DNA from: Candidatus Saccharimonadia bacterium
Lineage (GTDB): Bacteria; Patescibacteriota; Saccharimonadia; Saccharimonadales; 2-12-FULL-41-12
Assembly: GCA_963717365.1 (NCBI GenBank)
Contig: OY970327.1
Span: 720,348-784,347 of the forward strand
Reading direction: 5' to 3'
Length of the DNA: 64,000 bases
Below are positions 1 to 64,000 of this stretch, one piece after another. The notes under the pieces are model-generated. The model was not told the origin of the DNA. It did no database searches and was given only the letters and a program-made list of their open reading frames with translations. The position numbers and the translations under genes are program-made. Numbering within the stretch: the first letter of the stretch is position 1; the number at the start of each line of letters is the position of its first letter.

Positions 1-1078
1 TATACAATTGGTTGAGTAATTTCTTTGGGTAGGCGTCTTTCTTGAGGTCAATAACAATACGGACATTGCCGCGCGAGCTCTCGTCACGGATATCGCGGAT
101 ACCGCCTATCTTTTTTGTGTTCACTAGTTCAGCAATTTTAATTACTAAATTTTCTTTGTTTAGAGCATATGGTATCTCTGTAATTACGATCTGTTGTAAT
201 TTACCGGTTTCAACAATTTCGGCTACACCACGCACTACTACGCCGCCACGTCCGGTGGCATAGGCACTGCGAATAGAAGCCTGTCCGTATATAACACCGC
301 CGGTTGGGAAATCGGGGCCGGTGACGTGTTTAAGCAGATCATCAAGCGTGGCTTCTGGGTTATCGATCTGCTCTATGGTGGCGTCAATTAACTCAGTTAA
401 GTTGTGCGGGGGAATACTGGTAGCCATACCAACAGCAATACCAATCTGGCCGTTGAGCAGTAAGCTTGGAATTTTAGCGGGTAACACCTCTGGTTCCTGA
501 CGAGTACCATCGTAGGTATCGCGGAATGGAACGGTTTCTTTGTCGATATCAGCTAAAATTTCATCGGCCAAGCGTTGCATTTTGGATTCGGTGTAACGCA
601 TGGCAGCTGGCGGGTCGCCGTCCATACTACCAAAGTTACCCTGGCCATTAACCAGCATATAGCGCATAGACCACGGCTGTGCCATGCGCACTAAGGCGTC
701 ATAAATAGAAGAGTCACCGTGCGGATGGTAGCGTCCCATTACTTGTCCTACGACATTGGCGCTCTTACTGTGGCGGGCGCTGCTGCGCAGCCCCTGCTCG
801 TTCATACTATATAAAATACGTCGGTGCACCGGCTTTAAGCCGTCACGAACGTCTGGCAGCGCTCGTTCGACGATCACGCTCATGGAGTAGCGCAAATAGC
901 TGTCTTCCATGACGTTCTCAACCGTTCGGGCTTCAACTTCGCGTGAGTGCGTTTGCGGTGGCGCTATAATCTCAATTTCAACCGGTGGCTGGTTTTCGAT
1001 GCGCGGTTCGTTTATCGCATTCTCTACTTCAGAATCGTTATCCATAGTATTGTTGGTGTCGTTATTGCTGTCTGCCAT
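1..1078 (-). CDS. gyrA: DNA gyrase subunit A, N-terminal ~359 codons (gene continues past window start)
   Basis: Minus-strand ATG at 1078-1076. Translation [10 protein letters not shown]... includes [39 protein letters not shown] and [18 protein letters not shown], the conserved GyrA N-terminal/QRDR region. One nt separates it from the gyrB stop. Confidence 0.9.
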
Positions 1079-1079
1079 C

Positions 1080-3281
<2,202 letters not shown>

Positions 3282-3387
3282 TCAGCACAAAAGTTAAGAT
3301 TTATAACAGCTTGTCTGAACACATCATTTCATGCTTAAATATACATAAGCATAACGAATACTAAAAATAAAAATTAGGCCCGAGCCA

Positions 3388-4608
3388 ATGTTCAAACAAT
3401 TAATCTCCAGTCTCGCGTTCAGCCCGTCGGCAATTGAACAGGTATCTTTTTATGCCAAACGACTGAAGCAAGAGGACTCAATCCGCCGACTTGGCTTAAT
3501 ATTGATTGTATTCAGCATGTTTATACAGGTGTTTGCCGCCATGATCCCACCAGAAAAATCGCTGGCATTATCGGATAATGACGTTATCAGCGGTGGTGTT
3601 CAGAACATGGAAGAACTCAAAACCAAGTCCAGCGCCATGCCAGATGTAAAGGCTCTCTACGACCGTTTTGGCTTGCAGGAAAACAGCATGAACACCACCG
3701 GCAGCGCCCAGGAGACCACTTTTGATTTTGCCCAAGAAGGTGCTAATGGTACGCGCACGGTTGGCCGCACTAACTTTGGCAGCACCAACGACTATAATCT
3801 TGGCGACTTTGCCGGCAGTACGTTTTACAGTCGCAATGCCGGCGAATGGCCAGGCAGCACACAGGCGTTTTACTTTGATAAGCAAATAGGCACTGACAGC
3901 AACTTCTACTACGTATGGGTACTTAAAGATTCCGGCAATATTGCCTACCAACTGGCCGAAAATTCTACTCCGCCAACAACATCCGCAGCCACCACGGCTC
4001 CTGCAACACCAGCTGCGCCTGCCGCAGTGCTCGCGCCTGACCGCTTAAAATCGGCTCAAAATCTAACCCGTCAACTCACACCGCAACAAACGCTGTCAAC
4101 AAAGGCCAAGGCCGGTGACACCATTGAGTACACGCTCACCACCACCAACCGCAACGATACTGAACTGAAAGATTACCTAATTGAAGATTATGTAGGCGAC
4201 CTGCTGGATTATGCCACGGTAGATACCGCTTTTCTCAGTCAACAGGGCGGCATGTACTCGGCTATATCAAAAAAGGTTAGTTGGCCCGGCCAAACAATAC
4301 TAGCCCGAAGTGAGCTTAAGAAAACCTTCCGAATAGCCCTCATGCCCGTTATCCCCAGCACTAATCAGCCAAATGCTACGGCCACTAATTACGATTGTAA
4401 GCTCCAAAACGGCTATGGCAACGAAACAGTCATCCCTGTTAATTGTTCAAGCTTAAAGACTATCGATGAACTACCTGAAACCGGTGCTGGCACCAGTATT
4501 GGTATCGCCTTTGCCGTGTCGCTGATAGCCGGCTATTTCTACATGCGCGGTCGCTTACTATCCAAAGAATTGCGTATAATTAAGAAAAGTCACCAATCGG
4601 GTTATTAA
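3388..4608 (+). CDS. LPXTG-anchored cell-surface protein with DUF11-like repeat region
   Basis: N-terminal signal/anchor (LGLILIVFSMFIQVFAAMIPP). C-terminal LPETG followed by a hydrophobic stretch and a basic tail (sortase sorting signal). Central GDTIEYTLTTTN...DY motif is DUF11-like. Thr/Pro/Ala-rich linker. Confidence 0.75.
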   Translation: MFKQLISSLAFSPSAIEQVSFYAKRLKQEDSIRRLGLILIVFSMFIQVFAAMIPPEKSLALSDNDVISGGVQNMEELKTKSSAMPDVKALYDRFGLQENSMNTTGSAQETTFDFAQEGANGTRTVGRTNFGSTNDYNLGDFAGSTFYSRNAGEWPGSTQAFYFDKQIGTDSNFYYVWVLKDSGNIAYQLAENSTPPTTSAATTAPATPAAPAAVLAPDRLKSAQNLTRQLTPQQTLSTKAKAGDTIEYTLTTTNRNDTELKDYLIEDYVGDLLDYATVDTAFLSQQGGMYSAISKKVSWPGQTILARSELKKTFRIALMPVIPSTNQPNATATNYDCKLQNGYGNETVIPVNCSSLKTIDELPETGAGTSIGIAFAVSLIAGYFYMRGRLLSKELRIIKKSHQSGY

Positions 4609-4638
4609 AATGAGTAAAGATTATGCGAGCGAAAAACT

Positions 4639-5217
4639 ATGAGTGAACGCCAGCCCCATTACGAAACCGGTGAGTCGATGGAGCTCGATCCGCGCAAAGC
4701 CGAGAAACTATCTCATGAAAACCATGAACGCCTGCGTGTCGCCGCCGAAGAAGCCCGCCAAAAACAAGCTTCCATCGAAGCCCTCACAGAACGAGTTGAA
4801 AAAGCCGCCCAAGATAGCGCCGAATCTAAGGCAAATAGTAGCGAAGCCGGCCATGACACCAACGATGACGGCCCGTCGCCAGTTCACATCGGCGCTCGTA
4901 TCAAAGGTGATGCCTATGATCGGCAGATCGATTATGTCCAGCAGCACGAAAAACCAGCTGAGCGTAACTTCAGCAAGTTTATACATCAGCCAGTTATCGA
5001 AGAGGTTAGCAATGTTGCCGAGTCCACTATCGCGCGGCCACTAGCCCTCTTGTATGGCGGCCTGTTCGCGGTAATCACCAATCTTGTCTTACTATATGTC
5101 TGCCGCCGTTACGGCTATGAGTATAATTTTATGATTGGCTTGGCCGGCTTCGCCGGCGGCTTTGTGGTTGGTCTGATAATTGAAGGCGCGGTACGTCTCT
5201 TAAAACCCCGCCGCTAA
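4639..5217 (+). CDS. hypothetical membrane protein (N-terminal coiled-coil, two C-terminal TM helices)
   Basis: 192-aa ORF 30 nt after the LPXTG gene. Charged helical N-terminus, hydrophobic C-terminus (LALLYGGLFAVITNLVLLYV..., GLAGFAGGFVVGLIIEGAV). Confidence 0.6.
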   Translation: MSERQPHYETGESMELDPRKAEKLSHENHERLRVAAEEARQKQASIEALTERVEKAAQDSAESKANSSEAGHDTNDDGPSPVHIGARIKGDAYDRQIDYVQQHEKPAERNFSKFIHQPVIEEVSNVAESTIARPLALLYGGLFAVITNLVLLYVCRRYGYEYNFMIGLAGFAGGFVVGLIIEGAVRLLKPRR

Positions 5218-5220
5218 TAT

Positions 5221-6009
5221 TTAGGCTGCTACGGCAAAATTGCGATAATTTTCTAGATTACCGCCAGTCATTTGGTCAAGCAATACCGGATTCATGGCCA
5301 GAACAGATGCGGCGAAATCGTCGGCAAAAGTTTCGGAGGTCATGTCGCGGTATGCGTCGTGCTGTTTCTGTAACAACTCCTCCATAGTAGCCACTCCCAA
5401 GCTGTCATGTATAGCATCCCAATTTTTTTGTACGAATGTATTTGCGCGAGTACCTTCGCTCATGATTGCTGATACGGTTGCCCGGCCAATTGGCAGCGCC
5501 AGCTTTTCCCGCTTAACCCGGGTATTTAATTCTTCAGGGTTGTTTTCATAATCCATATATTCACTAACATGCCCTAGCTCGTGCAGTAAAGCAAAAACAT
5601 GCATTAGTTGAGGAGTTATTTCATCTGAGGAAATACCCATTTTGTCTGCAAAGTGCTGTCTAGCTCCAGGTATACCGTCTAGCGAATCATCTATTTTTAA
5701 TAGCTTATCGTCTAAATTGTCTACTGACAAATGGACTTGGTGTCGGCCGTTTTCCGATACCCAGGCAGGTCGCGCTCTAGCGATACTTGAACTTTCGTCG
5801 TCAAGCGGTACAATTTCCACGTCAGCAAGCCGAGGATCAAGCTTAACTGCTTCAAGATAAGCTGTTTCCAATATTACGCCCATCTCCGCTCCGCGTAATA
5901 ATTCAACATTCTGCGATTCTATCTCACCTACAGACATAGGTACCGAATAAATTTCTGGTTTTGTTTCGGGAAGAATTCTTGGGTTTAAACCGGGTGCTTC
6001 GTGTGACAT
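5221..6009 (-). CDS. hypothetical protein with HExxH motif (putative zinc metallopeptidase)
   Basis: 262-aa ORF with HELGH at FALLHELGHVSEY. No other recognisable family signature. Confidence 0.55.
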   Translation of the reverse strand: MSHEAPGLNPRILPETKPEIYSVPMSVGEIESQNVELLRGAEMGVILETAYLEAVKLDPRLADVEIVPLDDESSSIARARPAWVSENGRHQVHLSVDNLDDKLLKIDDSLDGIPGARQHFADKMGISSDEITPQLMHVFALLHELGHVSEYMDYENNPEELNTRVKREKLALPIGRATVSAIMSEGTRANTFVQKNWDAIHDSLGVATMEELLQKQHDAYRDMTSETFADDFAASVLAMNPVLLDQMTGGNLENYRNFAVAA

Positions 6010-6143
6010 ATTATTTTATATATTAACTTGGTTATATACTATAAATTATAACAAAAAATAGCTACTTTGTCAATAGATATAATTGACAAATCTACATATT
6101 TATGATACTGTCTAAGGCAAAGTAATCAAAATCACACTAAAAC

Positions 6144-6665
6144 CTAGCTACTTACAACTTCTAGATCCTTGGTTTCGATTGTCCCCAGGTAGAGAACATG
6201 CGGTGCTCCTGCATACGTCAGCGGCTGTTCGCCTTGTGCACGGGCGTCCCGGTAATGCTGCTTAGTAATTTCGGGCAGATGGTTATTCTGGAGGTAATTC
6301 TCCTCAGTAAATGGCAGATATTCTTTTTCATACTGCCCTTCGCCCTTTTTATGGGTCACCATAATAGTCATTTTAGACTGGTCCAGACTGCTAGCGTCAA
6401 TCCGGAACGCTCTCCAAGACATATCTACTGGAGCACCTGTCTCTTGCATCGCTAACTTAACTTCTGTCGGATCTATCGGCGACAAGTGAATTACACTGTT
6501 CCAGTTGCCCAAGCCGGGGACTTCAGTATCCTTCACGTCTTCCCTGCCTTCATATTTGGCAGCCTGCCCGTCAAAAAGCTCTGGCAGCTTATATTTCATC
6601 TCATTGAGCGAATACAAAACGGTGCCCCGCATATCTTCTGGAACAAAGTGATATAAATACATCAT
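6144..6665 (-). CDS. hypothetical protein
   Basis: 173-aa ORF overlapping the stop of the upstream TrmB-family gene by 4 nt (operon). No recognised domain. Confidence 0.6.
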   Translation of the reverse strand: MMYLYHFVPEDMRGTVLYSLNEMKYKLPELFDGQAAKYEGREDVKDTEVPGLGNWNSVIHLSPIDPTEVKLAMQETGAPVDMSWRAFRIDASSLDQSKMTIMVTHKKGEGQYEKEYLPFTEENYLQNNHLPEITKQHYRDARAQGEQPLTYAGAPHVLYLGTIETKDLEVVSS

Positions 6666-7411
6666 AACTGTCCCGTTTTAGTATTCGCCCACAGGTGCTT
6701 AAAGATTATATTAAACGTAGCTGCTAAAATTTGATTGGTAATAATCGTCACCACTAAGCTCGGCTGGTACACAGTAAAGGCTATTTTGTCATCGTAAATT
6801 GCCACTTCTCCTTCGTGCGGTTGGCCATCCCAGAAACGGACTTCGTAGCCTTTATCGTTAAAATTTTTGATGTTTATCTCATTTTCAACCTCACTACTAA
6901 AAAGTATAAGAGAATGATTGGGCTTCTTGCGCGCATGAGCGTAGACCTCGAGCGCCTCCCGCGCTTCTTTATTCTTCGATGTCACGTCGCTGGCAAGAAT
7001 ACTTACCACTTGCTTCGACGCGGCCATATCCGTCAGTGACTTTTTATAGCCATTAATACCTTCTAGATATACTACCCCGGGCGTATGCTGTCCCAGGTTA
7101 TACTGCGAAATCAGCTCAGGCAAGACACTATTTAACGCAACGTTCGCCTGGCGCAACTCCATTTGCCGGGTCGTTATCAGTGCTTTTAATTTATCTGGGC
7201 TGGCAGGTGCGTATGTTCGGGGAGCAGTAGTATCGTCAATCACGACAAGTTTGTCGCCCGCAAGCCGCTCCAGTATTGTATAAACGTTTGTTCGACTCTC
7301 CTTCAATTCTTTAGCAAGCTGTGCTGCCGTCATACTTCCTTTTTCAATCAAGAAAAGATAGAATTTTGCTTCTTTGGCATTAAGACCGAGCCAGGCAAGA
7401 ACTTCTTCCAT
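6662..7411 (-). CDS. TrmB-family transcriptional regulator
   Basis: N-terminus LGLNAKEAKFYLFLIEKGSMTAAQLAKELKESRTNVYTILERL matches the TrmB winged-helix HTH. C-terminal TrmB-like effector domain. Confidence 0.75.
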   Translation of the reverse strand: MEEVLAWLGLNAKEAKFYLFLIEKGSMTAAQLAKELKESRTNVYTILERLAGDKLVVIDDTTAPRTYAPASPDKLKALITTRQMELRQANVALNSVLPELISQYNLGQHTPGVVYLEGINGYKKSLTDMAASKQVVSILASDVTSKNKEAREALEVYAHARKKPNHSLILFSSEVENEINIKNFNDKGYEVRFWDGQPHEGEVAIYDDKIAFTVYQPSLVVTIITNQILAATFNIIFKHLWANTKTGQL

Positions 7412-7569
7412 ACCAACATTTTACTATAAATGAATATTAGTGTCAATATTTTTACGACACTTTTAACACCTTATTTTTTATAATTTTATGTAATAGTATT
7501 GACACTATAGATACTTTTATGTAATAATACTACCCAAGTTCCAAATAGTGGGCAATAAGGAGAAAATTA

Positions 7570-8313
7570 ATGACCAACCCAGATCGACCACCAAATTCAA
7601 ATAATCAAGGACCAACACCAAATACACAACCCCTTGTAAGGAGAACATGGCCAGAATACATAGAAGATTTTAAGAGACTTTCAGGGCGGAATAATATTGA
7701 ATGGTTTGACTCCGATGCCTCAGGTCTAGAGATAGAGGCAATATGCTGGCCGGACAAGGGTAGTGAGACAGCAAACGAGGTTGAGTCGCTTCTTTCTGAA
7801 AGCATAAGGCCGCTGTTTGATGATGCTCGGAGATTAGAACGACATGACATGTATCACGAGTATAGCCTTTATCTTGGTCCTAATGGAGAGGATTCCGACC
7901 CTCATGGAACGTATACGCACTTCCTACTAACAGAAGGTGAACGCGCAGAAATTGTAGAGCGTTTAACGGACGTATTGGGACAAAGACTCTCTAGTGTTGA
8001 AGATCCTAGCACCGGATCGCATGTTGCTATGTGGAATCAGGATGACCAGGCTGTCCCTTTAATCGAACTTTCCGCTCATGATTTGTTGGTATTATCTGTG
8101 GTTATTTGTGCTTTCAGCCCTCATAATATCGAAAAGTCTCCTGATACGGATGACGTTAGGCGCATTCAAGAAATAATCAAGCGGGACAAATACTCCGTTG
8201 GACTTCATACTTTCGGTGCCGTCAAGCTAGCGGTTAACGGGCAATTAAGAGATCACCAGGCGCAGGAAATAATGCTGAATAATCCAGATGATGAAACTAA
8301 TGACCAATCATAA
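7570..8313 (+). CDS. hypothetical protein (acidic)
   Basis: 247-aa ORF with GGAG-like SD (aataaggagaaaattaATG). No recognised domain. Confidence 0.6.
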   Translation: MTNPDRPPNSNNQGPTPNTQPLVRRTWPEYIEDFKRLSGRNNIEWFDSDASGLEIEAICWPDKGSETANEVESLLSESIRPLFDDARRLERHDMYHEYSLYLGPNGEDSDPHGTYTHFLLTEGERAEIVERLTDVLGQRLSSVEDPSTGSHVAMWNQDDQAVPLIELSAHDLLVLSVVICAFSPHNIEKSPDTDDVRRIQEIIKRDKYSVGLHTFGAVKLAVNGQLRDHQAQEIMLNNPDDETNDQS

Positions 8314-9340
8314 TCTAATGCCTAAAGACTCTCATGAGCATCAAGAATCGACTATTGATAGCTTAAGTGAGAGATTTTCAACACTTGCGCAAGAACTCGC
8401 CAAAACCGGTCGAGTTGAAAGCCTGGCTTCTGCAGAGCTCGAGTTTAAGAGAGGCGGAGTAAGACTAGATCGAACAATTATCACAGAAGACGAAGTAACT
8501 ATTGCAGATTATGCAACATTCGACATGGGTGGCCCAACAAATTTTGCTGTCATACGATTCCATGAGGAAACGCCTACAGCGTTGGGCCGAGGAAGTTTTT
8601 ATGGAGCTTCAGATAAAGGTGTTTCATTTGAGCGCGATCTGATGGTATTTCCAGATTTTGAGGAAAATGATGAAAAATATGATGAAAAATGGGAAAAATA
8701 TGAGACGGCTCACGAAGCCGCTCGAGACAATCCTGATTCACCAGACGTCATCCACGGCCAAGTCGGCGAAGCCCACGCGCAAGGACTGCTCCAGATGATA
8801 CCCGAAATAACGCAAGCCGACCCTGAAGCGGCGGAAGCGGCTTTTGCCAAGATCATGGCAGTTGAGCTTGACCCTGAGTGTGACTTTACAGCCGGCGGTT
8901 CAGTAAGCAAGGAAACCGCAGCTGCACTCAGGACTGTTCTAGACACAATTTTAGACAAGCAGCCGCAAGAAGGCCAGGCACAAGTACAGTGCATGCTGCC
9001 CGATGGTAAAATTGCTATAATCGATTATGCTGACGGAAGCTTCAGGATCGACCGCGTTACTCGTCACGAAGATCAAAAGACTGCAACCTATCTCACATTT
9101 ATCCTAGAGCCCGGTAAGTCCCCTGACTCTAGCGAGATGGTAGGTCCTTATCTGAAAGAAGAGATTGAAGAACTCATCTTCCCGCTTTACCAAACTATCA
9201 TAACGATAGCGAACATAAAGGGGATAAACGTAGCAGAGCCACGTCAGCCAGAAGAGATTTTAGGTGAGCTTATAACAGTTATGCAAGCTTTAAAAGCAGA
9301 GATTCCAGATGATAATCATCAACCAACCGAAACAGCCTAG
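8288..9340 (+). CDS. hypothetical protein (acidic)
   Basis: 350-aa ORF overlapping the previous gene end. No recognised domain. Confidence 0.6.
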   Translation: MMKLMTNHNLMPKDSHEHQESTIDSLSERFSTLAQELAKTGRVESLASAELEFKRGGVRLDRTIITEDEVTIADYATFDMGGPTNFAVIRFHEETPTALGRGSFYGASDKGVSFERDLMVFPDFEENDEKYDEKWEKYETAHEAARDNPDSPDVIHGQVGEAHAQGLLQMIPEITQADPEAAEAAFAKIMAVELDPECDFTAGGSVSKETAAALRTVLDTILDKQPQEGQAQVQCMLPDGKIAIIDYADGSFRIDRVTRHEDQKTATYLTFILEPGKSPDSSEMVGPYLKEEIEELIFPLYQTIITIANIKGINVAEPRQPEEILGELITVMQALKAEIPDDNHQPTETA

Positions 9341-9374
9341 CTAAACCAGGTATAGACCTATTAACGTTGCCAGT

Positions 9375-9423
9375 TGTACTATATCTCAACTTAATGAAAG
9401 CTTAATGAAATGCAAGTATGGTA
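9375..9423. repeat. 49-bp palindromic intergenic repeat (REP-like family), degenerate copy
   Basis: gtactatatctcaacttaatgaaagcttaatgaaatgcaagtatggtac shares GTACTATATCTC...TAATGAA...GTATNGTAC ends and length with copies at 18019, 29931 and 39291. Lies between convergent genes. Confidence 0.6.
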
Positions 9424-9513
9424 CTTGGGACTATGGTAGTGGCTTGGGTTAATGGAGGTGGTACTGAGTGTGCATCTAAAAAGTATCAAAAACCGTATTC
9501 GGTGCCAACTGAG

Positions 9514-12500
9514 TTAGCGCTTAATATGAATTGTGTCTTCGTGATGCTTCACGCTTGCACCTGAATTCGAAGATGGGTCAGCAGTACGAATCTGCAATTC
9601 ACCCACTGGATGCGTTTGGTCATTTTTAGGCTGCGGCGGCAGTGGCTCCGACTTTGGTTCTGACTTTGGTTTGGGCCGGTCTTGAGACTGGTGTTCCGAA
9701 GCTGGTTCAGGCTTGTGCTTGAGCTTTTGAATAGGCTTAGGCGCTGGCGGCAGCGTAGGTTTTTGAGGAGCTGCAGCAAATGATAGCGGTTCTGGCCGAG
9801 ACGCAGGAGACGGAGTGTCAAAAGCCGGTGGCTGTACGTCATCAGAGACTCTCTGCGGGGTCGGTGGAGCTGTTCCGGGCTGTGGCTGTTCCAACGACGA
9901 TGTCGGTACAGGAGCTCCATGAAACACAGCAGTTGATGGTTGCTGGGGTTGAGGTTGAGCGGCAGAGGGATTAACCGGGCCAGCAGCAGGAGCTGGAGCT
10001 GGACCTTGTGTTTTGCGGCGCTTATCAAGCCATTGATCCAAGAATGAAGAACCACTTCCAGGAGGGCCCGCTGCAGCGGCACCTGGCGGCGGACCATAGC
10101 CTGCTGGAGCTCTCGATGCTGGAGCTGGGGATGGTCCGCCGTAAGGATTTGGTTGGGCGGCGGCCCCAAATGGCCGGCCAGCCGCGCCCTGACCCTGAGT
10201 CGGCCGAGTACCTTGTCCAAAGCCTTGAGCCGGGGCGGCTGGAGCTGTCTCTTTAACGTGCATGCGTTCAAATATTTCCTTCTCTACTATTTGGCGTGGA
10301 CGGGCATATTTAGCGGCCGACAACTGTTTCAAGGCATCGCCAAGCTCAGGATGCGGTTCGCCCAGCGGCGGCGAACCAGCCATACTGAACGCTTGGGTTG
10401 GCACACCATGGATAAGCGTACGAACAATCGCATTCCAGTTTGGTACGCGTAGCAAATCGTCGGCGTCAAACAGTGGCTGGAAGTAGCGGGTCAGTCCGTC
10501 AACATCATTTTGGCCAACCCGGAAGGCCACTGTAGTACCGACGTTACCAAAAACAGCATCACGGATCTCTTCGGTCAGCTGAGTGGTAAACTGGTTGGCA
10601 ACCACCAGGTTGAGACGGTATTTCCGGGCTTCAGACAAAATAGTCGCGAACGAATCGGTAGAAAAGTTCTGGAACTCGTCCACGTATAAGCAAAAGTCCT
10701 GGCGATCCTTCTCGGGAATATTAGCGCGTGACATAGCCGCCGACTGGAACTTCATCACAAAGATCATCCCAAGTAAATTGGAGTTCATATCACCGGTTCG
10801 GCCTTTTGACAGGTTAACAATGAGGATTTTCTTGTTATCCATAATATCGCGCAAGTCAAAGGCACTTTTAGTCTGACCGATGATATTACGCATCATACCG
10901 TTTGATAAGAAGGCGCCGAACTTACTGACAAACCAGCTGACCACATCGCCAAATTCGTTTGATTTCTGGGCTTGAACCATTTCCTTCTGCCAGAAATCGA
11001 GCACGTTCTGGTCGGTGACATACTTAAGTTTCTGGTTGACGTAATCCTTGTCACGAAACAGCTTTGGAATATCAACGAAGCTGCCGCCCTCTGGGCCAGC
11101 CATCACCGTCAGCGCGGCATTACGAAATAACGATTCATAGCGCGGCCCAATAATTCCCTGTTTCTGCGGATCATACAGCTTATACAGCACGTTAATAACT
11201 TCCTGGATGACAAAGTCCTTTTGGTCATCGGTTTTGGCTTCAAAGACATTAAGCCCCATTGGATAATCGGTGTCGGCCGGGCAGAAGTAAATAACGTCTT
11301 CAGTGCGCTCTTTTGGCACCATAGAGAGCAGTTTTTCAGCCGTGTCGCCGTGCGGGTCAATAAAAGCAAAGCCATTGCCCATCTGCATGTCCTGTAGCGC
11401 CAGGTTTTCAAGGAATGTTGACTTACCTGTACCGGTTTGTCCAACCGCATAGATGTGGCGCTGACGATCTTCTAGGGCCAGACGAATTGGCCGTTTGGTA
11501 CCGCGGAAGACGTTGTAGCCCAATAACAAACCATGTTCCGGCACATTACGTGGCCCATCAACCTGCTTAGAATCCTGGCGAACCAGCTGCGAGGTTGGAA
11601 TGTCCTCTTGCTGCGGGAAGTGGAATAAGGTAGCAAGTTCAACTGAATTTAAAATGTTAGAGTCGTGATGCTGCGGAAAAAACCGCATAATATAGGCAGT
11701 TACAAAACTTTCGATATCTTGGGCTGGTGTAAACTTAAAGCCGTTCTTGCCCGGAGCGTTATAAAGACCAAAACTAGCCACCATGTTGCCCTGAATGGAC
11801 TGGGCCCGCTGCACTACATTAGATGACGCGATTACCCGTATAGTCGTTTCAAACCCGGGCGTCCGAGTTTTTTCATCGATAGAATCAAGGATAGCCTGCT
11901 CGTGCGGTGACAAATTAGACCCCGGTGGCCCGGAACTTGGTCCTTTATCCTCTGGGGGCTTAGACAAGGCCGTCGACATATCATTAAAAAACTCCATAAA
12001 TCCTTTGACGCCTTTTTTCTTCTCATCACCCTTGCGTTTCTTGCTAGCCACCTCGTTAGCATCTTTTGCCCAACCAGGTCTCGCCGGACGCAACAGGAAT
12101 TGGATAGCAGCACCGTCATCTTTATCTAGAGTAGACAGTGAATTCAATAAAGACTGCAGCGGATCGCGTTTTAGGTCTTGGTAAGTGGCAATTGGATAAG
12201 CATACTTTTCTTTTAAGGTCAGCTCACCGCCAAGAGTACCGCTAATGCGGCCCAGTTTGCTAAAGATATTTGGCTCTAATGCTTCTTCTAGCCGGGCTGA
12301 AGGATAGGCACTGATGATCGCTTGTTTTACTAGATCAACAAGTCCAATTGGCACTGCCGTAAAGAAATCAATCCGCCCACTGTGAGCTACGATCTCAAAA
12401 GAAATATGCCGCTGTCCGTAGAAGTGGCGCTTAAAATTCTTTTCAAAGGTACTGGCAAGAATACTGTATAAAATTTGAGCCTTTGAAATATTTTCATCAG

Positions 12501-12699
12501 TTACATCACGAATATCACGGTTATTAGTATCGGTATCAGCACTGGGGGGCGGCAAGTGGATGATAAGAGGAACCATCTTGAGCCCGCGCTCAAAGTTTTT
12601 CTGCTCCCGAAGCACCTTGCGCGATTGAAAATATATAATTGGGCCAATAATAAAGCCCAGACATATGACTCCCACCAGTAACGCAATGAAAGTTGCCAT
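9514..12699 (-). CDS. membrane-anchored P-loop ATPase of the DUF87/HerA-FtsK-VirB4 superfamily with long P/Q/A-rich C-terminal tail
   Basis: N-terminal TM (FIALLVGVICLGFIIGPIIYF). Walker A AVGQTGTGKST followed by IDPHGD (HerA/DUF87-type motif). Walker B LYVDEFQNF. The last ~330 aa are low-complexity Pro/Gln/Ala/Gly-rich. The GC-rich tail creates spurious overlapping ORFs in other frames. Confidence 0.75.
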   Translation of the reverse strand: MATFIALLVGVICLGFIIGPIIYFQSRKVLREQKNFERGLKMVPLIIHLPPPSADTDTNNRDIRDVTDENISKAQILYSILASTFEKNFKRHFYGQRHISFEIVAHSGRIDFFTAVPIGLVDLVKQAIISAYPSARLEEALEPNIFSKLGRISGTLGGELTLKEKYAYPIATYQDLKRDPLQSLLNSLSTLDKDDGAAIQFLLRPARPGWAKDANEVASKKRKGDEKKKGVKGFMEFFNDMSTALSKPPEDKGPSSGPPGSNLSPHEQAILDSIDEKTRTPGFETTIRVIASSNVVQRAQSIQGNMVASFGLYNAPGKNGFKFTPAQDIESFVTAYIMRFFPQHHDSNILNSVELATLFHFPQQEDIPTSQLVRQDSKQVDGPRNVPEHGLLLGYNVFRGTKRPIRLALEDRQRHIYAVGQTGTGKSTFLENLALQDMQMGNGFAFIDPHGDTAEKLLSMVPKERTEDVIYFCPADTDYPMGLNVFEAKTDDQKDFVIQEVINVLYKLYDPQKQGIIGPRYESLFRNAALTVMAGPEGGSFVDIPKLFRDKDYVNQKLKYVTDQNVLDFWQKEMVQAQKSNEFGDVVSWFVSKFGAFLSNGMMRNIIGQTKSAFDLRDIMDNKKILIVNLSKGRTGDMNSNLLGMIFVMKFQSAAMSRANIPEKDRQDFCLYVDEFQNFSTDSFATILSEARKYRLNLVVANQFTTQLTEEIRDAVFGNVGTTVAFRVGQNDVDGLTRYFQPLFDADDLLRVPNWNAIVRTLIHGVPTQAFSMAGSPPLGEPHPELGDALKQLSAAKYARPRQIVEKEIFERMHVKETAPAAPAQGFGQGTRPTQGQGAAGRPFGAAAQPNPYGGPSPAPASRAPAGYGPPPGAAAAGPPGSGSSFLDQWLDKRRKTQGPAPAPAAGPVNPSAAQPQPQQPSTAVFHGAPVPTSSLEQPQPGTAPPTPQRVSDDVQPPAFDTPSPASRPEPLSFAAAPQKPTLPPAPKPIQKLKHKPEPASEHQSQDRPKPKSEPKSEPLPPQPKNDQTHPVGELQIRTADPSSNSGASVKHHEDTIHIKR

Positions 12700-12708
12700 A
12701 AGTAGGCC

Positions 12709-13161
12709 TTAAACCGTTCCTATATCCTTGTTATATCGTTTCTTCATATAGTCAGCTCTGATTTTGTTCAGCTCCTGTTGCTGTTTATAAGGGTCTTCAG
12801 CAGTATGCTCAACAATTTGTTTAGCTTTCAGTACCCACTCTTTTTCAATCAAGTCGCCGTCACCGGCCTCTTCCGGAACTGGCACCAGTGCCCGTGAATC
12901 CGGCACCGTCTGCGGAGCCTTCGCTTCTTCGGCTACCTCTGGGTCAAGCGCTGGCAAGGCGGCTGCCGGCTGCACAGAGTCTTGATGATTTTGGCTATCA
13001 TCCTGAATGCCCTCGTTCTGAGCAGGCACGGCCATGGTCGGTGCGGGCTGCCCGGCAGTAGCCGACAAATCCGGATCTGGCGCTAAAACTTGCTGCACCG
13101 AAGGTAACACGCCATTAGGCTCGCTAAATGTAGTTGTAGAATTAGTTTGCGGGTCGTCCAT
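12709..13161 (-). CDS. hypothetical Pro/Ala-rich protein, co-operonic with the ATPase
   Basis: 150-aa ORF ending 10 nt before the ATPase start. Low-complexity N-terminal half, helical C-terminus. Confidence 0.55.
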   Translation of the reverse strand: MDDPQTNSTTTFSEPNGVLPSVQQVLAPDPDLSATAGQPAPTMAVPAQNEGIQDDSQNHQDSVQPAAALPALDPEVAEEAKAPQTVPDSRALVPVPEEAGDGDLIEKEWVLKAKQIVEHTAEDPYKQQQELNKIRADYMKKRYNKDIGTV

Positions 13162-13219
13162 AATTACTACTTAATTATATCAGAGAAACAACCAATATAT
13201 CTGTTTACAGCTAACTGAT

Positions 13220-13585
13220 TTAGAACTTGCTTATATAGACACCCGACACCAACACGATTAAGCCCAGCAATATGCCGTCAATGCCCGATATACCACCCGT
13301 GGATTGTAAAATCATAACTACTGTAGCCATACTGGCTCCCACCAGAGATACCGTCCGTTTTTTGCGCGGCCGCTTAATTAACAGTTTTAAGCCAGCAAAA
13401 ATAGCTTGCAGCGTGCTAAACACAATAAAGAAGAAGAGTATTACCGGTATAACCAGCAGCCCAATACCAACTTCTGTAGGACTAGTAAGTGTCAGAAATA
13501 AGCCAAGGCCCACACTGCAGATCAGCGAAGCAAATATATATCTATGTCTTGTAAGCGTATTCATAACTAATCCGTATTTAATCAC
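13220..13585 (-). CDS. small integral membrane protein (3-4 TM)
   Basis: 121-aa very hydrophobic ORF, first gene of the ATPase operon. Confidence 0.55.
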   Translation of the reverse strand: MIKYGLVMNTLTRHRYIFASLICSVGLGLFLTLTSPTEVGIGLLVIPVILFFFIVFSTLQAIFAGLKLLIKRPRKKRTVSLVGASMATVVMILQSTGGISGIDGILLGLIVLVSGVYISKF

Positions 13586-14131
13586 AATATAATCAAAGTA
13601 ATAATTTTGTAGTGCAATTTTATATAAATAGAGCCCTTAACTTAGAGGGCTCTATTTATATAATTCTAAGGTGCCGTTGGGACGATAAAACCGCTCAATT
13701 AAATTACTTTATAGCGCTTATCGTCCACTTGGCTTTGACTGACCGCTCACTCATGCTTTAGGCAATTGTGAGCGACGATTGGTTATGGTTGAAATCTTTG
13801 TGTTACGGCATTTTTTTACTTTTTGTTTTTACGGTTTACTGTCTACAGCCTACTACGGATATTGATTTTTGTCAATACATATTAGTTGTAATACAAACTA
13901 CATTACAGATAAGGAGATATTAGTAACTACTCGTATAACAGTTGTAATTAGTAGTAATTATAACATCAATAATTTTAGAGAAAAATTCATTATCACGATG
14001 TTCCGGCCGTAATTAATCGCTTAACAAGGCTTTTTAGGCAGCAAAAATACCGCGTATTAACGTCTAGATTTTATATAGATTTAATCTACAAATGAGCACT
14101 TTTATGCGCCAAGCCGCTTTATTCTAAATAC

Positions 14132-14923
14132 CTAATGGGGATGATTAGGTTCACTATTTTGCGCGCTTCCACCTGCCAGAATATATGACAGGTCATGCCT
14201 GCAAATCTCGCATCGGCAATTGTTTTGCATGATTGGCTGGCGCCCGCCAAGCGGCCGAACAACATGGTCTACGATCGCCGACCAGTATGTATATTTTTTC
14301 TGAACGTCAGCTGTACTTACAAATTTTTTAAGTTTACTCGCCAATTTAGCGTCCCAGGCTTCAAGGTTACTCAAGACGTTTTTGCTGCTCACCCACCATT
14401 TACCGTTTATCCTATAGTGTATTTTAAGAATTTCTCCTATATTGGCGTGCATTGAATACAGAGAGGAGGATGGGTCACTCTCCAAAGCCCGTTCAACCTT
14501 ATTATTGGCATGGTAAATCATAAATTGTACAAATTTATGGTCTTTATTGGTATATTTTTTGGGTTTGATACCCTGCACTCTTCTTTGCAAGGCTGTTAGT
14601 TGGCCAGTTTTATCAAATACTAGTACGGCACGAGCCAAATTAGGCTCTCGCTCGCCACTAAGAATCTCTTCCTCGGTAAATTCCTCAATTTGTTTCATCG
14701 AACGGAAAGTAATATCCAACTTATAGTCATCAAATCCCGGGTGGTTAATGTTTTCGCACAAATTATCGGCGTCAACAATTACCTTCACGTCTAGGTCGCT
14801 GTGCTGGTTACTCGTGCCTTCAGCGACCGATCCGAAGATAAATGCGGCTTGGTAACGAGGCCGGGTGCGTAGCGACGCAATGGCTGCATAGGCGCGGGTA
14901 AATCGTGGCTCTAAAGTATCCAT
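14132..14923 (-). CDS. Pol-beta-superfamily nucleotidyltransferase (ANT/Lnu-like antibiotic nucleotidyltransferase fold)
   Basis: FGSVAEGTSNQHSDLDVKVIV is the GS-x(n)-D-x-D nucleotidyltransferase motif near the N-terminus. The 263-aa length and motif spacing resemble lincosamide (LnuB) and aminoglycoside nucleotidyltransferases. Stand-alone gene. Confidence 0.6.
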   Translation of the reverse strand: MDTLEPRFTRAYAAIASLRTRPRYQAAFIFGSVAEGTSNQHSDLDVKVIVDADNLCENINHPGFDDYKLDITFRSMKQIEEFTEEEILSGEREPNLARAVLVFDKTGQLTALQRRVQGIKPKKYTNKDHKFVQFMIYHANNKVERALESDPSSSLYSMHANIGEILKIHYRINGKWWVSSKNVLSNLEAWDAKLASKLKKFVSTADVQKKYTYWSAIVDHVVRPLGGRQPIMQNNCRCEICRHDLSYILAGGSAQNSEPNHPH

Positions 14924-15024
14924 TGATTGTTATTATATCGCGTTGAAGACAAAAATTATGTAGATTATGTAAGAAATTTTACTGCCTATAAAAAAGTTAT
15001 ACACATAATATAAGCAAAAACATA

Positions 15025-15053
15025 TTGACACTGTTAAACGCTGTGTATAAGAT
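15025..15053 (+). promoter_or_regulatory. sigma70-like promoter TTGACA-17-TAAGAT
   Basis: ttgaca at 15025-15030, 17-nt spacer, taagat at 15048-15053. Predicted TSS ~15060. Confidence 0.5.
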
Positions 15054-15059
15054 GTGTAT

Positions 15060-15211
15060 AGCACTTGAGTAAATTAAGTGCTCAAAAACAAAAACGTCTC
15101 TATAACAACGGCTTCTCGCAAGCCGTTGTTCCATACACAGTATGGGACGACGTTAAAAACAAAGTAACAAAAAATTACTTAAGCAGCCCGCCAAAAGGGC
15201 TGCTTTTTTTA
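15060..15211 (+). ncRNA. candidate ~150-nt structured small RNA or leader (three hairpins, own promoter and terminator), class unknown
   Basis: Hairpins gcacttgagtaaattaagtgc and aacaacggctt-ctcgc-aagccgttgtt (perfect 11-bp stem), then the terminator. The only ORF here (15065-15262) has no homology or RBS support. Confidence 0.4.
15182..15211 (+). terminator. rho-independent terminator
   Basis: agcagccc-gccaaaa-gggctgct followed by ttttttt. Confidence 0.7.
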
Positions 15212-15286
15212 TTACCCGAATCGGCCAGTTTGTCTTCAAATTCGGCTTTCATAATTTGTTAACAACTAGTTGCTACAGTACCGCGT

Positions 15287-16804
15287 ATGGCGGGAATTAA
15301 GAGCATTATTGAACACGGCAATGACGGTCTGATTATTACTATTGAGTGTCATATATCTAATTCCCTGCCAAATATTGTTGTGGTTGGTTTTGCCAACCGG
15401 TCAATTGATGAAGCGCGCGAGCGTATACGTGGCGCGCTGGCAAGCAGCAAGATACCTATTCCTCGTAAACGCATAACGCTTAACTTGGCGCCAGCTGATA
15501 TCCCTAAAGAAGGTTCTGGCTTTGACTTGCCAATGCTGCTGGCGATACTGGCCAGTTCCGGCATGATCAGATTGCCACCCGATGATAAAACCGTAGTCAT
15601 GGGCGAAGTTGGCCTAGACGGCTCAATTCGTCCCATCAGGGGTATTATCGGTAAAATTCTGGCTGCTCGGCGGAATGGCATGACCACCTGCTGGATTCCG
15701 GCTGAAAACATGGCCCAGGCCAGCCTGGTACCAAATATCACGCTATACCCGTTTGCTAGCGTTAGCCAGCTCTACGCTCAACTCAATCTGGAAAAAATGC
15801 CGTCGGCACCGGTAGAAACATGCTTGTTCCAAGTAAAATCAGGTAACAAGCAGCCTAGTCGAGAACCGGGCATAGATATAGATGACGTTATTGGCCAACA
15901 TGCCGCCAAGCGGGCACTGCTTGTGGCGGCCGCTGGGCACCATAATATACTGTTAAACGGGCCACCGGGCACTGGCAAAAGTATGCTGGCCCAGACGCTT
16001 CCCGGTATAATGCCCAGTCTCACTAGCCAGGAGTTGCTCGAGGTTACGCATTTGCATAGCCTCGCCAGCAAGAAGTTTGATGAAATCGTGACACGGCGGC
16101 CGTTCCGGGCACCGCACCACAGCGCCAGCAGCATGGCATTGCTGGGTGGCGGTGCCCGTCCGCGGCCAGGTGAAATCAGTCTTAGCCATCACGGCATATT
16201 ATTTCTTGATGAATTTCCCGAATTCAGCCAATCTGTCATCGAGGCACTGCGGCAGCCACTTGAGGATCATACTATCTCTATAGTCAGAGCCAGAGACTCT
16301 ATAACCTTTCCCGCGCATTTCCTGCTTGCCGCTACTGCCAACCCCTGTCCCTGCGGCCTGTATGGTAGTGTCCGCCCCTGTATTTGCTTGCCATTCCAGA
16401 GAGTTCGCTATCAAAAAAAGTTATCCGGGCCCATCATAGACCGAATTGATATCTATATAGACGTTGCAGAAGTTGCCCATGACCAGCTGCTTGCTCCCCA
16501 AACCGGCAAACGAACAGCGGCCGATATGAAAAAACAGGTAGCGGCTGCCCGCCATATTCAGTTGCGCCGGACAGGAAAGCTAAACAGCCAACTCAGCAAC
16601 GCTGACCTTAAACGCACCGCGCATCTTCAGCCCCAAGCCACTGCCCTCTTAAATCGAGCGGCCAGCCAGCTACAGCTGTCAGCCCGCGGTTATATTCGCT
16701 CGCTGCGGGTAGCCCGCACCATCGCGGACCTGGAAGCCAGCTCTGTTATCACCAGCAGCCACATCAGTGAAGCTATTCAGTATCGCAAGAAACCGAGTGC
16801 TTAA
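15287..16804 (+). CDS. comM: ComM/YifB-family Mg-chelatase-like AAA+ ATPase
   Basis: N-terminal Lon-protease-like domain followed by AAA+ core (ILLNGPPGTGKSMLA, Walker B LFLDEFPEF) and C-terminal Mg_chelatase_C region. 505 aa. Confidence 0.85.
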   Translation: MAGIKSIIEHGNDGLIITIECHISNSLPNIVVVGFANRSIDEARERIRGALASSKIPIPRKRITLNLAPADIPKEGSGFDLPMLLAILASSGMIRLPPDDKTVVMGEVGLDGSIRPIRGIIGKILAARRNGMTTCWIPAENMAQASLVPNITLYPFASVSQLYAQLNLEKMPSAPVETCLFQVKSGNKQPSREPGIDIDDVIGQHAAKRALLVAAAGHHNILLNGPPGTGKSMLAQTLPGIMPSLTSQELLEVTHLHSLASKKFDEIVTRRPFRAPHHSASSMALLGGGARPRPGEISLSHHGILFLDEFPEFSQSVIEALRQPLEDHTISIVRARDSITFPAHFLLAATANPCPCGLYGSVRPCICLPFQRVRYQKKLSGPIIDRIDIYIDVAEVAHDQLLAPQTGKRTAADMKKQVAAARHIQLRRTGKLNSQLSNADLKRTAHLQPQATALLNRAASQLQLSARGYIRSLRVARTIADLEASSVITSSHISEAIQYRKKPSA

Positions 16805-16805
16805 G

Positions 16806-16834
16806 TTGACCTCTGTTACCTAAGCTGTTATAAT
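16806..16834 (+). promoter_or_regulatory. sigma70-like promoter TTGACC-17-TATAAT upstream of infC
   Basis: ttgacc at 16806-16811, 17-nt spacer, tataat at 16829-16834. Confidence 0.45.
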
Positions 16835-16892
16835 TCCAAGCCGTATAACTTCATAAATATCTAAGGAGCAGTCAATTAGTAAAGCAACCCGC

Positions 16893-17405
16893 TTGAATCA
16901 TATGATTCGAGCAACCAGCCTCCGGGTTATCGATGAGGACGGCACCCAAATCGGCGTGTTATCGCGCAATGAAGCCCTGCAGCTGGCCGAAGACCGCGAA
17001 CTTGATCTGGTGGAAATCTCACCAGAAGCAAATCCGCCAGTAGCTAAAATTGTCGACTGGGGTAAGTACAACTACCAGAAGACAAAGCAGCTCCAGAAGA
17101 GCAAGCGTCACGCCAAAGCCCTCGAGGTAAAGCAAATGCGCTTCGGCCTCAAGATCAGTGACCACGATCTTGGCACCAAACTCAATAAAGTCAGAGGCTT
17201 TTTAGAGAACGGGCACAAAGTAAAACTGGTAATTTTCTACCGCGGCCGCGAACTGGCCCATAAAGAAATCGGTTTTACCTTAGCCAACAAAGTCATCGAA
17301 CAGTTTGGAGACGATATCGCCGTCGACCAACCGCCCCAACTAGCAGGTAAGCAACTAATTTTCGTCATAAGGAGTACTCATAATGCCAAAGTTAAAAACC
17401 CATAG
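16893..17405 (+). CDS. infC: translation initiation factor IF-3
   Basis: IRATSLRVIDEDGTQIGVLSRNEALQLAEDRELDLVEISPEANPPVAKIVDWGKYNYQ matches IF-3 N- and C-domains. The true start may be the ATT or ATG a few codons into the ORF, as IF-3 often uses AUU. Confidence 0.9.
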   Translation: MNHMIRATSLRVIDEDGTQIGVLSRNEALQLAEDRELDLVEISPEANPPVAKIVDWGKYNYQKTKQLQKSKRHAKALEVKQMRFGLKISDHDLGTKLNKVRGFLENGHKVKLVIFYRGRELAHKEIGFTLANKVIEQFGDDIAVDQPPQLAGKQLIFVIRSTHNAKVKNP

Positions 17406-17580
17406 TGGAACTAAAGACCGTATCAGAATCACAAAAAACGGTAAAGTGCAGCGCCGCCATACCGCCATTAATCACTTTTTAAAGAAGAAAAGTGCCTCAA
17501 CCAAGCGAACCTTCTCTGGCGTTGAGGAAGTAACCGGCAAAAACGCCCGGAACCTAAAACGAAAGCTAGGAGTATCTTAA
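17383..17580 (+). CDS. rpmI: 50S ribosomal protein L35
   Basis: MPKLKTHSGTKDRIRITKNGKVQRRH... is canonical L35 (65 aa). Overlaps the infC end. Confidence 0.9.
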   Translation: MPKLKTHSGTKDRIRITKNGKVQRRHTAINHFLKKKSASTKRTFSGVEEVTGKNARNLKRKLGVS

Positions 17581-17581
17581 A

Positions 17582-17926
17582 ATGCGTGTTAAACGAGGCG
17601 TCACCACCCGTGCCCGCCATAATAAAATCCGTAAAGCCACTAAAGGCTTCACCCGCTCAAACCGATCAAGCATCAAACGCGGCAAACAGGCTCTAACCAA
17701 AGCTTTGGTCAACGCTACTCGCGACCGAAAAGATCGCAAGCGAACTTTTCGCGCCCTCTGGACCACCCGCATCAATGCGGCTGCCCGCTTAAATGGCACC
17801 ACCTATAGCCGCTTAATTGCCGGTCTTAAGAAGAATAACGTCACCTTAGACCGCAAAATCTTAAGCGAACTAGCCGTCAACGAACCCAAAGCCTTCGCCG
17901 AAGTCGTCAAAACCGCCAGCAAATAA
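17582..17926 (+). CDS. rplT: 50S ribosomal protein L20
   Basis: MRVKRGVTTRARHNKIRKATKGF...RTFRALWTTRINAAARLNGTTYSRLIAGLKK is canonical L20. Confidence 0.9.
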   Translation: MRVKRGVTTRARHNKIRKATKGFTRSNRSSIKRGKQALTKALVNATRDRKDRKRTFRALWTTRINAAARLNGTTYSRLIAGLKKNNVTLDRKILSELAVNEPKAFAEVVKTASK

Positions 17927-18018
17927 CCGCCGCCAGCTATTACCTAAAAGGTCCATTCATTCGCACGGGACTTTTACTACTTAATACCTTGTTATTTATC
18001 TTTACTAGACCTATAAAA

Positions 18019-18067
18019 GTACTATACGTCGAGTTCATTAAATTTTAATGAACTCGACGTATAGTAC
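18019..18067. repeat. 49-bp perfect palindrome, archetype of a REP-like intergenic repeat family
   Basis: gtactatacgtcgagttcattaaa t tttaatgaactcgacgtatagtac has 24-bp arms that are perfectly complementary. Located 93 nt after the rplT stop. Confidence 0.85.
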
Positions 18068-18131
18068 GCAGAACTACGTACCGCTTCTTTACATATTCTA
18101 TTCTTAACTATGCAAGCTGGTCTTGAAAATT

Positions 18132-18158
18132 AAAAAACCTTCATACCGAAGGTTTTTT
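18132..18158. terminator. bidirectional intrinsic terminator shared by convergent rplT operon (+) and rnpB (-)
   Basis: aaaaaa-ccttc-atac-cgaagg-tttttt: stem flanked by an A-run on one side and a T-run on the other, so a U-tract follows the hairpin on either strand. Confidence 0.7.
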
Positions 18159-18159
18159 A

Positions 18160-18535
18160 AGGTGTCAGATTATGTATAAGCCGGGTTCTGTACACTAGCC
18201 AAAGGCTAATGTGCTGATCATCTATCTAGTCATGCCGTTGCCGGCACAATCAAGCGGATCTTATAACGAGCCTTCGGTGGGAACCTATTGAAGACACATT
18301 TCCTTGCAACAGACAGGGTTTACCTCCCTCAGCGGTCACCCGCAAAGGCTGTGAGCTCTTACCTCACTCGTTTCATCCTTACCGATCCAAGGTAAACCTT
18401 GAAAAGGCGGTATAGTTTCTGTGGCACTTTCCCTAAGGTTGCCCTTGGTCGCCATTAACGACTGTCCTTCCCTATGCTGCCCGGACTTTCCTCGTATGTC
18501 GTAAAACACACGCGATCAGCCGATAATCTGACCTT
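18160..18535 (-). ncRNA. rnpB: RNase P RNA (bacterial type), M1 RNA
   Basis: Minus strand carries GGAAAGUCCGGGC (complement of plus 18479-18491) ~45 nt from the predicted 5' end. ACAGAACCCGGCUUA (complement of plus 18177-18191) lies ~290 nt downstream, matching the universally conserved P4 strands and their spacing. 5' (GGUCAGAUUAU) and 3' (AUAAUCUGACACC) ends can pair as P1. The region is ORF-free and GC-richer than its surroundings. Confidence 0.88.
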
Positions 18536-18626
18536 ATTATTATATCATCCGGGCAACTAAGCACTATTCGATCGTTCTATATTCCTAAGTTCAACAAGTA
18601 AGTGGACAAACTGCAAGGGTAATTTT

Positions 18627-19298
18627 CTAATGAGCGTCGAGACATTCGTTGACCATCGAATCTGCCAAAGCATTCATAGCTCGTGGCACATGGGCTAGCG
18701 TTACATGTTCAAATTGCGGAATCAGCTTGCGGATTGCCGTATGGTGTGGCACTAACTCAGCATTTTTGAGCTTCCAAATTCCCTGTACCTGATTAATCAC
18801 CAGTAGGCTATCCATATACACTTCAAGTTCTTTGATGCCTAGGGCCAAGGCTGCTTCAAGCCCTACCAGTAGACCCTTGTATTCAGCTTGGTTATTAGTG
18901 GTAACTCCTAAATAAGAACTTGACTTTTTTACAACGTTATCTTCCATATCATAGATAACATACCCAAGTGCGGATGGACCTGGATTACCTCGGGAGCCCC
19001 CGTCGGTAAACAATTTCGCCTTAGTTATAGCCGACACTGGTACTTCCTTAAAATTATCAATCAACGATATTTGATCAACGCGGTCAGCAAAATCCTGATC
19101 CTTATCAGTAACTGTGTCGCCGGCATCATGTGAAGTCAGCCACAGCTCCACAACATTATACATATTGGTTATCTTGGGATGATGATTCAGCTCACGTGCA
19201 ATCTGAGCCACCTTTTCTACAAACTCAAAGGCAGCATCAAAGTTCTTGAACTCAAATTTTCGATACAGCGAATTGTCTATTGTTTGCCACATACTCAA
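18627..19298 (-). CDS. rnhA: fusion protein: N-terminal DCoH/pterin-4a-carbinolamine-dehydratase-like domain + C-terminal ribonuclease HI
   Basis: The first ~75 aa (FKNFDAAFEFVEKVAQIARELNHHPKITNMYNVVELWLTSHD) match the PCD/DCoH fold signature. The remainder (LFTDGGSRGNPGPSALGYVIY...NNQAEYKGLLVGLEAAL...VYMDSLLVINQ) matches RNase HI with DEDD catalytic residues. Confidence 0.75.
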   Translation of the reverse strand: MSMWQTIDNSLYRKFEFKNFDAAFEFVEKVAQIARELNHHPKITNMYNVVELWLTSHDAGDTVTDKDQDFADRVDQISLIDNFKEVPVSAITKAKLFTDGGSRGNPGPSALGYVIYDMEDNVVKKSSSYLGVTTNNQAEYKGLLVGLEAALALGIKELEVYMDSLLVINQVQGIWKLKNAELVPHHTAIRKLIPQFEHVTLAHVPRAMNALADSMVNECLDAH

Positions 19299-19309
19299 CC
19301 TAGTGTACC

Positions 19310-20287
19310 TTATGCAGCGAGGGAGCCGTCAATTTTATTGACGTGAGGAGTCTTCAAGATAAGATTTCGCTCTGTGCGACGCTCCAACACCTTAAGCGAA
19401 TCATTAAAATAGATTTTAGTCCCCGGCACATAGACATGACTCAGATTCTGCGCAAAGAATACACCCTTATTCTTGGAGTCGTAGGCGTTTTCACCTCTTC
19501 GCGAGCTGGCTAGACCTTGCCTAACTGCTTTGCCCGTCGTCTCGGCAGTCCTCTGGTCAATATCAACTACCGCGCAGCGGTCGCAAGCCTTTACTACAAA
19601 CGCCGATAGCTGGCCAATCTGTACTTTCAGCCAGAAATCCTCGTCGTAAGGTTCCAAATACTCTCCATCTACAACTATATTAGGACGAAATCGATCCATT
19701 TCCACCGCTTGATCGATATCAGCATTTAATTGTGCGAGTGATGTATTTGAAGCCAAAAGTATTGCATGAGCATAGGCAAATCCAACTTTATTCGAAACTC
19801 CTTCTTTTTGATACAACTCACCGATATTTCGTGGCTTGTCCTCACGAACTTTTATAAGACGGTAAGCCTGACTATCCTTATATCGGGATAGACAATCTGT
19901 AAACCAGGCGTTGACTTCATCGCTAACAATCTGGCCGCACACCGGTTTTTTATTCAGCGCTGTCCACATTAGTCTGTCATTATCTGGTTCCATCTGTAAT
20001 GGAAATTCAAGGTCATCAATACCCGGCGCGCTCAGTGTCAGTGCGCTGTGGCCTATTTTAGGTACAATCAGTGCCAGTTCCGGAATCTGCTGCTGAGTCA
20101 CATAGTTGCCATTATCATCAACCAGCATGTAATCTCGATCGTGCTTTATCCCCCGCGGCGTGATCTCAGCCTCTTCAAGCCGCACGCCGGCGCAAGATTT
20201 TATCGGATAGGTATATAAACCCATCACATCAATATATATTGGCTCGCTCACCGCGGCGTCAGCATCATAAATAGGGTCATATTCCAT
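19310..20287 (-). CDS. MOSC domain protein (MOSC_N beta-barrel + MOSC)
   Basis: YPIKSCAG near the N-terminus (MOSC_N). The C-terminal MOSC-like region has a conserved Cys (VVKACDRCAVVDID). Confidence 0.7.
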   Translation of the reverse strand: MEYDPIYDADAAVSEPIYIDVMGLYTYPIKSCAGVRLEEAEITPRGIKHDRDYMLVDDNGNYVTQQQIPELALIVPKIGHSALTLSAPGIDDLEFPLQMEPDNDRLMWTALNKKPVCGQIVSDEVNAWFTDCLSRYKDSQAYRLIKVREDKPRNIGELYQKEGVSNKVGFAYAHAILLASNTSLAQLNADIDQAVEMDRFRPNIVVDGEYLEPYDEDFWLKVQIGQLSAFVVKACDRCAVVDIDQRTAETTGKAVRQGLASSRRGENAYDSKNKGVFFAQNLSHVYVPGTKIYFNDSLKVLERRTERNLILKTPHVNKIDGSLAA

Positions 20288-20376
20288 TAATTTACTGTAT
20301 CATAAATAGCAAATAATGCAAATTAAACAAGTGCGACGAATGAGCCTGTTTTGCAATTACTTATCTGGGTTTTTCT

Positions 20377-21747
20377 CTAAGAAGCGTGAGCGTAAGCCGG
20401 TTGCCGGATCAACTGCAGGTCCATCTCTGTTCCATATCCCTGGCTGTCGTTAATAGCAAGCTGAATTCTGGCGTTCTGAGGATCAACTGGTTCGCCAGCA
20501 ACAATACGATGTAATTCATTGTCAGGGTCATACGCAAGACTAGCCAAGGTTGAACCATCTTCTCCCTGACTCCATTCAATCGCGTCGTTCATGCGGCTCT
20601 CGCCGCTTCTTCGTATCGCGGTGTCCGAGTCAAATTCGACAAATCCTAGTTTCCAAAGCGCGGCCGCGGCTCCACCAACATAATCAGTTTGATCCTGAAT
20701 ATTATTATGCAACTGCCAGTTATTGCTAGTGAAACTCTCGGTAGTAAAGGCCTTCCCGCTGTTCTCTAATGCTACAGGTCCTGTTCGCTTGACAGAAGTT
20801 GGCGTTAAAGGCAGTTCCTGCGTAACAACATCGCCTAAAATCTGATAATTAAGGAGTGAAAAACTGCCGCCAATGTAGCGCTTATCGGCAGCCTGTTTCA
20901 GTGTTGATTTTGCCAAATCATCATAATCAGAAGCTGTAATGCCAAAGCGACGTGGCAGTGACCGAGAGAAAGCATCAGAATCACGCTTCGCAAAACTCTC
21001 GCCGAGCTGATTGGCCTTCTTCTGCATCTCAAAGTAACGGTCGTTTTGCATATTAACTTCATATTGCCTGTCGCGCTGATTTTGTTCGGCAGTCAGACGT
21101 TTCCGCTTTTCGGGATTTTCCTCAAGGTGTTTCTCCCAGGCTTTTTGCTTTTCAGTTTCAAACTGAGCTAAACGGCGATCAAGTGCTTGCTGACGCTTAT
21201 CATCAATAAGATCCAGCTTCTTATTAGCCCAGGATTCAACTGGACCCCTTTTAGCATTGCTGGCAGCCTGATTCTTCTTGGCAAGGCGTTCCGCTTTTTG
21301 AGTTGAACGCTGTAATCCGTTCCTATTTACACGATTAGTAAGGCTCAATATGTGAAGGCCAAGACGACGGCGTTTGCTTTTGGCTATTTCACCTAAATGG
21401 GTCTGCGGTAAAACTGCCTTGGAATTTGCTAGGTTTACACTTCTTTGGTAACGCTCAGCTTTTTGGCGGTTGCCCTCTTCGCGGTTTTCAGAAAATACTC
21501 TTGGCACATCTTTTGCGATAAGCACCAGATTAGCGACTGTAGAAACAGCCGCGCGTCCAAGCCGCTTAGTAAAGCCTACGTCGCGCTTTTTCGCCTGGCG
21601 TTGCTCGTGGATCCAATCATTCCAGATTGGTGCACCAGGAAAGGCTTCTTGTGCACCTTCAAGGCGTGCTGCACGTTTTGATTCACGTCGCCATTGTATG
21701 TCGCGCTGTATTTGTTCTTTTTTTGTATATTTTGGTGCCTTTGGCAT
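20377..21747 (-). CDS. hypothetical basic coiled-coil protein
   Basis: 456-aa Lys/Arg/Gln/Glu-rich ORF. No recognised domain. Confidence 0.55.
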   Translation of the reverse strand: MPKAPKYTKKEQIQRDIQWRRESKRAARLEGAQEAFPGAPIWNDWIHEQRQAKKRDVGFTKRLGRAAVSTVANLVLIAKDVPRVFSENREEGNRQKAERYQRSVNLANSKAVLPQTHLGEIAKSKRRRLGLHILSLTNRVNRNGLQRSTQKAERLAKKNQAASNAKRGPVESWANKKLDLIDDKRQQALDRRLAQFETEKQKAWEKHLEENPEKRKRLTAEQNQRDRQYEVNMQNDRYFEMQKKANQLGESFAKRDSDAFSRSLPRRFGITASDYDDLAKSTLKQAADKRYIGGSFSLLNYQILGDVVTQELPLTPTSVKRTGPVALENSGKAFTTESFTSNNWQLHNNIQDQTDYVGGAAAALWKLGFVEFDSDTAIRRSGESRMNDAIEWSQGEDGSTLASLAYDPDNELHRIVAGEPVDPQNARIQLAINDSQGYGTEMDLQLIRQPAYAHAS

Positions 21748-21817
21748 AATTATTACAGTATAGCACTATTTGTCTAAAATGTCAATGTATATCCGCGTTC
21801 AGTTACTTGCGCACAAG

Positions 21818-22990
21818 CTATGGCTTACCATCGTCTACCTTAGCCCGTTCATGACGGCTTAAAGCTAACCTTGTGACGCTAGGCCACGACTTGAGTGGAA
21901 AAACCTGAAGCATTCTGGAGGTTATATTACCAGCCATTGCTGGATCTAGGCCCTGATTATCAATATAGTGATTGCGGAGTGCCCCAAAAGCTTCAGCAGC
22001 AGCTTGGGTTCGTTCACGAAAAGCTGGAGCTACCTCACCTGGGTTAAAGTATTGGTTAACAATTATATCGGTGATCCCTGCTAGTATCTTAACGACTCGC
22101 TCCGGTGGGAAATCCGGATGACCTCCCGGAACCCTTTCGTCCATCATAACCAATTGAGTAAAGTAGGCATCCAGCTCATCTTTATACAATTGTTCTTGGG
22201 GCGTGTCAGTGTTTTCTAAATTTTTTATGGCCTGCTTAAATAGTTTTCGCATGCCTTCATCCTCTTCAACCATTTTCATAGTACCCATAAAAAGTTCTCT
22301 GGTGTAAGCTTCGGTTGTTCCATTGTTAAGCAAGTGCCGATCCTCATGTAGAATAGACGCTTCGTAGTTGTCGTGCGCTGCTTGATTATCAGGCTCCTCC
22401 GGCCGAGCCACAAAAAGCGTAGGTATCGTATGTATAACCGACAACGGGATAGGACAGTAAAATGCCGTGGCCTGCCCCTTTCGCGGTCCCATCATTATGG
22501 TTTGCAGATGATCAATATCATCCTGATCTAGCTCAAACTTCAGAGAAGTAGGACCGTTTACAGCTTTTACGGAACCGGTTAGGTCTATTCGTTTTCCTAA
22601 GCTACCTAGTGCTTCGTGAAAAAGTCGGCTGGATAACTTAGGTCCAGCAGTTTCCCCTGTCTCATCGATTGTAGTAGGCTCTTCCTGTCTCATCGATTGA
22701 CGAGTTGCGCTCCAAAAAGAATTAATAGTGGCTTTACGCTCAGCCATATTCCTAGCACCACAGGCAAAAACTTTCCGGTATGGGGCAAGCGGGGGGTATT
22801 TATCGGCAATCTCAAGGGCGGCATCCGACCATTCCCAGGAATTAGCGGTTGTCATTACTTTAGTTTCAAATTCAATTTGGGCAAGAGCGTAGCTCTCCGC
22901 TACTTCAATAATGCCACCCCTAGGTATCGTTTCTGATTGTTCGGCGGTGATATCATTATTTTCAATTGGGGGACGTTCTGGTGTGGGCAT
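21818..22990 (-). CDS. hypothetical protein
   Basis: 390-aa ORF. No recognised domain. Confidence 0.55.
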   Translation of the reverse strand: MPTPERPPIENNDITAEQSETIPRGGIIEVAESYALAQIEFETKVMTTANSWEWSDAALEIADKYPPLAPYRKVFACGARNMAERKATINSFWSATRQSMRQEEPTTIDETGETAGPKLSSRLFHEALGSLGKRIDLTGSVKAVNGPTSLKFELDQDDIDHLQTIMMGPRKGQATAFYCPIPLSVIHTIPTLFVARPEEPDNQAAHDNYEASILHEDRHLLNNGTTEAYTRELFMGTMKMVEEDEGMRKLFKQAIKNLENTDTPQEQLYKDELDAYFTQLVMMDERVPGGHPDFPPERVVKILAGITDIIVNQYFNPGEVAPAFRERTQAAAEAFGALRNHYIDNQGLDPAMAGNITSRMLQVFPLKSWPSVTRLALSRHERAKVDDGKP

Positions 22991-23168
22991 TTTTTCTCTC
23001 TCAAGGAATCCCTTGCCTGCTTCTATTTTGTAACCATATTTTTATATTTATATTTCATTACGCACATAATAGCACTATTTTATATATTTGTCAATTATAT
23101 CGTATATTTCTGAAGCATATCTGCCTTAAATGTTTGACTTATTCTATATTATATGTTAATATTTATAA

Positions 23169-24362
23169 ATGTCTATTGAAGCCGGCGGTGAGGTTGGTGG
23201 CTATAACCGCAGAGAAATACTAAAACTAGGTGCTGTATTTGGCGGTGGTGTTCTCACGGCTCAACTTGGCCCAGAAATTACTGGATTACCTGAAGTAAAG
23301 CCACATTATACTGAGGGCGATGTCATCCAGACTCCTATTGGCGATCTGGTAGTCGAGGGCTGGCAAGTTCAAAGAGCAATCAAAAAAACCGATGATCCTA
23401 ATGGTCTTGATGATTTCAAAATAAGTATTGTTGATGAGTTTGGTTCCAGCACTTATTTCGAAAAAAATGGTGGCTCGTATGTGCTTGGCCGCGGTAAATC
23501 GGGTAAATTTGTGGATGCGCTGCCCTTTTATCCGTCACCGTATGGAGACCCAGTTACTCTCATTTTAAATATGGGATCACGAGCAGTCGCCCACGCCAAT
23601 AGCGGTAATCCTACGGTAGCGTACTCAATAAAACCTAGGGTTTTCACTGAAAGCCAATCAATTGAGTATGGTTTTGTTCTTTCTCAGGAGCCAGTTGACC
23701 TGGGGCAACTGAAGCAGGTCGCAAATTTAAGAGAAGCCTTCCAGCCATTTGTACTGGGCCTTGCCCCAATCTATGTATTTGCCGATACAACAAAAACTGT
23801 CAAAGACGAGGTTATATCTGGTGGCAGCCAGGATTCCAGGAAGGGCGTCATAGAAATGCAGACTAGCGCTTTTACTAACCCGCTGTACGAGGGTGAAGCG
23901 CTTGGTACAGCATTTCACGAATTATCTCATGAATTTATTCGACATTTACTAGAAAATACCGCGGCTTATCCCAGTAGCGCAGATATAGTTTATGGTCTGC
24001 AAGGAGCTTATAAGCCAATAGCGGCAACCTATAAAGGCGAGTACCGCGCCGATACATTAGCTGGAATACTGACTGAATCCACCTACATACATGTTCCTGG
24101 TAAGCCTGTTGGCTCTTCTCGTGCCGGACATCCCCAGGATAATTTTAATGAAATGTTTGCCTCAACCATGACGATCATGCGCTTTCATACCGAACCATTT
24201 TTGGCTGCCTTTGATAAATTGAAGGACACCGACAAACACTTAATCAAAAGCTTTGTTCGCGCTACGTTTAACGCTTTAGCGGAAACGGGCGCTTCGGATA
24301 AAAAATTACAAAATCTACTGCCGGAGGCGGCTATAATTAAGCATCGTGTACTGGGTAGATAA
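23169..24362 (+). CDS. putative Tat-secreted HExxH metalloprotease-like protein
   Basis: N-terminal NRREILKLGAVFGGGVLTA resembles a twin-arginine signal. HELSHE motif (FHELSHEFIRHL). A -10-like TAATAT ends 6 nt before the ATG, so the mRNA may be leaderless. Confidence 0.6.
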   Translation: MSIEAGGEVGGYNRREILKLGAVFGGGVLTAQLGPEITGLPEVKPHYTEGDVIQTPIGDLVVEGWQVQRAIKKTDDPNGLDDFKISIVDEFGSSTYFEKNGGSYVLGRGKSGKFVDALPFYPSPYGDPVTLILNMGSRAVAHANSGNPTVAYSIKPRVFTESQSIEYGFVLSQEPVDLGQLKQVANLREAFQPFVLGLAPIYVFADTTKTVKDEVISGGSQDSRKGVIEMQTSAFTNPLYEGEALGTAFHELSHEFIRHLLENTAAYPSSADIVYGLQGAYKPIAATYKGEYRADTLAGILTESTYIHVPGKPVGSSRAGHPQDNFNEMFASTMTIMRFHTEPFLAAFDKLKDTDKHLIKSFVRATFNALAETGASDKKLQNLLPEAAIIKHRVLGR

Positions 24363-24477
24363 CTTACAACACTTGGTAGCTTGGTAGGTAGCGGTACGAG
24401 ATTATTCGGAAAACTTTTATTAGTATCTCGGTTCTTTTTGCATAGTTACTAGAAATACTCTTCTTTCGGGGTCAATT

Positions 24478-25629
24478 TTATAGAGTTGTGGCCACGGCCT
24501 TACGAACTAAATAGTCATCCATAATTGTATATTCATCGTCATTACCGGGAATTGGCTGCCAATTATCTTCCGGGTATAGTTTATCTTCCTCATCACTATA
24601 GTACTCGGTAACGTCACACAAGAAACCGGTATTCATCTCAAGCTTGTTGCCTGGCCAGAGCGAAACGAAGTAAACCATAACCTGCTCTTGTTGAGTTAAG
24701 CTGTTGGGCGAGTCTTGGGCATCAACCGTGAGTTCATTGGCTAACTGTCTTGCATGTTGCTTAGGAATATGCCCGTTTACGGCATGCAATATATTTAGGC
24801 CAATTACACTCTCGGGTGTCAGGGCGGAGTTAATCTCAGGATATACAGCCTGAATTGTAGTAGTGTGTGGTTCGGCTTTCGGATTTGGATCAAGTAGCCC
24901 AAAAGTCCAAACTAGATCCGGGTTGTCACCAGGAACAGCTTCACCGGTTTCCTGCAACGTCTTAATATACTCCTCGCGGGTAACTAAAGCACCGGCTGTT
25001 GTCATATATCTTAAGCTATCGGTTGGAGACGAACCATAAATCGTGTCATCAGCCTGTGCGTCGGTATGTATAACAGGATCAAACGGGCTTGCACCACCCT
25101 TGATTGACCTGTATGCAACTGCTGCCTCAGCCATTCTTTGCCGGTGGGTCAAGTTCTGTCTGAAATCAATATTCATTGGAGCTGGCATTACTCGTGTGCC
25201 TGGATTAACTTCCAGAGCGGTTTGTAGTTTTGAAACTTGGTCTTCGCTTAGTTCCGGCATTCTATAGCCCAATTGTCCCCAAAATGCGCTAGTGATTTCG
25301 AGCTGCTCGCCAGCACTCAGAGGATGCTCAGTATCAAGGTAATTCTCGACGCGCCATTCCAGTAGCTCGCCCTGCATAGCGGCTTCATCACTGGTATTTT
25401 CGGCGGTTACGGCGGGCAGGCCAGCTCTTACTCTTGCTTCTGCCATCTGGCTTTCAAGGCCTTCAAGCCCAGCCATGAGCATATCGTCAGGAATATCGTC
25501 AGACATACCGGCCACGAAACGATTAGTCATCCTTAAATAATCTTGGCGTGCTCGATCTAAGTCGGCCATTGGATCACTGGAGGAGTCGCCTTCGTCGCCG
25601 GTGGTTTGTTTTGGCGCTTTTTCAGACAT
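24478..25629 (-). CDS. hypothetical acidic protein
   Basis: 383-aa ORF. No recognised domain. Confidence 0.55.
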   Translation of the reverse strand: MSEKAPKQTTGDEGDSSSDPMADLDRARQDYLRMTNRFVAGMSDDIPDDMLMAGLEGLESQMAEARVRAGLPAVTAENTSDEAAMQGELLEWRVENYLDTEHPLSAGEQLEITSAFWGQLGYRMPELSEDQVSKLQTALEVNPGTRVMPAPMNIDFRQNLTHRQRMAEAAVAYRSIKGGASPFDPVIHTDAQADDTIYGSSPTDSLRYMTTAGALVTREEYIKTLQETGEAVPGDNPDLVWTFGLLDPNPKAEPHTTTIQAVYPEINSALTPESVIGLNILHAVNGHIPKQHARQLANELTVDAQDSPNSLTQQEQVMVYFVSLWPGNKLEMNTGFLCDVTEYYSDEEDKLYPEDNWQPIPGNDDEYTIMDDYLVRKAVATTL

Positions 25630-25911
25630 GGATGTTTGCCTTTTTCATAAATACTACTGTAGCATACTTTATGAAATATTGCAAGCATAAGCATACTCGT
25701 ATAAACCTTCCGACGACAGATTTAAATATCGAAACAATAGTGAAAACCTACTAACTTAGAAGCGTAAGTTTTTACTTTTTGTAAATTAACTTACTAGGTT
25801 TACCTGAATCTCATGGAAAGAAAAAAACAGAGCTACAAGATAATCCACGTCCTTAGTTAAGTTGTATGTACATTGTAATCAATAATTTTGATCGTGATTG
25901 GCTAGTAGCCA

Positions 25912-26484
25912 TTAACCTTGGGCAGCTTGGCGTGCTTCTGGTTGAGGATCAAAAATCTGACCTTCAATATAACGCAGGCTTTCACCAAGTGCATTATGCC
26001 CAATAGTTTGTGCAAGAAGCGTTAAACCATCTCTGGTTACGGTTATGTGTTCTTCACTACCTTCTTCTGCTACTGATATAGTCGGCTCTATAAGTTCGTC
26101 AGCCGTTCTAAGCCATATATCTGAAACATCTAGGCTCGTAAAAGCGGGGTCAAGACGAGCAACTTGCGCAGTATATTTATCAAACCTTACTCTAAAGCAT
26201 TTTATGTCTGGTAGTTTCCAGTTGTTAACAATAGTATCGCCGCTTAATCCTGAACTTTTATCAATAACGACAGCACCGCCAGAGACTTCTAAGTAATTAG
26301 CAACTCCTCTTGGCCTGACAGTAAGAGAAATTAGCCCGCTACTTTTTATAGCTTCTGCTACAAACTCCTTGCGTATACCTAATTTTTCTTCTGCTAAGCT
26401 AGGAAGTTCCGCTTTATAGGTTTCTCGTTCTGCGACAGCTTGTCTGGCTTCTCTATTTCGGCGTCTTTGGGCACGGGTAGGCAT
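25912..26484 (-). CDS. hypothetical protein
   Basis: 190-aa ORF, last gene of a three-gene minus-strand cluster. Confidence 0.5.
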   Translation of the reverse strand: MPTRAQRRRNREARQAVAERETYKAELPSLAEEKLGIRKEFVAEAIKSSGLISLTVRPRGVANYLEVSGGAVVIDKSSGLSGDTIVNNWKLPDIKCFRVRFDKYTAQVARLDPAFTSLDVSDIWLRTADELIEPTISVAEEGSEEHITVTRDGLTLLAQTIGHNALGESLRYIEGQIFDPQPEARQAAQG

Positions 26485-26501
26485 AATAATTCCTTTGAGA
26501 T

Positions 26502-26786
26502 TTAGGTCTGATTAAGCTGACCGTCTAATGATTCTTTCATTGCAACACTACCAATTACAGCACCCAGGTAGAATAAATCTGATTCTTTGGGATCTTCTGC
26601 TCCCATTCCCAAAAGAATTGATTCTAGCAATGCCCCGCTTTGAACATCATACTGTACCCTAGTTCCAAACTGTAAACCCCTTCTAAAATCACGAGAAAGA
26701 GGACTGATGTCTCTAATGACATCAACTAAATGGCCTTTAATTTCTAATGTAATACGGTCTTCACCGTCTCTTGGCAATTCACTCAT
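26502..26786 (-). CDS. hypothetical protein
   Basis: 94-aa ORF between two hypothetical genes on the same strand. Confidence 0.45.
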   Translation of the reverse strand: MSELPRDGEDRITLEIKGHLVDVIRDISPLSRDFRRGLQFGTRVQYDVQSGALLESILLGMGAEDPKESDLFYLGAVIGSVAMKESLDGQLNQT

Positions 26787-26840
26787 AATAGTAAGTATTT
26801 ATACTATATCTTAGATGTGCTGTCAAAACCCAGAAAATCT

Positions 26841-27434
26841 CTAATGTGTGGGTTCTTGGCGAGTGAGCGGTTGGCGAACGAAAATCTCTCGCTGCGTGTA
26901 TACGCCATCATCTTCGCCTGGGCCAGGCTGGGCAAAGTACGGACCAGCTTGTTCTAAGTAGGTCTTAGCGGTTTCTAAGTCGCCGCAGTCAAGCCAAACG
27001 ACACTAGAGGAGCCATCAAGTGCATCGTTATCGTTAACAGTTTCTCGAATAGCAACTGAACCGACTGGTCGATCAGCAAGTGCTTTCTCGGGGTCTTCGG
27101 CATCCCGCATTCTCTGCATTAGCTCTGGGTCCCTTAACTCATCGTTGTGCCTAATAGTAAAACCGCCAAACTCCGGTGGACGATTTTCTGCACTAGCTTC
27201 GCGGTGTATACGAGCAGAACGGGTTGACGGCCACTCAAAGTCGCCAGTTACCAAACCTGCCGCAGCCATCGTGGCATAGGCTGCATCTGCGTGGTCGGTT
27301 CGGGCTTCACGGTTAGTTTGCTGCACTCCCTTTGTTGAAGCGTTGGCAAGCATCTCCATTTCATCTTCGTGATCCTCACGCCGAGTTGCGTGATAATCAA
27401 TTGCTATTTTCTTTTCTGACTCATTGGATGACAT
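26841..27434 (-). CDS. hypothetical acidic protein
   Basis: 197-aa ORF. Confidence 0.5.
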   Translation of the reverse strand: MSSNESEKKIAIDYHATRREDHEDEMEMLANASTKGVQQTNREARTDHADAAYATMAAAGLVTGDFEWPSTRSARIHREASAENRPPEFGGFTIRHNDELRDPELMQRMRDAEDPEKALADRPVGSVAIRETVNDNDALDGSSSVVWLDCGDLETAKTYLEQAGPYFAQPGPGEDDGVYTQREIFVRQPLTRQEPTH

Positions 27435-27518
27435 AGTTATATCCTTACATTTTATCTATTTTTGTTTTTGTATCCTACGAACAATATTAGCATAAGTTGT
27501 TTATAATGTCAAGGTTCG

Positions 27519-27594
27519 TGGTCGGGGTGACAGGACTTGAACCTGCGACCTCACGGCCCCCAGCCGTACGCGCTACCAACTGCGCTACACCCCG
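27519..27594 (-). tRNA. tRNA-Pro (anticodon GGG)
   Basis: Reverse complement CGGGGTG-TA-GCGC-AGTTGGTA-GCGC-G-TACGG-CTGGGGG-CCGTG-AGGTC-GCAGG-TTCAAGT-CCTGT-CACCCCG-A-CCA folds as a cloverleaf with anticodon GGG. Confidence 0.85.
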
Positions 27595-27697
27595 TTGTCT
27601 GTTCGCCTATCTGGACAGTCAACTAACGACTTCGAATTATAGCATAGCAACAGACATAATACTTTACATTATCAAATATTTGTGCTATAATAGAATA

Positions 27698-28624
27698 ATG
27701 TCTCATCATAAAAATAAAAACTTAGAATTAACTGTTATCGACGATAACGAGCATAATCAACAACTTGCACAGCCCGCCAATATGGCAGAGCAGATCCGAG
27801 CACGGATGTCCGAAGCGCCTGTCTTCCTCGATGACAACGAACAGCGGCTTGGCACCACCGCTTACCGGTACGGCGCCTGGCCGGCTACCCCGGACACCGA
27901 TGGCCGTATCCTGACCGAAGAAATCGTCCCCGATCAGGAAGTCCTCGATATGGATGGCGAACGGGATTATTTCAGTGAAGACGCGCCTTCCCAGGCACTC
28001 GACCGCTACATGACAACTAAGGTCTTTACGAACATCATGGAGAGTGATTTAGCTCCCGCGATCCGTGTGTTTGATTTTGTTGGAAGAGAGGATGCCCTCG
28101 ACGACAACGGCTCTACCCTGCTGGCGGCAAGTTATCCGAACGCGGCTACTTTTAACGAACGACTGGCACAGACCGGCAACGCCGGTCTCACCGTAGAAGA
28201 GTTAGCACAGGAAGATTATTCAAATCAGCGTGTAGTTGAAATGGTCGCCGAAGGGCGCCTGCCGGTGACCGACCCCACCACTATGGTCATGAACGCGCCC
28301 GTCTGGGCGTTACTCCCGCCCGAAGTCCACCAGGCACTGGGCGAAAAAGCCCGTAACTGCCTGGAATCCGGCGGCACCGACGTAAACCGGGTAGCCGGGA
28401 GTATTGCCAGTATGAATCTGCTAATTTTTGGTTCTAAATTAATCAATGCGGCCAGCGAAGACCAGCCTATCGATCCGGGATACTCTGAAATTGATAAACT
28501 TGGAGAACAGCTTAACCAATTATTACGCGCCCCAGGCGGAGAAGACCTTGAAGATCACGGCCGTGCACTGGCCGAACTTACCGTTGCCCACATCCGCAAA
28601 CTCGATGCCCTAAACACAGTATAA
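27698..28624 (+). CDS. hypothetical protein
   Basis: ORF-track start 27497 overlaps tRNA-Pro on the other strand. ATG at 27698 (MSHHKNKN...) is preferred and sits just downstream of an extended -10 (tgcTATAAT, 27683-27691), so the mRNA may be leaderless. Confidence 0.55.
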   Translation: MSHHKNKNLELTVIDDNEHNQQLAQPANMAEQIRARMSEAPVFLDDNEQRLGTTAYRYGAWPATPDTDGRILTEEIVPDQEVLDMDGERDYFSEDAPSQALDRYMTTKVFTNIMESDLAPAIRVFDFVGREDALDDNGSTLLAASYPNAATFNERLAQTGNAGLTVEELAQEDYSNQRVVEMVAEGRLPVTDPTTMVMNAPVWALLPPEVHQALGEKARNCLESGGTDVNRVAGSIASMNLLIFGSKLINAASEDQPIDPGYSEIDKLGEQLNQLLRAPGGEDLEDHGRALAELTVAHIRKLDALNTV

Positions 28625-28629
28625 AATTA

Positions 28630-28890
28630 ATATTTTTAGTCATTTATTTACTAAAAATATTGTCGAATGGAAAAGGAGGATCCCAAGGCTTTAGCCTTGG
28701 CTAAGGAGGAAAAACCCTAAGCGAAGCTGGGTTTTCCCTCCTTAACAGCCGAGTGCGGCCGACGTGATTAACTTGGCTAAGATACCAAGTGGGTGATCGC
28801 ACATGGCGGCCGCAGCCCCCATAAATATTGATCTCCCAAATCACAAACTATTCAAGATAATCTAGTGTCGGTTATTCCGCTCTCGACCTC
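28630..28890. other. highly structured 260-bp convergent intergenic region (multiple hairpins, SD-like motifs without ORFs); candidate ncRNA of unknown class
   Basis: Hairpins ccaaggc-ttta-gccttgg, ggaggaaaaaccc-taagcgaagct-gggttttccctcc (13-bp stem), gctgcggccg...cggccgcag and acttgg-ctaagata-ccaagt. Direct repeat cttggctaag x2. Two AAGGAGG motifs not followed by start codons. Confidence 0.35.
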
Positions 28891-29541
28891 TTATAGTATA
28901 CCAGTTGAAGACGAGCCAGACAGCAGAAAATCAGTTACTTCTCGGTTCAATTTAGATAGTAACTGACCAAGCGGTTCAAAGAACAAAATTAGGCCAAAGA
29001 TGATAAAGATGCCGTATTGTTCCAAGCTGGCCATGGCACGTTGCACCGGTTCCGGCGCGAAGGCATACAAAACGCGCGAACCGTCTAGCGGCGGGATTGG
29101 AATCATGTTAAAGACAAATAAGCCAACGTTAATTATCACAAAGATAACTAGGACACGAAGCAAGTCTATACCTAGACTGCCCTGGAACAAATTGATAATG
29201 CCGGCACCGGCGGCCGCTAGCAACAAGTTTGTAAACGGTCCAATAGCACCAATTAAAGCCGCGCCAAACTCATCAAATTTTACTCGGTTAGGGTTGAATG
29301 GTACTGGCTTGGCAGCCAAGATTGGCGTTTGAAAGAGTAGTAGCGTCATCATAGGCAATAACAGCGTCATTACCGGATCAACATGCTTAATGGGGTTCAG
29401 CGTAATACGCCCTTCCCGTTCGGCCGTATCGTCGCCCAACCAGTAGCCAGTGAAAGCATGCATAGCTTCGTGCAAGGTTATAGAAATAACCAACACAATG
29501 AAGACAATGGCAATAGTTACAAAATCTAGTGACGTAAACAT
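28891..29541 (-). CDS. site-2 protease family zinc metalloprotease (peptidase M50)
   Basis: Polytopic membrane protein with HEAMHA (HExxH) in TM1 and NPIKHVD. Downstream LDG motif (PIPPLDGSRV) is typical of M50. Confidence 0.75.
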   Translation of the reverse strand: MFTSLDFVTIAIVFIVLVISITLHEAMHAFTGYWLGDDTAEREGRITLNPIKHVDPVMTLLLPMMTLLLFQTPILAAKPVPFNPNRVKFDEFGAALIGAIGPFTNLLLAAAGAGIINLFQGSLGIDLLRVLVIFVIINVGLFVFNMIPIPPLDGSRVLYAFAPEPVQRAMASLEQYGIFIIFGLILFFEPLGQLLSKLNREVTDFLLSGSSSTGIL

Positions 29542-29658
29542 AGTTGCTTATCAGTATACCAAGCTTAGCGTTGTCTATATATGTTGACTTTTAAGGTGTT
29601 AGGGGTTACAATTAGCAACTGAAACTTCATAAATATTTAACCGAAAGTTAATCTAGCT

Positions 29659-29886
29659 ATGCAAAAATGCGACATTACCGGCAAAGGAAAGCAGTACGGC
29701 CATAACGTCAGCTTTTCGCTGCGCCGCACCAAAAAAGTCTGGAAACCTAATCTTCAGACTAAAACTGTCATGGTAGACGGTAAAAAAGTCCGCCTTAAGG
29801 TCAGCGCCGCTGGCATCCGCACCTTGAAGAAAAAAGGCCTGTTGATCACTCCAGCTGACGCCGCCCAAGCTGCCGCCCGTAAATAG
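29659..29886 (+). CDS. rpmB: 50S ribosomal protein L28
   Basis: MQKCDITGKGKQYGHNVSFSLRRTKKVWKPNLQ is canonical L28. Confidence 0.85.
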   Translation: MQKCDITGKGKQYGHNVSFSLRRTKKVWKPNLQTKTVMVDGKKVRLKVSAAGIRTLKKKGLLITPADAAQAAARK

Positions 29887-29930
29887 AATCCAGTACTTAA
29901 TAGGGTATAGGGTTTGTTATATGACTTTAA

Positions 29931-29979
29931 GTACTATATCTCGACTTCATTAAATTTTAATGAAACGCCGATATAGTAC
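29931..29979. repeat. 49-bp REP-like palindromic repeat copy
   Basis: gtactatatctcgacttcattaaattttaatgaaacgccgatatagtac has conserved ends and centre with mismatched mid-arms. Lies 45 nt after the rpmB stop. Confidence 0.75.
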
Positions 29980-30018
29980 TCGAACATACCCGCGCGTCTT
30001 GAGCAGACAACAAAAATT

Positions 30019-30642
30019 TTATTGGGGAGTGACGACAACCAGCCGAGTACCCTCGCCCAGCTCAAAACTCTTCATTTTCACAGAGTCTATAGTCCCAGCT
30101 ACTTCCATACCCAGAGCTTTCACAGCATCATCCAAAGGTGTTTGCGGGACCTCAAACTTTAAGCCAGCACTATCGTAGTGAGTTGGTATAACAACGCGCG
30201 GCTCAATTTCTTTAATAATTTTTTGGGCGCCAATACCATCTAGGGTATAGCCATTGCCGCCGACGGGCACAAATAGAATATCGACAGTGCCTAGTGCTTC
30301 TAGCTGCACATCTGTAAGATTTGGGTGAATATGACCAGTTACAACAATGCGGAGACCGTCTACAATAATGCGGTACATAGTGGTAGAAAACTTGCCGTCT
30401 TCGTCCATATGGCTGCGGGCGGCAATTCCCTGAATGGATACATCTGATACTTCGTATTCGCCGGGTTGGTTAATAGTAAAGTGCGATTCGGCAGGTAGCG
30501 GCATATCGCCGGTTGCCAGCACGATATCCTTGGGCGAAGCAACACTTTTTCCTCCAAGTACCGCCAGATTGTCATCGATGACTATGCTGTTTTTTTTATT
30601 GGTAATTTTGATGCAGTTGGCACCATAGAAATATAATTCCAT
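30019..30642 (-). CDS. metallo-beta-lactamase-fold hydrolase
   Basis: 207-aa protein with MBL-like His/Asp pattern (VVTGHIHPN..., VIPTHYD). Confidence 0.55.
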   Translation of the reverse strand: MELYFYGANCIKITNKKNSIVIDDNLAVLGGKSVASPKDIVLATGDMPLPAESHFTINQPGEYEVSDVSIQGIAARSHMDEDGKFSTTMYRIIVDGLRIVVTGHIHPNLTDVQLEALGTVDILFVPVGGNGYTLDGIGAQKIIKEIEPRVVIPTHYDSAGLKFEVPQTPLDDAVKALGMEVAGTIDSVKMKSFELGEGTRLVVVTPQ

Positions 30643-31337
30643 TATTTTTTAGCCATTCCTTTTGATGTTGTAGTGGCGGCTGCTTTTTTAGCTGGCGTTG
30701 CTGGCTGGGAGTCCTCGCTCGATTCGACTTCTGTCCCTTCATCCATTGTAGATTCGTGGTTAGCTAGCAAATCAGCTTTGTCTATAATTACTTGTTTCTT
30801 AGAAGCAAGCACCGTTAGTAAGAAACGGTCGTTGACCTGCCGGCGATATTCAAATTCTTTAGTGTCCATGACAGCATAGCGGATTGCTTTGCCTTCTTTG
30901 GTTTCGACGTCGGCAATGTACTTAGTCAGCTGAGTATGATTGATGTCGCCGACGACCAGAAAGTCGATACCACTTTTTTCGTCGCGAGTAAATTGTCCAG
31001 TATATAATGCCAGATCGATGTTGCCGAGGGCTTTCAGACCAGCCAAGGATTCGCTGGTTTCTTCGTCGCCAGTCACACCAGCGTCGGCACCAAAAATCTG
31101 CGACAGCGGCGCATAAAATTGGTACGACTTGTTAATTTCGTAATACAAACGGTTGGTGGTATCTTCTGACGAAATGATTCCTGCATTGAGCAAATTAGAG
31201 AGCTCCCTACGTACGGAATTTATTTGTTCATCAATTTTACGTGTAATTTCGCGCACATAAAATGACCGGTTAGGATTGCTATAAAAAAGTTGCAGTAACT
31301 TAACACGAGTTTTAGACCCAAAGAGTTGTTCAATCAT
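30642..31337 (-). CDS. winged-helix DNA-binding protein (putative transcriptional regulator)
   Basis: N-terminal KTRVKLLQLFYSNPNRSFYVREITRKIDEQINSVRRELSNL is a wHTH. Acidic/Ala-Thr-rich C-terminal tail. Confidence 0.55.
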   Translation of the reverse strand: MIEQLFGSKTRVKLLQLFYSNPNRSFYVREITRKIDEQINSVRRELSNLLNAGIISSEDTTNRLYYEINKSYQFYAPLSQIFGADAGVTGDEETSESLAGLKALGNIDLALYTGQFTRDEKSGIDFLVVGDINHTQLTKYIADVETKEGKAIRYAVMDTKEFEYRRQVNDRFLLTVLASKKQVIIDKADLLANHESTMDEGTEVESSEDSQPATPAKKAAATTTSKGMAKK

Positions 31338-31371
31338 TCTTCTATTGTATCAAAGATGTAGCAAACCCGTA

Positions 31372-32286
31372 TCAAACTTGGGTAAATTTAGAGATATATT
31401 CCATCGCTTCGTCTTCCGACTGAACCCAAATGATATCCTGGTTACGCTTAAACCACGTCTTTTGTCGCTTCGCCAGGTCTTTATCGCTCTTAACAAATAA
31501 CTCCTTAGACTCCTCAAGGCTTATCTCACCTTCAAGATGTTTACGAGCAGCTTTATATCCGGGCGTTAGTAAACCGGTAGCTTCTGAGCCATACTGGTTG
31601 ATCACATTTTGTACCTCTTTAATAAAGCCTGCGACAAACATTGTATCCACCCGTCCTTTAATCCGCTCAATCAACTTTTCACGTTCAATATTTATTCCAA
31701 GCATTAGTATGTTGGTGGGTTTTAATTTGCGATTTGGTTTCAATTTTATTTTTAAATTTTTATTGTGCGGCGAAACTTTGCTATTAATATTCACGGCAGC
31801 GGCACGTTCTACGGCGCGGCTTAAGTGCCGATGGTTCTTAAAATCAACGTCCATTTCCGCAACGCCCAGCGCCCGTGCCCGGCCTTGCAAATCAGCCAGG
31901 CTCATTGCTTCAAGTTCAGCTCGCTGGCTGCGGTCGGCTTCGCCGCCAAAATTAAAGTCATACACAAAACCGTCTATATATAAACCGGTGCCGCCTACGA
32001 TTATCGGCAGACTGCCGCGGCCGTGAATTTCATTAACTTTTAATGAAGTGTACTGTTTGAAAGCGGCCGCAGAAAAATACTGGTCCGGTTCAATTAAGTC
32101 CAGCCCGTGGTGCGGCACTACCCGCCTGTCCGCCGCGGACGGCTTCGCCGTCCCGATATCCATGCCTTTATATATAGTCCGTGAATCGGCGCAAATAATC
32201 TCGCCGCCAAACTGCAAAGCGGCGCGGATTGCCAGCGCAGACTTGCCGCTGGCCGTCTGGCCGGCAATAACGATTATCGGCTTCAC
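31372..32286 (-). CDS. miaA: tRNA dimethylallyltransferase
   Basis: P-loop IVIAGQTASGKSALAIRAA, DSRTIYKGMDIGTAKP, and overall MiaA length and motifs. Confidence 0.85.
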   Translation of the reverse strand: MKPIIVIAGQTASGKSALAIRAALQFGGEIICADSRTIYKGMDIGTAKPSAADRRVVPHHGLDLIEPDQYFSAAAFKQYTSLKVNEIHGRGSLPIIVGGTGLYIDGFVYDFNFGGEADRSQRAELEAMSLADLQGRARALGVAEMDVDFKNHRHLSRAVERAAAVNINSKVSPHNKNLKIKLKPNRKLKPTNILMLGINIEREKLIERIKGRVDTMFVAGFIKEVQNVINQYGSEATGLLTPGYKAARKHLEGEISLEESKELFVKSDKDLAKRQKTWFKRNQDIIWVQSEDEAMEYISKFTQV

Positions 32287-32588
32287 CGTGTTTTACGGCG
32301 GCCCTGGCGCTTCTGCCAGGACTTACCTATCTGATTATTGATAAGGATCGAGGCTGACACCGCGGCAGCAAACATACTAAGGGCAAACAGGCCGATAATT
32401 ACGTCGTCAACGTAGGTATAGCTGCCCGGGTCACAGATGAGAGAATCTTCGGGGCACTGCGAATAGACGTCAAATAACTTAAAAAATTGCACCATTAAAA
32501 AGTCGCGGGCAAAGAATAGTACGTTAAATACAATGAGACTGACAATAAAAATGACAAGTGCCGGATTCTTTTTCGCTACGGGGTCCAT
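32283..32588 (-). CDS. small membrane protein
   Basis: 101-aa hydrophobic ORF whose stop overlaps the miaA start. Confidence 0.5.
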   Translation of the reverse strand: MDPVAKKNPALVIFIVSLIVFNVLFFARDFLMVQFFKLFDVYSQCPEDSLICDPGSYTYVDDVIIGLFALSMFAAAVSASILINNQIGKSWQKRQGRRKTR

Positions 32589-32890
32589 AACAAAGATTGT
32601 ACATCAACCGTATACTCATCGGATACTTCAACTCCGTCATTTTCCAGCGCCCTTTTTTGGCCTTCAAACCCATCCGGTACGTAACCCCGCGCCAGCCCGC
32701 CCTGTTTATTGACTACCCGTTGCCACGGTAAGTTAGTTGGCCCAAAGTGCGCCAGCTGCCCGACTTCCCATGCCGCCCAGGCCGCGCCGCACAGCGCTGC
32801 AATCTGGCCATAGGTCATCACCCGCCCTTGGGGGATCTTGGCAACAACTTCGTACACCCGTTGTTTGAATGCCTCATCAACCCTAGACAT
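32576..32890 (-). CDS. alkyltransferase-like protein (ATL; MGMT-fold DNA-binding domain lacking the acceptor Cys)
   Basis: HTH region MTYGQIAALCG and PWQRVV in place of the PCHRV active site, i.e. Trp replaces the alkyl-acceptor Cys as in ATL/YbaZ proteins. Confidence 0.75.
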   Translation of the reverse strand: MSRVDEAFKQRVYEVVAKIPQGRVMTYGQIAALCGAAWAAWEVGQLAHFGPTNLPWQRVVNKQGGLARGYVPDGFEGQKRALENDGVEVSDEYTVDVQSLLWTP

Positions 32891-33467
32891 GGAAGTATGC
32901 CCCTACTTCTTTCCAGTTTGCTACCCGCATTACGTCAGGATGGACGATCTGCTCTGCCGACCACGCATAATTGCCAAATAACAGGGCTTTGATTCCTACT
33001 TCTGCCGCCAAATTGCAATGGTGTGGCAAATCATCTATCAGATAGTCAGCCCCAATTTGCCGACAGATATCGGCCTTGGTGATGGTATTCCCCGGTTCCC
33101 AGATAGGGACAAAATGCGTTTCGTCAAAAATACCTTTATAATGCTTTGCTATCCATTCGTGCGTAGCTTCAATGCTATACTGGTGCCGCGCCGTTATTAT
33201 TACCAATTTATATTTTTTTGACAGCTTTTTTAGTACTACATCGGCATCCGCGATTCGTTCGTAATTACTGATTGTTTCTTTATGAAACTCACCGGCCCGC
33301 TTCAGCATGACATCATAATCCAGCTTCCAGAGCTCAGGCCAGTTGTTGTTGTACTGGTCATCTGTTAGATTGGTTCCGAAGTGCTTATTACTATACGCGA
33401 TAAATGCTGGAATATGCGCAGCGATTACGTCGTCAATATCAACCCCAATCGTCTGCCTGGCACTCAT
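32883..33467 (-). CDS. HAD-superfamily 5'(3')-deoxyribonucleotidase
   Basis: IGVDIDDVIA (DxDxV motif I) and NT5C-like downstream motifs. 194 aa. Confidence 0.7.
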   Translation of the reverse strand: MSARQTIGVDIDDVIAAHIPAFIAYSNKHFGTNLTDDQYNNNWPELWKLDYDVMLKRAGEFHKETISNYERIADADVVLKKLSKKYKLVIITARHQYSIEATHEWIAKHYKGIFDETHFVPIWEPGNTITKADICRQIGADYLIDDLPHHCNLAAEVGIKALLFGNYAWSAEQIVHPDVMRVANWKEVGAYFHV

Positions 33468-35311
33468 AGTGAAGTCTTATTGACCCGCATCTTTGTTTCG
33501 TTGAAGACTGTTTTGAGGAAATCCTCTACAGCTAGCTCGGGATGGATCTCGATTGCTACTAAATCTTTACGGACGCGCGGTATTACCTGGCCGCTAGCAA
33601 TCTCTTTCTCGCCGATAACTAATGTGTAGGGCACCTTCATCAGCTCGGCATTGCGGATCTTCTTGCCTACTGACTCGTTGTCATTATCTACCGTTAAGCG
33701 GAGGTTCAGTTCCTTGGCTAAATCCTGGACCTTACCAGCGAAGGCAACGGTTGCCTCTTCTTGGTTAACGGTAATTACCCTTACCTGCTCCGGCGCCATC
33801 CAGATCGGGAATTTGCCGGCGGTGTGTTCAATGTAGACGCTTAGAAAACGCTCAATTGAGCCTAAAATAGCCTTATGGACCATGGCTGGCCGCTTGGGCG
33901 AACCATCCGAATCAATGTATTCCAGCTCAAAACGCTCCGGCTGGACAAAATCAAGTTGCACTGTGGCGCACTGCCAGCGCCGCCCCAGGGCGTCAGAGAT
34001 GTAAATATCTATCTTAGGACCATAGAAGGCGGCTTCGCCGCGCTCAATCTTATAGTCCAGCTCTTCTACTTTGGCAACCCGCTCCAAAATTTCTTCGGCC
34101 TGGTTCCATAATTCCCTCTCACCGAAGTAGTTATCACTATCGTCCCGGAATGACAGGTCCACGCTTAGCGGCAGCTCCAGCGTCATATACATCTGCTTAA
34201 CCATGCCCATAATAGACTGCATCTCCAATTCAATCTGGTCACTTCTTACAAAAGCGTGTGAATCATCCTGGGTTAACGAGCGTACGCGCGACAGCCCGTG
34301 CAACTCGCCGCTCTTTTCATCCCGATACATCGTGGTTGTTTCCATATAGCGCAGCGGCAAATCCTTATAGCTGCGCGGCCGCGACGCGTAAATCTGGGTG
34401 ACATGCGGGCAATTCATTGGTTTCATCATAAAATCATCGCTCGATTCAATACTGGAGACGTCAAACCGTTCCGGATACTTATCATAGTGGCCAGATTTTT
34501 TATAGAGTTCCACTTTGGTCATATGAGGCGCCCACACCGCTTCATAGCCGCCTGCCCGTTGCAGTTCCTCGGAAAATTTTACCAGTTCGTTCCGCAACAC
34601 CGTACCCCGCGGCGTGAACAGGGGTAATCCCGGACCAACCAGCTCGGATATTGTAAACAAATCCAGTTCTTGGCCAAGCTTGCGGTGGTCGCGTTTTTTG
34701 GCTTCTTCCAGCAAGTCAAGATATTGCCTCAGCTCCTTAGGAGTCGCAAATGCAACCCCGTACAAGCGCTGCATCTGGGCGTTCTTTTCATTTCCCCGCC
34801 AGTATGCGCCAGCAATACGCATCAGCTTAAAGGCGCCAACCTTACCGGTATGCTCAACATGCGGTCCCCGGCACAAGTCTTTAAAACTGCCATTTTGGTA
34901 AAAAGAAACTGACTCTATTTTGCTGTCTCCCTCCGCCTTTAGCCCCAGCTCAGCCGCATCCAGGTCTTTCGCAACAGTGGTACCCTCTCGCTTGAGGTCA
35001 TTCAGTAATTCTTCTTTATACGGCTGGTTGGCGGCTTGTGCCCAGCCAATAGCTTCGTCAATCGCTTGTTCACTTCTCTCAAATGGTTGATTTTCGGCTA
35101 TCACTTTCCGCATTTCTTCTTCAATGCGAGGGAAATCTTCTTCGGAAATTTTTACATCCGGCCCAAGGTCAATATCATAGTAAAAGCCATTTTCTACCAC
35201 CGGTCCCACGCCAAGCTTGGCCCCAGGCCAAAGCATCGTCACCGCGGTCGCCATAATATGCGCTAAGCTGTGGCGCATTGCTGTCTGGTCGTCTTGCTTC
35301 TGGTCTGTCAT
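33464..35311 (-). CDS. thrS: threonyl-tRNA synthetase, short form lacking the N-terminal TGS/N1 domains
   Basis: Class II aaRS catalytic core plus C-terminal anticodon-binding domain. Protein begins MTDQKQDDQTAMRHSLAHIM. ATG at 35311 is preceded by AAGGAAG. The ORF-track start at 35485 adds 58 non-homologous residues and would run through a leader hairpin and a terminator. Confidence 0.88.
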   Translation of the reverse strand: MTDQKQDDQTAMRHSLAHIMATAVTMLWPGAKLGVGPVVENGFYYDIDLGPDVKISEEDFPRIEEEMRKVIAENQPFERSEQAIDEAIGWAQAANQPYKEELLNDLKREGTTVAKDLDAAELGLKAEGDSKIESVSFYQNGSFKDLCRGPHVEHTGKVGAFKLMRIAGAYWRGNEKNAQMQRLYGVAFATPKELRQYLDLLEEAKKRDHRKLGQELDLFTISELVGPGLPLFTPRGTVLRNELVKFSEELQRAGGYEAVWAPHMTKVELYKKSGHYDKYPERFDVSSIESSDDFMMKPMNCPHVTQIYASRPRSYKDLPLRYMETTTMYRDEKSGELHGLSRVRSLTQDDSHAFVRSDQIELEMQSIMGMVKQMYMTLELPLSVDLSFRDDSDNYFGERELWNQAEEILERVAKVEELDYKIERGEAAFYGPKIDIYISDALGRRWQCATVQLDFVQPERFELEYIDSDGSPKRPAMVHKAILGSIERFLSVYIEHTAGKFPIWMAPEQVRVITVNQEEATVAFAGKVQDLAKELNLRLTVDNDNESVGKKIRNAELMKVPYTLVIGEKEIASGQVIPRVRKDLVAIEIHPELAVEDFLKTVFNETKMRVNKTSL

Positions 35312-35367
35312 AGTCACTTCCTTCTTGGTTTCCCTGTTACAGCACTTGCTTTTGCTTGCTGGCAGCA

Positions 35368-35399
35368 TTTCATTAAGATTTAATGAAACCTCGATAGCA
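35368..35399. repeat. partial copy (right half) of the REP-like palindromic repeat inside the thrS leader
   Basis: ttcattaagatttaatgaaacctcgatagca aligns with ttcattaaattttaatgaaacgccgatatagta of the 29931 copy. Confidence 0.55.
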
Positions 35400-35401
35400 A
35401 T

Positions 35402-35436
35402 AAAAAAACACATAAAGACTGGTTGTCGTTTATGTG
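35402..35436 (-). terminator. intrinsic terminator within the thrS 5' leader (attenuator)
   Basis: Minus strand reads cacataaa-cgacaaccagtc-tttatgtg followed by tttttttt, ~90 nt upstream of the thrS start. Confidence 0.65.
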
Positions 35437-35580
35437 CGTCGGTCCCTGTTAAAACGGCTTCTTGGCCGCTAAAGGGAGGTTCCACCTCGGCTTTTACTAT
35501 TGCAGCATTGGTTATCGTACGTCTGCTGCCGCTCCAACGAAGCTCCGTGGCTGGTTAGGCCGCATCACCGCTTATCCATC

Positions 35581-35609
35581 AGTATACGACGGTAGGGGAC
35601 TAAAAACAA
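35581..35609 (-). promoter_or_regulatory. candidate thrS promoter TTGTTT-17-TATACT (minus strand)
   Basis: Minus strand has ttgttt (35609-35604), a 17-nt spacer, and tatact (35586-35581). This would give a ~265-nt leader. Confidence 0.4.
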
Positions 35610-35643
35610 AAAACCTTGTGGCTTCTCGCAAATAGCCACAAGG
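35602..35643 (-). terminator. intrinsic terminator (minus strand) immediately upstream of the thrS promoter
   Basis: ccttgtggc-ttctcgcaaata-gccacaagg stem, followed on the minus strand by ttttttgttttt. Confidence 0.6.
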
Positions 35644-35904
35644 TTTAAGGTCTGCTAAAACACCTAGCAAAATTCCACCAACAAGTACCATGATAGCAAG
35701 GTTAGTATTATATGGCTAGTACTTTTGTATTGTTTTTATTACAATTCCCTAATATATGTAGGGCTCAAGGAGTTAAATGGCTAAATTCAGTAACAATTAA
35801 TAGTTCATTAAATTGTTAAAAAAGCTTATATAAATGCTCAAAATGACCACAATAATCGTTGCAAAGCGGCCATTAATCCTGTATCGTTTAACCTGTTCTA
35901 GAAA

Positions 35905-35981
35905 GGGCGATTAGCTCATTTGGCTAGAGCGCCACATTGACGTTGTGGAGGTGATAGGTTCGAATCCTATATCGCCCACCA
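35905..35981 (+). tRNA. tRNA-Val (anticodon GAC)
   Basis: GGGCGAT-TA-GCTC-ATTTGGCTA-GAGC-G-CCACA-TTGACGT-TGTGG-AGGTG-ATAGG-TTCGAAT-CCTAT-ATCGCCC-A-CCA. Confidence 0.85.
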
Positions 35982-35988
35982 AGTAAAA

Positions 35989-36014
35989 AGACCGGTTTAT
36001 ACCTGGTCTTTTTT
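35989..36014 (+). terminator. intrinsic terminator after tRNA-Val
   Basis: agaccgg-tttata-cctggtct (one bulge) followed by tttttt. Confidence 0.55.
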
Positions 36015-36353
36015 AATATCGACGATTACCTAATATTTAAAAGATCAACTTACCGCTTAAGGTGTTAATAATAAGCATAAGCATTGACTCTTATATTAGC
36101 TTATGGTATTATAGTTTAGTTAAACAGGAGTTTTGGTTTAACTTATGAGTTCCAAAACAGCTTTAGTTTTGGAGGAGTTTAATCTTTATTACGAAGATAT
36201 GCGTCCTCTTAAAACAGTCGACAGTCGCAACCGGTAACCCGATATATCTAGGAGGGAAATTAAGCTTATAAACCACGTCTAAGCGTAGGTTTGTGCACTT
36301 AATTTTTAAGTTATCCACTAGCATTATAACCTGCTTAATGTCAGTATATAGAC

Positions 36354-36758
36354 ATGGTCTGTATATATTGTGACTCAAAAATAAAAACTTCTGTCGTAAA
36401 TTCTCGCTCCGGCAATAAAGGCCGTCTGACATGGCGGCGGCGGCAATGCAAACACTGCACTAGTATCATGACAACCCGTGAACAAGTAGACCTGGAGATC
36501 GCTCTGAGAGTATCCGGTTCAAACGGTCTGAAACCCTTTCTAAGGGATCAGTTGTTTATAGATGTCTATAACAGTGTTTCCCACCGAAAAACAGCTCTGG
36601 CGGACGCAGGAAAGCTTACAGATACAATTATTACCCGCTTATTAGACATTCAAGCTGCCGGCATTCTAAATAGGCAGCAGATTATAAAAACTACTGGGGC
36701 TACTTTGCAGCGATTTGATCCTGCTGCCGGGGTCCATTACCAGGCGCGCCATCATTGA
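36354..36758 (+). CDS. nrdR: transcriptional repressor NrdR
   Basis: N-terminal zinc ribbon C-x2-C...C-x2-C (MVCIYCDS...RRRQCKHC) followed by an ATP-cone. Matches the NrdR N-terminal pattern M-C-P-C-x(12-15)-RRR-C-x2-C. Confidence 0.8.
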   Translation: MVCIYCDSKIKTSVVNSRSGNKGRLTWRRRQCKHCTSIMTTREQVDLEIALRVSGSNGLKPFLRDQLFIDVYNSVSHRKTALADAGKLTDTIITRLLDIQAAGILNRQQIIKTTGATLQRFDPAAGVHYQARHH

Positions 36759-37021
36759 GCAGCGAGTACTAGGCGGCGAGCCAAGCTGGAGTAATACGCG
36801 AAGCCGTCAATAGAAGTAAAACAAATCAGAAGCTGGCTCTTCGTTATCGTGATTTCATTTTATTTTCATTAAAAGCCATAAATGAAGCTGATATTTCTAA
36901 ATTAAATATAGAGTTATAGCAGGCACTTCTAAGGTGTTATTTAATAAAACGTTAATAAGTCTGTGCACCCATTCAACAAATATGCTCAAATAACTGCCGT
37001 AATCATTACAGCAATACAAAA

Positions 37022-38626
37022 TTAATCTGAAATAATGGGGTCGTCTTTGATGACAGCTTTTTCGGTAACATCGAACTTATCAAGGTATTTTCCGCGGAAT
37101 AAGCGGGTCTGCGCCACTAGGGCGGCCATGGAGTTATAAACAATCGTGGTTATTGGCAGCAGCGCCCACTGGAATACCATCAAAACGGTGCGGTGATGCT
37201 TGTAGCGGGCCGGTTTGGGCGGCAGCGACTTGAAACTGAGGAACATGGTAATAATCAGGCCGATCAGGGCAACCTGCTGGATACGGCTGGCGACTTCCGG
37301 CAGCTGATTTGAGCCGATATCATCAGGATTAAAGAACACCGGTACAAATGCCGAGAAAGCCAGCAGCAGCGGACCGGTAGCCCAGCTGACATGGTTCTCT
37401 ATCAGACGGGCCAGGCGCGGAATTGATTTTCTTTTCGGGACGTCATTGGGCTCCAGAAAGGCCTTGGTCCAGACATATGCAATATCGGAGCACCCCCAGG
37501 CCCAACGCCGGATCTGGATAAACTGGGCCTTTAGAGTACGCCGATACCCGCTGGCCAGCACGGCATCCTGATAGATCGGGACATAGATCGGATACACCTC
37601 GTAGCGGCCGTCGTAGCGGAAGAAAGAACGCCAGAACTGGTGGCCGTCTTCTACAATCGTGCGGACGCTCCAAAAGTCGGTGTCAATCAACGCTGCCATG
37701 CTCTGGGCGTGCGATGCAAAGTTGCGGATTGCGTGCGGACGCAGACTTAGCACCAGGTTCCAGAAGGAGTTACCGGTGGCTATCACACGCATCAGGGCTG
37801 GAACGTCCCAGATATTATTGGTAAAGATCGGGATCGGCTGGAATGAGACCGTTTTTGGCTCCGGACACATAGAGAAAGTGTAAGTCAGTGCCCCCAGATA
37901 GTTCTTATGCGGCCGGTTGTCAGAATCAAGCGTGGTTACCAACACATTTATGGGGTCAATTTTGCGTTTTTTCAGCTCTTTTTGAAGTTCCCGGCCGGCA
38001 AATGTTACGTTGCCACCCTTGCCTACTACCTCGTTCTTCATGCCGTCCGGGTGCGCTACGGCACGGGCAAACATAAACTTATCCCCGTATTCACGAATTA
38101 GATCAGTCGCGGTTTTCTTGATGTCCGGACCGCCCCGCTCCTCATAAGCGATGAACAAAATGACTTTTTTCATATCGTAATTAGAGTCCAGAACTGCCTG
38201 GATGGTCGGTTCGATGATGTCGCGGCTCTCGTTGTAGGCCGCCACGATGAGAGCGTGGATTGTTTCACTTGGTGTTACGGCGCCCGGAAGCACTTCAAGC
38301 CGCTCAACATTCGCTTTGTGCCACTTCGGCACACCTTTAACGCTTACAACCCCCCGCTCCACGTCATCCAACAATTCTTTCCAGGGCAAACGTTCGTGCA
38401 ATTTCATCGTCCGGTATCCCTGAACTACCCGCAAATTCAACCCCACGCCCCTGAAAAACCACAAAAGTATGTAGGAAATGATGAAAAAGGCGGTTAGCCG
38501 CGGATCAATTAAGCTCAATATAAATGGCAGTGCCAGCAACGAATAACTAAGCATAGCCGGCAGCCGTTCCAGCCAGCGGTAGGACCGGGTCTTCTCTGAT
38601 TGCAGGGGTATTTCAATATTTTTCAT
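37022..38626 (-). CDS. family-2 glycosyltransferase, membrane-embedded processive type (QxxRW)
   Basis: Multiple TM helices at both ends. GT-A core with D/DxD pattern (AAYNESRD..., LDSD) and QIRRWAWG (QxxRW), characteristic of cellulose/chitin/hyaluronan-synthase-like GT2 enzymes. Confidence 0.75.
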   Translation of the reverse strand: MKNIEIPLQSEKTRSYRWLERLPAMLSYSLLALPFILSLIDPRLTAFFIISYILLWFFRGVGLNLRVVQGYRTMKLHERLPWKELLDDVERGVVSVKGVPKWHKANVERLEVLPGAVTPSETIHALIVAAYNESRDIIEPTIQAVLDSNYDMKKVILFIAYEERGGPDIKKTATDLIREYGDKFMFARAVAHPDGMKNEVVGKGGNVTFAGRELQKELKKRKIDPINVLVTTLDSDNRPHKNYLGALTYTFSMCPEPKTVSFQPIPIFTNNIWDVPALMRVIATGNSFWNLVLSLRPHAIRNFASHAQSMAALIDTDFWSVRTIVEDGHQFWRSFFRYDGRYEVYPIYVPIYQDAVLASGYRRTLKAQFIQIRRWAWGCSDIAYVWTKAFLEPNDVPKRKSIPRLARLIENHVSWATGPLLLAFSAFVPVFFNPDDIGSNQLPEVASRIQQVALIGLIITMFLSFKSLPPKPARYKHHRTVLMVFQWALLPITTIVYNSMAALVAQTRLFRGKYLDKFDVTEKAVIKDDPIISD

Positions 38627-38632
38627 AATTTT

Positions 38633-39004
38633 TTAACGCAGCGACAGCAGCGAATTGCTGACAATTAAGCCCAGCGTCAGCAGGAGTGCAGCCAGCACCA
38701 TCATAATCCAGCTGACATGTCTCCGGATACTGTGAAAACGCAGGCTAATAAAGAATTGTCCCACCAACACGGTAACTGCGAATAGCGTAAAGGCAATGAT
38801 CTGTTCTACCCCGCCCACCTGGTACGCCTCAAAGCGCAAGTTAGAACGATAGGCCTGAATATAACTATTGTCTGTACTACCAAGACGCAGCAAAATACTC
38901 ACCACTGTAATAATAGCCAGAAAAATATTTATGGTGAGCATTAATAATACGAACCGGTCGTGAAAATACTTTTTTAAATGTTGGCGGGAAGTGTCATTGG
39001 TCAT
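38633..39004 (-). CDS. small polytopic membrane protein upstream of the GT2 gene
   Basis: 123-aa hydrophobic ORF ending 7 nt before the GT2 start. Confidence 0.5.
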   Translation of the reverse strand: MTNDTSRQHLKKYFHDRFVLLMLTINIFLAIITVVSILLRLGSTDNSYIQAYRSNLRFEAYQVGGVEQIIAFTLFAVTVLVGQFFISLRFHSIRRHVSWIMMVLAALLLTLGLIVSNSLLSLR

Positions 39005-39044
39005 TAGTGTTACCTGTAATTATAGCCTAGTTTAAGAATATACG

Positions 39045-39120
39045 TGGAGCCACCTGCCAGGATCGAACTGGCGACCTACGCGTTACGAGTGCGTCGCTCT
39101 ACCGACTGAGCTAAGGTGGC
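39045..39120 (-). tRNA. tRNA-Thr (anticodon CGT)
   Basis: Reverse complement GCCACCT-TA-GCTC-AGTCGGTA-GAGC-G-ACGCA-CTCGTAA-CGCGT-AGGTC-GCCAG-TTCGATC-CTGGC-AGGTGGC-T-CCA. One A:C mismatch at 31:39. Confidence 0.8.
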
Positions 39121-39142
39121 ATAATGCTTACGATAGTTATGA

Positions 39143-39168
39143 ACGTACGTTAGCTCAGTTGGTAGAGC
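39143..39168 (+). other. tRNA 5'-half fragment (acceptor strand + D-arm only), tRNA remnant
   Basis: acgtacg-tt-agctcagttggtagagc reproduces the canonical nnnnnnn-TA-GCTCAGTTGGTAGAGC 5' half. No anticodon or T arm follows. A degenerate D-arm-like GCTCAGTTGCGCAGC lies on the other strand ~30 nt away. Confidence 0.5.
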
Positions 39169-39290
39169 TATACTCACTTTACTTTGCAGCAAGCTGCGCA
39201 ACTGAGCAAAGGTGACACAGAAATTATTTTCGAGCTTACCAAATTATAGCAAAACTTTTTAGGACCGCTGTGCATGGATATAGCACGTAA

Positions 39291-39339
39291 GTACTATATC
39301 TCGGGTTCATTAAAAAATCATGAAAGGCAGGTATAGTAC
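39291..39339. repeat. 49-bp REP-like palindromic repeat copy
   Basis: gtactatatctcgggttcattaaaaaatcatgaaaggcaggtatagtac. Its flanks (taaGTACTATATCTCG ... TATAGTACTCGAA) are nearly identical to the 29931 copy. Confidence 0.7.
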
Positions 39340-39499
39340 TCGAATCACTGCACCGCCTTACCGCTCAACAGTTAAAATGATTGTAATTTACCTCTGATTT
39401 TGCTATCATCCCCTCTGTCGATCAGCAAAATGCACACAGTATGTTACGTAAGTCCAAACAGCCATACTGGGTGCATTTGATCAACAACTCATGTTAGCT

Positions 39500-39576
39500 G
39501 GGCTCGTGGTGTAGAGGCCTAACATGCCTCCCTGTCACGGAGGAGATCGCCGGTTCGAATCCGGTCGGGCCCGCCA
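39500..39576 (+). tRNA. tRNA-Asp (anticodon GTC)
   Basis: GGGCTCG-TG-GTGT-AGAGGCCTA-ACAT-G-CCTCC-CTGTCAC-GGAGG-AGATC-GCCGG-TTCGAAT-CCGGT-CGGGCCC-G-CCA. Confidence 0.85.
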
Positions 39577-41079
39577 ATTCGGATTTTTGCTGTTGTGACG
39601 CAGCACAGAAAGTGGCTCTCTCACTGTTAGAGCCACTTTTTTGTTACCCAAAGTCCAGTTCGAACCTAGCATCAGCATAATTTGTCGTCGTTCGTTGTCA
39701 TTTCCATGCTTAAACGATGCACCAAGGTTCACAACGCCTGTAAATACCTCTGAAGCTAGTTCTAACCAGCGTTCGGCATCTTGAGTAGATTGTTCAATCA
39801 GTTGATTAGTTCGAGCCTGGGTTGCTTCATGCTCGGCTACACGGCTCTTGTAGCGTTCTGGTGATATGGTTCTAGTCTCTAGGGCTTCGCCCAGTGCTGC
39901 AATCTTATCAGTGGCTTCCTTGTAGTCCTTTTGCCATACAGCAAGATGCTGGTTACGTTGTTTTAGCCTCTCATCATGGTAGTTCCGTATCAACTCTAGG
40001 CATTTAGCACTCTCTTCTGCAGTCATTTCAAACTCTGACACCCGTGCTTGTATTTCAGCCTCAATAGCATGTCTGGCTAGTTGTGGCTGCTTGCAGTTCT
40101 TGACCTTACTTTTATGGGTGCAGACATAGAACTCGTAATACTCAACACTACCATCAGCGAGCGTCTTAGCTTTCGTATAGGCAGTGATATTAAATCCACA
40201 CTCCTCACAAACTAACACGCCTTTATATGGGTAATTCAGTTTGGCAGTATTTGTCCTTTTCACGGGCTTAATCCAGCCCATAGATACTTGTGCCTGGGTG
40301 TATATATCTACTGAAATTAAGGGCTCTTACGTGCCTTGTTGCCACTCTTCAGCTCCATACTTGAAAATACCTGTATACGTCCTGCGGTGCAGTAAGTCGG
40401 CAAGCGTGTTTTTACTCAAGGTTTTGCCAGACTTTGATTTCAGACCAACCGATATAGCCATCTCATACAGGTCATGCAGCGTGTATTGTCCAGTTGCTGC
40501 CGCTTTGAAAAGCTGAACTACTTTTGGTCCATCTACAGGGTCAGGAGCTATGTTACGCTCTCCAGGTTTGATGATAGCGTTTGTATAGCCTAGCGGTGCT
40601 GGTCCAGGGTACTGTCCACGGGCTCGTTTAGTCTCAAAGCCCTCTTTTACCTGTACGCTCAAGTCATCGTTATTTTTCTTAGCCAGTGCTAGTTCAATCG
40701 CAAGCACCATTTTATCGTCTGGAGTATTCCTATAGGTACGAGACGGCGTGTGTATTGCTAATAGCTTTCCTGTATCAAGGGCGTAGATAATTCTGCCGCC
40801 ATCGACAGGGTTACGGCTAAGCCTACTCAACGCCCAAACTGATATGTACCTAGCTTCTCCAAGCTCGATGCGGTCCATCTTATCGTTAAATATAGGGCGT
40901 CCTGGCTGCTTTGCACTCCGTTCTTCGGCTGGTAGGTATATGGGTATCAGGTTGTTGCGTTCGATGATGTGTTGAACTTGCGTGTCCTGCTTCTGAATTG
41001 AGAGTGACTGCCTATCTTCACGGTCCTGAGAGCGTCTCAGGTAAACAAAGGTCTTTGATTTTATGTCGTCTGGCTTCAT
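39535..41079 (-). pseudogene. large serine recombinase interrupted by a single in-frame TAA (N-terminal resolvase domain 41079-40327, C-terminal zinc-ribbon/coiled-coil part 40281-39535)
   Basis: The N-terminal ORF has a resolvase catalytic region (FVYLRRSQDREDRQSLSIQKQ) and a recombinase domain. The downstream ORF is in the same frame and has a CxxC...C zinc ribbon and coiled coil. The only interruption is TAA at 40327-40329; read through it, the frame is continuous (...QQGT*EPLISVDIYTQAQVSMGWIK...). The 3' end overlaps the tRNA-Asp 3' half. Confidence 0.7.
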
Positions 41080-41366
41080 ATGCAGTTATCTCCCGCCGAT
41101 GTAAGCCTAGCAGACATATTATCAGCGGGAAGTAACTGGTCTGCTAGGACTTTGTTATGGGCTTTACTATAGCCTTTACCATTTTGCCAATCAATTGAAC
41201 CACCATATTTATGGCGGTACTCTATATCAACCATCAAGGTTAATAGGTTAAGAAGATTTGTACTGTCAGTCGAAAGTTCGTTGAGCTTTAGACCTGAGCT
41301 TAAATCTTTGTCTATAGTGTCTGCAAGCGAGTGTTTCGCTCGTCGTCTGGGTATGCCACTGGGCAT
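41076..41366 (-). CDS. hypothetical small protein upstream of the recombinase (possible directionality factor)
   Basis: 96-aa ORF overlapping the recombinase start by 4 nt. No recognised domain. Confidence 0.45.
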   Translation of the reverse strand: MPSGIPRRRAKHSLADTIDKDLSSGLKLNELSTDSTNLLNLLTLMVDIEYRHKYGGSIDWQNGKGYSKAHNKVLADQLLPADNMSARLTSAGDNCI

Positions 41367-41553
41367 TTAATCCTTTCCGACCAAAACACACGTTGAACGT
41401 GTGCATTGTCCAGAACGATTGCCATCTTGACGATTTTCGCAACTGCTGGCAGCTAGTTTTGTGCTGGCTATTTAGCCCAGACTTAAAGTCTTTACACCTT
41501 AGTAACTGTTACTTGGTGCTTTAATGTACCCCTTAATTATACCACCAGACTGG

Positions 41554-43161
41554 TTAAGTTTTAGCGATAGTACCCAAAAACTTACCTAAGTCAGTATTCT
41601 CAATTTCAGACTTCTGCATCGCTGCAGCAATAACCCAGTTTTCGTTCTTTCCCCAAGCAGGATTGATGTCAGCAAGCTTCTGATATTCACTAAGTTGCTG
41701 AAATTTATCACTTTTAACTTCTTGAACTGCTCGTTCAGTCAGATAATTTTCTGTTGCACGTCTTTCCAGAACATGACAATCAATTTTCAGCCCTTTACAT
41801 ACCTTTACGAAGTCTCGTCTGTCTTGGCTAAGAGTGTCAGTTATTGCAGTTTTCTCGCTATCGATAAGACAAAATATATTTGTTGATAGCCGAGTTAGCT
41901 CGCTAAGTTCATGTTTAAATTTACCGTTTATTAGTGATGCTCCCCCGAGCGATAACAACACCACTTTATGGTCTAGTCCGTAGAATTTAAGGAACTGTTG
42001 TATGGTTTTTACTTCAGTTGGACCTTCTACCAAAAGAACCTTATCAAAGCCCAACTCTCTATAGCCAGAAAAGCTCATTTCACCCAAAAGCTCTACAAGA
42101 TTTTCAGTTGCTTCGTAGGCTTTAACGTATCGTTTTTTATCTTTTCTGATGACTGAGTATAGCTTGTCACTCGCAGACCTTCCCAGACCTACACTATGAG
42201 TTGCGAACAACATTCCTTCAGAAGCATACGAACCTAGAGTGGTTAAAAAGTCTAGTTGAAGAGATGGGTGTAATCCAAGCTCGGGCTCATCAATCAGTAT
42301 GTAAGTGGGTTTTCGTATAAGTGCATTTGCCAGAACCATAATAAATTGTGATAGACCAGAGCCAACTTCATGAAGTTTGTAAGTATCGCCGTTGATGTTG
42401 AGCTGAAGGGTTCTCTCGTCATTAGAAGCATCAATAGTGAGCGTATCAAAACCAAATATTCTCGTAAGTTCCTTTTCAAGCGTAAGTATTGCTCTATGCT
42501 GTGCCTTCTCAGGTCCTGTTTTATAACCACGCCATCGCTTAATAAAAGCCTCTCCAACTTGTATGTCAAAGTAGTCTTCATTATGTCCAATATTTATCGT
42601 ATTGCGGAACGGTCCAACATAGAGACTTCGTGCAATTTTATCAGCCGCCGTTACAAGCTGTGATAAGTTTGTATGATACTTTCCGCTAAAGTGTAATCTG
42701 TTGTCACTCCCATAGCTTACTGTCTCTCCATTAGGGTCTAGCATTGGTCCACCACTTTCAGCAACTTTTGCTGACCAATTTGTCGTACCTTTATGTATCG
42801 TTATAAAAAGCATGTCAGCATACTCAAGTGAGCCACTTTCCGCTTTTACGTCGTCAGGTATATCTATCTTGATTTCAATCTCGATTGGACCATCAACGAA
42901 ATCATTAAAGATTTCTTGCGGGTCGTAGATATGCTGAACATTAAAGCTTTGCGAGCCTTGCAGTACTTGTCGAAATTCTGGGCTTCCAGGCGTGCCTATT
43001 TGTTGGAATATATGTCTAAGCTCTACAAAGAACTTCAAGATTGTTGATTTACCAGAGTTATTTACCCCTAGAAAACCAATTACTTCTTTATCTAAAGTGA
43101 GCTCTAAGGGCTGCTCTCTAGTAAAGCATCTGTAATTCTTAATCTTTAAGTGGACCTTCAT
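41554..43161 (-). CDS. OLD-family ABC-type ATPase with C-terminal TOPRIM-like nuclease domain
   Basis: Walker A FLGVNNSGKSTILK. ABC signature/Walker B YILIDEPELGLHPSLQ with H-loop FATHS. C-terminal VLLVEGPTE...CLIDSE is a TOPRIM-type glutamate and acidic pair as in P2 Old/GajA. 535 aa. Confidence 0.7.
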   Translation of the reverse strand: MKVHLKIKNYRCFTREQPLELTLDKEVIGFLGVNNSGKSTILKFFVELRHIFQQIGTPGSPEFRQVLQGSQSFNVQHIYDPQEIFNDFVDGPIEIEIKIDIPDDVKAESGSLEYADMLFITIHKGTTNWSAKVAESGGPMLDPNGETVSYGSDNRLHFSGKYHTNLSQLVTAADKIARSLYVGPFRNTINIGHNEDYFDIQVGEAFIKRWRGYKTGPEKAQHRAILTLEKELTRIFGFDTLTIDASNDERTLQLNINGDTYKLHEVGSGLSQFIMVLANALIRKPTYILIDEPELGLHPSLQLDFLTTLGSYASEGMLFATHSVGLGRSASDKLYSVIRKDKKRYVKAYEATENLVELLGEMSFSGYRELGFDKVLLVEGPTEVKTIQQFLKFYGLDHKVVLLSLGGASLINGKFKHELSELTRLSTNIFCLIDSEKTAITDTLSQDRRDFVKVCKGLKIDCHVLERRATENYLTERAVQEVKSDKFQQLSEYQKLADINPAWGKNENWVIAAAMQKSEIENTDLGKFLGTIAKT

Positions 43162-44354
43162 TTTTGTTCCACACGTACCAGTCTCGCCAAGTTAAAGCCA
43201 CTGATGTCTATGCTACTTTTACCGTTAATAGCCATTTGTGATAGCACCTCACCAATAGCTGCTGAGTGCTTGAAGCCATGTCCTGAGCAGGGCGACGCAA
43301 TGATTACGTTCTTGTGGTCTGGGTGAAAATCAATCACGAAGCGGCTGTCTGGAGTTGAAGTATAAAGGCAAGATTTTGCTTTAACGCATTTGTTACTGAG
43401 TGCTGGGAAACGGTCTTTAACATAGCGTTCATACATCTGGTCGATTTCGGCTTGCGTGACCTCACGGCTAACAGTATCTGGCGTAGTTTCACTTGTATAG
43501 TCTTCTGTGGCAATCTTTGCACCACCGTTAGGACCGTCCACCATCGGAAAACCGTATATAAAGTCGTCAGCCCCACCGCCAAACTCCCATATATAAACGG
43601 GCATGTTCTTAAACAGCTCGTATTGTGACTTGTCTTTAAGGTCAAACCAGTAAAGCACCTGGCGATAAATCTTGAACGAAGAAGCAAACTCAGGAATTAG
43701 ACTATTTACCCAAGGTCCTGCCGCAACTATCACTTTCTTCGCAGTATAGGTGTCCTTATTAGTCTTTACTGTGACGGAATTGTCGTCAGCTTGGTATGAC
43801 AGTACCTCTTCGTTTAGGCTGAGCATTGCTCCGTACTTAGCTGCCAGGCTGAGCTGTGCTTCAATACACTTCTCAGGTCGCAGAAAGCCAGCTTCAGGCT
43901 CAAAATAGCCATCTTCTAAACCAGATAACCCAAGTTGCGGGTAACGAGCCTTAATTTGTTCAGTCGTTAGGGTTTCATGCTGAATATCGTATTGTTTTGC
44001 TGAAGCAACCGTCTGATTTAAGAAATCATTGATACCATGCTGCCCCTGACCACCTTGAATAGCCATGATAAGCCCACCACAGCTGTTTAATAGTTCATAA
44101 TCCACCTCTTGTTCAATCTCACGCCAAATCTCGTGAGAACGAAGCACCAAAGGTACATAATCAGCACCCTCGCCAATCGCCAGGCGAGTTATTCGAGTGT
44201 CACCATGAGTTGAGCCGTATCCATGTGGTGGAGCGTACTGGTCTATGCCAAGCACGTTAGCACCTGATTTTGCGAGCTGGTAAGCGGCAGCACTACCCAT
44301 TGCACCTAAACCAATTACAATTACGTCAAACTCTTTACTCATTGCACTTATCAT
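43158..44354 (-). CDS. FAD-dependent amine oxidase of the monomeric sarcosine oxidase / N-methyltryptophan oxidase family
   Basis: DVIVIGLGAMGSAAAYQLA (GxGxxG dinucleotide fold). C-terminal SPCSGHGFKH is the covalent-flavin Cys motif of MSOX/MTOX. Overlaps both neighbours by 4 nt. Confidence 0.75.
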   Translation of the reverse strand: MISAMSKEFDVIVIGLGAMGSAAAYQLAKSGANVLGIDQYAPPHGYGSTHGDTRITRLAIGEGADYVPLVLRSHEIWREIEQEVDYELLNSCGGLIMAIQGGQGQHGINDFLNQTVASAKQYDIQHETLTTEQIKARYPQLGLSGLEDGYFEPEAGFLRPEKCIEAQLSLAAKYGAMLSLNEEVLSYQADDNSVTVKTNKDTYTAKKVIVAAGPWVNSLIPEFASSFKIYRQVLYWFDLKDKSQYELFKNMPVYIWEFGGGADDFIYGFPMVDGPNGGAKIATEDYTSETTPDTVSREVTQAEIDQMYERYVKDRFPALSNKCVKAKSCLYTSTPDSRFVIDFHPDHKNVIIASPCSGHGFKHSAAIGEVLSQMAINGKSSIDISGFNLARLVRVEQK

Positions 44355-44785
44355 ATAACAGATTGACCACTATTTCTGCTCTCGTTTCTCTTCTGCTCAC
44401 GCTCCCAGTGCTGATGCAGCATCTCTAGACCTTTTTTTAGCTCCTCTTCGGTGTATTTTTCATCTGGTGGGACTTGAGGACTAATTTGGTACTCAACTGG
44501 CTTACCAAACTCATCTCTGGCCTTGCGTTCTAGCCACCATTTAGCGGCCGCCATGTCACCCTTAGCGATAGCCTGGGCAACAATACGCTTTGCGTTTACT
44601 GTGACCTGGCTTTGAGCCTTTGCCATTGTGTCAGCAAATTGCTCATCAGACCGTACGCGACTGTAGTACGCCTCGTGAGATATACCAGATTGCCAACACG
44701 CTTCACGGACTGACATACCGTCGCCCAAACAGGTCATTAATAAGCTGACAACCTTACTGGTTATTACTGTGGGACGGCCACTCAT
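44351..44785 (-). CDS. HTH protein resembling phage terminase small subunit N-terminal domain
   Basis: HTH segment (MSVREACWQSGISHEAYYSRV) and an AAAKWWLERKARDEFG motif of the kind seen at the end of TerS-type HTH domains. First gene of the overlapping three-gene operon. Confidence 0.5.
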   Translation of the reverse strand: MSGRPTVITSKVVSLLMTCLGDGMSVREACWQSGISHEAYYSRVRSDEQFADTMAKAQSQVTVNAKRIVAQAIAKGDMAAAKWWLERKARDEFGKPVEYQISPQVPPDEKYTEEELKKGLEMLHQHWEREQKRNESRNSGQSVI

Positions 44786-44859
44786 AATAAGCCTCTGTTA
44801 TGCCAGTAAATATAGTCGGGCGGTAAGTCTGCTGTATTACTAATACTCTCAGACGTATG

Positions 44860-44906
44860 GACAAAGTAGTTCCATACCTGTTCCGCTATGGTCCGCCAAA
44901 TTATTT
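44860..44906 (+). repeat. 47-bp direct repeat R1 (ends tccgccaaat, resembling the tRNA-Asp 3' end)
   Basis: gacaaagtagttccatacctgttccgctatggtccgccaaattattt is ~75% identical to R2 at 46211. Confidence 0.55.
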
Positions 44907-44941
44907 ACATCTTAAATGTTTAATTATATAGTAATTTTATT

Positions 44942-45580
44942 ATGAACACTTTAAGAATTTCTCCAGAGCTTGCGATAAGCCCGCTAGAACGGGAAATGCT
45001 GTTGTGCCAAGATGCTGCTTACCTCGAAACTGAACCGATTAGGACATTAGCTTATGGTAAGTTTAATATAGCTGTATCATATACTAGGGTAAAATACGCT
45101 GACTGGTTAATCCCAAGTAAACCAATGCAAGTGGATGACGAAGAAGTTGTAGTAGAAACATTGCATTTTGACACTTGCACAGTTAACTTTAATGGCAAAG
45201 GAAAGATTGGGATGCATGAAATCGGTTTGCACGCGGTTAGAGGCCTAATAGGTTTTAAAGTTGATGAGCCTGTTCTCTACGATATAGTTGATGAAGTTTT
45301 TACAGAAGAAGGCCCTCGTTTAGTATTGAACACTTCGAGCCCAGAGGATATACAAGCAGGCATCGTGCGAAATAGCAGATACATAACAAAAGTAATCGAA
45401 GATTGGGAAGAAAAAAAGCGTCAGGGGTTAACCGATTACCCCATCTCAGCGCGAGCTACAGAGGAGTTAACTGCTGCAGTGATTAATGGAAAGCCGCTTA
45501 CCCAAGAGAAATTTAGAGACATGGTTGCAAACTTATTCTCTGACCCAGATTACGCAGCCAGATATTACGGATTTAAATAA
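44942..45580 (+). CDS. hypothetical protein
   Basis: 212-aa ORF. No recognised domain. Confidence 0.55.
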   Translation: MNTLRISPELAISPLEREMLLCQDAAYLETEPIRTLAYGKFNIAVSYTRVKYADWLIPSKPMQVDDEEVVVETLHFDTCTVNFNGKGKIGMHEIGLHAVRGLIGFKVDEPVLYDIVDEVFTEEGPRLVLNTSSPEDIQAGIVRNSRYITKVIEDWEEKKRQGLTDYPISARATEELTAAVINGKPLTQEKFRDMVANLFSDPDYAARYYGFK

Positions 45581-45750
45581 GCAACAACACTCCGAAATCC
45601 TCCTCGGTGAAGCAAGGAACGGAGATAAAACTGCGCTTGCACAGTTTTATCGAGTACCGCAGGAAGAAGCACAAACACAAAGTTTGTGCGCTAACCGGTC
45701 AGATTCACAAATAAATTGACATTTAAACAATATTATGCTATTATGTAGAT

Positions 45751-46143
45751 ATGAATGAAAAAAATCCAAACGCAGTAACCCCAGAAACAGTTATTAGAGA
45801 GCATCCTGGATACCGGTACCGAGGAAGCGATAATACCCAATATCAAATATTTACAAAAGCCATGCCTAAATTCCCTCACCAGACTAACGGTGCAACGTTA
45901 GCCGAACTTAGAGGGCAAGGTTTATCCGATGATGAAATCGGTGATCAATTTGACAAGAGCCACAAAGAAGCTATCGAGAGACACAGTAAAGAATTCTGGG
46001 AACAAGTGGCTGAAGACCCTGAATCATTAACCAGAGAAGATCCTCTTGCCGGTGATGTAGACCCTACTGGCGGCTATTATGAAGAGCCACCGAATCCAAT
46101 GGATGCCCACAGAGATGAAGTTGCCCGCCAGCATGGCGACTAA
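45751..46143 (+). CDS. hypothetical protein
   Basis: 130-aa ORF followed by a terminator. Confidence 0.55.
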   Translation: MNEKNPNAVTPETVIREHPGYRYRGSDNTQYQIFTKAMPKFPHQTNGATLAELRGQGLSDDEIGDQFDKSHKEAIERHSKEFWEQVAEDPESLTREDPLAGDVDPTGGYYEEPPNPMDAHRDEVARQHGD

Positions 46144-46170
46144 ACTATTGATTTAGCCTCACTTAATTGA

Positions 46171-46200
46171 CCGTCGGGTATGAATCGACGGTCTTTTTAT
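46171..46200 (+). terminator. intrinsic terminator
   Basis: gaccgtcg-ggtatgaat-cgacggtc followed by tttttatttg. Confidence 0.65.
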
Positions 46201-46210
46201 TTGTCTATGT

Positions 46211-46257
46211 GACAAAATAGTTCCACGCCTCTTCTACTACTGCCCGCCAAATATAAT
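46211..46257 (+). repeat. 47-bp direct repeat R2 (ends gcccgccaaat)
   Basis: gacaaaatagttccacgcctcttctactactgcccgccaaatataat. gcccgccaa matches the tRNA-Asp acceptor 3' strand. Confidence 0.55.
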
Positions 46258-46507
46258 CGTTTTTAGAGCTAGTGCTTTTATAGCTGAGAGTTTGTGTGAT
46301 GCCGAAAAAGTTTAAAAAATAAACGCGATTATTGCTATTACTCCGATTACGGCAAGTATAGTTATTATTGTATTCCTATTCATTGTAGTACCCCTTAAAT
46401 TTAAGTGCATGAATTGTATCATAGCAATGTATATATTTACTGCTAACTATATGACTGTTCGAAAATCCGCCTCGATTCCACGCCAGCATTGACAAAAATC
46501 CTACTCT

Positions 46508-47146
46508 GTGGTAATATTCTTTTATTGGAATAAAACAAAAATGAATAATCACCCAGATAATCCAAGCTTTCCTCACGAAATAATCCAGCCGCCCGACCAG
46601 ACTACCTTACAAAATATAGTTGATGGAATAGCTGAGTTAACACAAGATCAATTTGATTTCGGCCCTGATCATGACTCTCTCCGGGCACGCGTACATGAAC
46701 CCGGATCTACTAAACAGGCGGGTACAGTATGCTCTTATAAAGTAGACGAGGAGGGTAATTACCCTCAGAATAAGGTTGCCAGTATACATTTGGCTGAGGA
46801 TGCTTCGCATTTCGGCGATAAGATACATACTAATTATACAATTATCAAAACCCCGGACGGCGATTTGTTTATAGAGAAAAACCTGAAAACTTCTAACCGT
46901 GCCGAGCAGAATATCCATCCTGCAAACAACGATGAAGTAGCAATTGAAGCTCTTAAGCTATTGGTAAGAGTAGTTCGTGAAGATAAAGCCGAAAAAATCC
47001 AGAATGCTATGGGGCTAAATTATGTTGATCACGATGAAGCAGCAGGTTTACTTGAAAGAGTTGGCAGGCTGAAACCTTTTGACGATCATGATATGGATAA
47101 GAAAACAGCTGAGTGGATACGACAATCAGGACCTAAGCTGCATTAG
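46508..47146 (+). CDS. hypothetical protein, distant member of a 3-gene paralogous family
   Basis: Shares TNYTIIKTPDGDLFIEKN and MGLNYVDHDEAAGLLERV blocks with the 47254 and 50112 proteins. The true start is probably the internal MNNHPDN. Confidence 0.55.
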   Translation: MVIFFYWNKTKMNNHPDNPSFPHEIIQPPDQTTLQNIVDGIAELTQDQFDFGPDHDSLRARVHEPGSTKQAGTVCSYKVDEEGNYPQNKVASIHLAEDASHFGDKIHTNYTIIKTPDGDLFIEKNLKTSNRAEQNIHPANNDEVAIEALKLLVRVVREDKAEKIQNAMGLNYVDHDEAAGLLERVGRLKPFDDHDMDKKTAEWIRQSGPKLH

Positions 47147-47253
47147 TCTGATTTGATCATTATATTCCAGACTTTTCACGGAATTTGGAAAATAGTCCCA
47201 GAGCGGTAATTCTGGGATCTTGACTATAGACATTTCGGAGTTTTTATTGTATT

Positions 47254-47775
47254 ATGTCTTTCATGAATCCGGAAAACTTTATAAATCCTCCCAAAAGCCA
47301 TCCTGAGATAGACTCAAATCCGGAGGCGGCGATGCGAGCCTCGCAAGAAACTCTTTATACATTACTGGAATGTATTGGGGGAGAACTCCTGCTTGCTTCT
47401 GAACCCATACATTACTCATCCAAAATCTTTCCCAAGGGCACGCTTGGCAAGGCGCAGCCGGAAGCTATCGGACATATCCTTCAGTGCGAAACTACCAACG
47501 GCTCCGATACAACGGTGAATACAAATTACTATATTTTAGCTACGCCCGACGGCCTGCATATTGAAAAAAATGCCGGGTTATATGAATCTATAATTATCGG
47601 TCATGGCGGCCCCGTTTGCGGCAAAGAACGAGCTGAAAAGCTTGGACGGATCATGAGTAGTTATAAAGCACGTGAAGAGTCGCGCAAGCTACAAAATGAA
47701 CTTGGCCTCAGTTTTGTCTCTGAAGCTGAAGCCCAGGGCCTAATCGATATTCTCTCTGGCAATACTGAAGCCTAG
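47254..47775 (+). CDS. hypothetical protein, paralog family member
   Basis: ~50% identical over its full length to the 50112 ORF (GTLGKAQPEAIGHILQCET... vs GTLGTSQPEAIGHIHQCET...). Confidence 0.65.
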   Translation: MSFMNPENFINPPKSHPEIDSNPEAAMRASQETLYTLLECIGGELLLASEPIHYSSKIFPKGTLGKAQPEAIGHILQCETTNGSDTTVNTNYYILATPDGLHIEKNAGLYESIIIGHGGPVCGKERAEKLGRIMSSYKAREESRKLQNELGLSFVSEAEAQGLIDILSGNTEA

Positions 47776-47839
47776 GGTATATAAAATTCCACTCCCGCCC
47801 CTTAACTATTTACACTGCAAGCTAAATATGATATAGTCT

Positions 47840-48871
47840 TTGATTATGTTAGAAAACTCTGGTGAATTTTCGCACGCATATGAAATAGAAGAACTTCTTC
47901 ATATAGCGAGCGCCGTTGCAGAACGTCAGTTGCAGGATATGGAAGCAGCCCAAAGCATAGCATCAGAAATTACCGGGCAACCTGCCCCTGAAGTACCCTT
48001 AGAACTTAGACACAAACTAGTTACAGCTACTGCGGCTATGAATATAACCCGCCTGGAGACGCCCGAAGCATGCATAAGTTTTGAGACTGGTCTGGATGCG
48101 GTAATGGAAGGAAGTTATGGTCTGCTAGCAGATATGGATAGCGCCGACGGAGAAGCAATTCCTGAATCACAGATCCGCCAATTCATGATAAATTTTGGTA
48201 ACACTATGCTAAATGAAATGGGTGTTAAAGAGGAAACAACTTCCGGAATATTCGCTAAAACGTTCATGGCCGCAAAAGTTATCGCCGAACAAAAAGGGGT
48301 CGGCGTTGCCCAAGTTTATCAAGATGAAGAGTTGTACAGCGAGACTTTCCGTCAAGCCTATACCCTTGTAGAATTCGCTACGCAACAGTTAGCAATGATG
48401 GACGGTATTTCAGAGAAAACCATGGGTAGCTTATTCGTTCATATGCTCAGTATTATAATACCCGAGGAAGAGCAAGCAGAGATGGACGAAGAAGAGATGG
48501 CTGAAATGATAGCAGAACTTCAACTTGATACTGAAGTCCAGACAGCCTTAACAGAGGCAACGGAACTAGGCCTGAAAGTTGCCAGGCATGTGGCTGTCTC
48601 GCAGATTATTCGTTTCTGGGGCAGCGATTCCTTACGAGACTTGCCTAAAGAAATCAAACAGAAATTAGAGATAACTGATAAACCATCAGTTATACAAATA
48701 GGTGGACTTGTCATACTCGGTGCGTCAGCCGAACAGGCCGATCAGCTTAAAATGCGAGAATCATTTGTTAACCGTTATTTTGAGGAGCGTGACTGGGACG
48801 CCAGCAATCCAACTATGGAGCAGGTGATGGAAGTTCGTTCCCAGCCTGGCTGGCAGAATCCTTCCACTTAA
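47840..48871 (+). CDS. hypothetical acidic protein
   Basis: 343-aa ORF. No recognised domain. Confidence 0.55.
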   Translation: MIMLENSGEFSHAYEIEELLHIASAVAERQLQDMEAAQSIASEITGQPAPEVPLELRHKLVTATAAMNITRLETPEACISFETGLDAVMEGSYGLLADMDSADGEAIPESQIRQFMINFGNTMLNEMGVKEETTSGIFAKTFMAAKVIAEQKGVGVAQVYQDEELYSETFRQAYTLVEFATQQLAMMDGISEKTMGSLFVHMLSIIIPEEEQAEMDEEEMAEMIAELQLDTEVQTALTEATELGLKVARHVAVSQIIRFWGSDSLRDLPKEIKQKLEITDKPSVIQIGGLVILGASAEQADQLKMRESFVNRYFEERDWDASNPTMEQVMEVRSQPGWQNPST

Positions 48872-48935
48872 TAGTCCAGATCCACCTTTTGCTCTGCCCG
48901 CAGAAATTGAAACACCGCCCAAAAGTAGTAATTTT

Positions 48936-49943
48936 CTAAGCTAGTAATTTACCAAGCACCGGTCCAAACTTAAATAAATTGTGGCCGGCTATTGCTTTAA
49001 TACTCCCATTCTCGTAAATTTGATATGAATCAGCTGGCCCCTCGATATACGTTGCTGTGCACTTAACTGTATGTAGCTCGCCCGGGTTTAATGCAGGTAT
49101 TGCAACAGCAACGTAATCTCTAATACGCTGCTTGTTTTTCTCCCATAACATGTGGTCGAATTGCAAAAGATTATCCTGCTTATTTGATAATCCAATCGTG
49201 TAAAGAGATTGGTTTATTGGAGAACCATATACATGTTCTCCGTATTGTCCGCTTGTATCGCTAAAACACGGCTGCACAGCAAGAGACTGGTAAGCCTGGA
49301 ACGTTAACCGAGTATGAAGCCGTTTCTCAATTTTAATATCAATCCCAACCTGCTTAGCAAGATCAGGCGTTTCTGTTCCTGCGGCTACTATTAATCGCAC
49401 GCATTTATAAATATTGTCAGAGGTTTTAATAATAATTGAACTACCCCTCTCTTCTATACTTAAAACTGTATCATGAATAATTCTAGGACGATGTTTTTCC
49501 TTAAGGAAACGAATAATAACATTAGCTCTTATGGCGCCGGCGCTTACTTCAAATAGTGCTTGTCCCTTAATAGCTGAATGGCTGTTGGTTAGTTTTTTCC
49601 AGTCATCTTTATTAAGCAGCGAGCATCTAATCTTATTCTTTTTACAGAACTCAGCTTGCTGTTCTATGTCTGACCCAAAAGTTAACTGGCCACATTTTAT
49701 AATAAGTTCGGTTTTAAATTCTTCTTCCCATTGTCGCCATAAGTTAAGGGCTTCTTGAGCCAAAGCAATCTGACTATGAGTTTGGTGGCGCTGGCGATAA
49801 ATTCTTGTGAAGCCCGATGATTGGCCGCAGCCAGGTATATTCTTCTCAAGACAGACTACATCTGTGCCTTGCTCAGCAATGTAATCAAGAGCGGAAAGCC
49901 CGACGATACCAGCCCCTATTACAATAGTGTCTACAGTTTTCAT
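48936..49943 (-). CDS. FAD-dependent oxidoreductase (DAO family)
   Basis: IVIGAGIVGLSALDYIAEQG dinucleotide-binding motif at the N-terminus. DAO-like length (335 aa). The only minus-strand gene in the 44.9-63.5 kb block. Confidence 0.65.
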   Translation of the reverse strand: MKTVDTIVIGAGIVGLSALDYIAEQGTDVVCLEKNIPGCGQSSGFTRIYRQRHQTHSQIALAQEALNLWRQWEEEFKTELIIKCGQLTFGSDIEQQAEFCKKNKIRCSLLNKDDWKKLTNSHSAIKGQALFEVSAGAIRANVIIRFLKEKHRPRIIHDTVLSIEERGSSIIIKTSDNIYKCVRLIVAAGTETPDLAKQVGIDIKIEKRLHTRLTFQAYQSLAVQPCFSDTSGQYGEHVYGSPINQSLYTIGLSNKQDNLLQFDHMLWEKNKQRIRDYVAVAIPALNPGELHTVKCTATYIEGPADSYQIYENGSIKAIAGHNLFKFGPVLGKLLA

Positions 49944-50111
49944 GCGGTAAGTATATCAGCACAAGTCTTCAAAAATCCGTCCCTCTGCCTGATTGATTGA
50001 GTTATCTTACAAAATCACATACTTAAGTCGGATCTCGTTAAATAGTTCGGAAACTCCCTCAATATCCCGCCAGTATAGACATAGTATCATTTATAGTGTA
50101 TTATATGTTTT

Positions 50112-50639
50112 ATGACTCCCGAAAATCTAATAAATCCGCTGGCGGATCATCTTGAAGTAGCATCTAACCCAAATGCTGTGAGACGACCCTCGCAGGTAAC
50201 TCTTCGTACGCTGCTCGAATGTATGGGAGTGCAGATCAATCTTACCTCTGAGTCCATCAACTATTCTTCACAGATATTTTCTAAAGGCACGCTTGGTACA
50301 TCACAGCCTGAAGCCATTGGACACATTCATCAATGCGAGACAAGTGGCCAAACTGACACAACACTTAATACCGATTATTTTATTTTAGATACGCCCGACG
50401 GTCTGCTTATTGAAAAACGCGGTCGACTATTCGAATCTATTATTCTTGCGCATGGCGGATTCACCAGTGCTAAAGAACGAAATGAAAAGTTTGGACGGAT
50501 TATGAATAGTTTTGCGGCGCAGAAAGAGGCGCATCATCTTGAAGATGAACTGGGACTCAATTTTGTCTCAGAAGATGAAGCTCAGAACCTAATAAATATT
50601 CTCTCCCGTAAGACCGATGGTCCAGGAGCAAGTGTCTAA
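50112..50639 (+). CDS. hypothetical protein, paralog family member
   Basis: Paralog of the 47254 ORF (see above). Confidence 0.65.
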   Translation: MTPENLINPLADHLEVASNPNAVRRPSQVTLRTLLECMGVQINLTSESINYSSQIFSKGTLGTSQPEAIGHIHQCETSGQTDTTLNTDYFILDTPDGLLIEKRGRLFESIILAHGGFTSAKERNEKFGRIMNSFAAQKEAHHLEDELGLNFVSEDEAQNLINILSRKTDGPGASV

Positions 50640-50668
50640 ATTAAAGACACATTGTCAGAAGTAATATC

Positions 50669-50941
50669 ATGAATAAAAAACGTATCGCGGAAATTGCAAC
50701 AGTCCTTGCCTTTGCTACCCCGCTGGCCTATGCCGACAATAGCTTAGCTACTACTCAACACGCGGCTGACCCACCCCCAGTCATCACAGAATATCAGCCG
50801 CCAATGGCCATGAGTAATACGGCGGAATATGCTCTTTTGACTGGCGTACTTGTTGTTGCCGCAGCCTTCGCTGCCAGTGGCAAATACTTTCGACCTGACG
50901 AACCCGATGATGAAAACCAAAGAATCGATAGCGAACTTTAA
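50669..50941 (+). CDS. small secreted protein
   Basis: Signal peptide MNKKRIAEIATVLAFATPLAYA. 90 aa. Confidence 0.5.
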   Translation: MNKKRIAEIATVLAFATPLAYADNSLATTQHAADPPPVITEYQPPMAMSNTAEYALLTGVLVVAAAFAASGKYFRPDEPDDENQRIDSEL

Positions 50942-50969
50942 TTACCTACAAAGTAATACTTAATTTGAA

Positions 50970-51668
50970 ATGGCAAAACGCACAATATCTATAGAGTCTA
51001 ATAACCAGCAACTTGATGGCAGACTTTTTATACCTACCCAAGCTGAAGGGAGTGCCATCCTTTTTATACATGGATTTGGGGCGCGCGGCCGAACTTGCGA
51101 GCAATACGCCAAACGCTTGGTAAAAGCCGGCATCGTGAGCCTGACTTTTGATTTGTCGGGTCATGGAGACAGCACTGGAAACAGTAGCGACCTCTCGGTA
51201 AACGACCACGTATCAGATGTTGATAGCGCCTTTGATTATTTAAGGTCGCAAAATGAGGTCGCCATAGACCCGAAACGTATTGGTATAGCGGGAATGAGCT
51301 ATGGAGGATACTTAGCTTTGCTGCCCAGTGGCACCAGAAACGCCAAAAGCTTACTCCTCCGCTCACCCCCGCTTTACCCCAAAGCGCTGCAAGGGATTGC
51401 CCGCCGCGAATACACCGATGAACAGGCACTGCAAAGCGTCCCAGAGTTAGATAATCCTGCTCTGCAGGCACTTCATACTTTTGCCGGTAAGGTATGTTTG
51501 GTGACTTCAGAGTTAGACACCGTTGTAGCACCTGTTTTCACCAATCTTTACGCGCAAACAGCTATAAGTTGCGAAGAATTTGTGCTCAAAGGAGCTCACC
51601 ACTCGCTTGACTCCTTCTCTCAGCAGCAATTTCTGCCTATTGTAGATACTTGGGCGGCTGAATTATAG
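50970..51668 (+). CDS. alpha/beta-hydrolase fold protein (dienelactone hydrolase / peptidase S9-like)
   Basis: GxSxG nucleophile elbow GMSYGGYLA, HGFGARG oxyanion region, C-terminal His (GAHHSL). Confidence 0.65.
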   Translation: MAKRTISIESNNQQLDGRLFIPTQAEGSAILFIHGFGARGRTCEQYAKRLVKAGIVSLTFDLSGHGDSTGNSSDLSVNDHVSDVDSAFDYLRSQNEVAIDPKRIGIAGMSYGGYLALLPSGTRNAKSLLLRSPPLYPKALQGIARREYTDEQALQSVPELDNPALQALHTFAGKVCLVTSELDTVVAPVFTNLYAQTAISCEEFVLKGAHHSLDSFSQQQFLPIVDTWAAEL

Positions 51669-51691
51669 TATTGTAAATTTATGTAAAGAAA

Positions 51692-52222
51692 TTGTATATG
51701 TCTGAACGCACCTATAACTCTGAAACAACTGATGCTCGCTTTCGTGTGCAGTACCCTCATATAAGCGGCCACTATGCTGTCATTGACACGGCTCCTCATG
51801 GCAGTCTTGTTGCGCTAGGTAACGAAGAGCACGCACTGGGTGCGGTTGAAGCTTTAAATGCAGCAACAAATCCTGCAATCGACGAGGTTGATGCTGTGAT
51901 TGCGCTTCGCGACGTGAATCCTGCCCATAGGTGGCGAGTAATGGGATACTTGACAACTTTAGTGAGAAGAGAAATTAGAGAAGGTGCGGAACCGCAGTTA
52001 GACACCTCAAGCCTTGATGCGCTCGACGATGAAACAGCGCATCTCATAACAGACGCTTTAATGGCAGCTGTCTATCCGCGCCCTACCGAAAATGACTTAA
52101 ACTTATTAGGGGTAGATCTGTTAGAAAATCCTAACGATGCGCTCAAGATGGTACCCGATGAACAAAAATGGCGCGTTTCATTAACACTTGCAAGGCTATT
52201 ACGACAATCTCAGTCGCACTAG
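51692..52222 (+). CDS. hypothetical protein
   Basis: 176-aa ORF. Confidence 0.5.
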   Translation: MYMSERTYNSETTDARFRVQYPHISGHYAVIDTAPHGSLVALGNEEHALGAVEALNAATNPAIDEVDAVIALRDVNPAHRWRVMGYLTTLVRREIREGAEPQLDTSSLDALDDETAHLITDALMAAVYPRPTENDLNLLGVDLLENPNDALKMVPDEQKWRVSLTLARLLRQSQSH

Positions 52223-52386
52223 ACATATCATAACTATCTAAAATTCGACTTCAGTCTTAGGATAAAAATTCCAGCTCAATACATTACAGTTCACCATTTT
52301 TTGACTAAATCTCTATTTTGTGGTATCTTATATTTATCCTTCTGTTGAGTTATCTCCAGAGGTGTTTTTTAACAAGCTCTCTGTTT

Positions 52387-52439
52387 GATGTGAATGAGCA
52401 AAAGCGTATCTTTAAAGTACTTTTTTGCTCATTCACATC
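52387..52439. other. 17-bp perfect inverted repeat (18 with a G:U) with 17-18-nt loop
   Basis: gatgtgaatgagcaaaag ... cttttgctcattcacatc. No U-tract follows on either strand. Sits at the left edge of a GC3-rich segment. Confidence 0.6.
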
Positions 52440-52470
52440 CATCGACAACCGCAGTTCTTAAGAGACCTCA

Positions 52471-52701
52471 TTGAAGGTTTCAGGGTTCGAACAGACCGTG
52501 CTCAGACGCATGGTGCCGTGGTTTCTACTCAACATGGTTATGTTCGTAATCATCTTGATCCTGTTTGCCCTCGGCGCGATCGCTTTCGGACGTTTCCTTT
52601 CCCTGTTCGCCCTCGGCGAGCTTGGCTTCGGCATGGCTGGAAACCAAGAAGCGACGCAAAGAATGCGACAGCAAGGTGTCGTATCTGACACCAAGCAGTA
52701 G
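52471..52701 (+). CDS. small two-TM membrane peptide (GC3-rich coding)
   Basis: TTG start in the ORF track; alternative internal ATG gives MVPWFLLNMVMFVIILILFALGAIAFGRFLSLFALGELGFG... Codons are strongly G/C-ending, unlike flanking genes. Confidence 0.4.
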   Translation: MKVSGFEQTVLRRMVPWFLLNMVMFVIILILFALGAIAFGRFLSLFALGELGFGMAGNQEATQRMRQQGVVSDTKQ

Positions 52702-52764
52702 GACTCATCGCCGTACAACATCCGGCCAATAGGCCAACACCTCAACACCAAATCGGAGGCAGTT

Positions 52765-52968
52765 ATGGGCATTCAGGCGCTCGCAGCCATCATCATCGTC
52801 ATCGCAGTTGCCGTCGGCATCATCATCGCCGTCACCGGTTCGCTCACCACAGGGGTGATCATCGCCGTTGTCGGCTTCGCCATCGGAGCGGTCATGGGCA
52901 TCATCAACGTCGTCAAGCTCTGGCGCAACCCGAGCAAGATGATCCCCAAGTTCCCCAAGAACTGGTAG
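52765..52968 (+). CDS. small two-TM membrane peptide (GC3-rich coding)
   Basis: GGAGG 6 nt upstream of ATG. MGIQALAAIIIVIAVAVGIIIAV...VIIAVVGFAIGAVMGIINVV, basic C-terminus. All Ile codons are ATC and all Val/Ala/Gly codons are G/C-ending. Confidence 0.5.
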   Translation: MGIQALAAIIIVIAVAVGIIIAVTGSLTTGVIIAVVGFAIGAVMGIINVVKLWRNPSKMIPKFPKNW

Positions 52969-53223
52969 TCGTAGCAGAGAGCTACCAAGAGGAAAAGAAC
53001 AGATTTGAGTGCAGTATTGCTCTCGTCCTATTATTTTTCTCTTGGCAGTTCCCTAAGCTTACTAAGTTAGCCGGCTTAGGCAACTGCCATTATTAATTAC
53101 CCAAACCAAAATTATAATTTATCGGGCCTTATTGATAAACTCTATATTTAAGATATTTTGCAATAATATCGCTATTATGGTATTATAAGATAAATATAAT
53201 CATTCCTTAGGTAAAGGCCACAA

Positions 53224-54405
53224 ATGAGATCGTTACAACCTGTAAATATTGCCGAATATACCCCAACTGGGTCTATTGAGAGACCTATCTATCTCGATAG
53301 TAATGTCTTTTACAATCCTGTTAACATACGCTCAACTCCTGAATTAGAAGTAATTGCTGACCAAGCCGTAACTTCTCTAATGGAAGATGGTTATTACGAG
53401 AACGAAGCAGTTCGCTACGTCAGTCTGCGCATTCATGCCGCAGCTTCCTTTGCTATAACAGCAGCTTCTCAAGAGGAACTTCAGACTAAAATCATGGAGA
53501 CTCCAACCGCTCCAGCAATGAGGGGGAGGGATAAGTCGACCATTATTACACCAAGCGAAGCCATCGATATTGCGCCTTTTTTGCCGCATGTTTCGCCCTA
53601 CTCGTTTGATCTGGACGAATGGTTACTAAATAACACCGAAATTACCGAAAACTGGGAGGTCACTCGGCCTTCTCTCCGCTGGCTTCGTCTATGGGAAACA
53701 ACCACTTCCTCATCTGTCATTGAGCAATTATTGAATAGATGCGTAAAGATTGAGGGCCTAAGTGGTCTCGACCAAGTAGCTATTCATAGCAGCAAAATAC
53801 TTCAGGTTCTAAAAGATAAGCCAGCCGCGATTGATCAACTGCTAGGCGCATTAGGAGACGATCAGACATTAGCATTATTTGGTGAGCTTGGGTCAGACAA
53901 CCCCTATATTGGAGACTGGGCAGACCCTATTAAAGACAATGAGCCTTACCTTGTTGATGAAGTACAACAAGTCCGACACGTAGACCATTTTGCTGGTGGC
54001 TGCAGTAAGATGACTCGGTGGCATATTTCATCATTGCTTCATGAGACCGACTGGGGCCCTGAAGCATATGGCGATGTAGTATTAATATCGGTAAAGGGCA
54101 CACTTGTAGGCTCTTTGGAGATGGTAGGCGAACATTCCCTGTTAGCATTGAAAAACATTAAAGACTCGAACCAAAAACTTCCGTTAGTTGCCGGTGGTGT
54201 CTATGTACCAAGAAAAGAGATAGTTGATAAGGCTAAAGCTATTTTTGTCTCACAGGGTAAATGGGCCCACATGGATCTGGATAAACTCAGAGTGCGGCCG
54301 CTCCGCTTTTTAAATATCGGCGAACCGCACCATCTTCATAGTTTAAATCAGACCTTAGCAGATATTAATTCTATTTACCCTGAACTGGCAGACAAAGTTA
54401 ATTGA
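53224..54405 (+). CDS. hypothetical protein
   Basis: 393-aa ORF. Confidence 0.55.
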   Translation: MRSLQPVNIAEYTPTGSIERPIYLDSNVFYNPVNIRSTPELEVIADQAVTSLMEDGYYENEAVRYVSLRIHAAASFAITAASQEELQTKIMETPTAPAMRGRDKSTIITPSEAIDIAPFLPHVSPYSFDLDEWLLNNTEITENWEVTRPSLRWLRLWETTTSSSVIEQLLNRCVKIEGLSGLDQVAIHSSKILQVLKDKPAAIDQLLGALGDDQTLALFGELGSDNPYIGDWADPIKDNEPYLVDEVQQVRHVDHFAGGCSKMTRWHISSLLHETDWGPEAYGDVVLISVKGTLVGSLEMVGEHSLLALKNIKDSNQKLPLVAGGVYVPRKEIVDKAKAIFVSQGKWAHMDLDKLRVRPLRFLNIGEPHHLHSLNQTLADINSIYPELADKVN

Positions 54406-54420
54406 CCAACAATAAATTTA

Positions 54421-55044
54421 TTGTATTATAATTTTATGTTATTCGCTTATAAAGAGATTCAACCTAGCTACCTACACCCATTTGAAGCCAGCCAAGAGGG
54501 TTACACTGCTCTTTCCAGCGGTAAGGTAGCATTATTAGGATATGACCATAGCCCCTCTCGACCCGACCTTATTTCGCGTTCCATTGCGGAGGTGCTGCTT
54601 CAAACTCAGTCTAGCGCGATAATGCACTTTGAGCCGCCGGTGCCATCCGGCAATCCCCTAACCGAACCAAGCAGTAAAGGACTCATGCTGGCAGCAAACT
54701 ATCATAATGGACATAGCGAGGGAAAATATAAGATCGTTCTTCAGGATCCATCTAATCCAGAAGTAGGTCAATGGCTATTGTGGGCTCCCCCAGATTCCGA
54801 TAATAAAACCTTTTACAAAAGAGCTAGCTTTTATGGCAGTGGAAATGGCTACGGTTTTGAAAATAGCCCCACAAATCCCGAAAAAATTCATAACTACTTT
54901 ATGCACTCCGGAACAACCGACGAAGCGATTCAGTCATTTAGAGAACTAGGTTTTACTTTTGTGGACAGAATTTTAGGCGCAGATTACGATGATCCTGAAT
55001 ATGAACGTTTGCGAGCTTTAACTGCAAAGTCAGACCCCTACTGA
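54421..55044 (+). CDS. hypothetical protein
   Basis: 207-aa ORF. Confidence 0.5.
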   Translation: MYYNFMLFAYKEIQPSYLHPFEASQEGYTALSSGKVALLGYDHSPSRPDLISRSIAEVLLQTQSSAIMHFEPPVPSGNPLTEPSSKGLMLAANYHNGHSEGKYKIVLQDPSNPEVGQWLLWAPPDSDNKTFYKRASFYGSGNGYGFENSPTNPEKIHNYFMHSGTTDEAIQSFRELGFTFVDRILGADYDDPEYERLRALTAKSDPY

Positions 55045-55198
55045 GATCCATTACACTACGCGTACTGAGGTACCGAGAGAAAACGTTAAATTTTGGGAGA
55101 ATCTCCGAGAGGATGGTGCCCTCAACCTTGCCATCGAACGGCATAAAGAGTCGTAAAACCAACCAGAATAACACTTCAAAGTTCAGTTTAGCGGTCTT

Positions 55199-55636
55199 TT
55201 GGGAGGGAGACTGTTGACATTTTTATTAAATTGTATTATACTTAGTATTATGAAGAAGCCTTTGGAAGCATTTATCACAGAAGTTAATGGTTGGCTGCAA
55301 GACGCAGAAAAATCAGGCGTTCCTTATGTTATGGCCACAGAAGACGGCGGCGTTCGTCCAAGCCACAAAGTTGACTCAAGAGACCCCCTAAAAATGACTC
55401 GTTATGGCTTATTTACTAATCGAGCACCCAGAGTTGTAGGGGAACTAGCAATTCTAGGCTTCGCAGCCAGAGATTCATCTAAGGGGCTTGATGAAAAAAT
55501 ATCTCTACGCGCAATTTATGCAGGTCCGGACGGCGCAATTTATGCAGGTAGAGCTAGTGACACCGAGCATCTCTTAACTGCTGCTGCAGCCACAATGATG
55601 CAACAAATGGGCCAAGATCACTTCGATAAATATTAA
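55199..55636 (+). CDS. hypothetical protein
   Basis: 145-aa ORF. Start possibly the internal MKKPLEAF. Confidence 0.5.
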   Translation: MGGRLLTFLLNCIILSIMKKPLEAFITEVNGWLQDAEKSGVPYVMATEDGGVRPSHKVDSRDPLKMTRYGLFTNRAPRVVGELAILGFAARDSSKGLDEKISLRAIYAGPDGAIYAGRASDTEHLLTAAAATMMQQMGQDHFDKY

Positions 55637-55743
55637 ACGCTTACACAAATAATTATCTAACGAGTCTTTATGTTGCTGCGTCAAAAAATACCATCGACAA
55701 AAATAGGGCCAAACATAATAACCATTGACAAATTATTTGTTTT

Positions 55744-56502
55744 ATGATAGTATTTTTCATAAGAACGCACTACAAAATAGAAAGAAAATTCAACATGTCA
55801 TCATCAATGAATGCCTTACAAAAAGCCAACGGAGACTCGTATTCCGATGATCCGGGCGCAGATCATAACAAACAGGCAGTTGCACTGGGCAGTCTCGTAA
55901 CCCCTGAAGTAAGTCCGGCTGTCCGCGGCGATATCGTGGTGCATGGCAATGACCAAGAGCAGTGGGCGCGTCCGGAAACAGGCTTATCAACAGAATTAGC
56001 GGTTGTTCACTTAGGTAGAAAAGTTGATTCAACTGGTTGGAACGCCGGTTTCCAAGATATGTTCGAGACCCCTGTTCCAGATGCAGGAATTGCATTCGGG
56101 GTGTACCAAACGTCATATGGTGGAACTGGAATAAAGGCAAAAGCGCTAAAGGGTTACCGCGTTGAGGCGGCAGAAATTGACCCTGAAACACAACAGGTAA
56201 CCTGGCAGCAGCCTGTTCGTGACCTTGATGACCAGGTAACAGTTGCATCAGACCGGGGCAATCTATCTGATAGCAGTTTATTCGATGAAAAATGGGGACA
56301 AGGCAATACTGGTAATCCCGGCACCAGAGCCGGTATCGTACGAGTCACCGGACCCGATGCCCAAGTTAAGTATTTTGCCCTTGGCGCTAACTTTGAAGGC
56401 GAACCGGATGACTGGCAGGTTGCCGGCGGCATCATAGAAGTTAAACCGCATCAAACCAAGTCCCTGCCCGGCTCCCAGGCAGAACTTCCTTCCGGAGAAT
56501 AA
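55744..56502 (+). CDS. hypothetical protein
   Basis: 252-aa ORF. Start possibly MSSSMNALQ at 55796. Confidence 0.5.
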   Translation: MIVFFIRTHYKIERKFNMSSSMNALQKANGDSYSDDPGADHNKQAVALGSLVTPEVSPAVRGDIVVHGNDQEQWARPETGLSTELAVVHLGRKVDSTGWNAGFQDMFETPVPDAGIAFGVYQTSYGGTGIKAKALKGYRVEAAEIDPETQQVTWQQPVRDLDDQVTVASDRGNLSDSSLFDEKWGQGNTGNPGTRAGIVRVTGPDAQVKYFALGANFEGEPDDWQVAGGIIEVKPHQTKSLPGSQAELPSGE

Positions 56503-56730
56503 TCATGATAACCCGCAGCAGACCAATCGATATAGACACGGTTAGAGACTACTATATAGCCACCGACTTAGTCGATTCCAAAAGCACTCTCTAAGGACAC
56601 GTTAGTGCAGCTCTCAAGACATCGTTAGTACTTCCCTCTTTGCAAGATATAAATAACTTACTGTCCTAGATTATTGACCAATCTTAATTATTATGATATA
56701 TTTTATATTAAATGTACGAAGTGAATAATT

Positions 56731-57345
56731 ATGCCGTTTAATAGTAATGAAAGAGCTTTGTTTGAAGTTGGTGCGCGAGCCATGGCTGAAGGAGGACCAG
56801 AACCTGACGTAAGTCTTGCGCTTATGAACGAGCCATTTTATACCCCTGGAGCTGTACCAGAATTTTTGGCGGCAACAGTTGAGCAATTAACCGATGGTAA
56901 GCGAAGTGTCCGCGAAGCAGACTGCGCCTTGTTTGCTAGCAAAATAATGGGCATATTTGCCTATATGGTTGTGTGCGATGGCTCTACTCGCAGCGGAAAA
57001 GTAACAGAACTTACCGAGGATATGCGCTTAGTTGGCGCTGGGCCGTATCAACCTGGCTTCGAATTTGACCTTAAACCAGCCCTACCCGAAGCAGTAAAGA
57101 GCTACAGAGAACATGTCGACAAAAGCAGACGAAAACGTGAGGAAGCTGATCAGGCAAAAGAAGACACAGAAATCTTTTTGGTGAATATTACCAGTCGGGC
57201 GCGCAGCCTTGCTTTGCAGACTCAAAATACTGAAGCAATAGAATATATTGACTCGCTAACTCACCCGAAACTTACTGATGCTGCCCGTGCCTATCGCATG
57301 CTCGGCACCTCAATTCAAGATATTTTAGCAGATGACTCCCAGTAG
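56731..57345 (+). CDS. hypothetical protein
   Basis: 204-aa ORF. Confidence 0.5.
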   Translation: MPFNSNERALFEVGARAMAEGGPEPDVSLALMNEPFYTPGAVPEFLAATVEQLTDGKRSVREADCALFASKIMGIFAYMVVCDGSTRSGKVTELTEDMRLVGAGPYQPGFEFDLKPALPEAVKSYREHVDKSRRKREEADQAKEDTEIFLVNITSRARSLALQTQNTEAIEYIDSLTHPKLTDAARAYRMLGTSIQDILADDSQ

Positions 57346-57367
57346 ATTAATCTAGATAATTATTGTT

Positions 57368-58183
57368 ATGGCTTCACGCGAAAAATACTCAAATCACGAG
57401 CAAGCAACCATAATGGAACTTGACGCTTACCAATGGCATGACCGTATTGATGAATTAGTTGCAGAGGGCGCACGGATCATTGCCTTTCGAGGGGCTGGAA
57501 CCGTGAACGGTATTGATCCTGCGGCCGCCGAGTCGGTAGCCGCTACGGTAGCCAACTATGTAGGTGAGCTTGCCGAAAGCGGAACCACTATTGCGCTCAT
57601 ATTTGATGGCGACGAAGATAATCGCTCTAAACCAGATATTGGATCGGTCTTTGGCAGTATTACCGATGCCCTAAAGGATAAACCTAACGTAGTAGCTATC
57701 ACGGCTCAGACAAAAAACTGGTACTATCCAAAAACCGACGGTGGAGCCCTTGCAACCGCAACCGGTAATCCTTACGAAACATATGTATTCCCTGATGACC
57801 TTCCCGGAAGCCACGCCGCCCTCACTCAATCACAAGCACTGGTTTCATACCCAAATTATGAACAAATCTTTGTTGGTCCGGTCGGCCCTATCGCGCTTAG
57901 CCAATTAAAGGATCTGAGCGCTAAGGCCATTGGCCGTACTGAACACGCAGGCCCATTTCTTGTTACCATTTATGGAACACCAGGTAACGACGCGCTTCAT
58001 CAGGAGCTAGAAGAACAACTCGCTGGGGCAGCCGATGAACAATCATATACAAAAGTCGCCGCCAAAATCATCCAACGAGTGTCCAAGCCATACGGCTCAC
58101 TCTTTAATGCTGATGGGAAGTTTGCTATTGACCCCTACGACTATCCTGGCCTTGAATTTAGTCTAATTTTATCAAAAAAGTAA
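57368..58183 (+). CDS. hypothetical protein
   Basis: 271-aa ORF. Confidence 0.5.
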   Translation: MASREKYSNHEQATIMELDAYQWHDRIDELVAEGARIIAFRGAGTVNGIDPAAAESVAATVANYVGELAESGTTIALIFDGDEDNRSKPDIGSVFGSITDALKDKPNVVAITAQTKNWYYPKTDGGALATATGNPYETYVFPDDLPGSHAALTQSQALVSYPNYEQIFVGPVGPIALSQLKDLSAKAIGRTEHAGPFLVTIYGTPGNDALHQELEEQLAGAADEQSYTKVAAKIIQRVSKPYGSLFNADGKFAIDPYDYPGLEFSLILSKK

Positions 58184-58238
58184 TTAATTTCATATCTGCT
58201 AAATTGACTAATTAGTATTTATATTATAATGTACTATT

Positions 58239-58652
58239 GTGAAAGAGATATTTATTAAGCCGTTAACGGCTATCGGTTTAGTGGTTGCTCTAGGCGCGAC
58301 TGGTTGCGGCGGCTCACAATCTCGAAACGAGACGAAGACTACCGCCCTAGCTGAATATCTAGATGCAATGATAAAGCCAAAAACCACTATTTTCGAGGAA
58401 TATACGCGCAAAGAGAAGACTCCAAGCGGCAGTGTAACTGAAACAAGAACGCTCGACTGTACCAAAGATAATACCTTGCAAGTTACAACTACAAGTGAGG
58501 AATATCTAACCGACTTTACTGTCACCAACGATCCTCAAGACAAAGAACCTAATTTTACTATCAGGCGAGACAAAGATATTATTAACAGCCCGCAATGCGA
58601 AAATGGATCAGTAGTAACCCCTACCCCGGGCGATGAGCTATCAGGAAAATAG
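58239..58652 (+). CDS. putative lipoprotein
   Basis: Signal peptide with lipobox LGATGC (Cys +1). Confidence 0.55.
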   Translation: MKEIFIKPLTAIGLVVALGATGCGGSQSRNETKTTALAEYLDAMIKPKTTIFEEYTRKEKTPSGSVTETRTLDCTKDNTLQVTTTSEEYLTDFTVTNDPQDKEPNFTIRRDKDIINSPQCENGSVVTPTPGDELSGK

Positions 58653-58654
58653 TT

Positions 58655-59203
58655 ATGAATGTCTACCAAAAAGCACCAACGGAATACGAAAACTTAGCCG
58701 ATCGCATTGGTCGGCAGACCGTTGCCGTATTAGCGGCATCAGAATTACTGGTTGAGAAACTAGCCGAACGCAACCTGCGCGTAACTGCAGTAGAATCTTG
58801 CACCGGCGGCGCGCTTTCGGCATTTATAACGGCCATCCCTGGATCCAGTGTAATCGTAAACGACGGACTGGTAACCTACTGCACTGAATCAAAAGTTGCT
58901 CATGGCGTCCCCAAGACCACAATTGATCAATACTCCGTCTATTCTACCGAAACAGCAGTCGCGATGGCCCGAGCTGGACTACGAAACTCTGTTGGCGCAG
59001 ACATAGGAATTGGTATAACTGGCAGCCTGTCACGGCCCGACCCGAACAATAGCAATTCTATCCCGGGTGAAGTGCATTTAGGTATTGTCTTCGGCAAAAA
59101 CGTCGCAGAACGCACCTTGATAATCCCCGAGGAAAACCGCTGGGAAGCAAAAATGCACATTGTACAGTCCACTATTGATGAATTATATTCCATACTGGGT
59201 TAA
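58655..59203 (+). CDS. pncC: CinA C-terminal domain / NMN amidohydrolase PncC family protein
   Basis: VESCTGGALSAFITAIPGSS matches the CinA_C/PncC signature (ESCTGG...PGSS). Confidence 0.75.
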   Translation: MNVYQKAPTEYENLADRIGRQTVAVLAASELLVEKLAERNLRVTAVESCTGGALSAFITAIPGSSVIVNDGLVTYCTESKVAHGVPKTTIDQYSVYSTETAVAMARAGLRNSVGADIGIGITGSLSRPDPNNSNSIPGEVHLGIVFGKNVAERTLIIPEENRWEAKMHIVQSTIDELYSILG

Positions 59204-59293
59204 GTGCTCATATTTCCAAGTCTCACTCTGACCTAACTCGGTAGTGTCATAAATTATACAAATTATCTCTGTTGAAGTTGATACGCTGTAGGG

Positions 59294-59479
59294 ATGAAAG
59301 AAATGAGTAAGACAAGCGGAAAAGTATACTTAACTTTGGCGGCGGTGTTTTTTTATGCGGCCGGAATTATTACGTTTCTTACTGATAATCAGTCGTCAAG
59401 CGCCATCGGCTGGATGTTTATCGTGCTCGGTAGCATGCAACTTACGCTGATTGCAGCCTTGAATACAAAAAAGTCATAA
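59294..59479 (+). CDS. small two-TM membrane protein
   Basis: 61-aa hydrophobic ORF with a GGGA-type SD. Confidence 0.4.
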   Translation: MKEMSKTSGKVYLTLAAVFFYAAGIITFLTDNQSSSAIGWMFIVLGSMQLTLIAALNTKKS

Positions 59480-59507
59480 ACCACTAAGTTGACATTTTAA
59501 CGCTTTT

Positions 59508-60071
59508 ATGCTAGTATTGTATAATCTAATCAACGCAATAAATGTAAAAATCAAAATGTCAGAAAAACAAACAAAAATACGAGAAGCATCACCGGAAGAT
59601 ATAAAAAATCTATACGCCCAGTGTGCTAACCTGCTAGTAACTTCTCCTGATAAAATCATAAAGCCATCTTATACGGACGGTATGTTGGTTGTCAGTGTCC
59701 CGCTTGAAACAACCGATGGGAAATGGCTCAATTTAAGTTGGTTGCGGCCTGCAAATCCACAAGATCCTACTACGGAGTGGGACGATATTCCGGTTCAGTT
59801 TTCAGATCCAGAAGGCGAACTTAGCTGGCAGACACCGATCGATATTAAAGTTTACGACCAAGCAACTGGCAGCCAGTTGAACGATTACATTATTGAAAAC
59901 GCGGGTTATGAGAGCGACGGCACCTGTTATGAAGCTCGCGCCGAAGACGGGTTTCGGTGTGGCTGGTCCGCCGTAGAATCTGGTTTGGATAACGGTGAAA
60001 TGACCACTCGGGAGGTCAATGGACTTCTGGCCCAAATTGACGCTGTCCTAACTGGTCAATTTCAAGAGTAA
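59508..60071 (+). CDS. hypothetical protein
   Basis: ORF; likely start MSEKQTK at 59556. Confidence 0.5.
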   Translation: MLVLYNLINAINVKIKMSEKQTKIREASPEDIKNLYAQCANLLVTSPDKIIKPSYTDGMLVVSVPLETTDGKWLNLSWLRPANPQDPTTEWDDIPVQFSDPEGELSWQTPIDIKVYDQATGSQLNDYIIENAGYESDGTCYEARAEDGFRCGWSAVESGLDNGEMTTREVNGLLAQIDAVLTGQFQE

Positions 60072-60076
60072 TTACA

Positions 60077-60571
60077 ATGTCTGATCCAGAAAAACCCAAA
60101 CAACCCGGCGAGTACGAAATCTTTGAAGATGAGTGGCTGCCACTCCAAGGGGACGGTATCTTATGTACTTCGAGCGTAACAACCTGTATAGCAGTTTCTA
60201 TTTACAGTCCTGCCGAACCTCAGGCTTTTTTGGGTCATTTTAATATTGGCTCAATGGCAGAAGATGGCAGCTTTAATACTATGCTGCAAGCAGCTTCCAG
60301 TAGCCTACCTCACCTGTCAGGCGTACGAATATGGGTTGGCGGTGGCGAATTAATACAGCCAGAGTCGCAAGACTATGGATTTGATGAAGAAGTAATCAAA
60401 ATTGCGAATGATGAAACCCTCGCGTTTCGGCAACAGGTTTTGGATAATCTATCGACCTTTGCTCCACAGGGCTCTGTGTTGCAAGAAACCTGGCTAAATA
60501 AGCCGTCGTTTATAAATTACTCCCTCGAAGTTAGCACGGGCCAAGAAGATATCACAATAATCGAAAACTAA
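60077..60571 (+). CDS. hypothetical protein with weak CheD-like (Cys-His deamidase) signature
   Basis: 164 aa. TSSVTTCIAVSIYSPAEPQAFLGHFNIG resembles the CheD GxC[VI][AG]V..Y[DS]P...H motif. Length matches CheD (~160 aa). Weak evidence. Confidence 0.45.
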   Translation: MSDPEKPKQPGEYEIFEDEWLPLQGDGILCTSSVTTCIAVSIYSPAEPQAFLGHFNIGSMAEDGSFNTMLQAASSSLPHLSGVRIWVGGGELIQPESQDYGFDEEVIKIANDETLAFRQQVLDNLSTFAPQGSVLQETWLNKPSFINYSLEVSTGQEDITIIEN

Positions 60572-60670
60572 AACCTGTTTTTCTGGTTTTATCGGTTGAC
60601 ATCTATGCGTTTTTATGCTACTATGTTAATAAGTATTTAAGATTAACACTAAAAATAAAAAGCTAAAAAT

Positions 60671-62779
60671 ATGTCCAGTACTACGTTAGAACGACCACAA
60701 GACGAAGAACAAGCCGAAACAGCGGCTATTCAGGAAAATCAAATTACTGCTGCCGAACTAGCGCAGCGGACTATTGCCGAACGTCTCCGTTCAGATATGA
60801 ATGTGCAGGGCATGTATGACTTACTAGCTCAGCAACCAGATATTCGGGCCGAAGTTGCCGAGGTGCAGGATCGCCGTGACGAACTTAACACCACCGATAT
60901 GCGGGCTTACTCGGCTGAGCTTATTGGGTTATCACTATCCCCTCGCGGCAACGAAATACTTGATTTAACTATCGAACGTAGCGTCGGCGAACGGACCGCA
61001 CGGGTCAAAGAAGCCCTCCGCCAAGGTGAAGTGCATGTCAATGACTTGGTAGTTGGCTCTGGTGTTCATTCATCTATTTACAACTCGGTGCGGGCCGAAG
61101 TCCTTCCTGAGAACCCTGCCCTCACCGTAGAACGCGAAGAACGTATTGGCGGCCAATTTGCTCAGACAGAAGAAGCTGGCTGGCGACTGAACACGCGCAC
61201 CCGTCCAGAGGATCCAGAACTGCCCAACCTTCCCGGTACTGCCGGCAGCTTGAATTCACTCGAAAGCGCCCCGATTCAGCAAGCTGATTTAACCGGTGAC
61301 GCTTACGGCACCCAGAAGTCACTGGCCGATGCCATTCGTGCCAGTCATCTGCTTGTCAGTGAAGTTATCAATAACTGCGAGGTAGTTACAGTACATAAAA
61401 TACAAGGCAAAGACAAAAACACCTATCTTGTACAAATGCACGATACCGAGACAGACGAAAACTATACGCTTAGTACTGACCGAATTATCTTCACAACCGG
61501 TCTCGGAGAATCTAGGACTGGCCTGGAAAATGCCGATGCCGAAACCCAGCAAATTCTTGCTGAAGAGAAAGAAAAACTAGTCCGTGGTGAAGTTCCTCAG
61601 GTCATGACAGGGGATGAATACATGCGGTTTGTCGGTAACGATGCTAACTCGTTCCCTCTCCAGGGGCAAAAGACTGTTGGTGTTGCTGGTCCTGGCGATG
61701 CAGGCGCCACAGTCGCTGAGTTCGATACCGGACATGGCCCTTCAACTAGAAAGTCAGTTAGTCAACTTGACCGCGTAGAAAAGGTCTTTTGGTTTGGTCA
61801 GAAGGCTATGAGCCGTGAGGAATTCCTAAAAACTAGTCGTGAAAGATATTCAGAAATGAGTCTTGAGTTTCCACGAGAAGGCGCAGAGGACTACCCCCAC
61901 CGGATCGAACCCGTGCCCTACCGCGCCATAGGCCTACGACGATACGAAGGACAAATCCAAGTTATTTATGGCGACCGGACTGGAAAAGAAGCTGGGCGAG
62001 CCCCAGTAGACCTACTTGTTCTAGCAACCGGGCTGAAAGATAAACTCGATGAGATTCTTAAGGGAGTCAGTGAAGAGTCTCTAGAGCGTGAACCATTTGC
62101 ATGCGCTGAAAGCGGAGAAAACCCCATTTGTAGAAGAGTCCAAGGCGAAGAGATTTATATAGCAGGGCCATCGGCGCAGCTTGAAGTTAACCAGACTGAA
62201 AAAGACAACTCGCCTGCTCTTTCAAGAATGAAAGTCACTAAAACTCCTGCTATTTGGTCATACGCGGACGATACCGCCATGCTAGCCCGTGAGTTAGCCG
62301 CCCAAGACAAGGCGAGGGGCTTAACCAGTCCGGCGCCAATTTTTGAAAAGCGGACAGCACCGATTAGAGAAATCAGCGCACCGAAGGAAGACACGCCTGA
62401 AGCTCATATTACTATCACTATTGGGAAAGAAACCCACATTCTTCCAACCAGCGCAAACAGCACCGATATGGTTCAGCTGTCGGTTGCCCAGAAGTTTCAG
62501 CGGACGCAGTGGCCTGAAGATCTAGAGTCTCTAAATCTAGAGATTACCCGCACCGAAGATTCCTTTGTGATCGGTTCTAAAGAGGGGCTGCTGTCTGACA
62601 GTGTCTGTAAAGAACTTGTCGCAGAATTATTTGAAGATAAAGTGATGCATGAGGTTACCTACAAACTTACTAATCCTAGGCACAACCGTGGACAGGCCAT
62701 CGATATACGAATCCCTTTACATCAGCGACAAATAAACGTCGGTGGCATTACCATGACGCCAGCACGGCGGGAATCATAA
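60671..62779 (+). CDS. large hypothetical protein with N-terminal Rossmann-like dinucleotide-binding motif
   Basis: 702 aa. DLVVGSGVHSSIY and later DLLVLATGL blocks suggest an FAD/NAD(P)-binding fold. No confident family assignment. Confidence 0.5.
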   Translation: MSSTTLERPQDEEQAETAAIQENQITAAELAQRTIAERLRSDMNVQGMYDLLAQQPDIRAEVAEVQDRRDELNTTDMRAYSAELIGLSLSPRGNEILDLTIERSVGERTARVKEALRQGEVHVNDLVVGSGVHSSIYNSVRAEVLPENPALTVEREERIGGQFAQTEEAGWRLNTRTRPEDPELPNLPGTAGSLNSLESAPIQQADLTGDAYGTQKSLADAIRASHLLVSEVINNCEVVTVHKIQGKDKNTYLVQMHDTETDENYTLSTDRIIFTTGLGESRTGLENADAETQQILAEEKEKLVRGEVPQVMTGDEYMRFVGNDANSFPLQGQKTVGVAGPGDAGATVAEFDTGHGPSTRKSVSQLDRVEKVFWFGQKAMSREEFLKTSRERYSEMSLEFPREGAEDYPHRIEPVPYRAIGLRRYEGQIQVIYGDRTGKEAGRAPVDLLVLATGLKDKLDEILKGVSEESLEREPFACAESGENPICRRVQGEEIYIAGPSAQLEVNQTEKDNSPALSRMKVTKTPAIWSYADDTAMLARELAAQDKARGLTSPAPIFEKRTAPIREISAPKEDTPEAHITITIGKETHILPTSANSTDMVQLSVAQKFQRTQWPEDLESLNLEITRTEDSFVIGSKEGLLSDSVCKELVAELFEDKVMHEVTYKLTNPRHNRGQAIDIRIPLHQRQINVGGITMTPARRES

Positions 62780-62791
62780 ACTGGTAATTTT

Positions 62792-63478
62792 ATGAATACT
62801 AGTGACAATACCCTCGACGCGCGTTCAATAACGCTGGCTGAGCGAGCCTACCGATTCAAGGCCAATGTGTCGGCCAACGACGACCGGACTATCTTTGATG
62901 AAGTGGGCGACGAATTAATTAGACTGGAAAACCCTCATCGTTTTTATGACGCACAGACCAAACTGGAAGCTACAAACAAGTGGACTGAAGAAAAGCGTGC
63001 CCTGGCCCACGAGCTTAATGACGCCGATAAAACTTTACGCAGTGAGCCGACCGTTAGCTACGAGGACGCACTAGGCTTGCTTGAACAGTGGATGAACAAG
63101 CACACAGACAACGGACATTCAGACAGCCAAGTGATGCATCAGCAGGCCAAAAAAGCTTTGTTACAGCTTGAACTTACCTCGTCTAGAACTATAAAGAAAC
63201 AATCACTGAATACTCTAATGGACGTTATGGAAGCAGCGCTTAGTCAGACTTCGCGCCAAAGCCCGCCACAAGATAGCCAGCTGCAAGATCATGAAAAAAT
63301 CAATCAAACTGTTTGCCTGTTGCGCCGGACTCGCGATGCCCTGCTGGTTTACCGAATGCTGAATTTCGACAATTTTGACCTGTTGAAGGCTGACGCCGAG
63401 GAAGAGGAAGATTACGACCGCGTTTCAGCCGTACGCCAAAACCTTGCCGGTATATATGCCGAGACCGATGTGAGATAA
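62792..63478 (+). CDS. hypothetical protein
   Basis: 228-aa ORF. Confidence 0.5.
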   Translation: MNTSDNTLDARSITLAERAYRFKANVSANDDRTIFDEVGDELIRLENPHRFYDAQTKLEATNKWTEEKRALAHELNDADKTLRSEPTVSYEDALGLLEQWMNKHTDNGHSDSQVMHQQAKKALLQLELTSSRTIKKQSLNTLMDVMEAALSQTSRQSPPQDSQLQDHEKINQTVCLLRRTRDALLVYRMLNFDNFDLLKADAEEEEDYDRVSAVRQNLAGIYAETDVR

Positions 63479-63514
63479 CCTTTCCCGTCCGGAAGTCTGG
63501 GGAGAAAATTACTA

Positions 63515-64000
63515 TTAGCTTTGCGTAGAAGGCTCAAAGCAGATAGTAGCCAGACCCAAGCTGCTATCGAATTGGTTTTCGAGAATGTGGCGTGTTTCAG
63601 CTTTTGTCATTGCCGGCTTGTAGGATCGCGTGCTTGCTAGAGCATCGAGTTCGTCGGCGAAAGCCATAACTTCTGCTGCTGTCTCAAACTGGCTTGGCCG
63701 TGCGCCATAAGGATCAACTGTTGAATAGGAGTGGTGAGCTTCTACCATTTCAGCCACCGCTTCGTTATTGGTAGACTGTCCGGCATAAGCCCGGATGATT
63801 CCAGCGCTGACCACAACATGGCGCTTTATTACTTTCATTGCTTTCTCGCGGGCTGATCCTTTGTAACGTTCTCGCGATGAGACAACGGATTGAATTTCTA
63901 GGTCCAACCGACCTATGTCATGACATTCTGCCGCGGTGGCAGTAAGTAGTAATTCTTCGCGGGAGAGTCCAAGACGACTCCCTAGGATCACTCCGGCAAT
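63515..64000 (-). CDS. HD-domain phosphohydrolase (C-terminal part; gene start lies beyond window end)
   Basis: HD motif AAECHDIGRLD and downstream His/Asp residues. The ORF continues to the window edge. Confidence 0.6.
   Translation of the reverse strand: MAGVILGSRLGLSREELLLTATAAECHDIGRLDLEIQSVVSSRERYKGSAREKAMKVIKRHVVVSAGIIRAYAGQSTNNEAVAEMVEAHHSYSTVDPYGARPSQFETAAEVMAFADELDALASTRSYKPAMTKAETRHILENQFDSSLGLATICFEPSTQS

Follow-up and report, generated by a model that had tools for sequence, protein, structure and literature searches.

The window (the whole stretch of 64,000 nucleotides that was analysed) is a Candidatus Saccharibacteria chromosome; the best matches of gyrB, at 67–88% identity, are nearly all Saccharibacteria or Saccharimonadales MAGs. 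The segment studied here holds two small ORFs between predicted 5' and 3' signals (Table 1). A preliminary description had presented these ORFs as two-TM peptides, and both are indeed present, each predicted by a Kyte-Doolittle scan to be a helical hairpin of two TM segments. In ORF2 the hydrophobic stretch covers residues 1–53 and is split by GSLTTG; the basic tail noticed earlier is there as well, with five basic residues, and turns out to be a family signature. Each peptide would enter the membrane as a helical hairpin, that of ORF2 leaving its basic tail on the cytoplasmic side, and they probably self-associate via the small-residue (G/A) face of TM2.

Table 1. Features of the segment, in the numbering of the window.
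Feature	Positions	Strand	Basis or remark
Sigma-70-like promoter: TTGACT, 17 nt, TATCTT, with TG	52301–52329	+	Consensus scan; predicted
Small predicted hairpin near the transcript 5' end	52339–52362	+	Minimum-free-energy fold of the predicted transcript 52336–53095
Conserved leader motif TTAACAAGCTCTCTGT	52369–52384	+	Comparison across cassettes
Reported hairpin, arms GATGTGAATGAGCAAAA / TTTTGCTCATTCACATC	52387–52439	+	Arms 52387–52403 and 52423–52439
ORF1, predicted two-TM peptide	52471–52701	+	76 aa from TTG; 63 aa from ATG at 52510
GGAGG Shine-Dalgarno, 5 nt ahead of the ORF2 start	52755–52759	+	Visible in the sequence itself
ORF2, 67-aa two-TM protein with basic C-terminal tail	52765–52968	+	GC3 0.88; homologues by phmmer and profile search
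Trailer motif GCAGAGAGCT, reverse complement of the leader core	52974–52983	+	3' homology between cassettes starts here
3' element, hairpin P1; loop with conserved TTGAGTGCAGTATTGCTCTC inner stem	52987–53043	+	Alignment A4, five lineages
3' element, hairpin P2, GGCAGTTCCCTAAG ... CTTAGGCAACTGCC	53044–53088	+	Probable transcript end, predicted

An exhaustive phmmer search of 1.84 billion representatives gave six homologues of ORF2 (P0003–P0006, P0008 and P0009; E 3e-13 to 6.5e-4) and a profile search of 5.8 billion proteins added P0010–P0014, which makes a family of 12 members, 57–93 aa long, with two TM segments. The C-terminal motif (R/K)NPxKxxPK(S/N)W occurs in ORF2 and most members; P0006 keeps its first half only, and P0008 and P0014 lack it. 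In alignment A1 of the family, G18, G30 and N48 are invariant. No match was found for ORF1 or ORF2 in Pfam, NCBIfam, PHROGs or PADLOC, nor for the ORF2 family in a profile search of the PDB. To judge from this conservation pattern, ORF2 is a genuine conserved gene of a rare, unannotated and new small family. Its rarity (about 12 clusters at 90% identity among the 5.8 billion proteins, against more than 580 gyrB relatives among species genomes) indicates that the whole unit is accessory and patchily distributed.

ORF1 is probably a real gene. No homologue was found, the four start variants looked up were all absent from the public protein collection, and no Shine-Dalgarno precedes it. Its N-terminus weakly resembles the first cargo ORF of one related locus, L087 (BLASTP E 0.18), and homology with the small upstream ORFs of another, L090, is not significant. 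In the predicted fold of the transcript, the mean unpaired probability is 0.37 for the start region of ORF1 and 0.51 for the Shine-Dalgarno and start of ORF2. As ORF1, its TAG stop, the following 21 codons and ORF2 are all in one frame, a single gene split by a stop codon was considered and rejected: the tandem ORFs of L090 and L087 lie in different frames according to their coordinates, so that we treat the shared frame as a coincidence. On the minus strand, two ORFs (52458–52772 and 52773–52988) have third-codon positions coinciding with those of the plus-strand ORFs and are Met-rich mirror images of ATC runs; we therefore regard them as by-products and not as genes.

The compositional contrast with the flanking genes, the starting point of the preliminary description, is confirmed. 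GC1/GC2/GC3 of ORF2 are 0.50/0.40/0.88 and the GC3 of ORF1 is 0.675 (0.76 in its hydrophobic, TM part), against a mean of 0.44 (sd 0.07, maximum 0.63) for the 63 other ORFs of the window. The highest value among 436 chunks of 67 codons taken from other genes is 0.73, and the 18 other hydrophobic segments of the window average 0.50 ± 0.11, with ATC at 17 of their 70 Ile codons. Ile was said to be ATC throughout, which is nearly right: 16 of the 17 Ile codons of ORF1 plus ORF2 are ATC (4 of 4 in ORF1), the sole ATT being codon 3 of ORF2. ORF2 is therefore a clear GC3 outlier; ORF1 is moderately raised.

This composition is not peculiar to the window. All the homologues whose DNA was examined lie on low-GC contigs (0.42–0.49) and each is GC3-raised; the GC3 of the family ranges over 0.54–0.88, against 0.17–0.46 for the genes that neighbour the homologue in L081, L084 and L087. 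Besides, GC3-rich ORFans lacking a Pfam match adjoin the ORF2 homologue in L081, L087 and L092, and L087 has another GC3-rich pair 3 kb farther on. Pooled, these cargo genes have C in 76% of NNY codons and G in 76% of NNR codons, compared with 40% and 38% in core genes; G and C are equally enriched at synonymous sites and the Lys/Arg ratio is below that of core genes, a pattern expected from an origin in a GC-richer gene pool. Expression-linked codon bias can be ruled out because the ribosomal genes of a relative are GC3-poor (0.17 and 0.35 for rplL and rplJ of L084). Selection for C-ending codons specifically was also rejected, C/(C+G) at four-fold sites being equal in pooled cargo and core genes. 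From the homologues compared, high GC3 thus appears to characterise this class of cargo genes and to have lasted through the divergence of the lineages; it does not look like what remains of a single recent import. It is either maintained, by selection on the mRNA or by biased gene conversion, or renewed by repeated replacement of the cargo; in the latter case cargo would arrive from a GC-richer pool by recombination in conserved frames.

On the 5' side, the region 52297–52337 of the window can be aligned with the promoter that precedes the L081 homologue of ORF2 (local score 32, against 16.2 ± 2.6 for shuffled sequences; 0/500), so that the two predicted promoters are taken to be orthologous. 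TTGAC(T/C) promoters are similarly placed in L090, L099 and L087, each of which also has another short hairpin at the position matching that near our predicted transcript 5' end. The leader TTAACAAGCTCTCTGT has a single copy in the window. Elsewhere, an identical 17-mer is found in L090 and L099, TTAATAAGTTCTCTGT in L087, and TAGCTCTCTGT precedes a GC-rich 214-aa gene of L081; the 5' homology of cassettes with differing cargo stops exactly at the leader. A search for the 16-nt leader in viral contigs gave 30 matches, about the number expected by chance on a rough estimate, and none with the frame.

The hairpin that had been described as a 17-bp perfect repeat at the left border of a foreign segment is real (17 bp perfect, or 22 nt at 91%; predicted energy −29.4 kcal/mol, z = −7.2), but it marks no border of foreign DNA, since it lies inside the 5' UTR and relatives have other hairpins or none at this position: unrelated ones in L090 and L099, none in L087. 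It is best read, from this comparison, as a lineage-specific 5'-UTR stem-loop between leader and ORF1. It is not a canonical terminator because no U-tract follows it, and as a repeated or mobile element it was rejected, no second copy being found in the window or in the 102 fetched loci.

On the 3' side, the trailer pairs with 52375–52384 in the minimum-free-energy fold, with about 9.9 base pairs expected from the partition function. The same leader-trailer pairing is predicted as near-certain in the window, L090, L099 and L087, across spans of 500–1050 nt and with 8.8–10.7 expected base pairs. Leader and trailer are themselves conserved, so that independent support for the pairing comes from the thermodynamic prediction and from one compensatory change, a leader C>T matched by a trailer G>A in L087; shuffle tests made lineage by lineage are modest (63, 17, 484 and 187 of 3000).

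The trailer is followed by a two-hairpin element which, in alignment A4 of five lineages, covaries: five of the 12 pairs of helix 1 are changed on both sides, and 89% of cells pair over the whole structure, whereas shuffling gives 82.5% (0/500) and sliding the partners gives 50.5% at the most. A 14-mer of P2, GGCAGTTYCCTAAG, is kept in all five. The pair table contains 27 G.U and 7 A.C cells; this excess of G.U favours an RNA on the plus (sense) strand, and the idea of an antisense RNA gene was accordingly dropped. Over 52974–53089 the covariance model R1 reaches 104.8 bits, and it finds no further copy in 410 kb, which argues against a common terminator. Rfam gave only generic hairpin matches below threshold, and nothing corresponding to the pattern of the 3' element was found in viral contigs. 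Altogether, promoter, transcript ends and folding being all predicted, the cassette would be transcribed as one mRNA closed by the leader-trailer pairing, with the reported hairpin inside the closure; this closure would make the message more stable or control access to its translation.

The order of the frame, i.e. promoter, leader TTAACAAGCTCTCTGT, variable hairpin, cargo, trailer GCAGAGAGCT and two-hairpin 3' element, holds around quite different genes. By local blastn, L090 and L099 are 86% identical over 101 nt of 5' frame, ending at the leader, and 76% identical over 163 nt of 3' frame, with no match between the two; L099 and L087 behave likewise. When metagenomes were scanned for the pattern, the frame turned up in L099, L101 and L102, where it encloses a soluble ORFan of 124 aa, and the soluble cargo in the frame amounts to proteins of 124, 157 and 214 aa. 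The boundaries of the cassette coincide with the inverted repeat AGCTCTCTGT / GCAGAGAGCT. Thus, by these comparisons, different genomes carry between leader and trailer unrelated GC3-rich orphan genes, here the two small two-TM peptides. GC is 0.32 in the 5' frame, 0.44 in the 3' frame and 0.53 in the cargo. The 3' element was found in five lineages only and the full frame in four; the ORF2 homologues of L081, L084 and L092 have plain terminators and lack the 3' element.

The position of the ORF2 homologues in two relatives is informative. L081 is collinear with the window from 31 to 39.6 kb (miaA, thrS, tRNA-Val, nrdR, two ORFs, tRNA-Thr and tRNA-Asp), and after tRNA-Asp come the GC-rich 214-aa gene and then the ORF2 homologue; in L084 the homologue stands between tRNA-Asp and tRNA-Thr. 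In both loci the homologue comes just after tRNA-Asp. In the window, a split large serine recombinase (39595–41079) adjoins tRNA-Asp; it is the sole recombinase found there and lies 11 kb from the segment. ORF2 was probably inherited at a tRNA-Asp-linked position, and in the source genome an island of about 12.7 kb, at 39577–52245 and with the serine recombinase, would now part it from tRNA-Asp. Comparison of the three lineages probably indicates vertical descent of ORF2 at this locus. As tRNA genes are also insertion hot spots, separate insertions may explain the positions instead.

These observations bear directly on the claim that the segment was recently acquired from a high-GC donor, which we could not uphold. 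It would mean that a piece of about 550 bp, newly arrived from, e.g., the episymbiont's actinobacterial host or its phage, still shows undrifted composition; we rate this as unlikely. Cultivated Saccharibacteria live on high-GC Actinobacteria, the choice of ATC, GTC, GCC, GGC, AAG, CTC and CCC/CCG resembles that of high-GC genomes, every cargo gene is an ORFan, and the equal G and C enrichment and low Lys/Arg of the cargo class point the same way. The weakest family member, P0014, which comes from JGI 3300071325 and 3300071358, even sits on an actinophage-like contig where small genes are tightly packed and WhiB-like and Rpf-like matches occur; this hints at an Actinobacteria phage as reservoir. 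However, no homologue in a high-GC context and no donor emerged from the exhaustive phmmer and profile searches; plasmids gave no match to the segment by blastn or to ORF2 by tblastn, 50,697 phage genomes no tblastn match to ORF2 or P0014, and viral contigs no match to either. The homologues are only 39–56% identical and yet all GC3-rich in low-GC genomes, whereas a single old import would be expected to have taken on the resident composition by now; promoter, leader and trailer, which flank the ORFs, are AT-rich and shared between lineages; and ORF2, Ile-rich (14 of 67 residues), has GC1 and GC2 values of a mid-GC genome. Since homologues follow tRNA-Asp in two relatives and the promoter is orthologous to that of one of them, a one-off recent transfer seems unlikely.

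We rather lean, with a little over even confidence, towards a reading in which a self-contained accessory cassette for expression belongs natively to a group of Candidatus Saccharibacteria (Saccharimonadales), the segment being its cargo. A bolder extension, which we find rather improbable, is that the frame is a dedicated Saccharibacteria gene-cassette platform swapping GC-rich orphan genes expressed as end-closed mRNAs. The exchange would then take place at the 9–12-nt leader/trailer inverted repeat, or via flanking homology after natural transformation. In a still bolder variant, the synonymous sites of the cargo might be GC-rich so as to fit the translation machinery of a high-GC actinobacterial host.

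The preliminary description had also compared the peptides with holin/antiholin, type-I toxin and bacteriocin-like modules; the likeness is one of shape, and the features that define these modules by their context were searched for and not found. The most serious of these candidates, though a doubtful one, is a module like type I toxin-antitoxin systems (hok/sok or aapA/IsoA style), the peptides being membrane toxins whose mRNA is kept inert by 5'–3' pairing until processed. The peptides are small and hydrophobic, a long-range leader-trailer helix is predicted in four lineages, a nearly perfect duplex of 22 nt lies in the 5' UTR, and the 3' end too is structured. Such 5'–3' interactions are documented for aapA1 and hok mRNAs (PMC5416894). 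Against this, the same frame holds soluble proteins, and behind three ORF2 homologues the terminator is plain and the 3' element missing. A type I toxin usually has one TM segment and fewer than 50–60 aa, whereas the peptides here have 67 and 63–76 aa with two TM segments each, and the tail motif of ORF2 is conserved. No minus-strand promoter was found near the 5' UTR, hence none antisense to the 5' region, the sole promoter-like minus-strand site reading into the cassette being at 53138–53111; the pair counts assign the RNA of the 3' element to the sense strand. The Shine-Dalgarno of ORF2, unpaired with a mean probability of about one half in the predicted fold, is not clearly sequestered.

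That the segment encodes a holin/antiholin pair, or is some other leftover of a phage lysis cassette, is very unlikely. In general outline ORF2 does look like a class II holin, with two TM segments joined by a short loop and a strongly basic C-terminus, and two small TM genes stand in tandem; P0014, on its phage-like contig, lies two genes upstream of a faint Rpf-like transglycosylase match. Nevertheless two TM segments with a charged C-terminus are generic and not diagnostic. ORF1, ORF2 and seven relatives matched nothing in PHROGs or Pfam, and ORF2 and P0014 gave no match in the 50,697 phage genomes or the viral contigs searched. No dual-start motif was seen, Pfam and PHROGs revealed no endolysin, terminase or other phage gene in the scanned ORFs on both sides of the segment, and the ORF2 homologues sit among housekeeping genes. 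A class IIb two-peptide bacteriocin was likewise rejected, since neither ORF1 nor ORF2 has a GG-leader and the scanned neighbouring genes contain no transporter domains. An assembly artefact or a contaminant insertion, which a short deviant stretch in a MAG-derived chromosome and a Logan contig (run ERR12037361) starting about 50 nt upstream of the cassette promoter could evoke, is hardly credible: by its coordinates this same contig covers the segment and the downstream gene, independent assemblies from JGI, ENA, NCBI and Logan contain cassettes homologous to this one and sharing its promoter, leader and 3' element, and the noncoding parts are of resident composition.

Saccharibacteria are ultra-small episymbionts most of whose accessory genes are uncharacterised. 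What was a foreign-looking blip is now defined and searchable, through its leader and trailer motifs, a new family of small membrane proteins and a covariance model that describes the 3' element, itself a new RNA element. A verdict of recent transfer drawn from compositional deviation alone would in this case have been mistaken, and GC3-rich orphan genes seem to form a class with a common regulatory RNA architecture across lineages. If the frame mediates exchange of cargo or gated expression, it would offer a handle on how genes are acquired and controlled in reduced episymbiont genomes, and it could also be a ready-made expression cassette for new genetic tools in the phylum; a true platform would be a cassette system of a new type, and one that belongs to an episymbiont.

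The cassette can finally be compared with known systems. Like type I toxin mRNAs (hok/sok; aapA1/IsoA1), it combines small hydrophobic peptides, structured UTRs and a helix between 5' UTR and 3' end, here predicted; unlike them, it has longer peptides with two TM segments, a helix lying off the Shine-Dalgarno, no antisense RNA gene that we could find, and a frame shared with soluble proteins. ORF2 resembles class II holins, Pmp3/YqaE and GlsB/YmgE in size, helical hairpin, basic cytoplasmic tail and small-residue face, but matches none of them by sequence or profile (Pfam, PHROGs, PDB) and lies outside a lysis-cassette context; to our knowledge the RNPxKxxPKxW tail is not a feature of these families. 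With integron gene cassettes it shares exchangeable, mostly ORFan cargo at a conserved platform and a palindromic boundary. Here, on the other hand, each unit has its own promoter, there is one cassette per locus and no array, the boundaries are a 9–12-nt inverted repeat and not attC sites with GTTRRRY cores, and no integron integrase was found among the scanned neighbouring genes. Phage morons, which are inserted between genes, also associate their own promoter, a structured 3' end and a composition unlike that of both neighbours with patchy accessory ORFan cargo. The present cassette differs from them in lying outside a prophage, in using promoter, leader and trailer as a reusable conserved frame for unrelated cargo, and in that its coding parts alone deviate in composition while the noncoding parts have that of the resident genome.

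The GC3-rich segment at 52387-52990, with its two small genes ORF1 and ORF2 each encoding a two-TM peptide, is a real anomaly; sequence comparison presents it as one instance of what appears to be a conserved, previously undescribed cassette architecture in Saccharibacteria, which would carry GC3-rich orphan genes. The window (GC 45.6%) is bacterial chromosome, with gyrB, thrS, the RNase P RNA and four tRNAs; the best matches of gyrB, at 67-88% identity, are nearly all MAGs of Candidatus Saccharibacteria / Saccharimonadales, and most genes near the segment match neither Pfam nor NCBIfam.

Features of the window discussed in the text
Feature	Position	Strand	Description
tRNA-Asp	39500-39576		
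Serine recombinase part	39595-40281		zinc-ribbon domain
Serine recombinase part	40327-41079		Resolvase + Recombinase domains
OLD/Gabija/PARIS-like ATPase	41554-43161		next after recombinase
Leader	52369-52384		
Reported hairpin	52387-52439		17 bp perfect, -29.4 kcal/mol, z -7.2
ORF1	52471-52701	+	76 aa from TTG; GC3 0.675
ORF2	52765-52968	+	67 aa; GC1/GC2/GC3 0.50/0.40/0.88
Trailer	52974-52983		

The contrast of composition described at the outset is confirmed: the GC3 of ORF2 compares with a mean of 0.44 (sd 0.07, maximum 0.63) for the 63 remaining ORFs, and chunks of 67 codons cut from the window's other genes reach 0.73 at most. Isoleucine, claimed to be ATC throughout, is nearly so in ORF1 and ORF2 (16 of 17 codons). 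The GC3 excess is not that of membrane genes in general, since the 18 other hydrophobic segments of the window reach only 0.50 +/- 0.11, with ATC at 17 of 70 isoleucines. The highest GC3 among ordinary genes of the window, 0.63 (chunks at most 0.73), is that of a 534-aa ORFan (37022-38626, minus strand) with one N-terminal hydrophobic segment; its 543-aa orthologue in the related locus L081 has a GC3 of 0.35. The long antisense ORFs opposite ORF1 and ORF2 are mirror artefacts, sharing third-codon positions with the sense ORFs. ORF1 with its TAG stop, a stop-free stretch of 21 codons (GC3 0.67) and ORF2 follow each other in a single reading frame (52471-52968), which we take as coincidence because the tandem ORFs of the related loci L090 and L087 occupy different frames. 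Both genes contain an internal direct repeat coinciding with the two TM segments (52560-52589 / 52602-52631, 80% identical, in ORF1; 52781-52834 / 52862-52915, 70%, in ORF2), which suggests a duplication within each gene as the origin of its helical hairpin, or else codon runs of low complexity that imitate one.

When 5.8 billion proteins were searched from word seeds, ORF2 returned only itself, and ORF1 found no protein match. Exhaustive phmmer against 1.84 billion representatives nevertheless detected six small ORF2 relatives (E 3e-13 to 6.5e-4), and with a profile search the family grew to 12 proteins of 57-93 aa. They have in common two TM segments, the invariant residues G18, G30 and N48 and, in most members, the tail (R/K)NPxKxxPK(S/N)W, so that the basic tail noticed on the second peptide is a family trait. 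No relatives of the family were found in Pfam, PHROGs, PADLOC or PDB. ORF2 founds a new family of small membrane proteins.

Was the segment recently imported from a high-GC donor, as the preliminary description proposed? A reservoir in phages or Actinobacteria is hinted at by P0014 alone, a weak and most divergent member (60 aa, without the tail motif), whose contigs (JGI 3300071325 and 3300071358) carry dozens of small, tightly packed genes on the same strand; its neighbours match WhiB-like, NADAR, MazG-like and, faintly, Rpf-transglycosylase proteins, as in phages of Actinobacteria. Against this origin, every homologue with readable DNA lies on a contig of GC 0.42-0.49, and all are GC3-rich for their genome: 0.55 in L081, 0.73 in L084, 0.74 in L087, 0.75 in L090, 0.88 in L092 and 0.54 in L094, with neighbouring genes at 0.17-0.46 in L081, L084 and L087. 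Further GC3-rich ORFans adjoin the homologue in L081, L087 and L092. L081 is collinear with the window over 31-39.6 kb, as far as tRNA-Thr and tRNA-Asp, and continues with a GC-rich 214-aa ORFan, then the ORF2 homologue, whose promoter region gives a significant alignment to the window cassette's; in L084 the homologue sits between tRNA-Asp and tRNA-Thr. One old import would, we infer, by now have drifted to resident composition. With proteins only 39-56% identical and a tRNA-Asp linkage common to three lineages, the GC3 excess must thus be maintained, or renewed through repeated replacement. High-expression codon bias is excluded as its cause, since the ribosomal genes of L084 are GC3-poor (rplL 0.17, rplJ 0.35). 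At synonymous sites of the pooled cargo, C and G are both raised (76% vs about 39% in core genes), and the ratio C/(C+G) equals that of core genes. We also observed in L087, 3 kb further on (11180-13781), a pair of ORFans of 178 aa (GC3 0.69) and 610 aa (GC3 0.78) with the leader-like GTTAAGTTCTGTC and the same ribosome-binding context AAGGAGAATCATG as the 214-aa gene of L081; relatives of the 610-aa protein, all distant at 20-24% identity, come from uncultured gut phages and, in a plasmid collection, from replicons of Bacillus and Bacteroidota.

What is conserved around these genes is a frame, made of a promoter and leader on the 5' side and a trailer and two-hairpin element on the 3' side. 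The closest ORF2 homologue, in L090 and L091, is preceded as in the window by promoter, small hairpin, the 17-mer TTAACAAGCTCTCTGTT and a hairpin of other sequence; the cargo consists of three small TM ORFs (44, 55 and 64 aa), and the 3' region is homologous to 52974-53089. In L087 the frame encloses three genes (101, 157 and 64 aa), and in L081 the leader also stands ahead of the 214-aa gene. A pattern scan of metagenomes for the 3' element matched four contigs. In three (L099, L101, L102) this promoter, this leader and the 3' element surround an unrelated 124-aa soluble ORFan of GC3 0.69. On the fourth, L100 (4-115, minus), the element follows an ordinary-GC membrane gene, read from its sequence as M50-peptidase-like (HEYGHLW motif), and is therefore not confined to GC3-rich cargo; just upstream of it, GAACAAGGGTCTTCC resembles a leader fused straight onto the trailer side, which may be an empty frame. 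By local blastn, L090 and L099 share 86% identity over 101 nt ending exactly at the leader and 76% over 163 nt beginning at the trailer, with no match in between. The noncoding parts of the window frame are AT-rich (GC 0.32 in 5', 0.44 in 3'), and the cargo has a GC of 0.51-0.53 across four lineages.

The leader/trailer repeat may act in RNA, in exchange of DNA, or in both; at the RNA level the frame is predicted to form a closed structure. Leader core AGCTCTCTGT and trailer GCAGAGAGCT are reverse complements of each other, and they pair in the minimum-free-energy folds of predicted whole transcripts (698-1230 nt) in 4/4 lineages, with 8.8-10.7 expected base pairs; in the window the predicted helix joins 52375-52384 to 52974-52983. 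In L087 (leader AGTTCTCTGT, trailer ACGGAGAAC) it is preserved by a single compensatory change together with a G.U wobble. In the predicted fold of the window, the closure is lengthened by CAGTTCTT (52452-52459, 5' UTR), whose perfect complement AAGAACTG lies in the last ORF2 codons (52958-52965); such a pairing was not found in L090. For the two predicted hairpins of the 3' element, 89% of cells pair across five lineages; shuffles give 82.5% (0/500), and sliding the partners gives no more than 50.5%; 11 pairs are altered on both sides. By our own count from the pair table, G.U cells number 27 and A.C cells 7, which assigns the structure to the sense strand and disfavours an antisense RNA gene. 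A search with the covariance model R1 of this element, covering the window and 410 kb of related loci, gave no further copy. As for the 17-bp perfect inverted repeat first reported as bordering foreign DNA, it exists, just within the predicted closure; it would rather be a lineage-specific 5'-UTR element, since relatives have unrelated hairpins or none at this position.

The tRNA-Asp, where collinearity with L081 stops, is directly followed by a large serine recombinase split in two ORFs, then by the ATPase, a DAO oxidoreductase and ORFans, so that 39500-44785 looks like an integrated island with a defence gene. The sequence following the tRNA in L084, CCA|TTCGACT, occurs again at 52244-52251, with TTCGACT at 52245-52251, just upstream of the cassette promoter, and ATTCG is present at both putative junctions (39577-39581 and within 52243-52251); a Logan contig of run ERR12037361 begins about 52246. 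These features may mark the right end of the island and a presence/absence polymorphism. Together they suggest, tentatively given that the 8-nt match alone lacks significance, that an island of about 12.7 kb entered between tRNA-Asp and a tRNA-linked cassette of greater age. Within the putative island, two stretches about 75% identical over 104 and 146 nt (47506-47768 and 50355-50617) fall in ORFs of 173 aa (47254-47775) and 175 aa (50112-50639), which look like paralogous ORFans.

The evidence for the cassette comes from a small base of four or five lineages and is wholly computational; the segment is more interesting than a stray import. ORF2 is predicted to form a helical hairpin of N-in/C-in topology whose basic tail is cytoplasmic, and the small-residue face predicted on TM2 suggests that it may self-associate in the membrane. 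The likeness to known small TM peptides initially proposed fails, in each case, on the context that defines them. For a type I toxin, no antisense gene was found, the same frame holds soluble cargo and some homologues have plain terminators; a holin would be without PHROGs match and, among the neighbouring ORFs scanned, without lysin or phage genes, and a bacteriocin without leader peptide or, among those neighbours, a transporter. The hok and aapA1 mRNAs are closed by a 5'-3' interaction (PMC5416894), and this closure, here predicted, is the sole trait that the cassette has in common with them.
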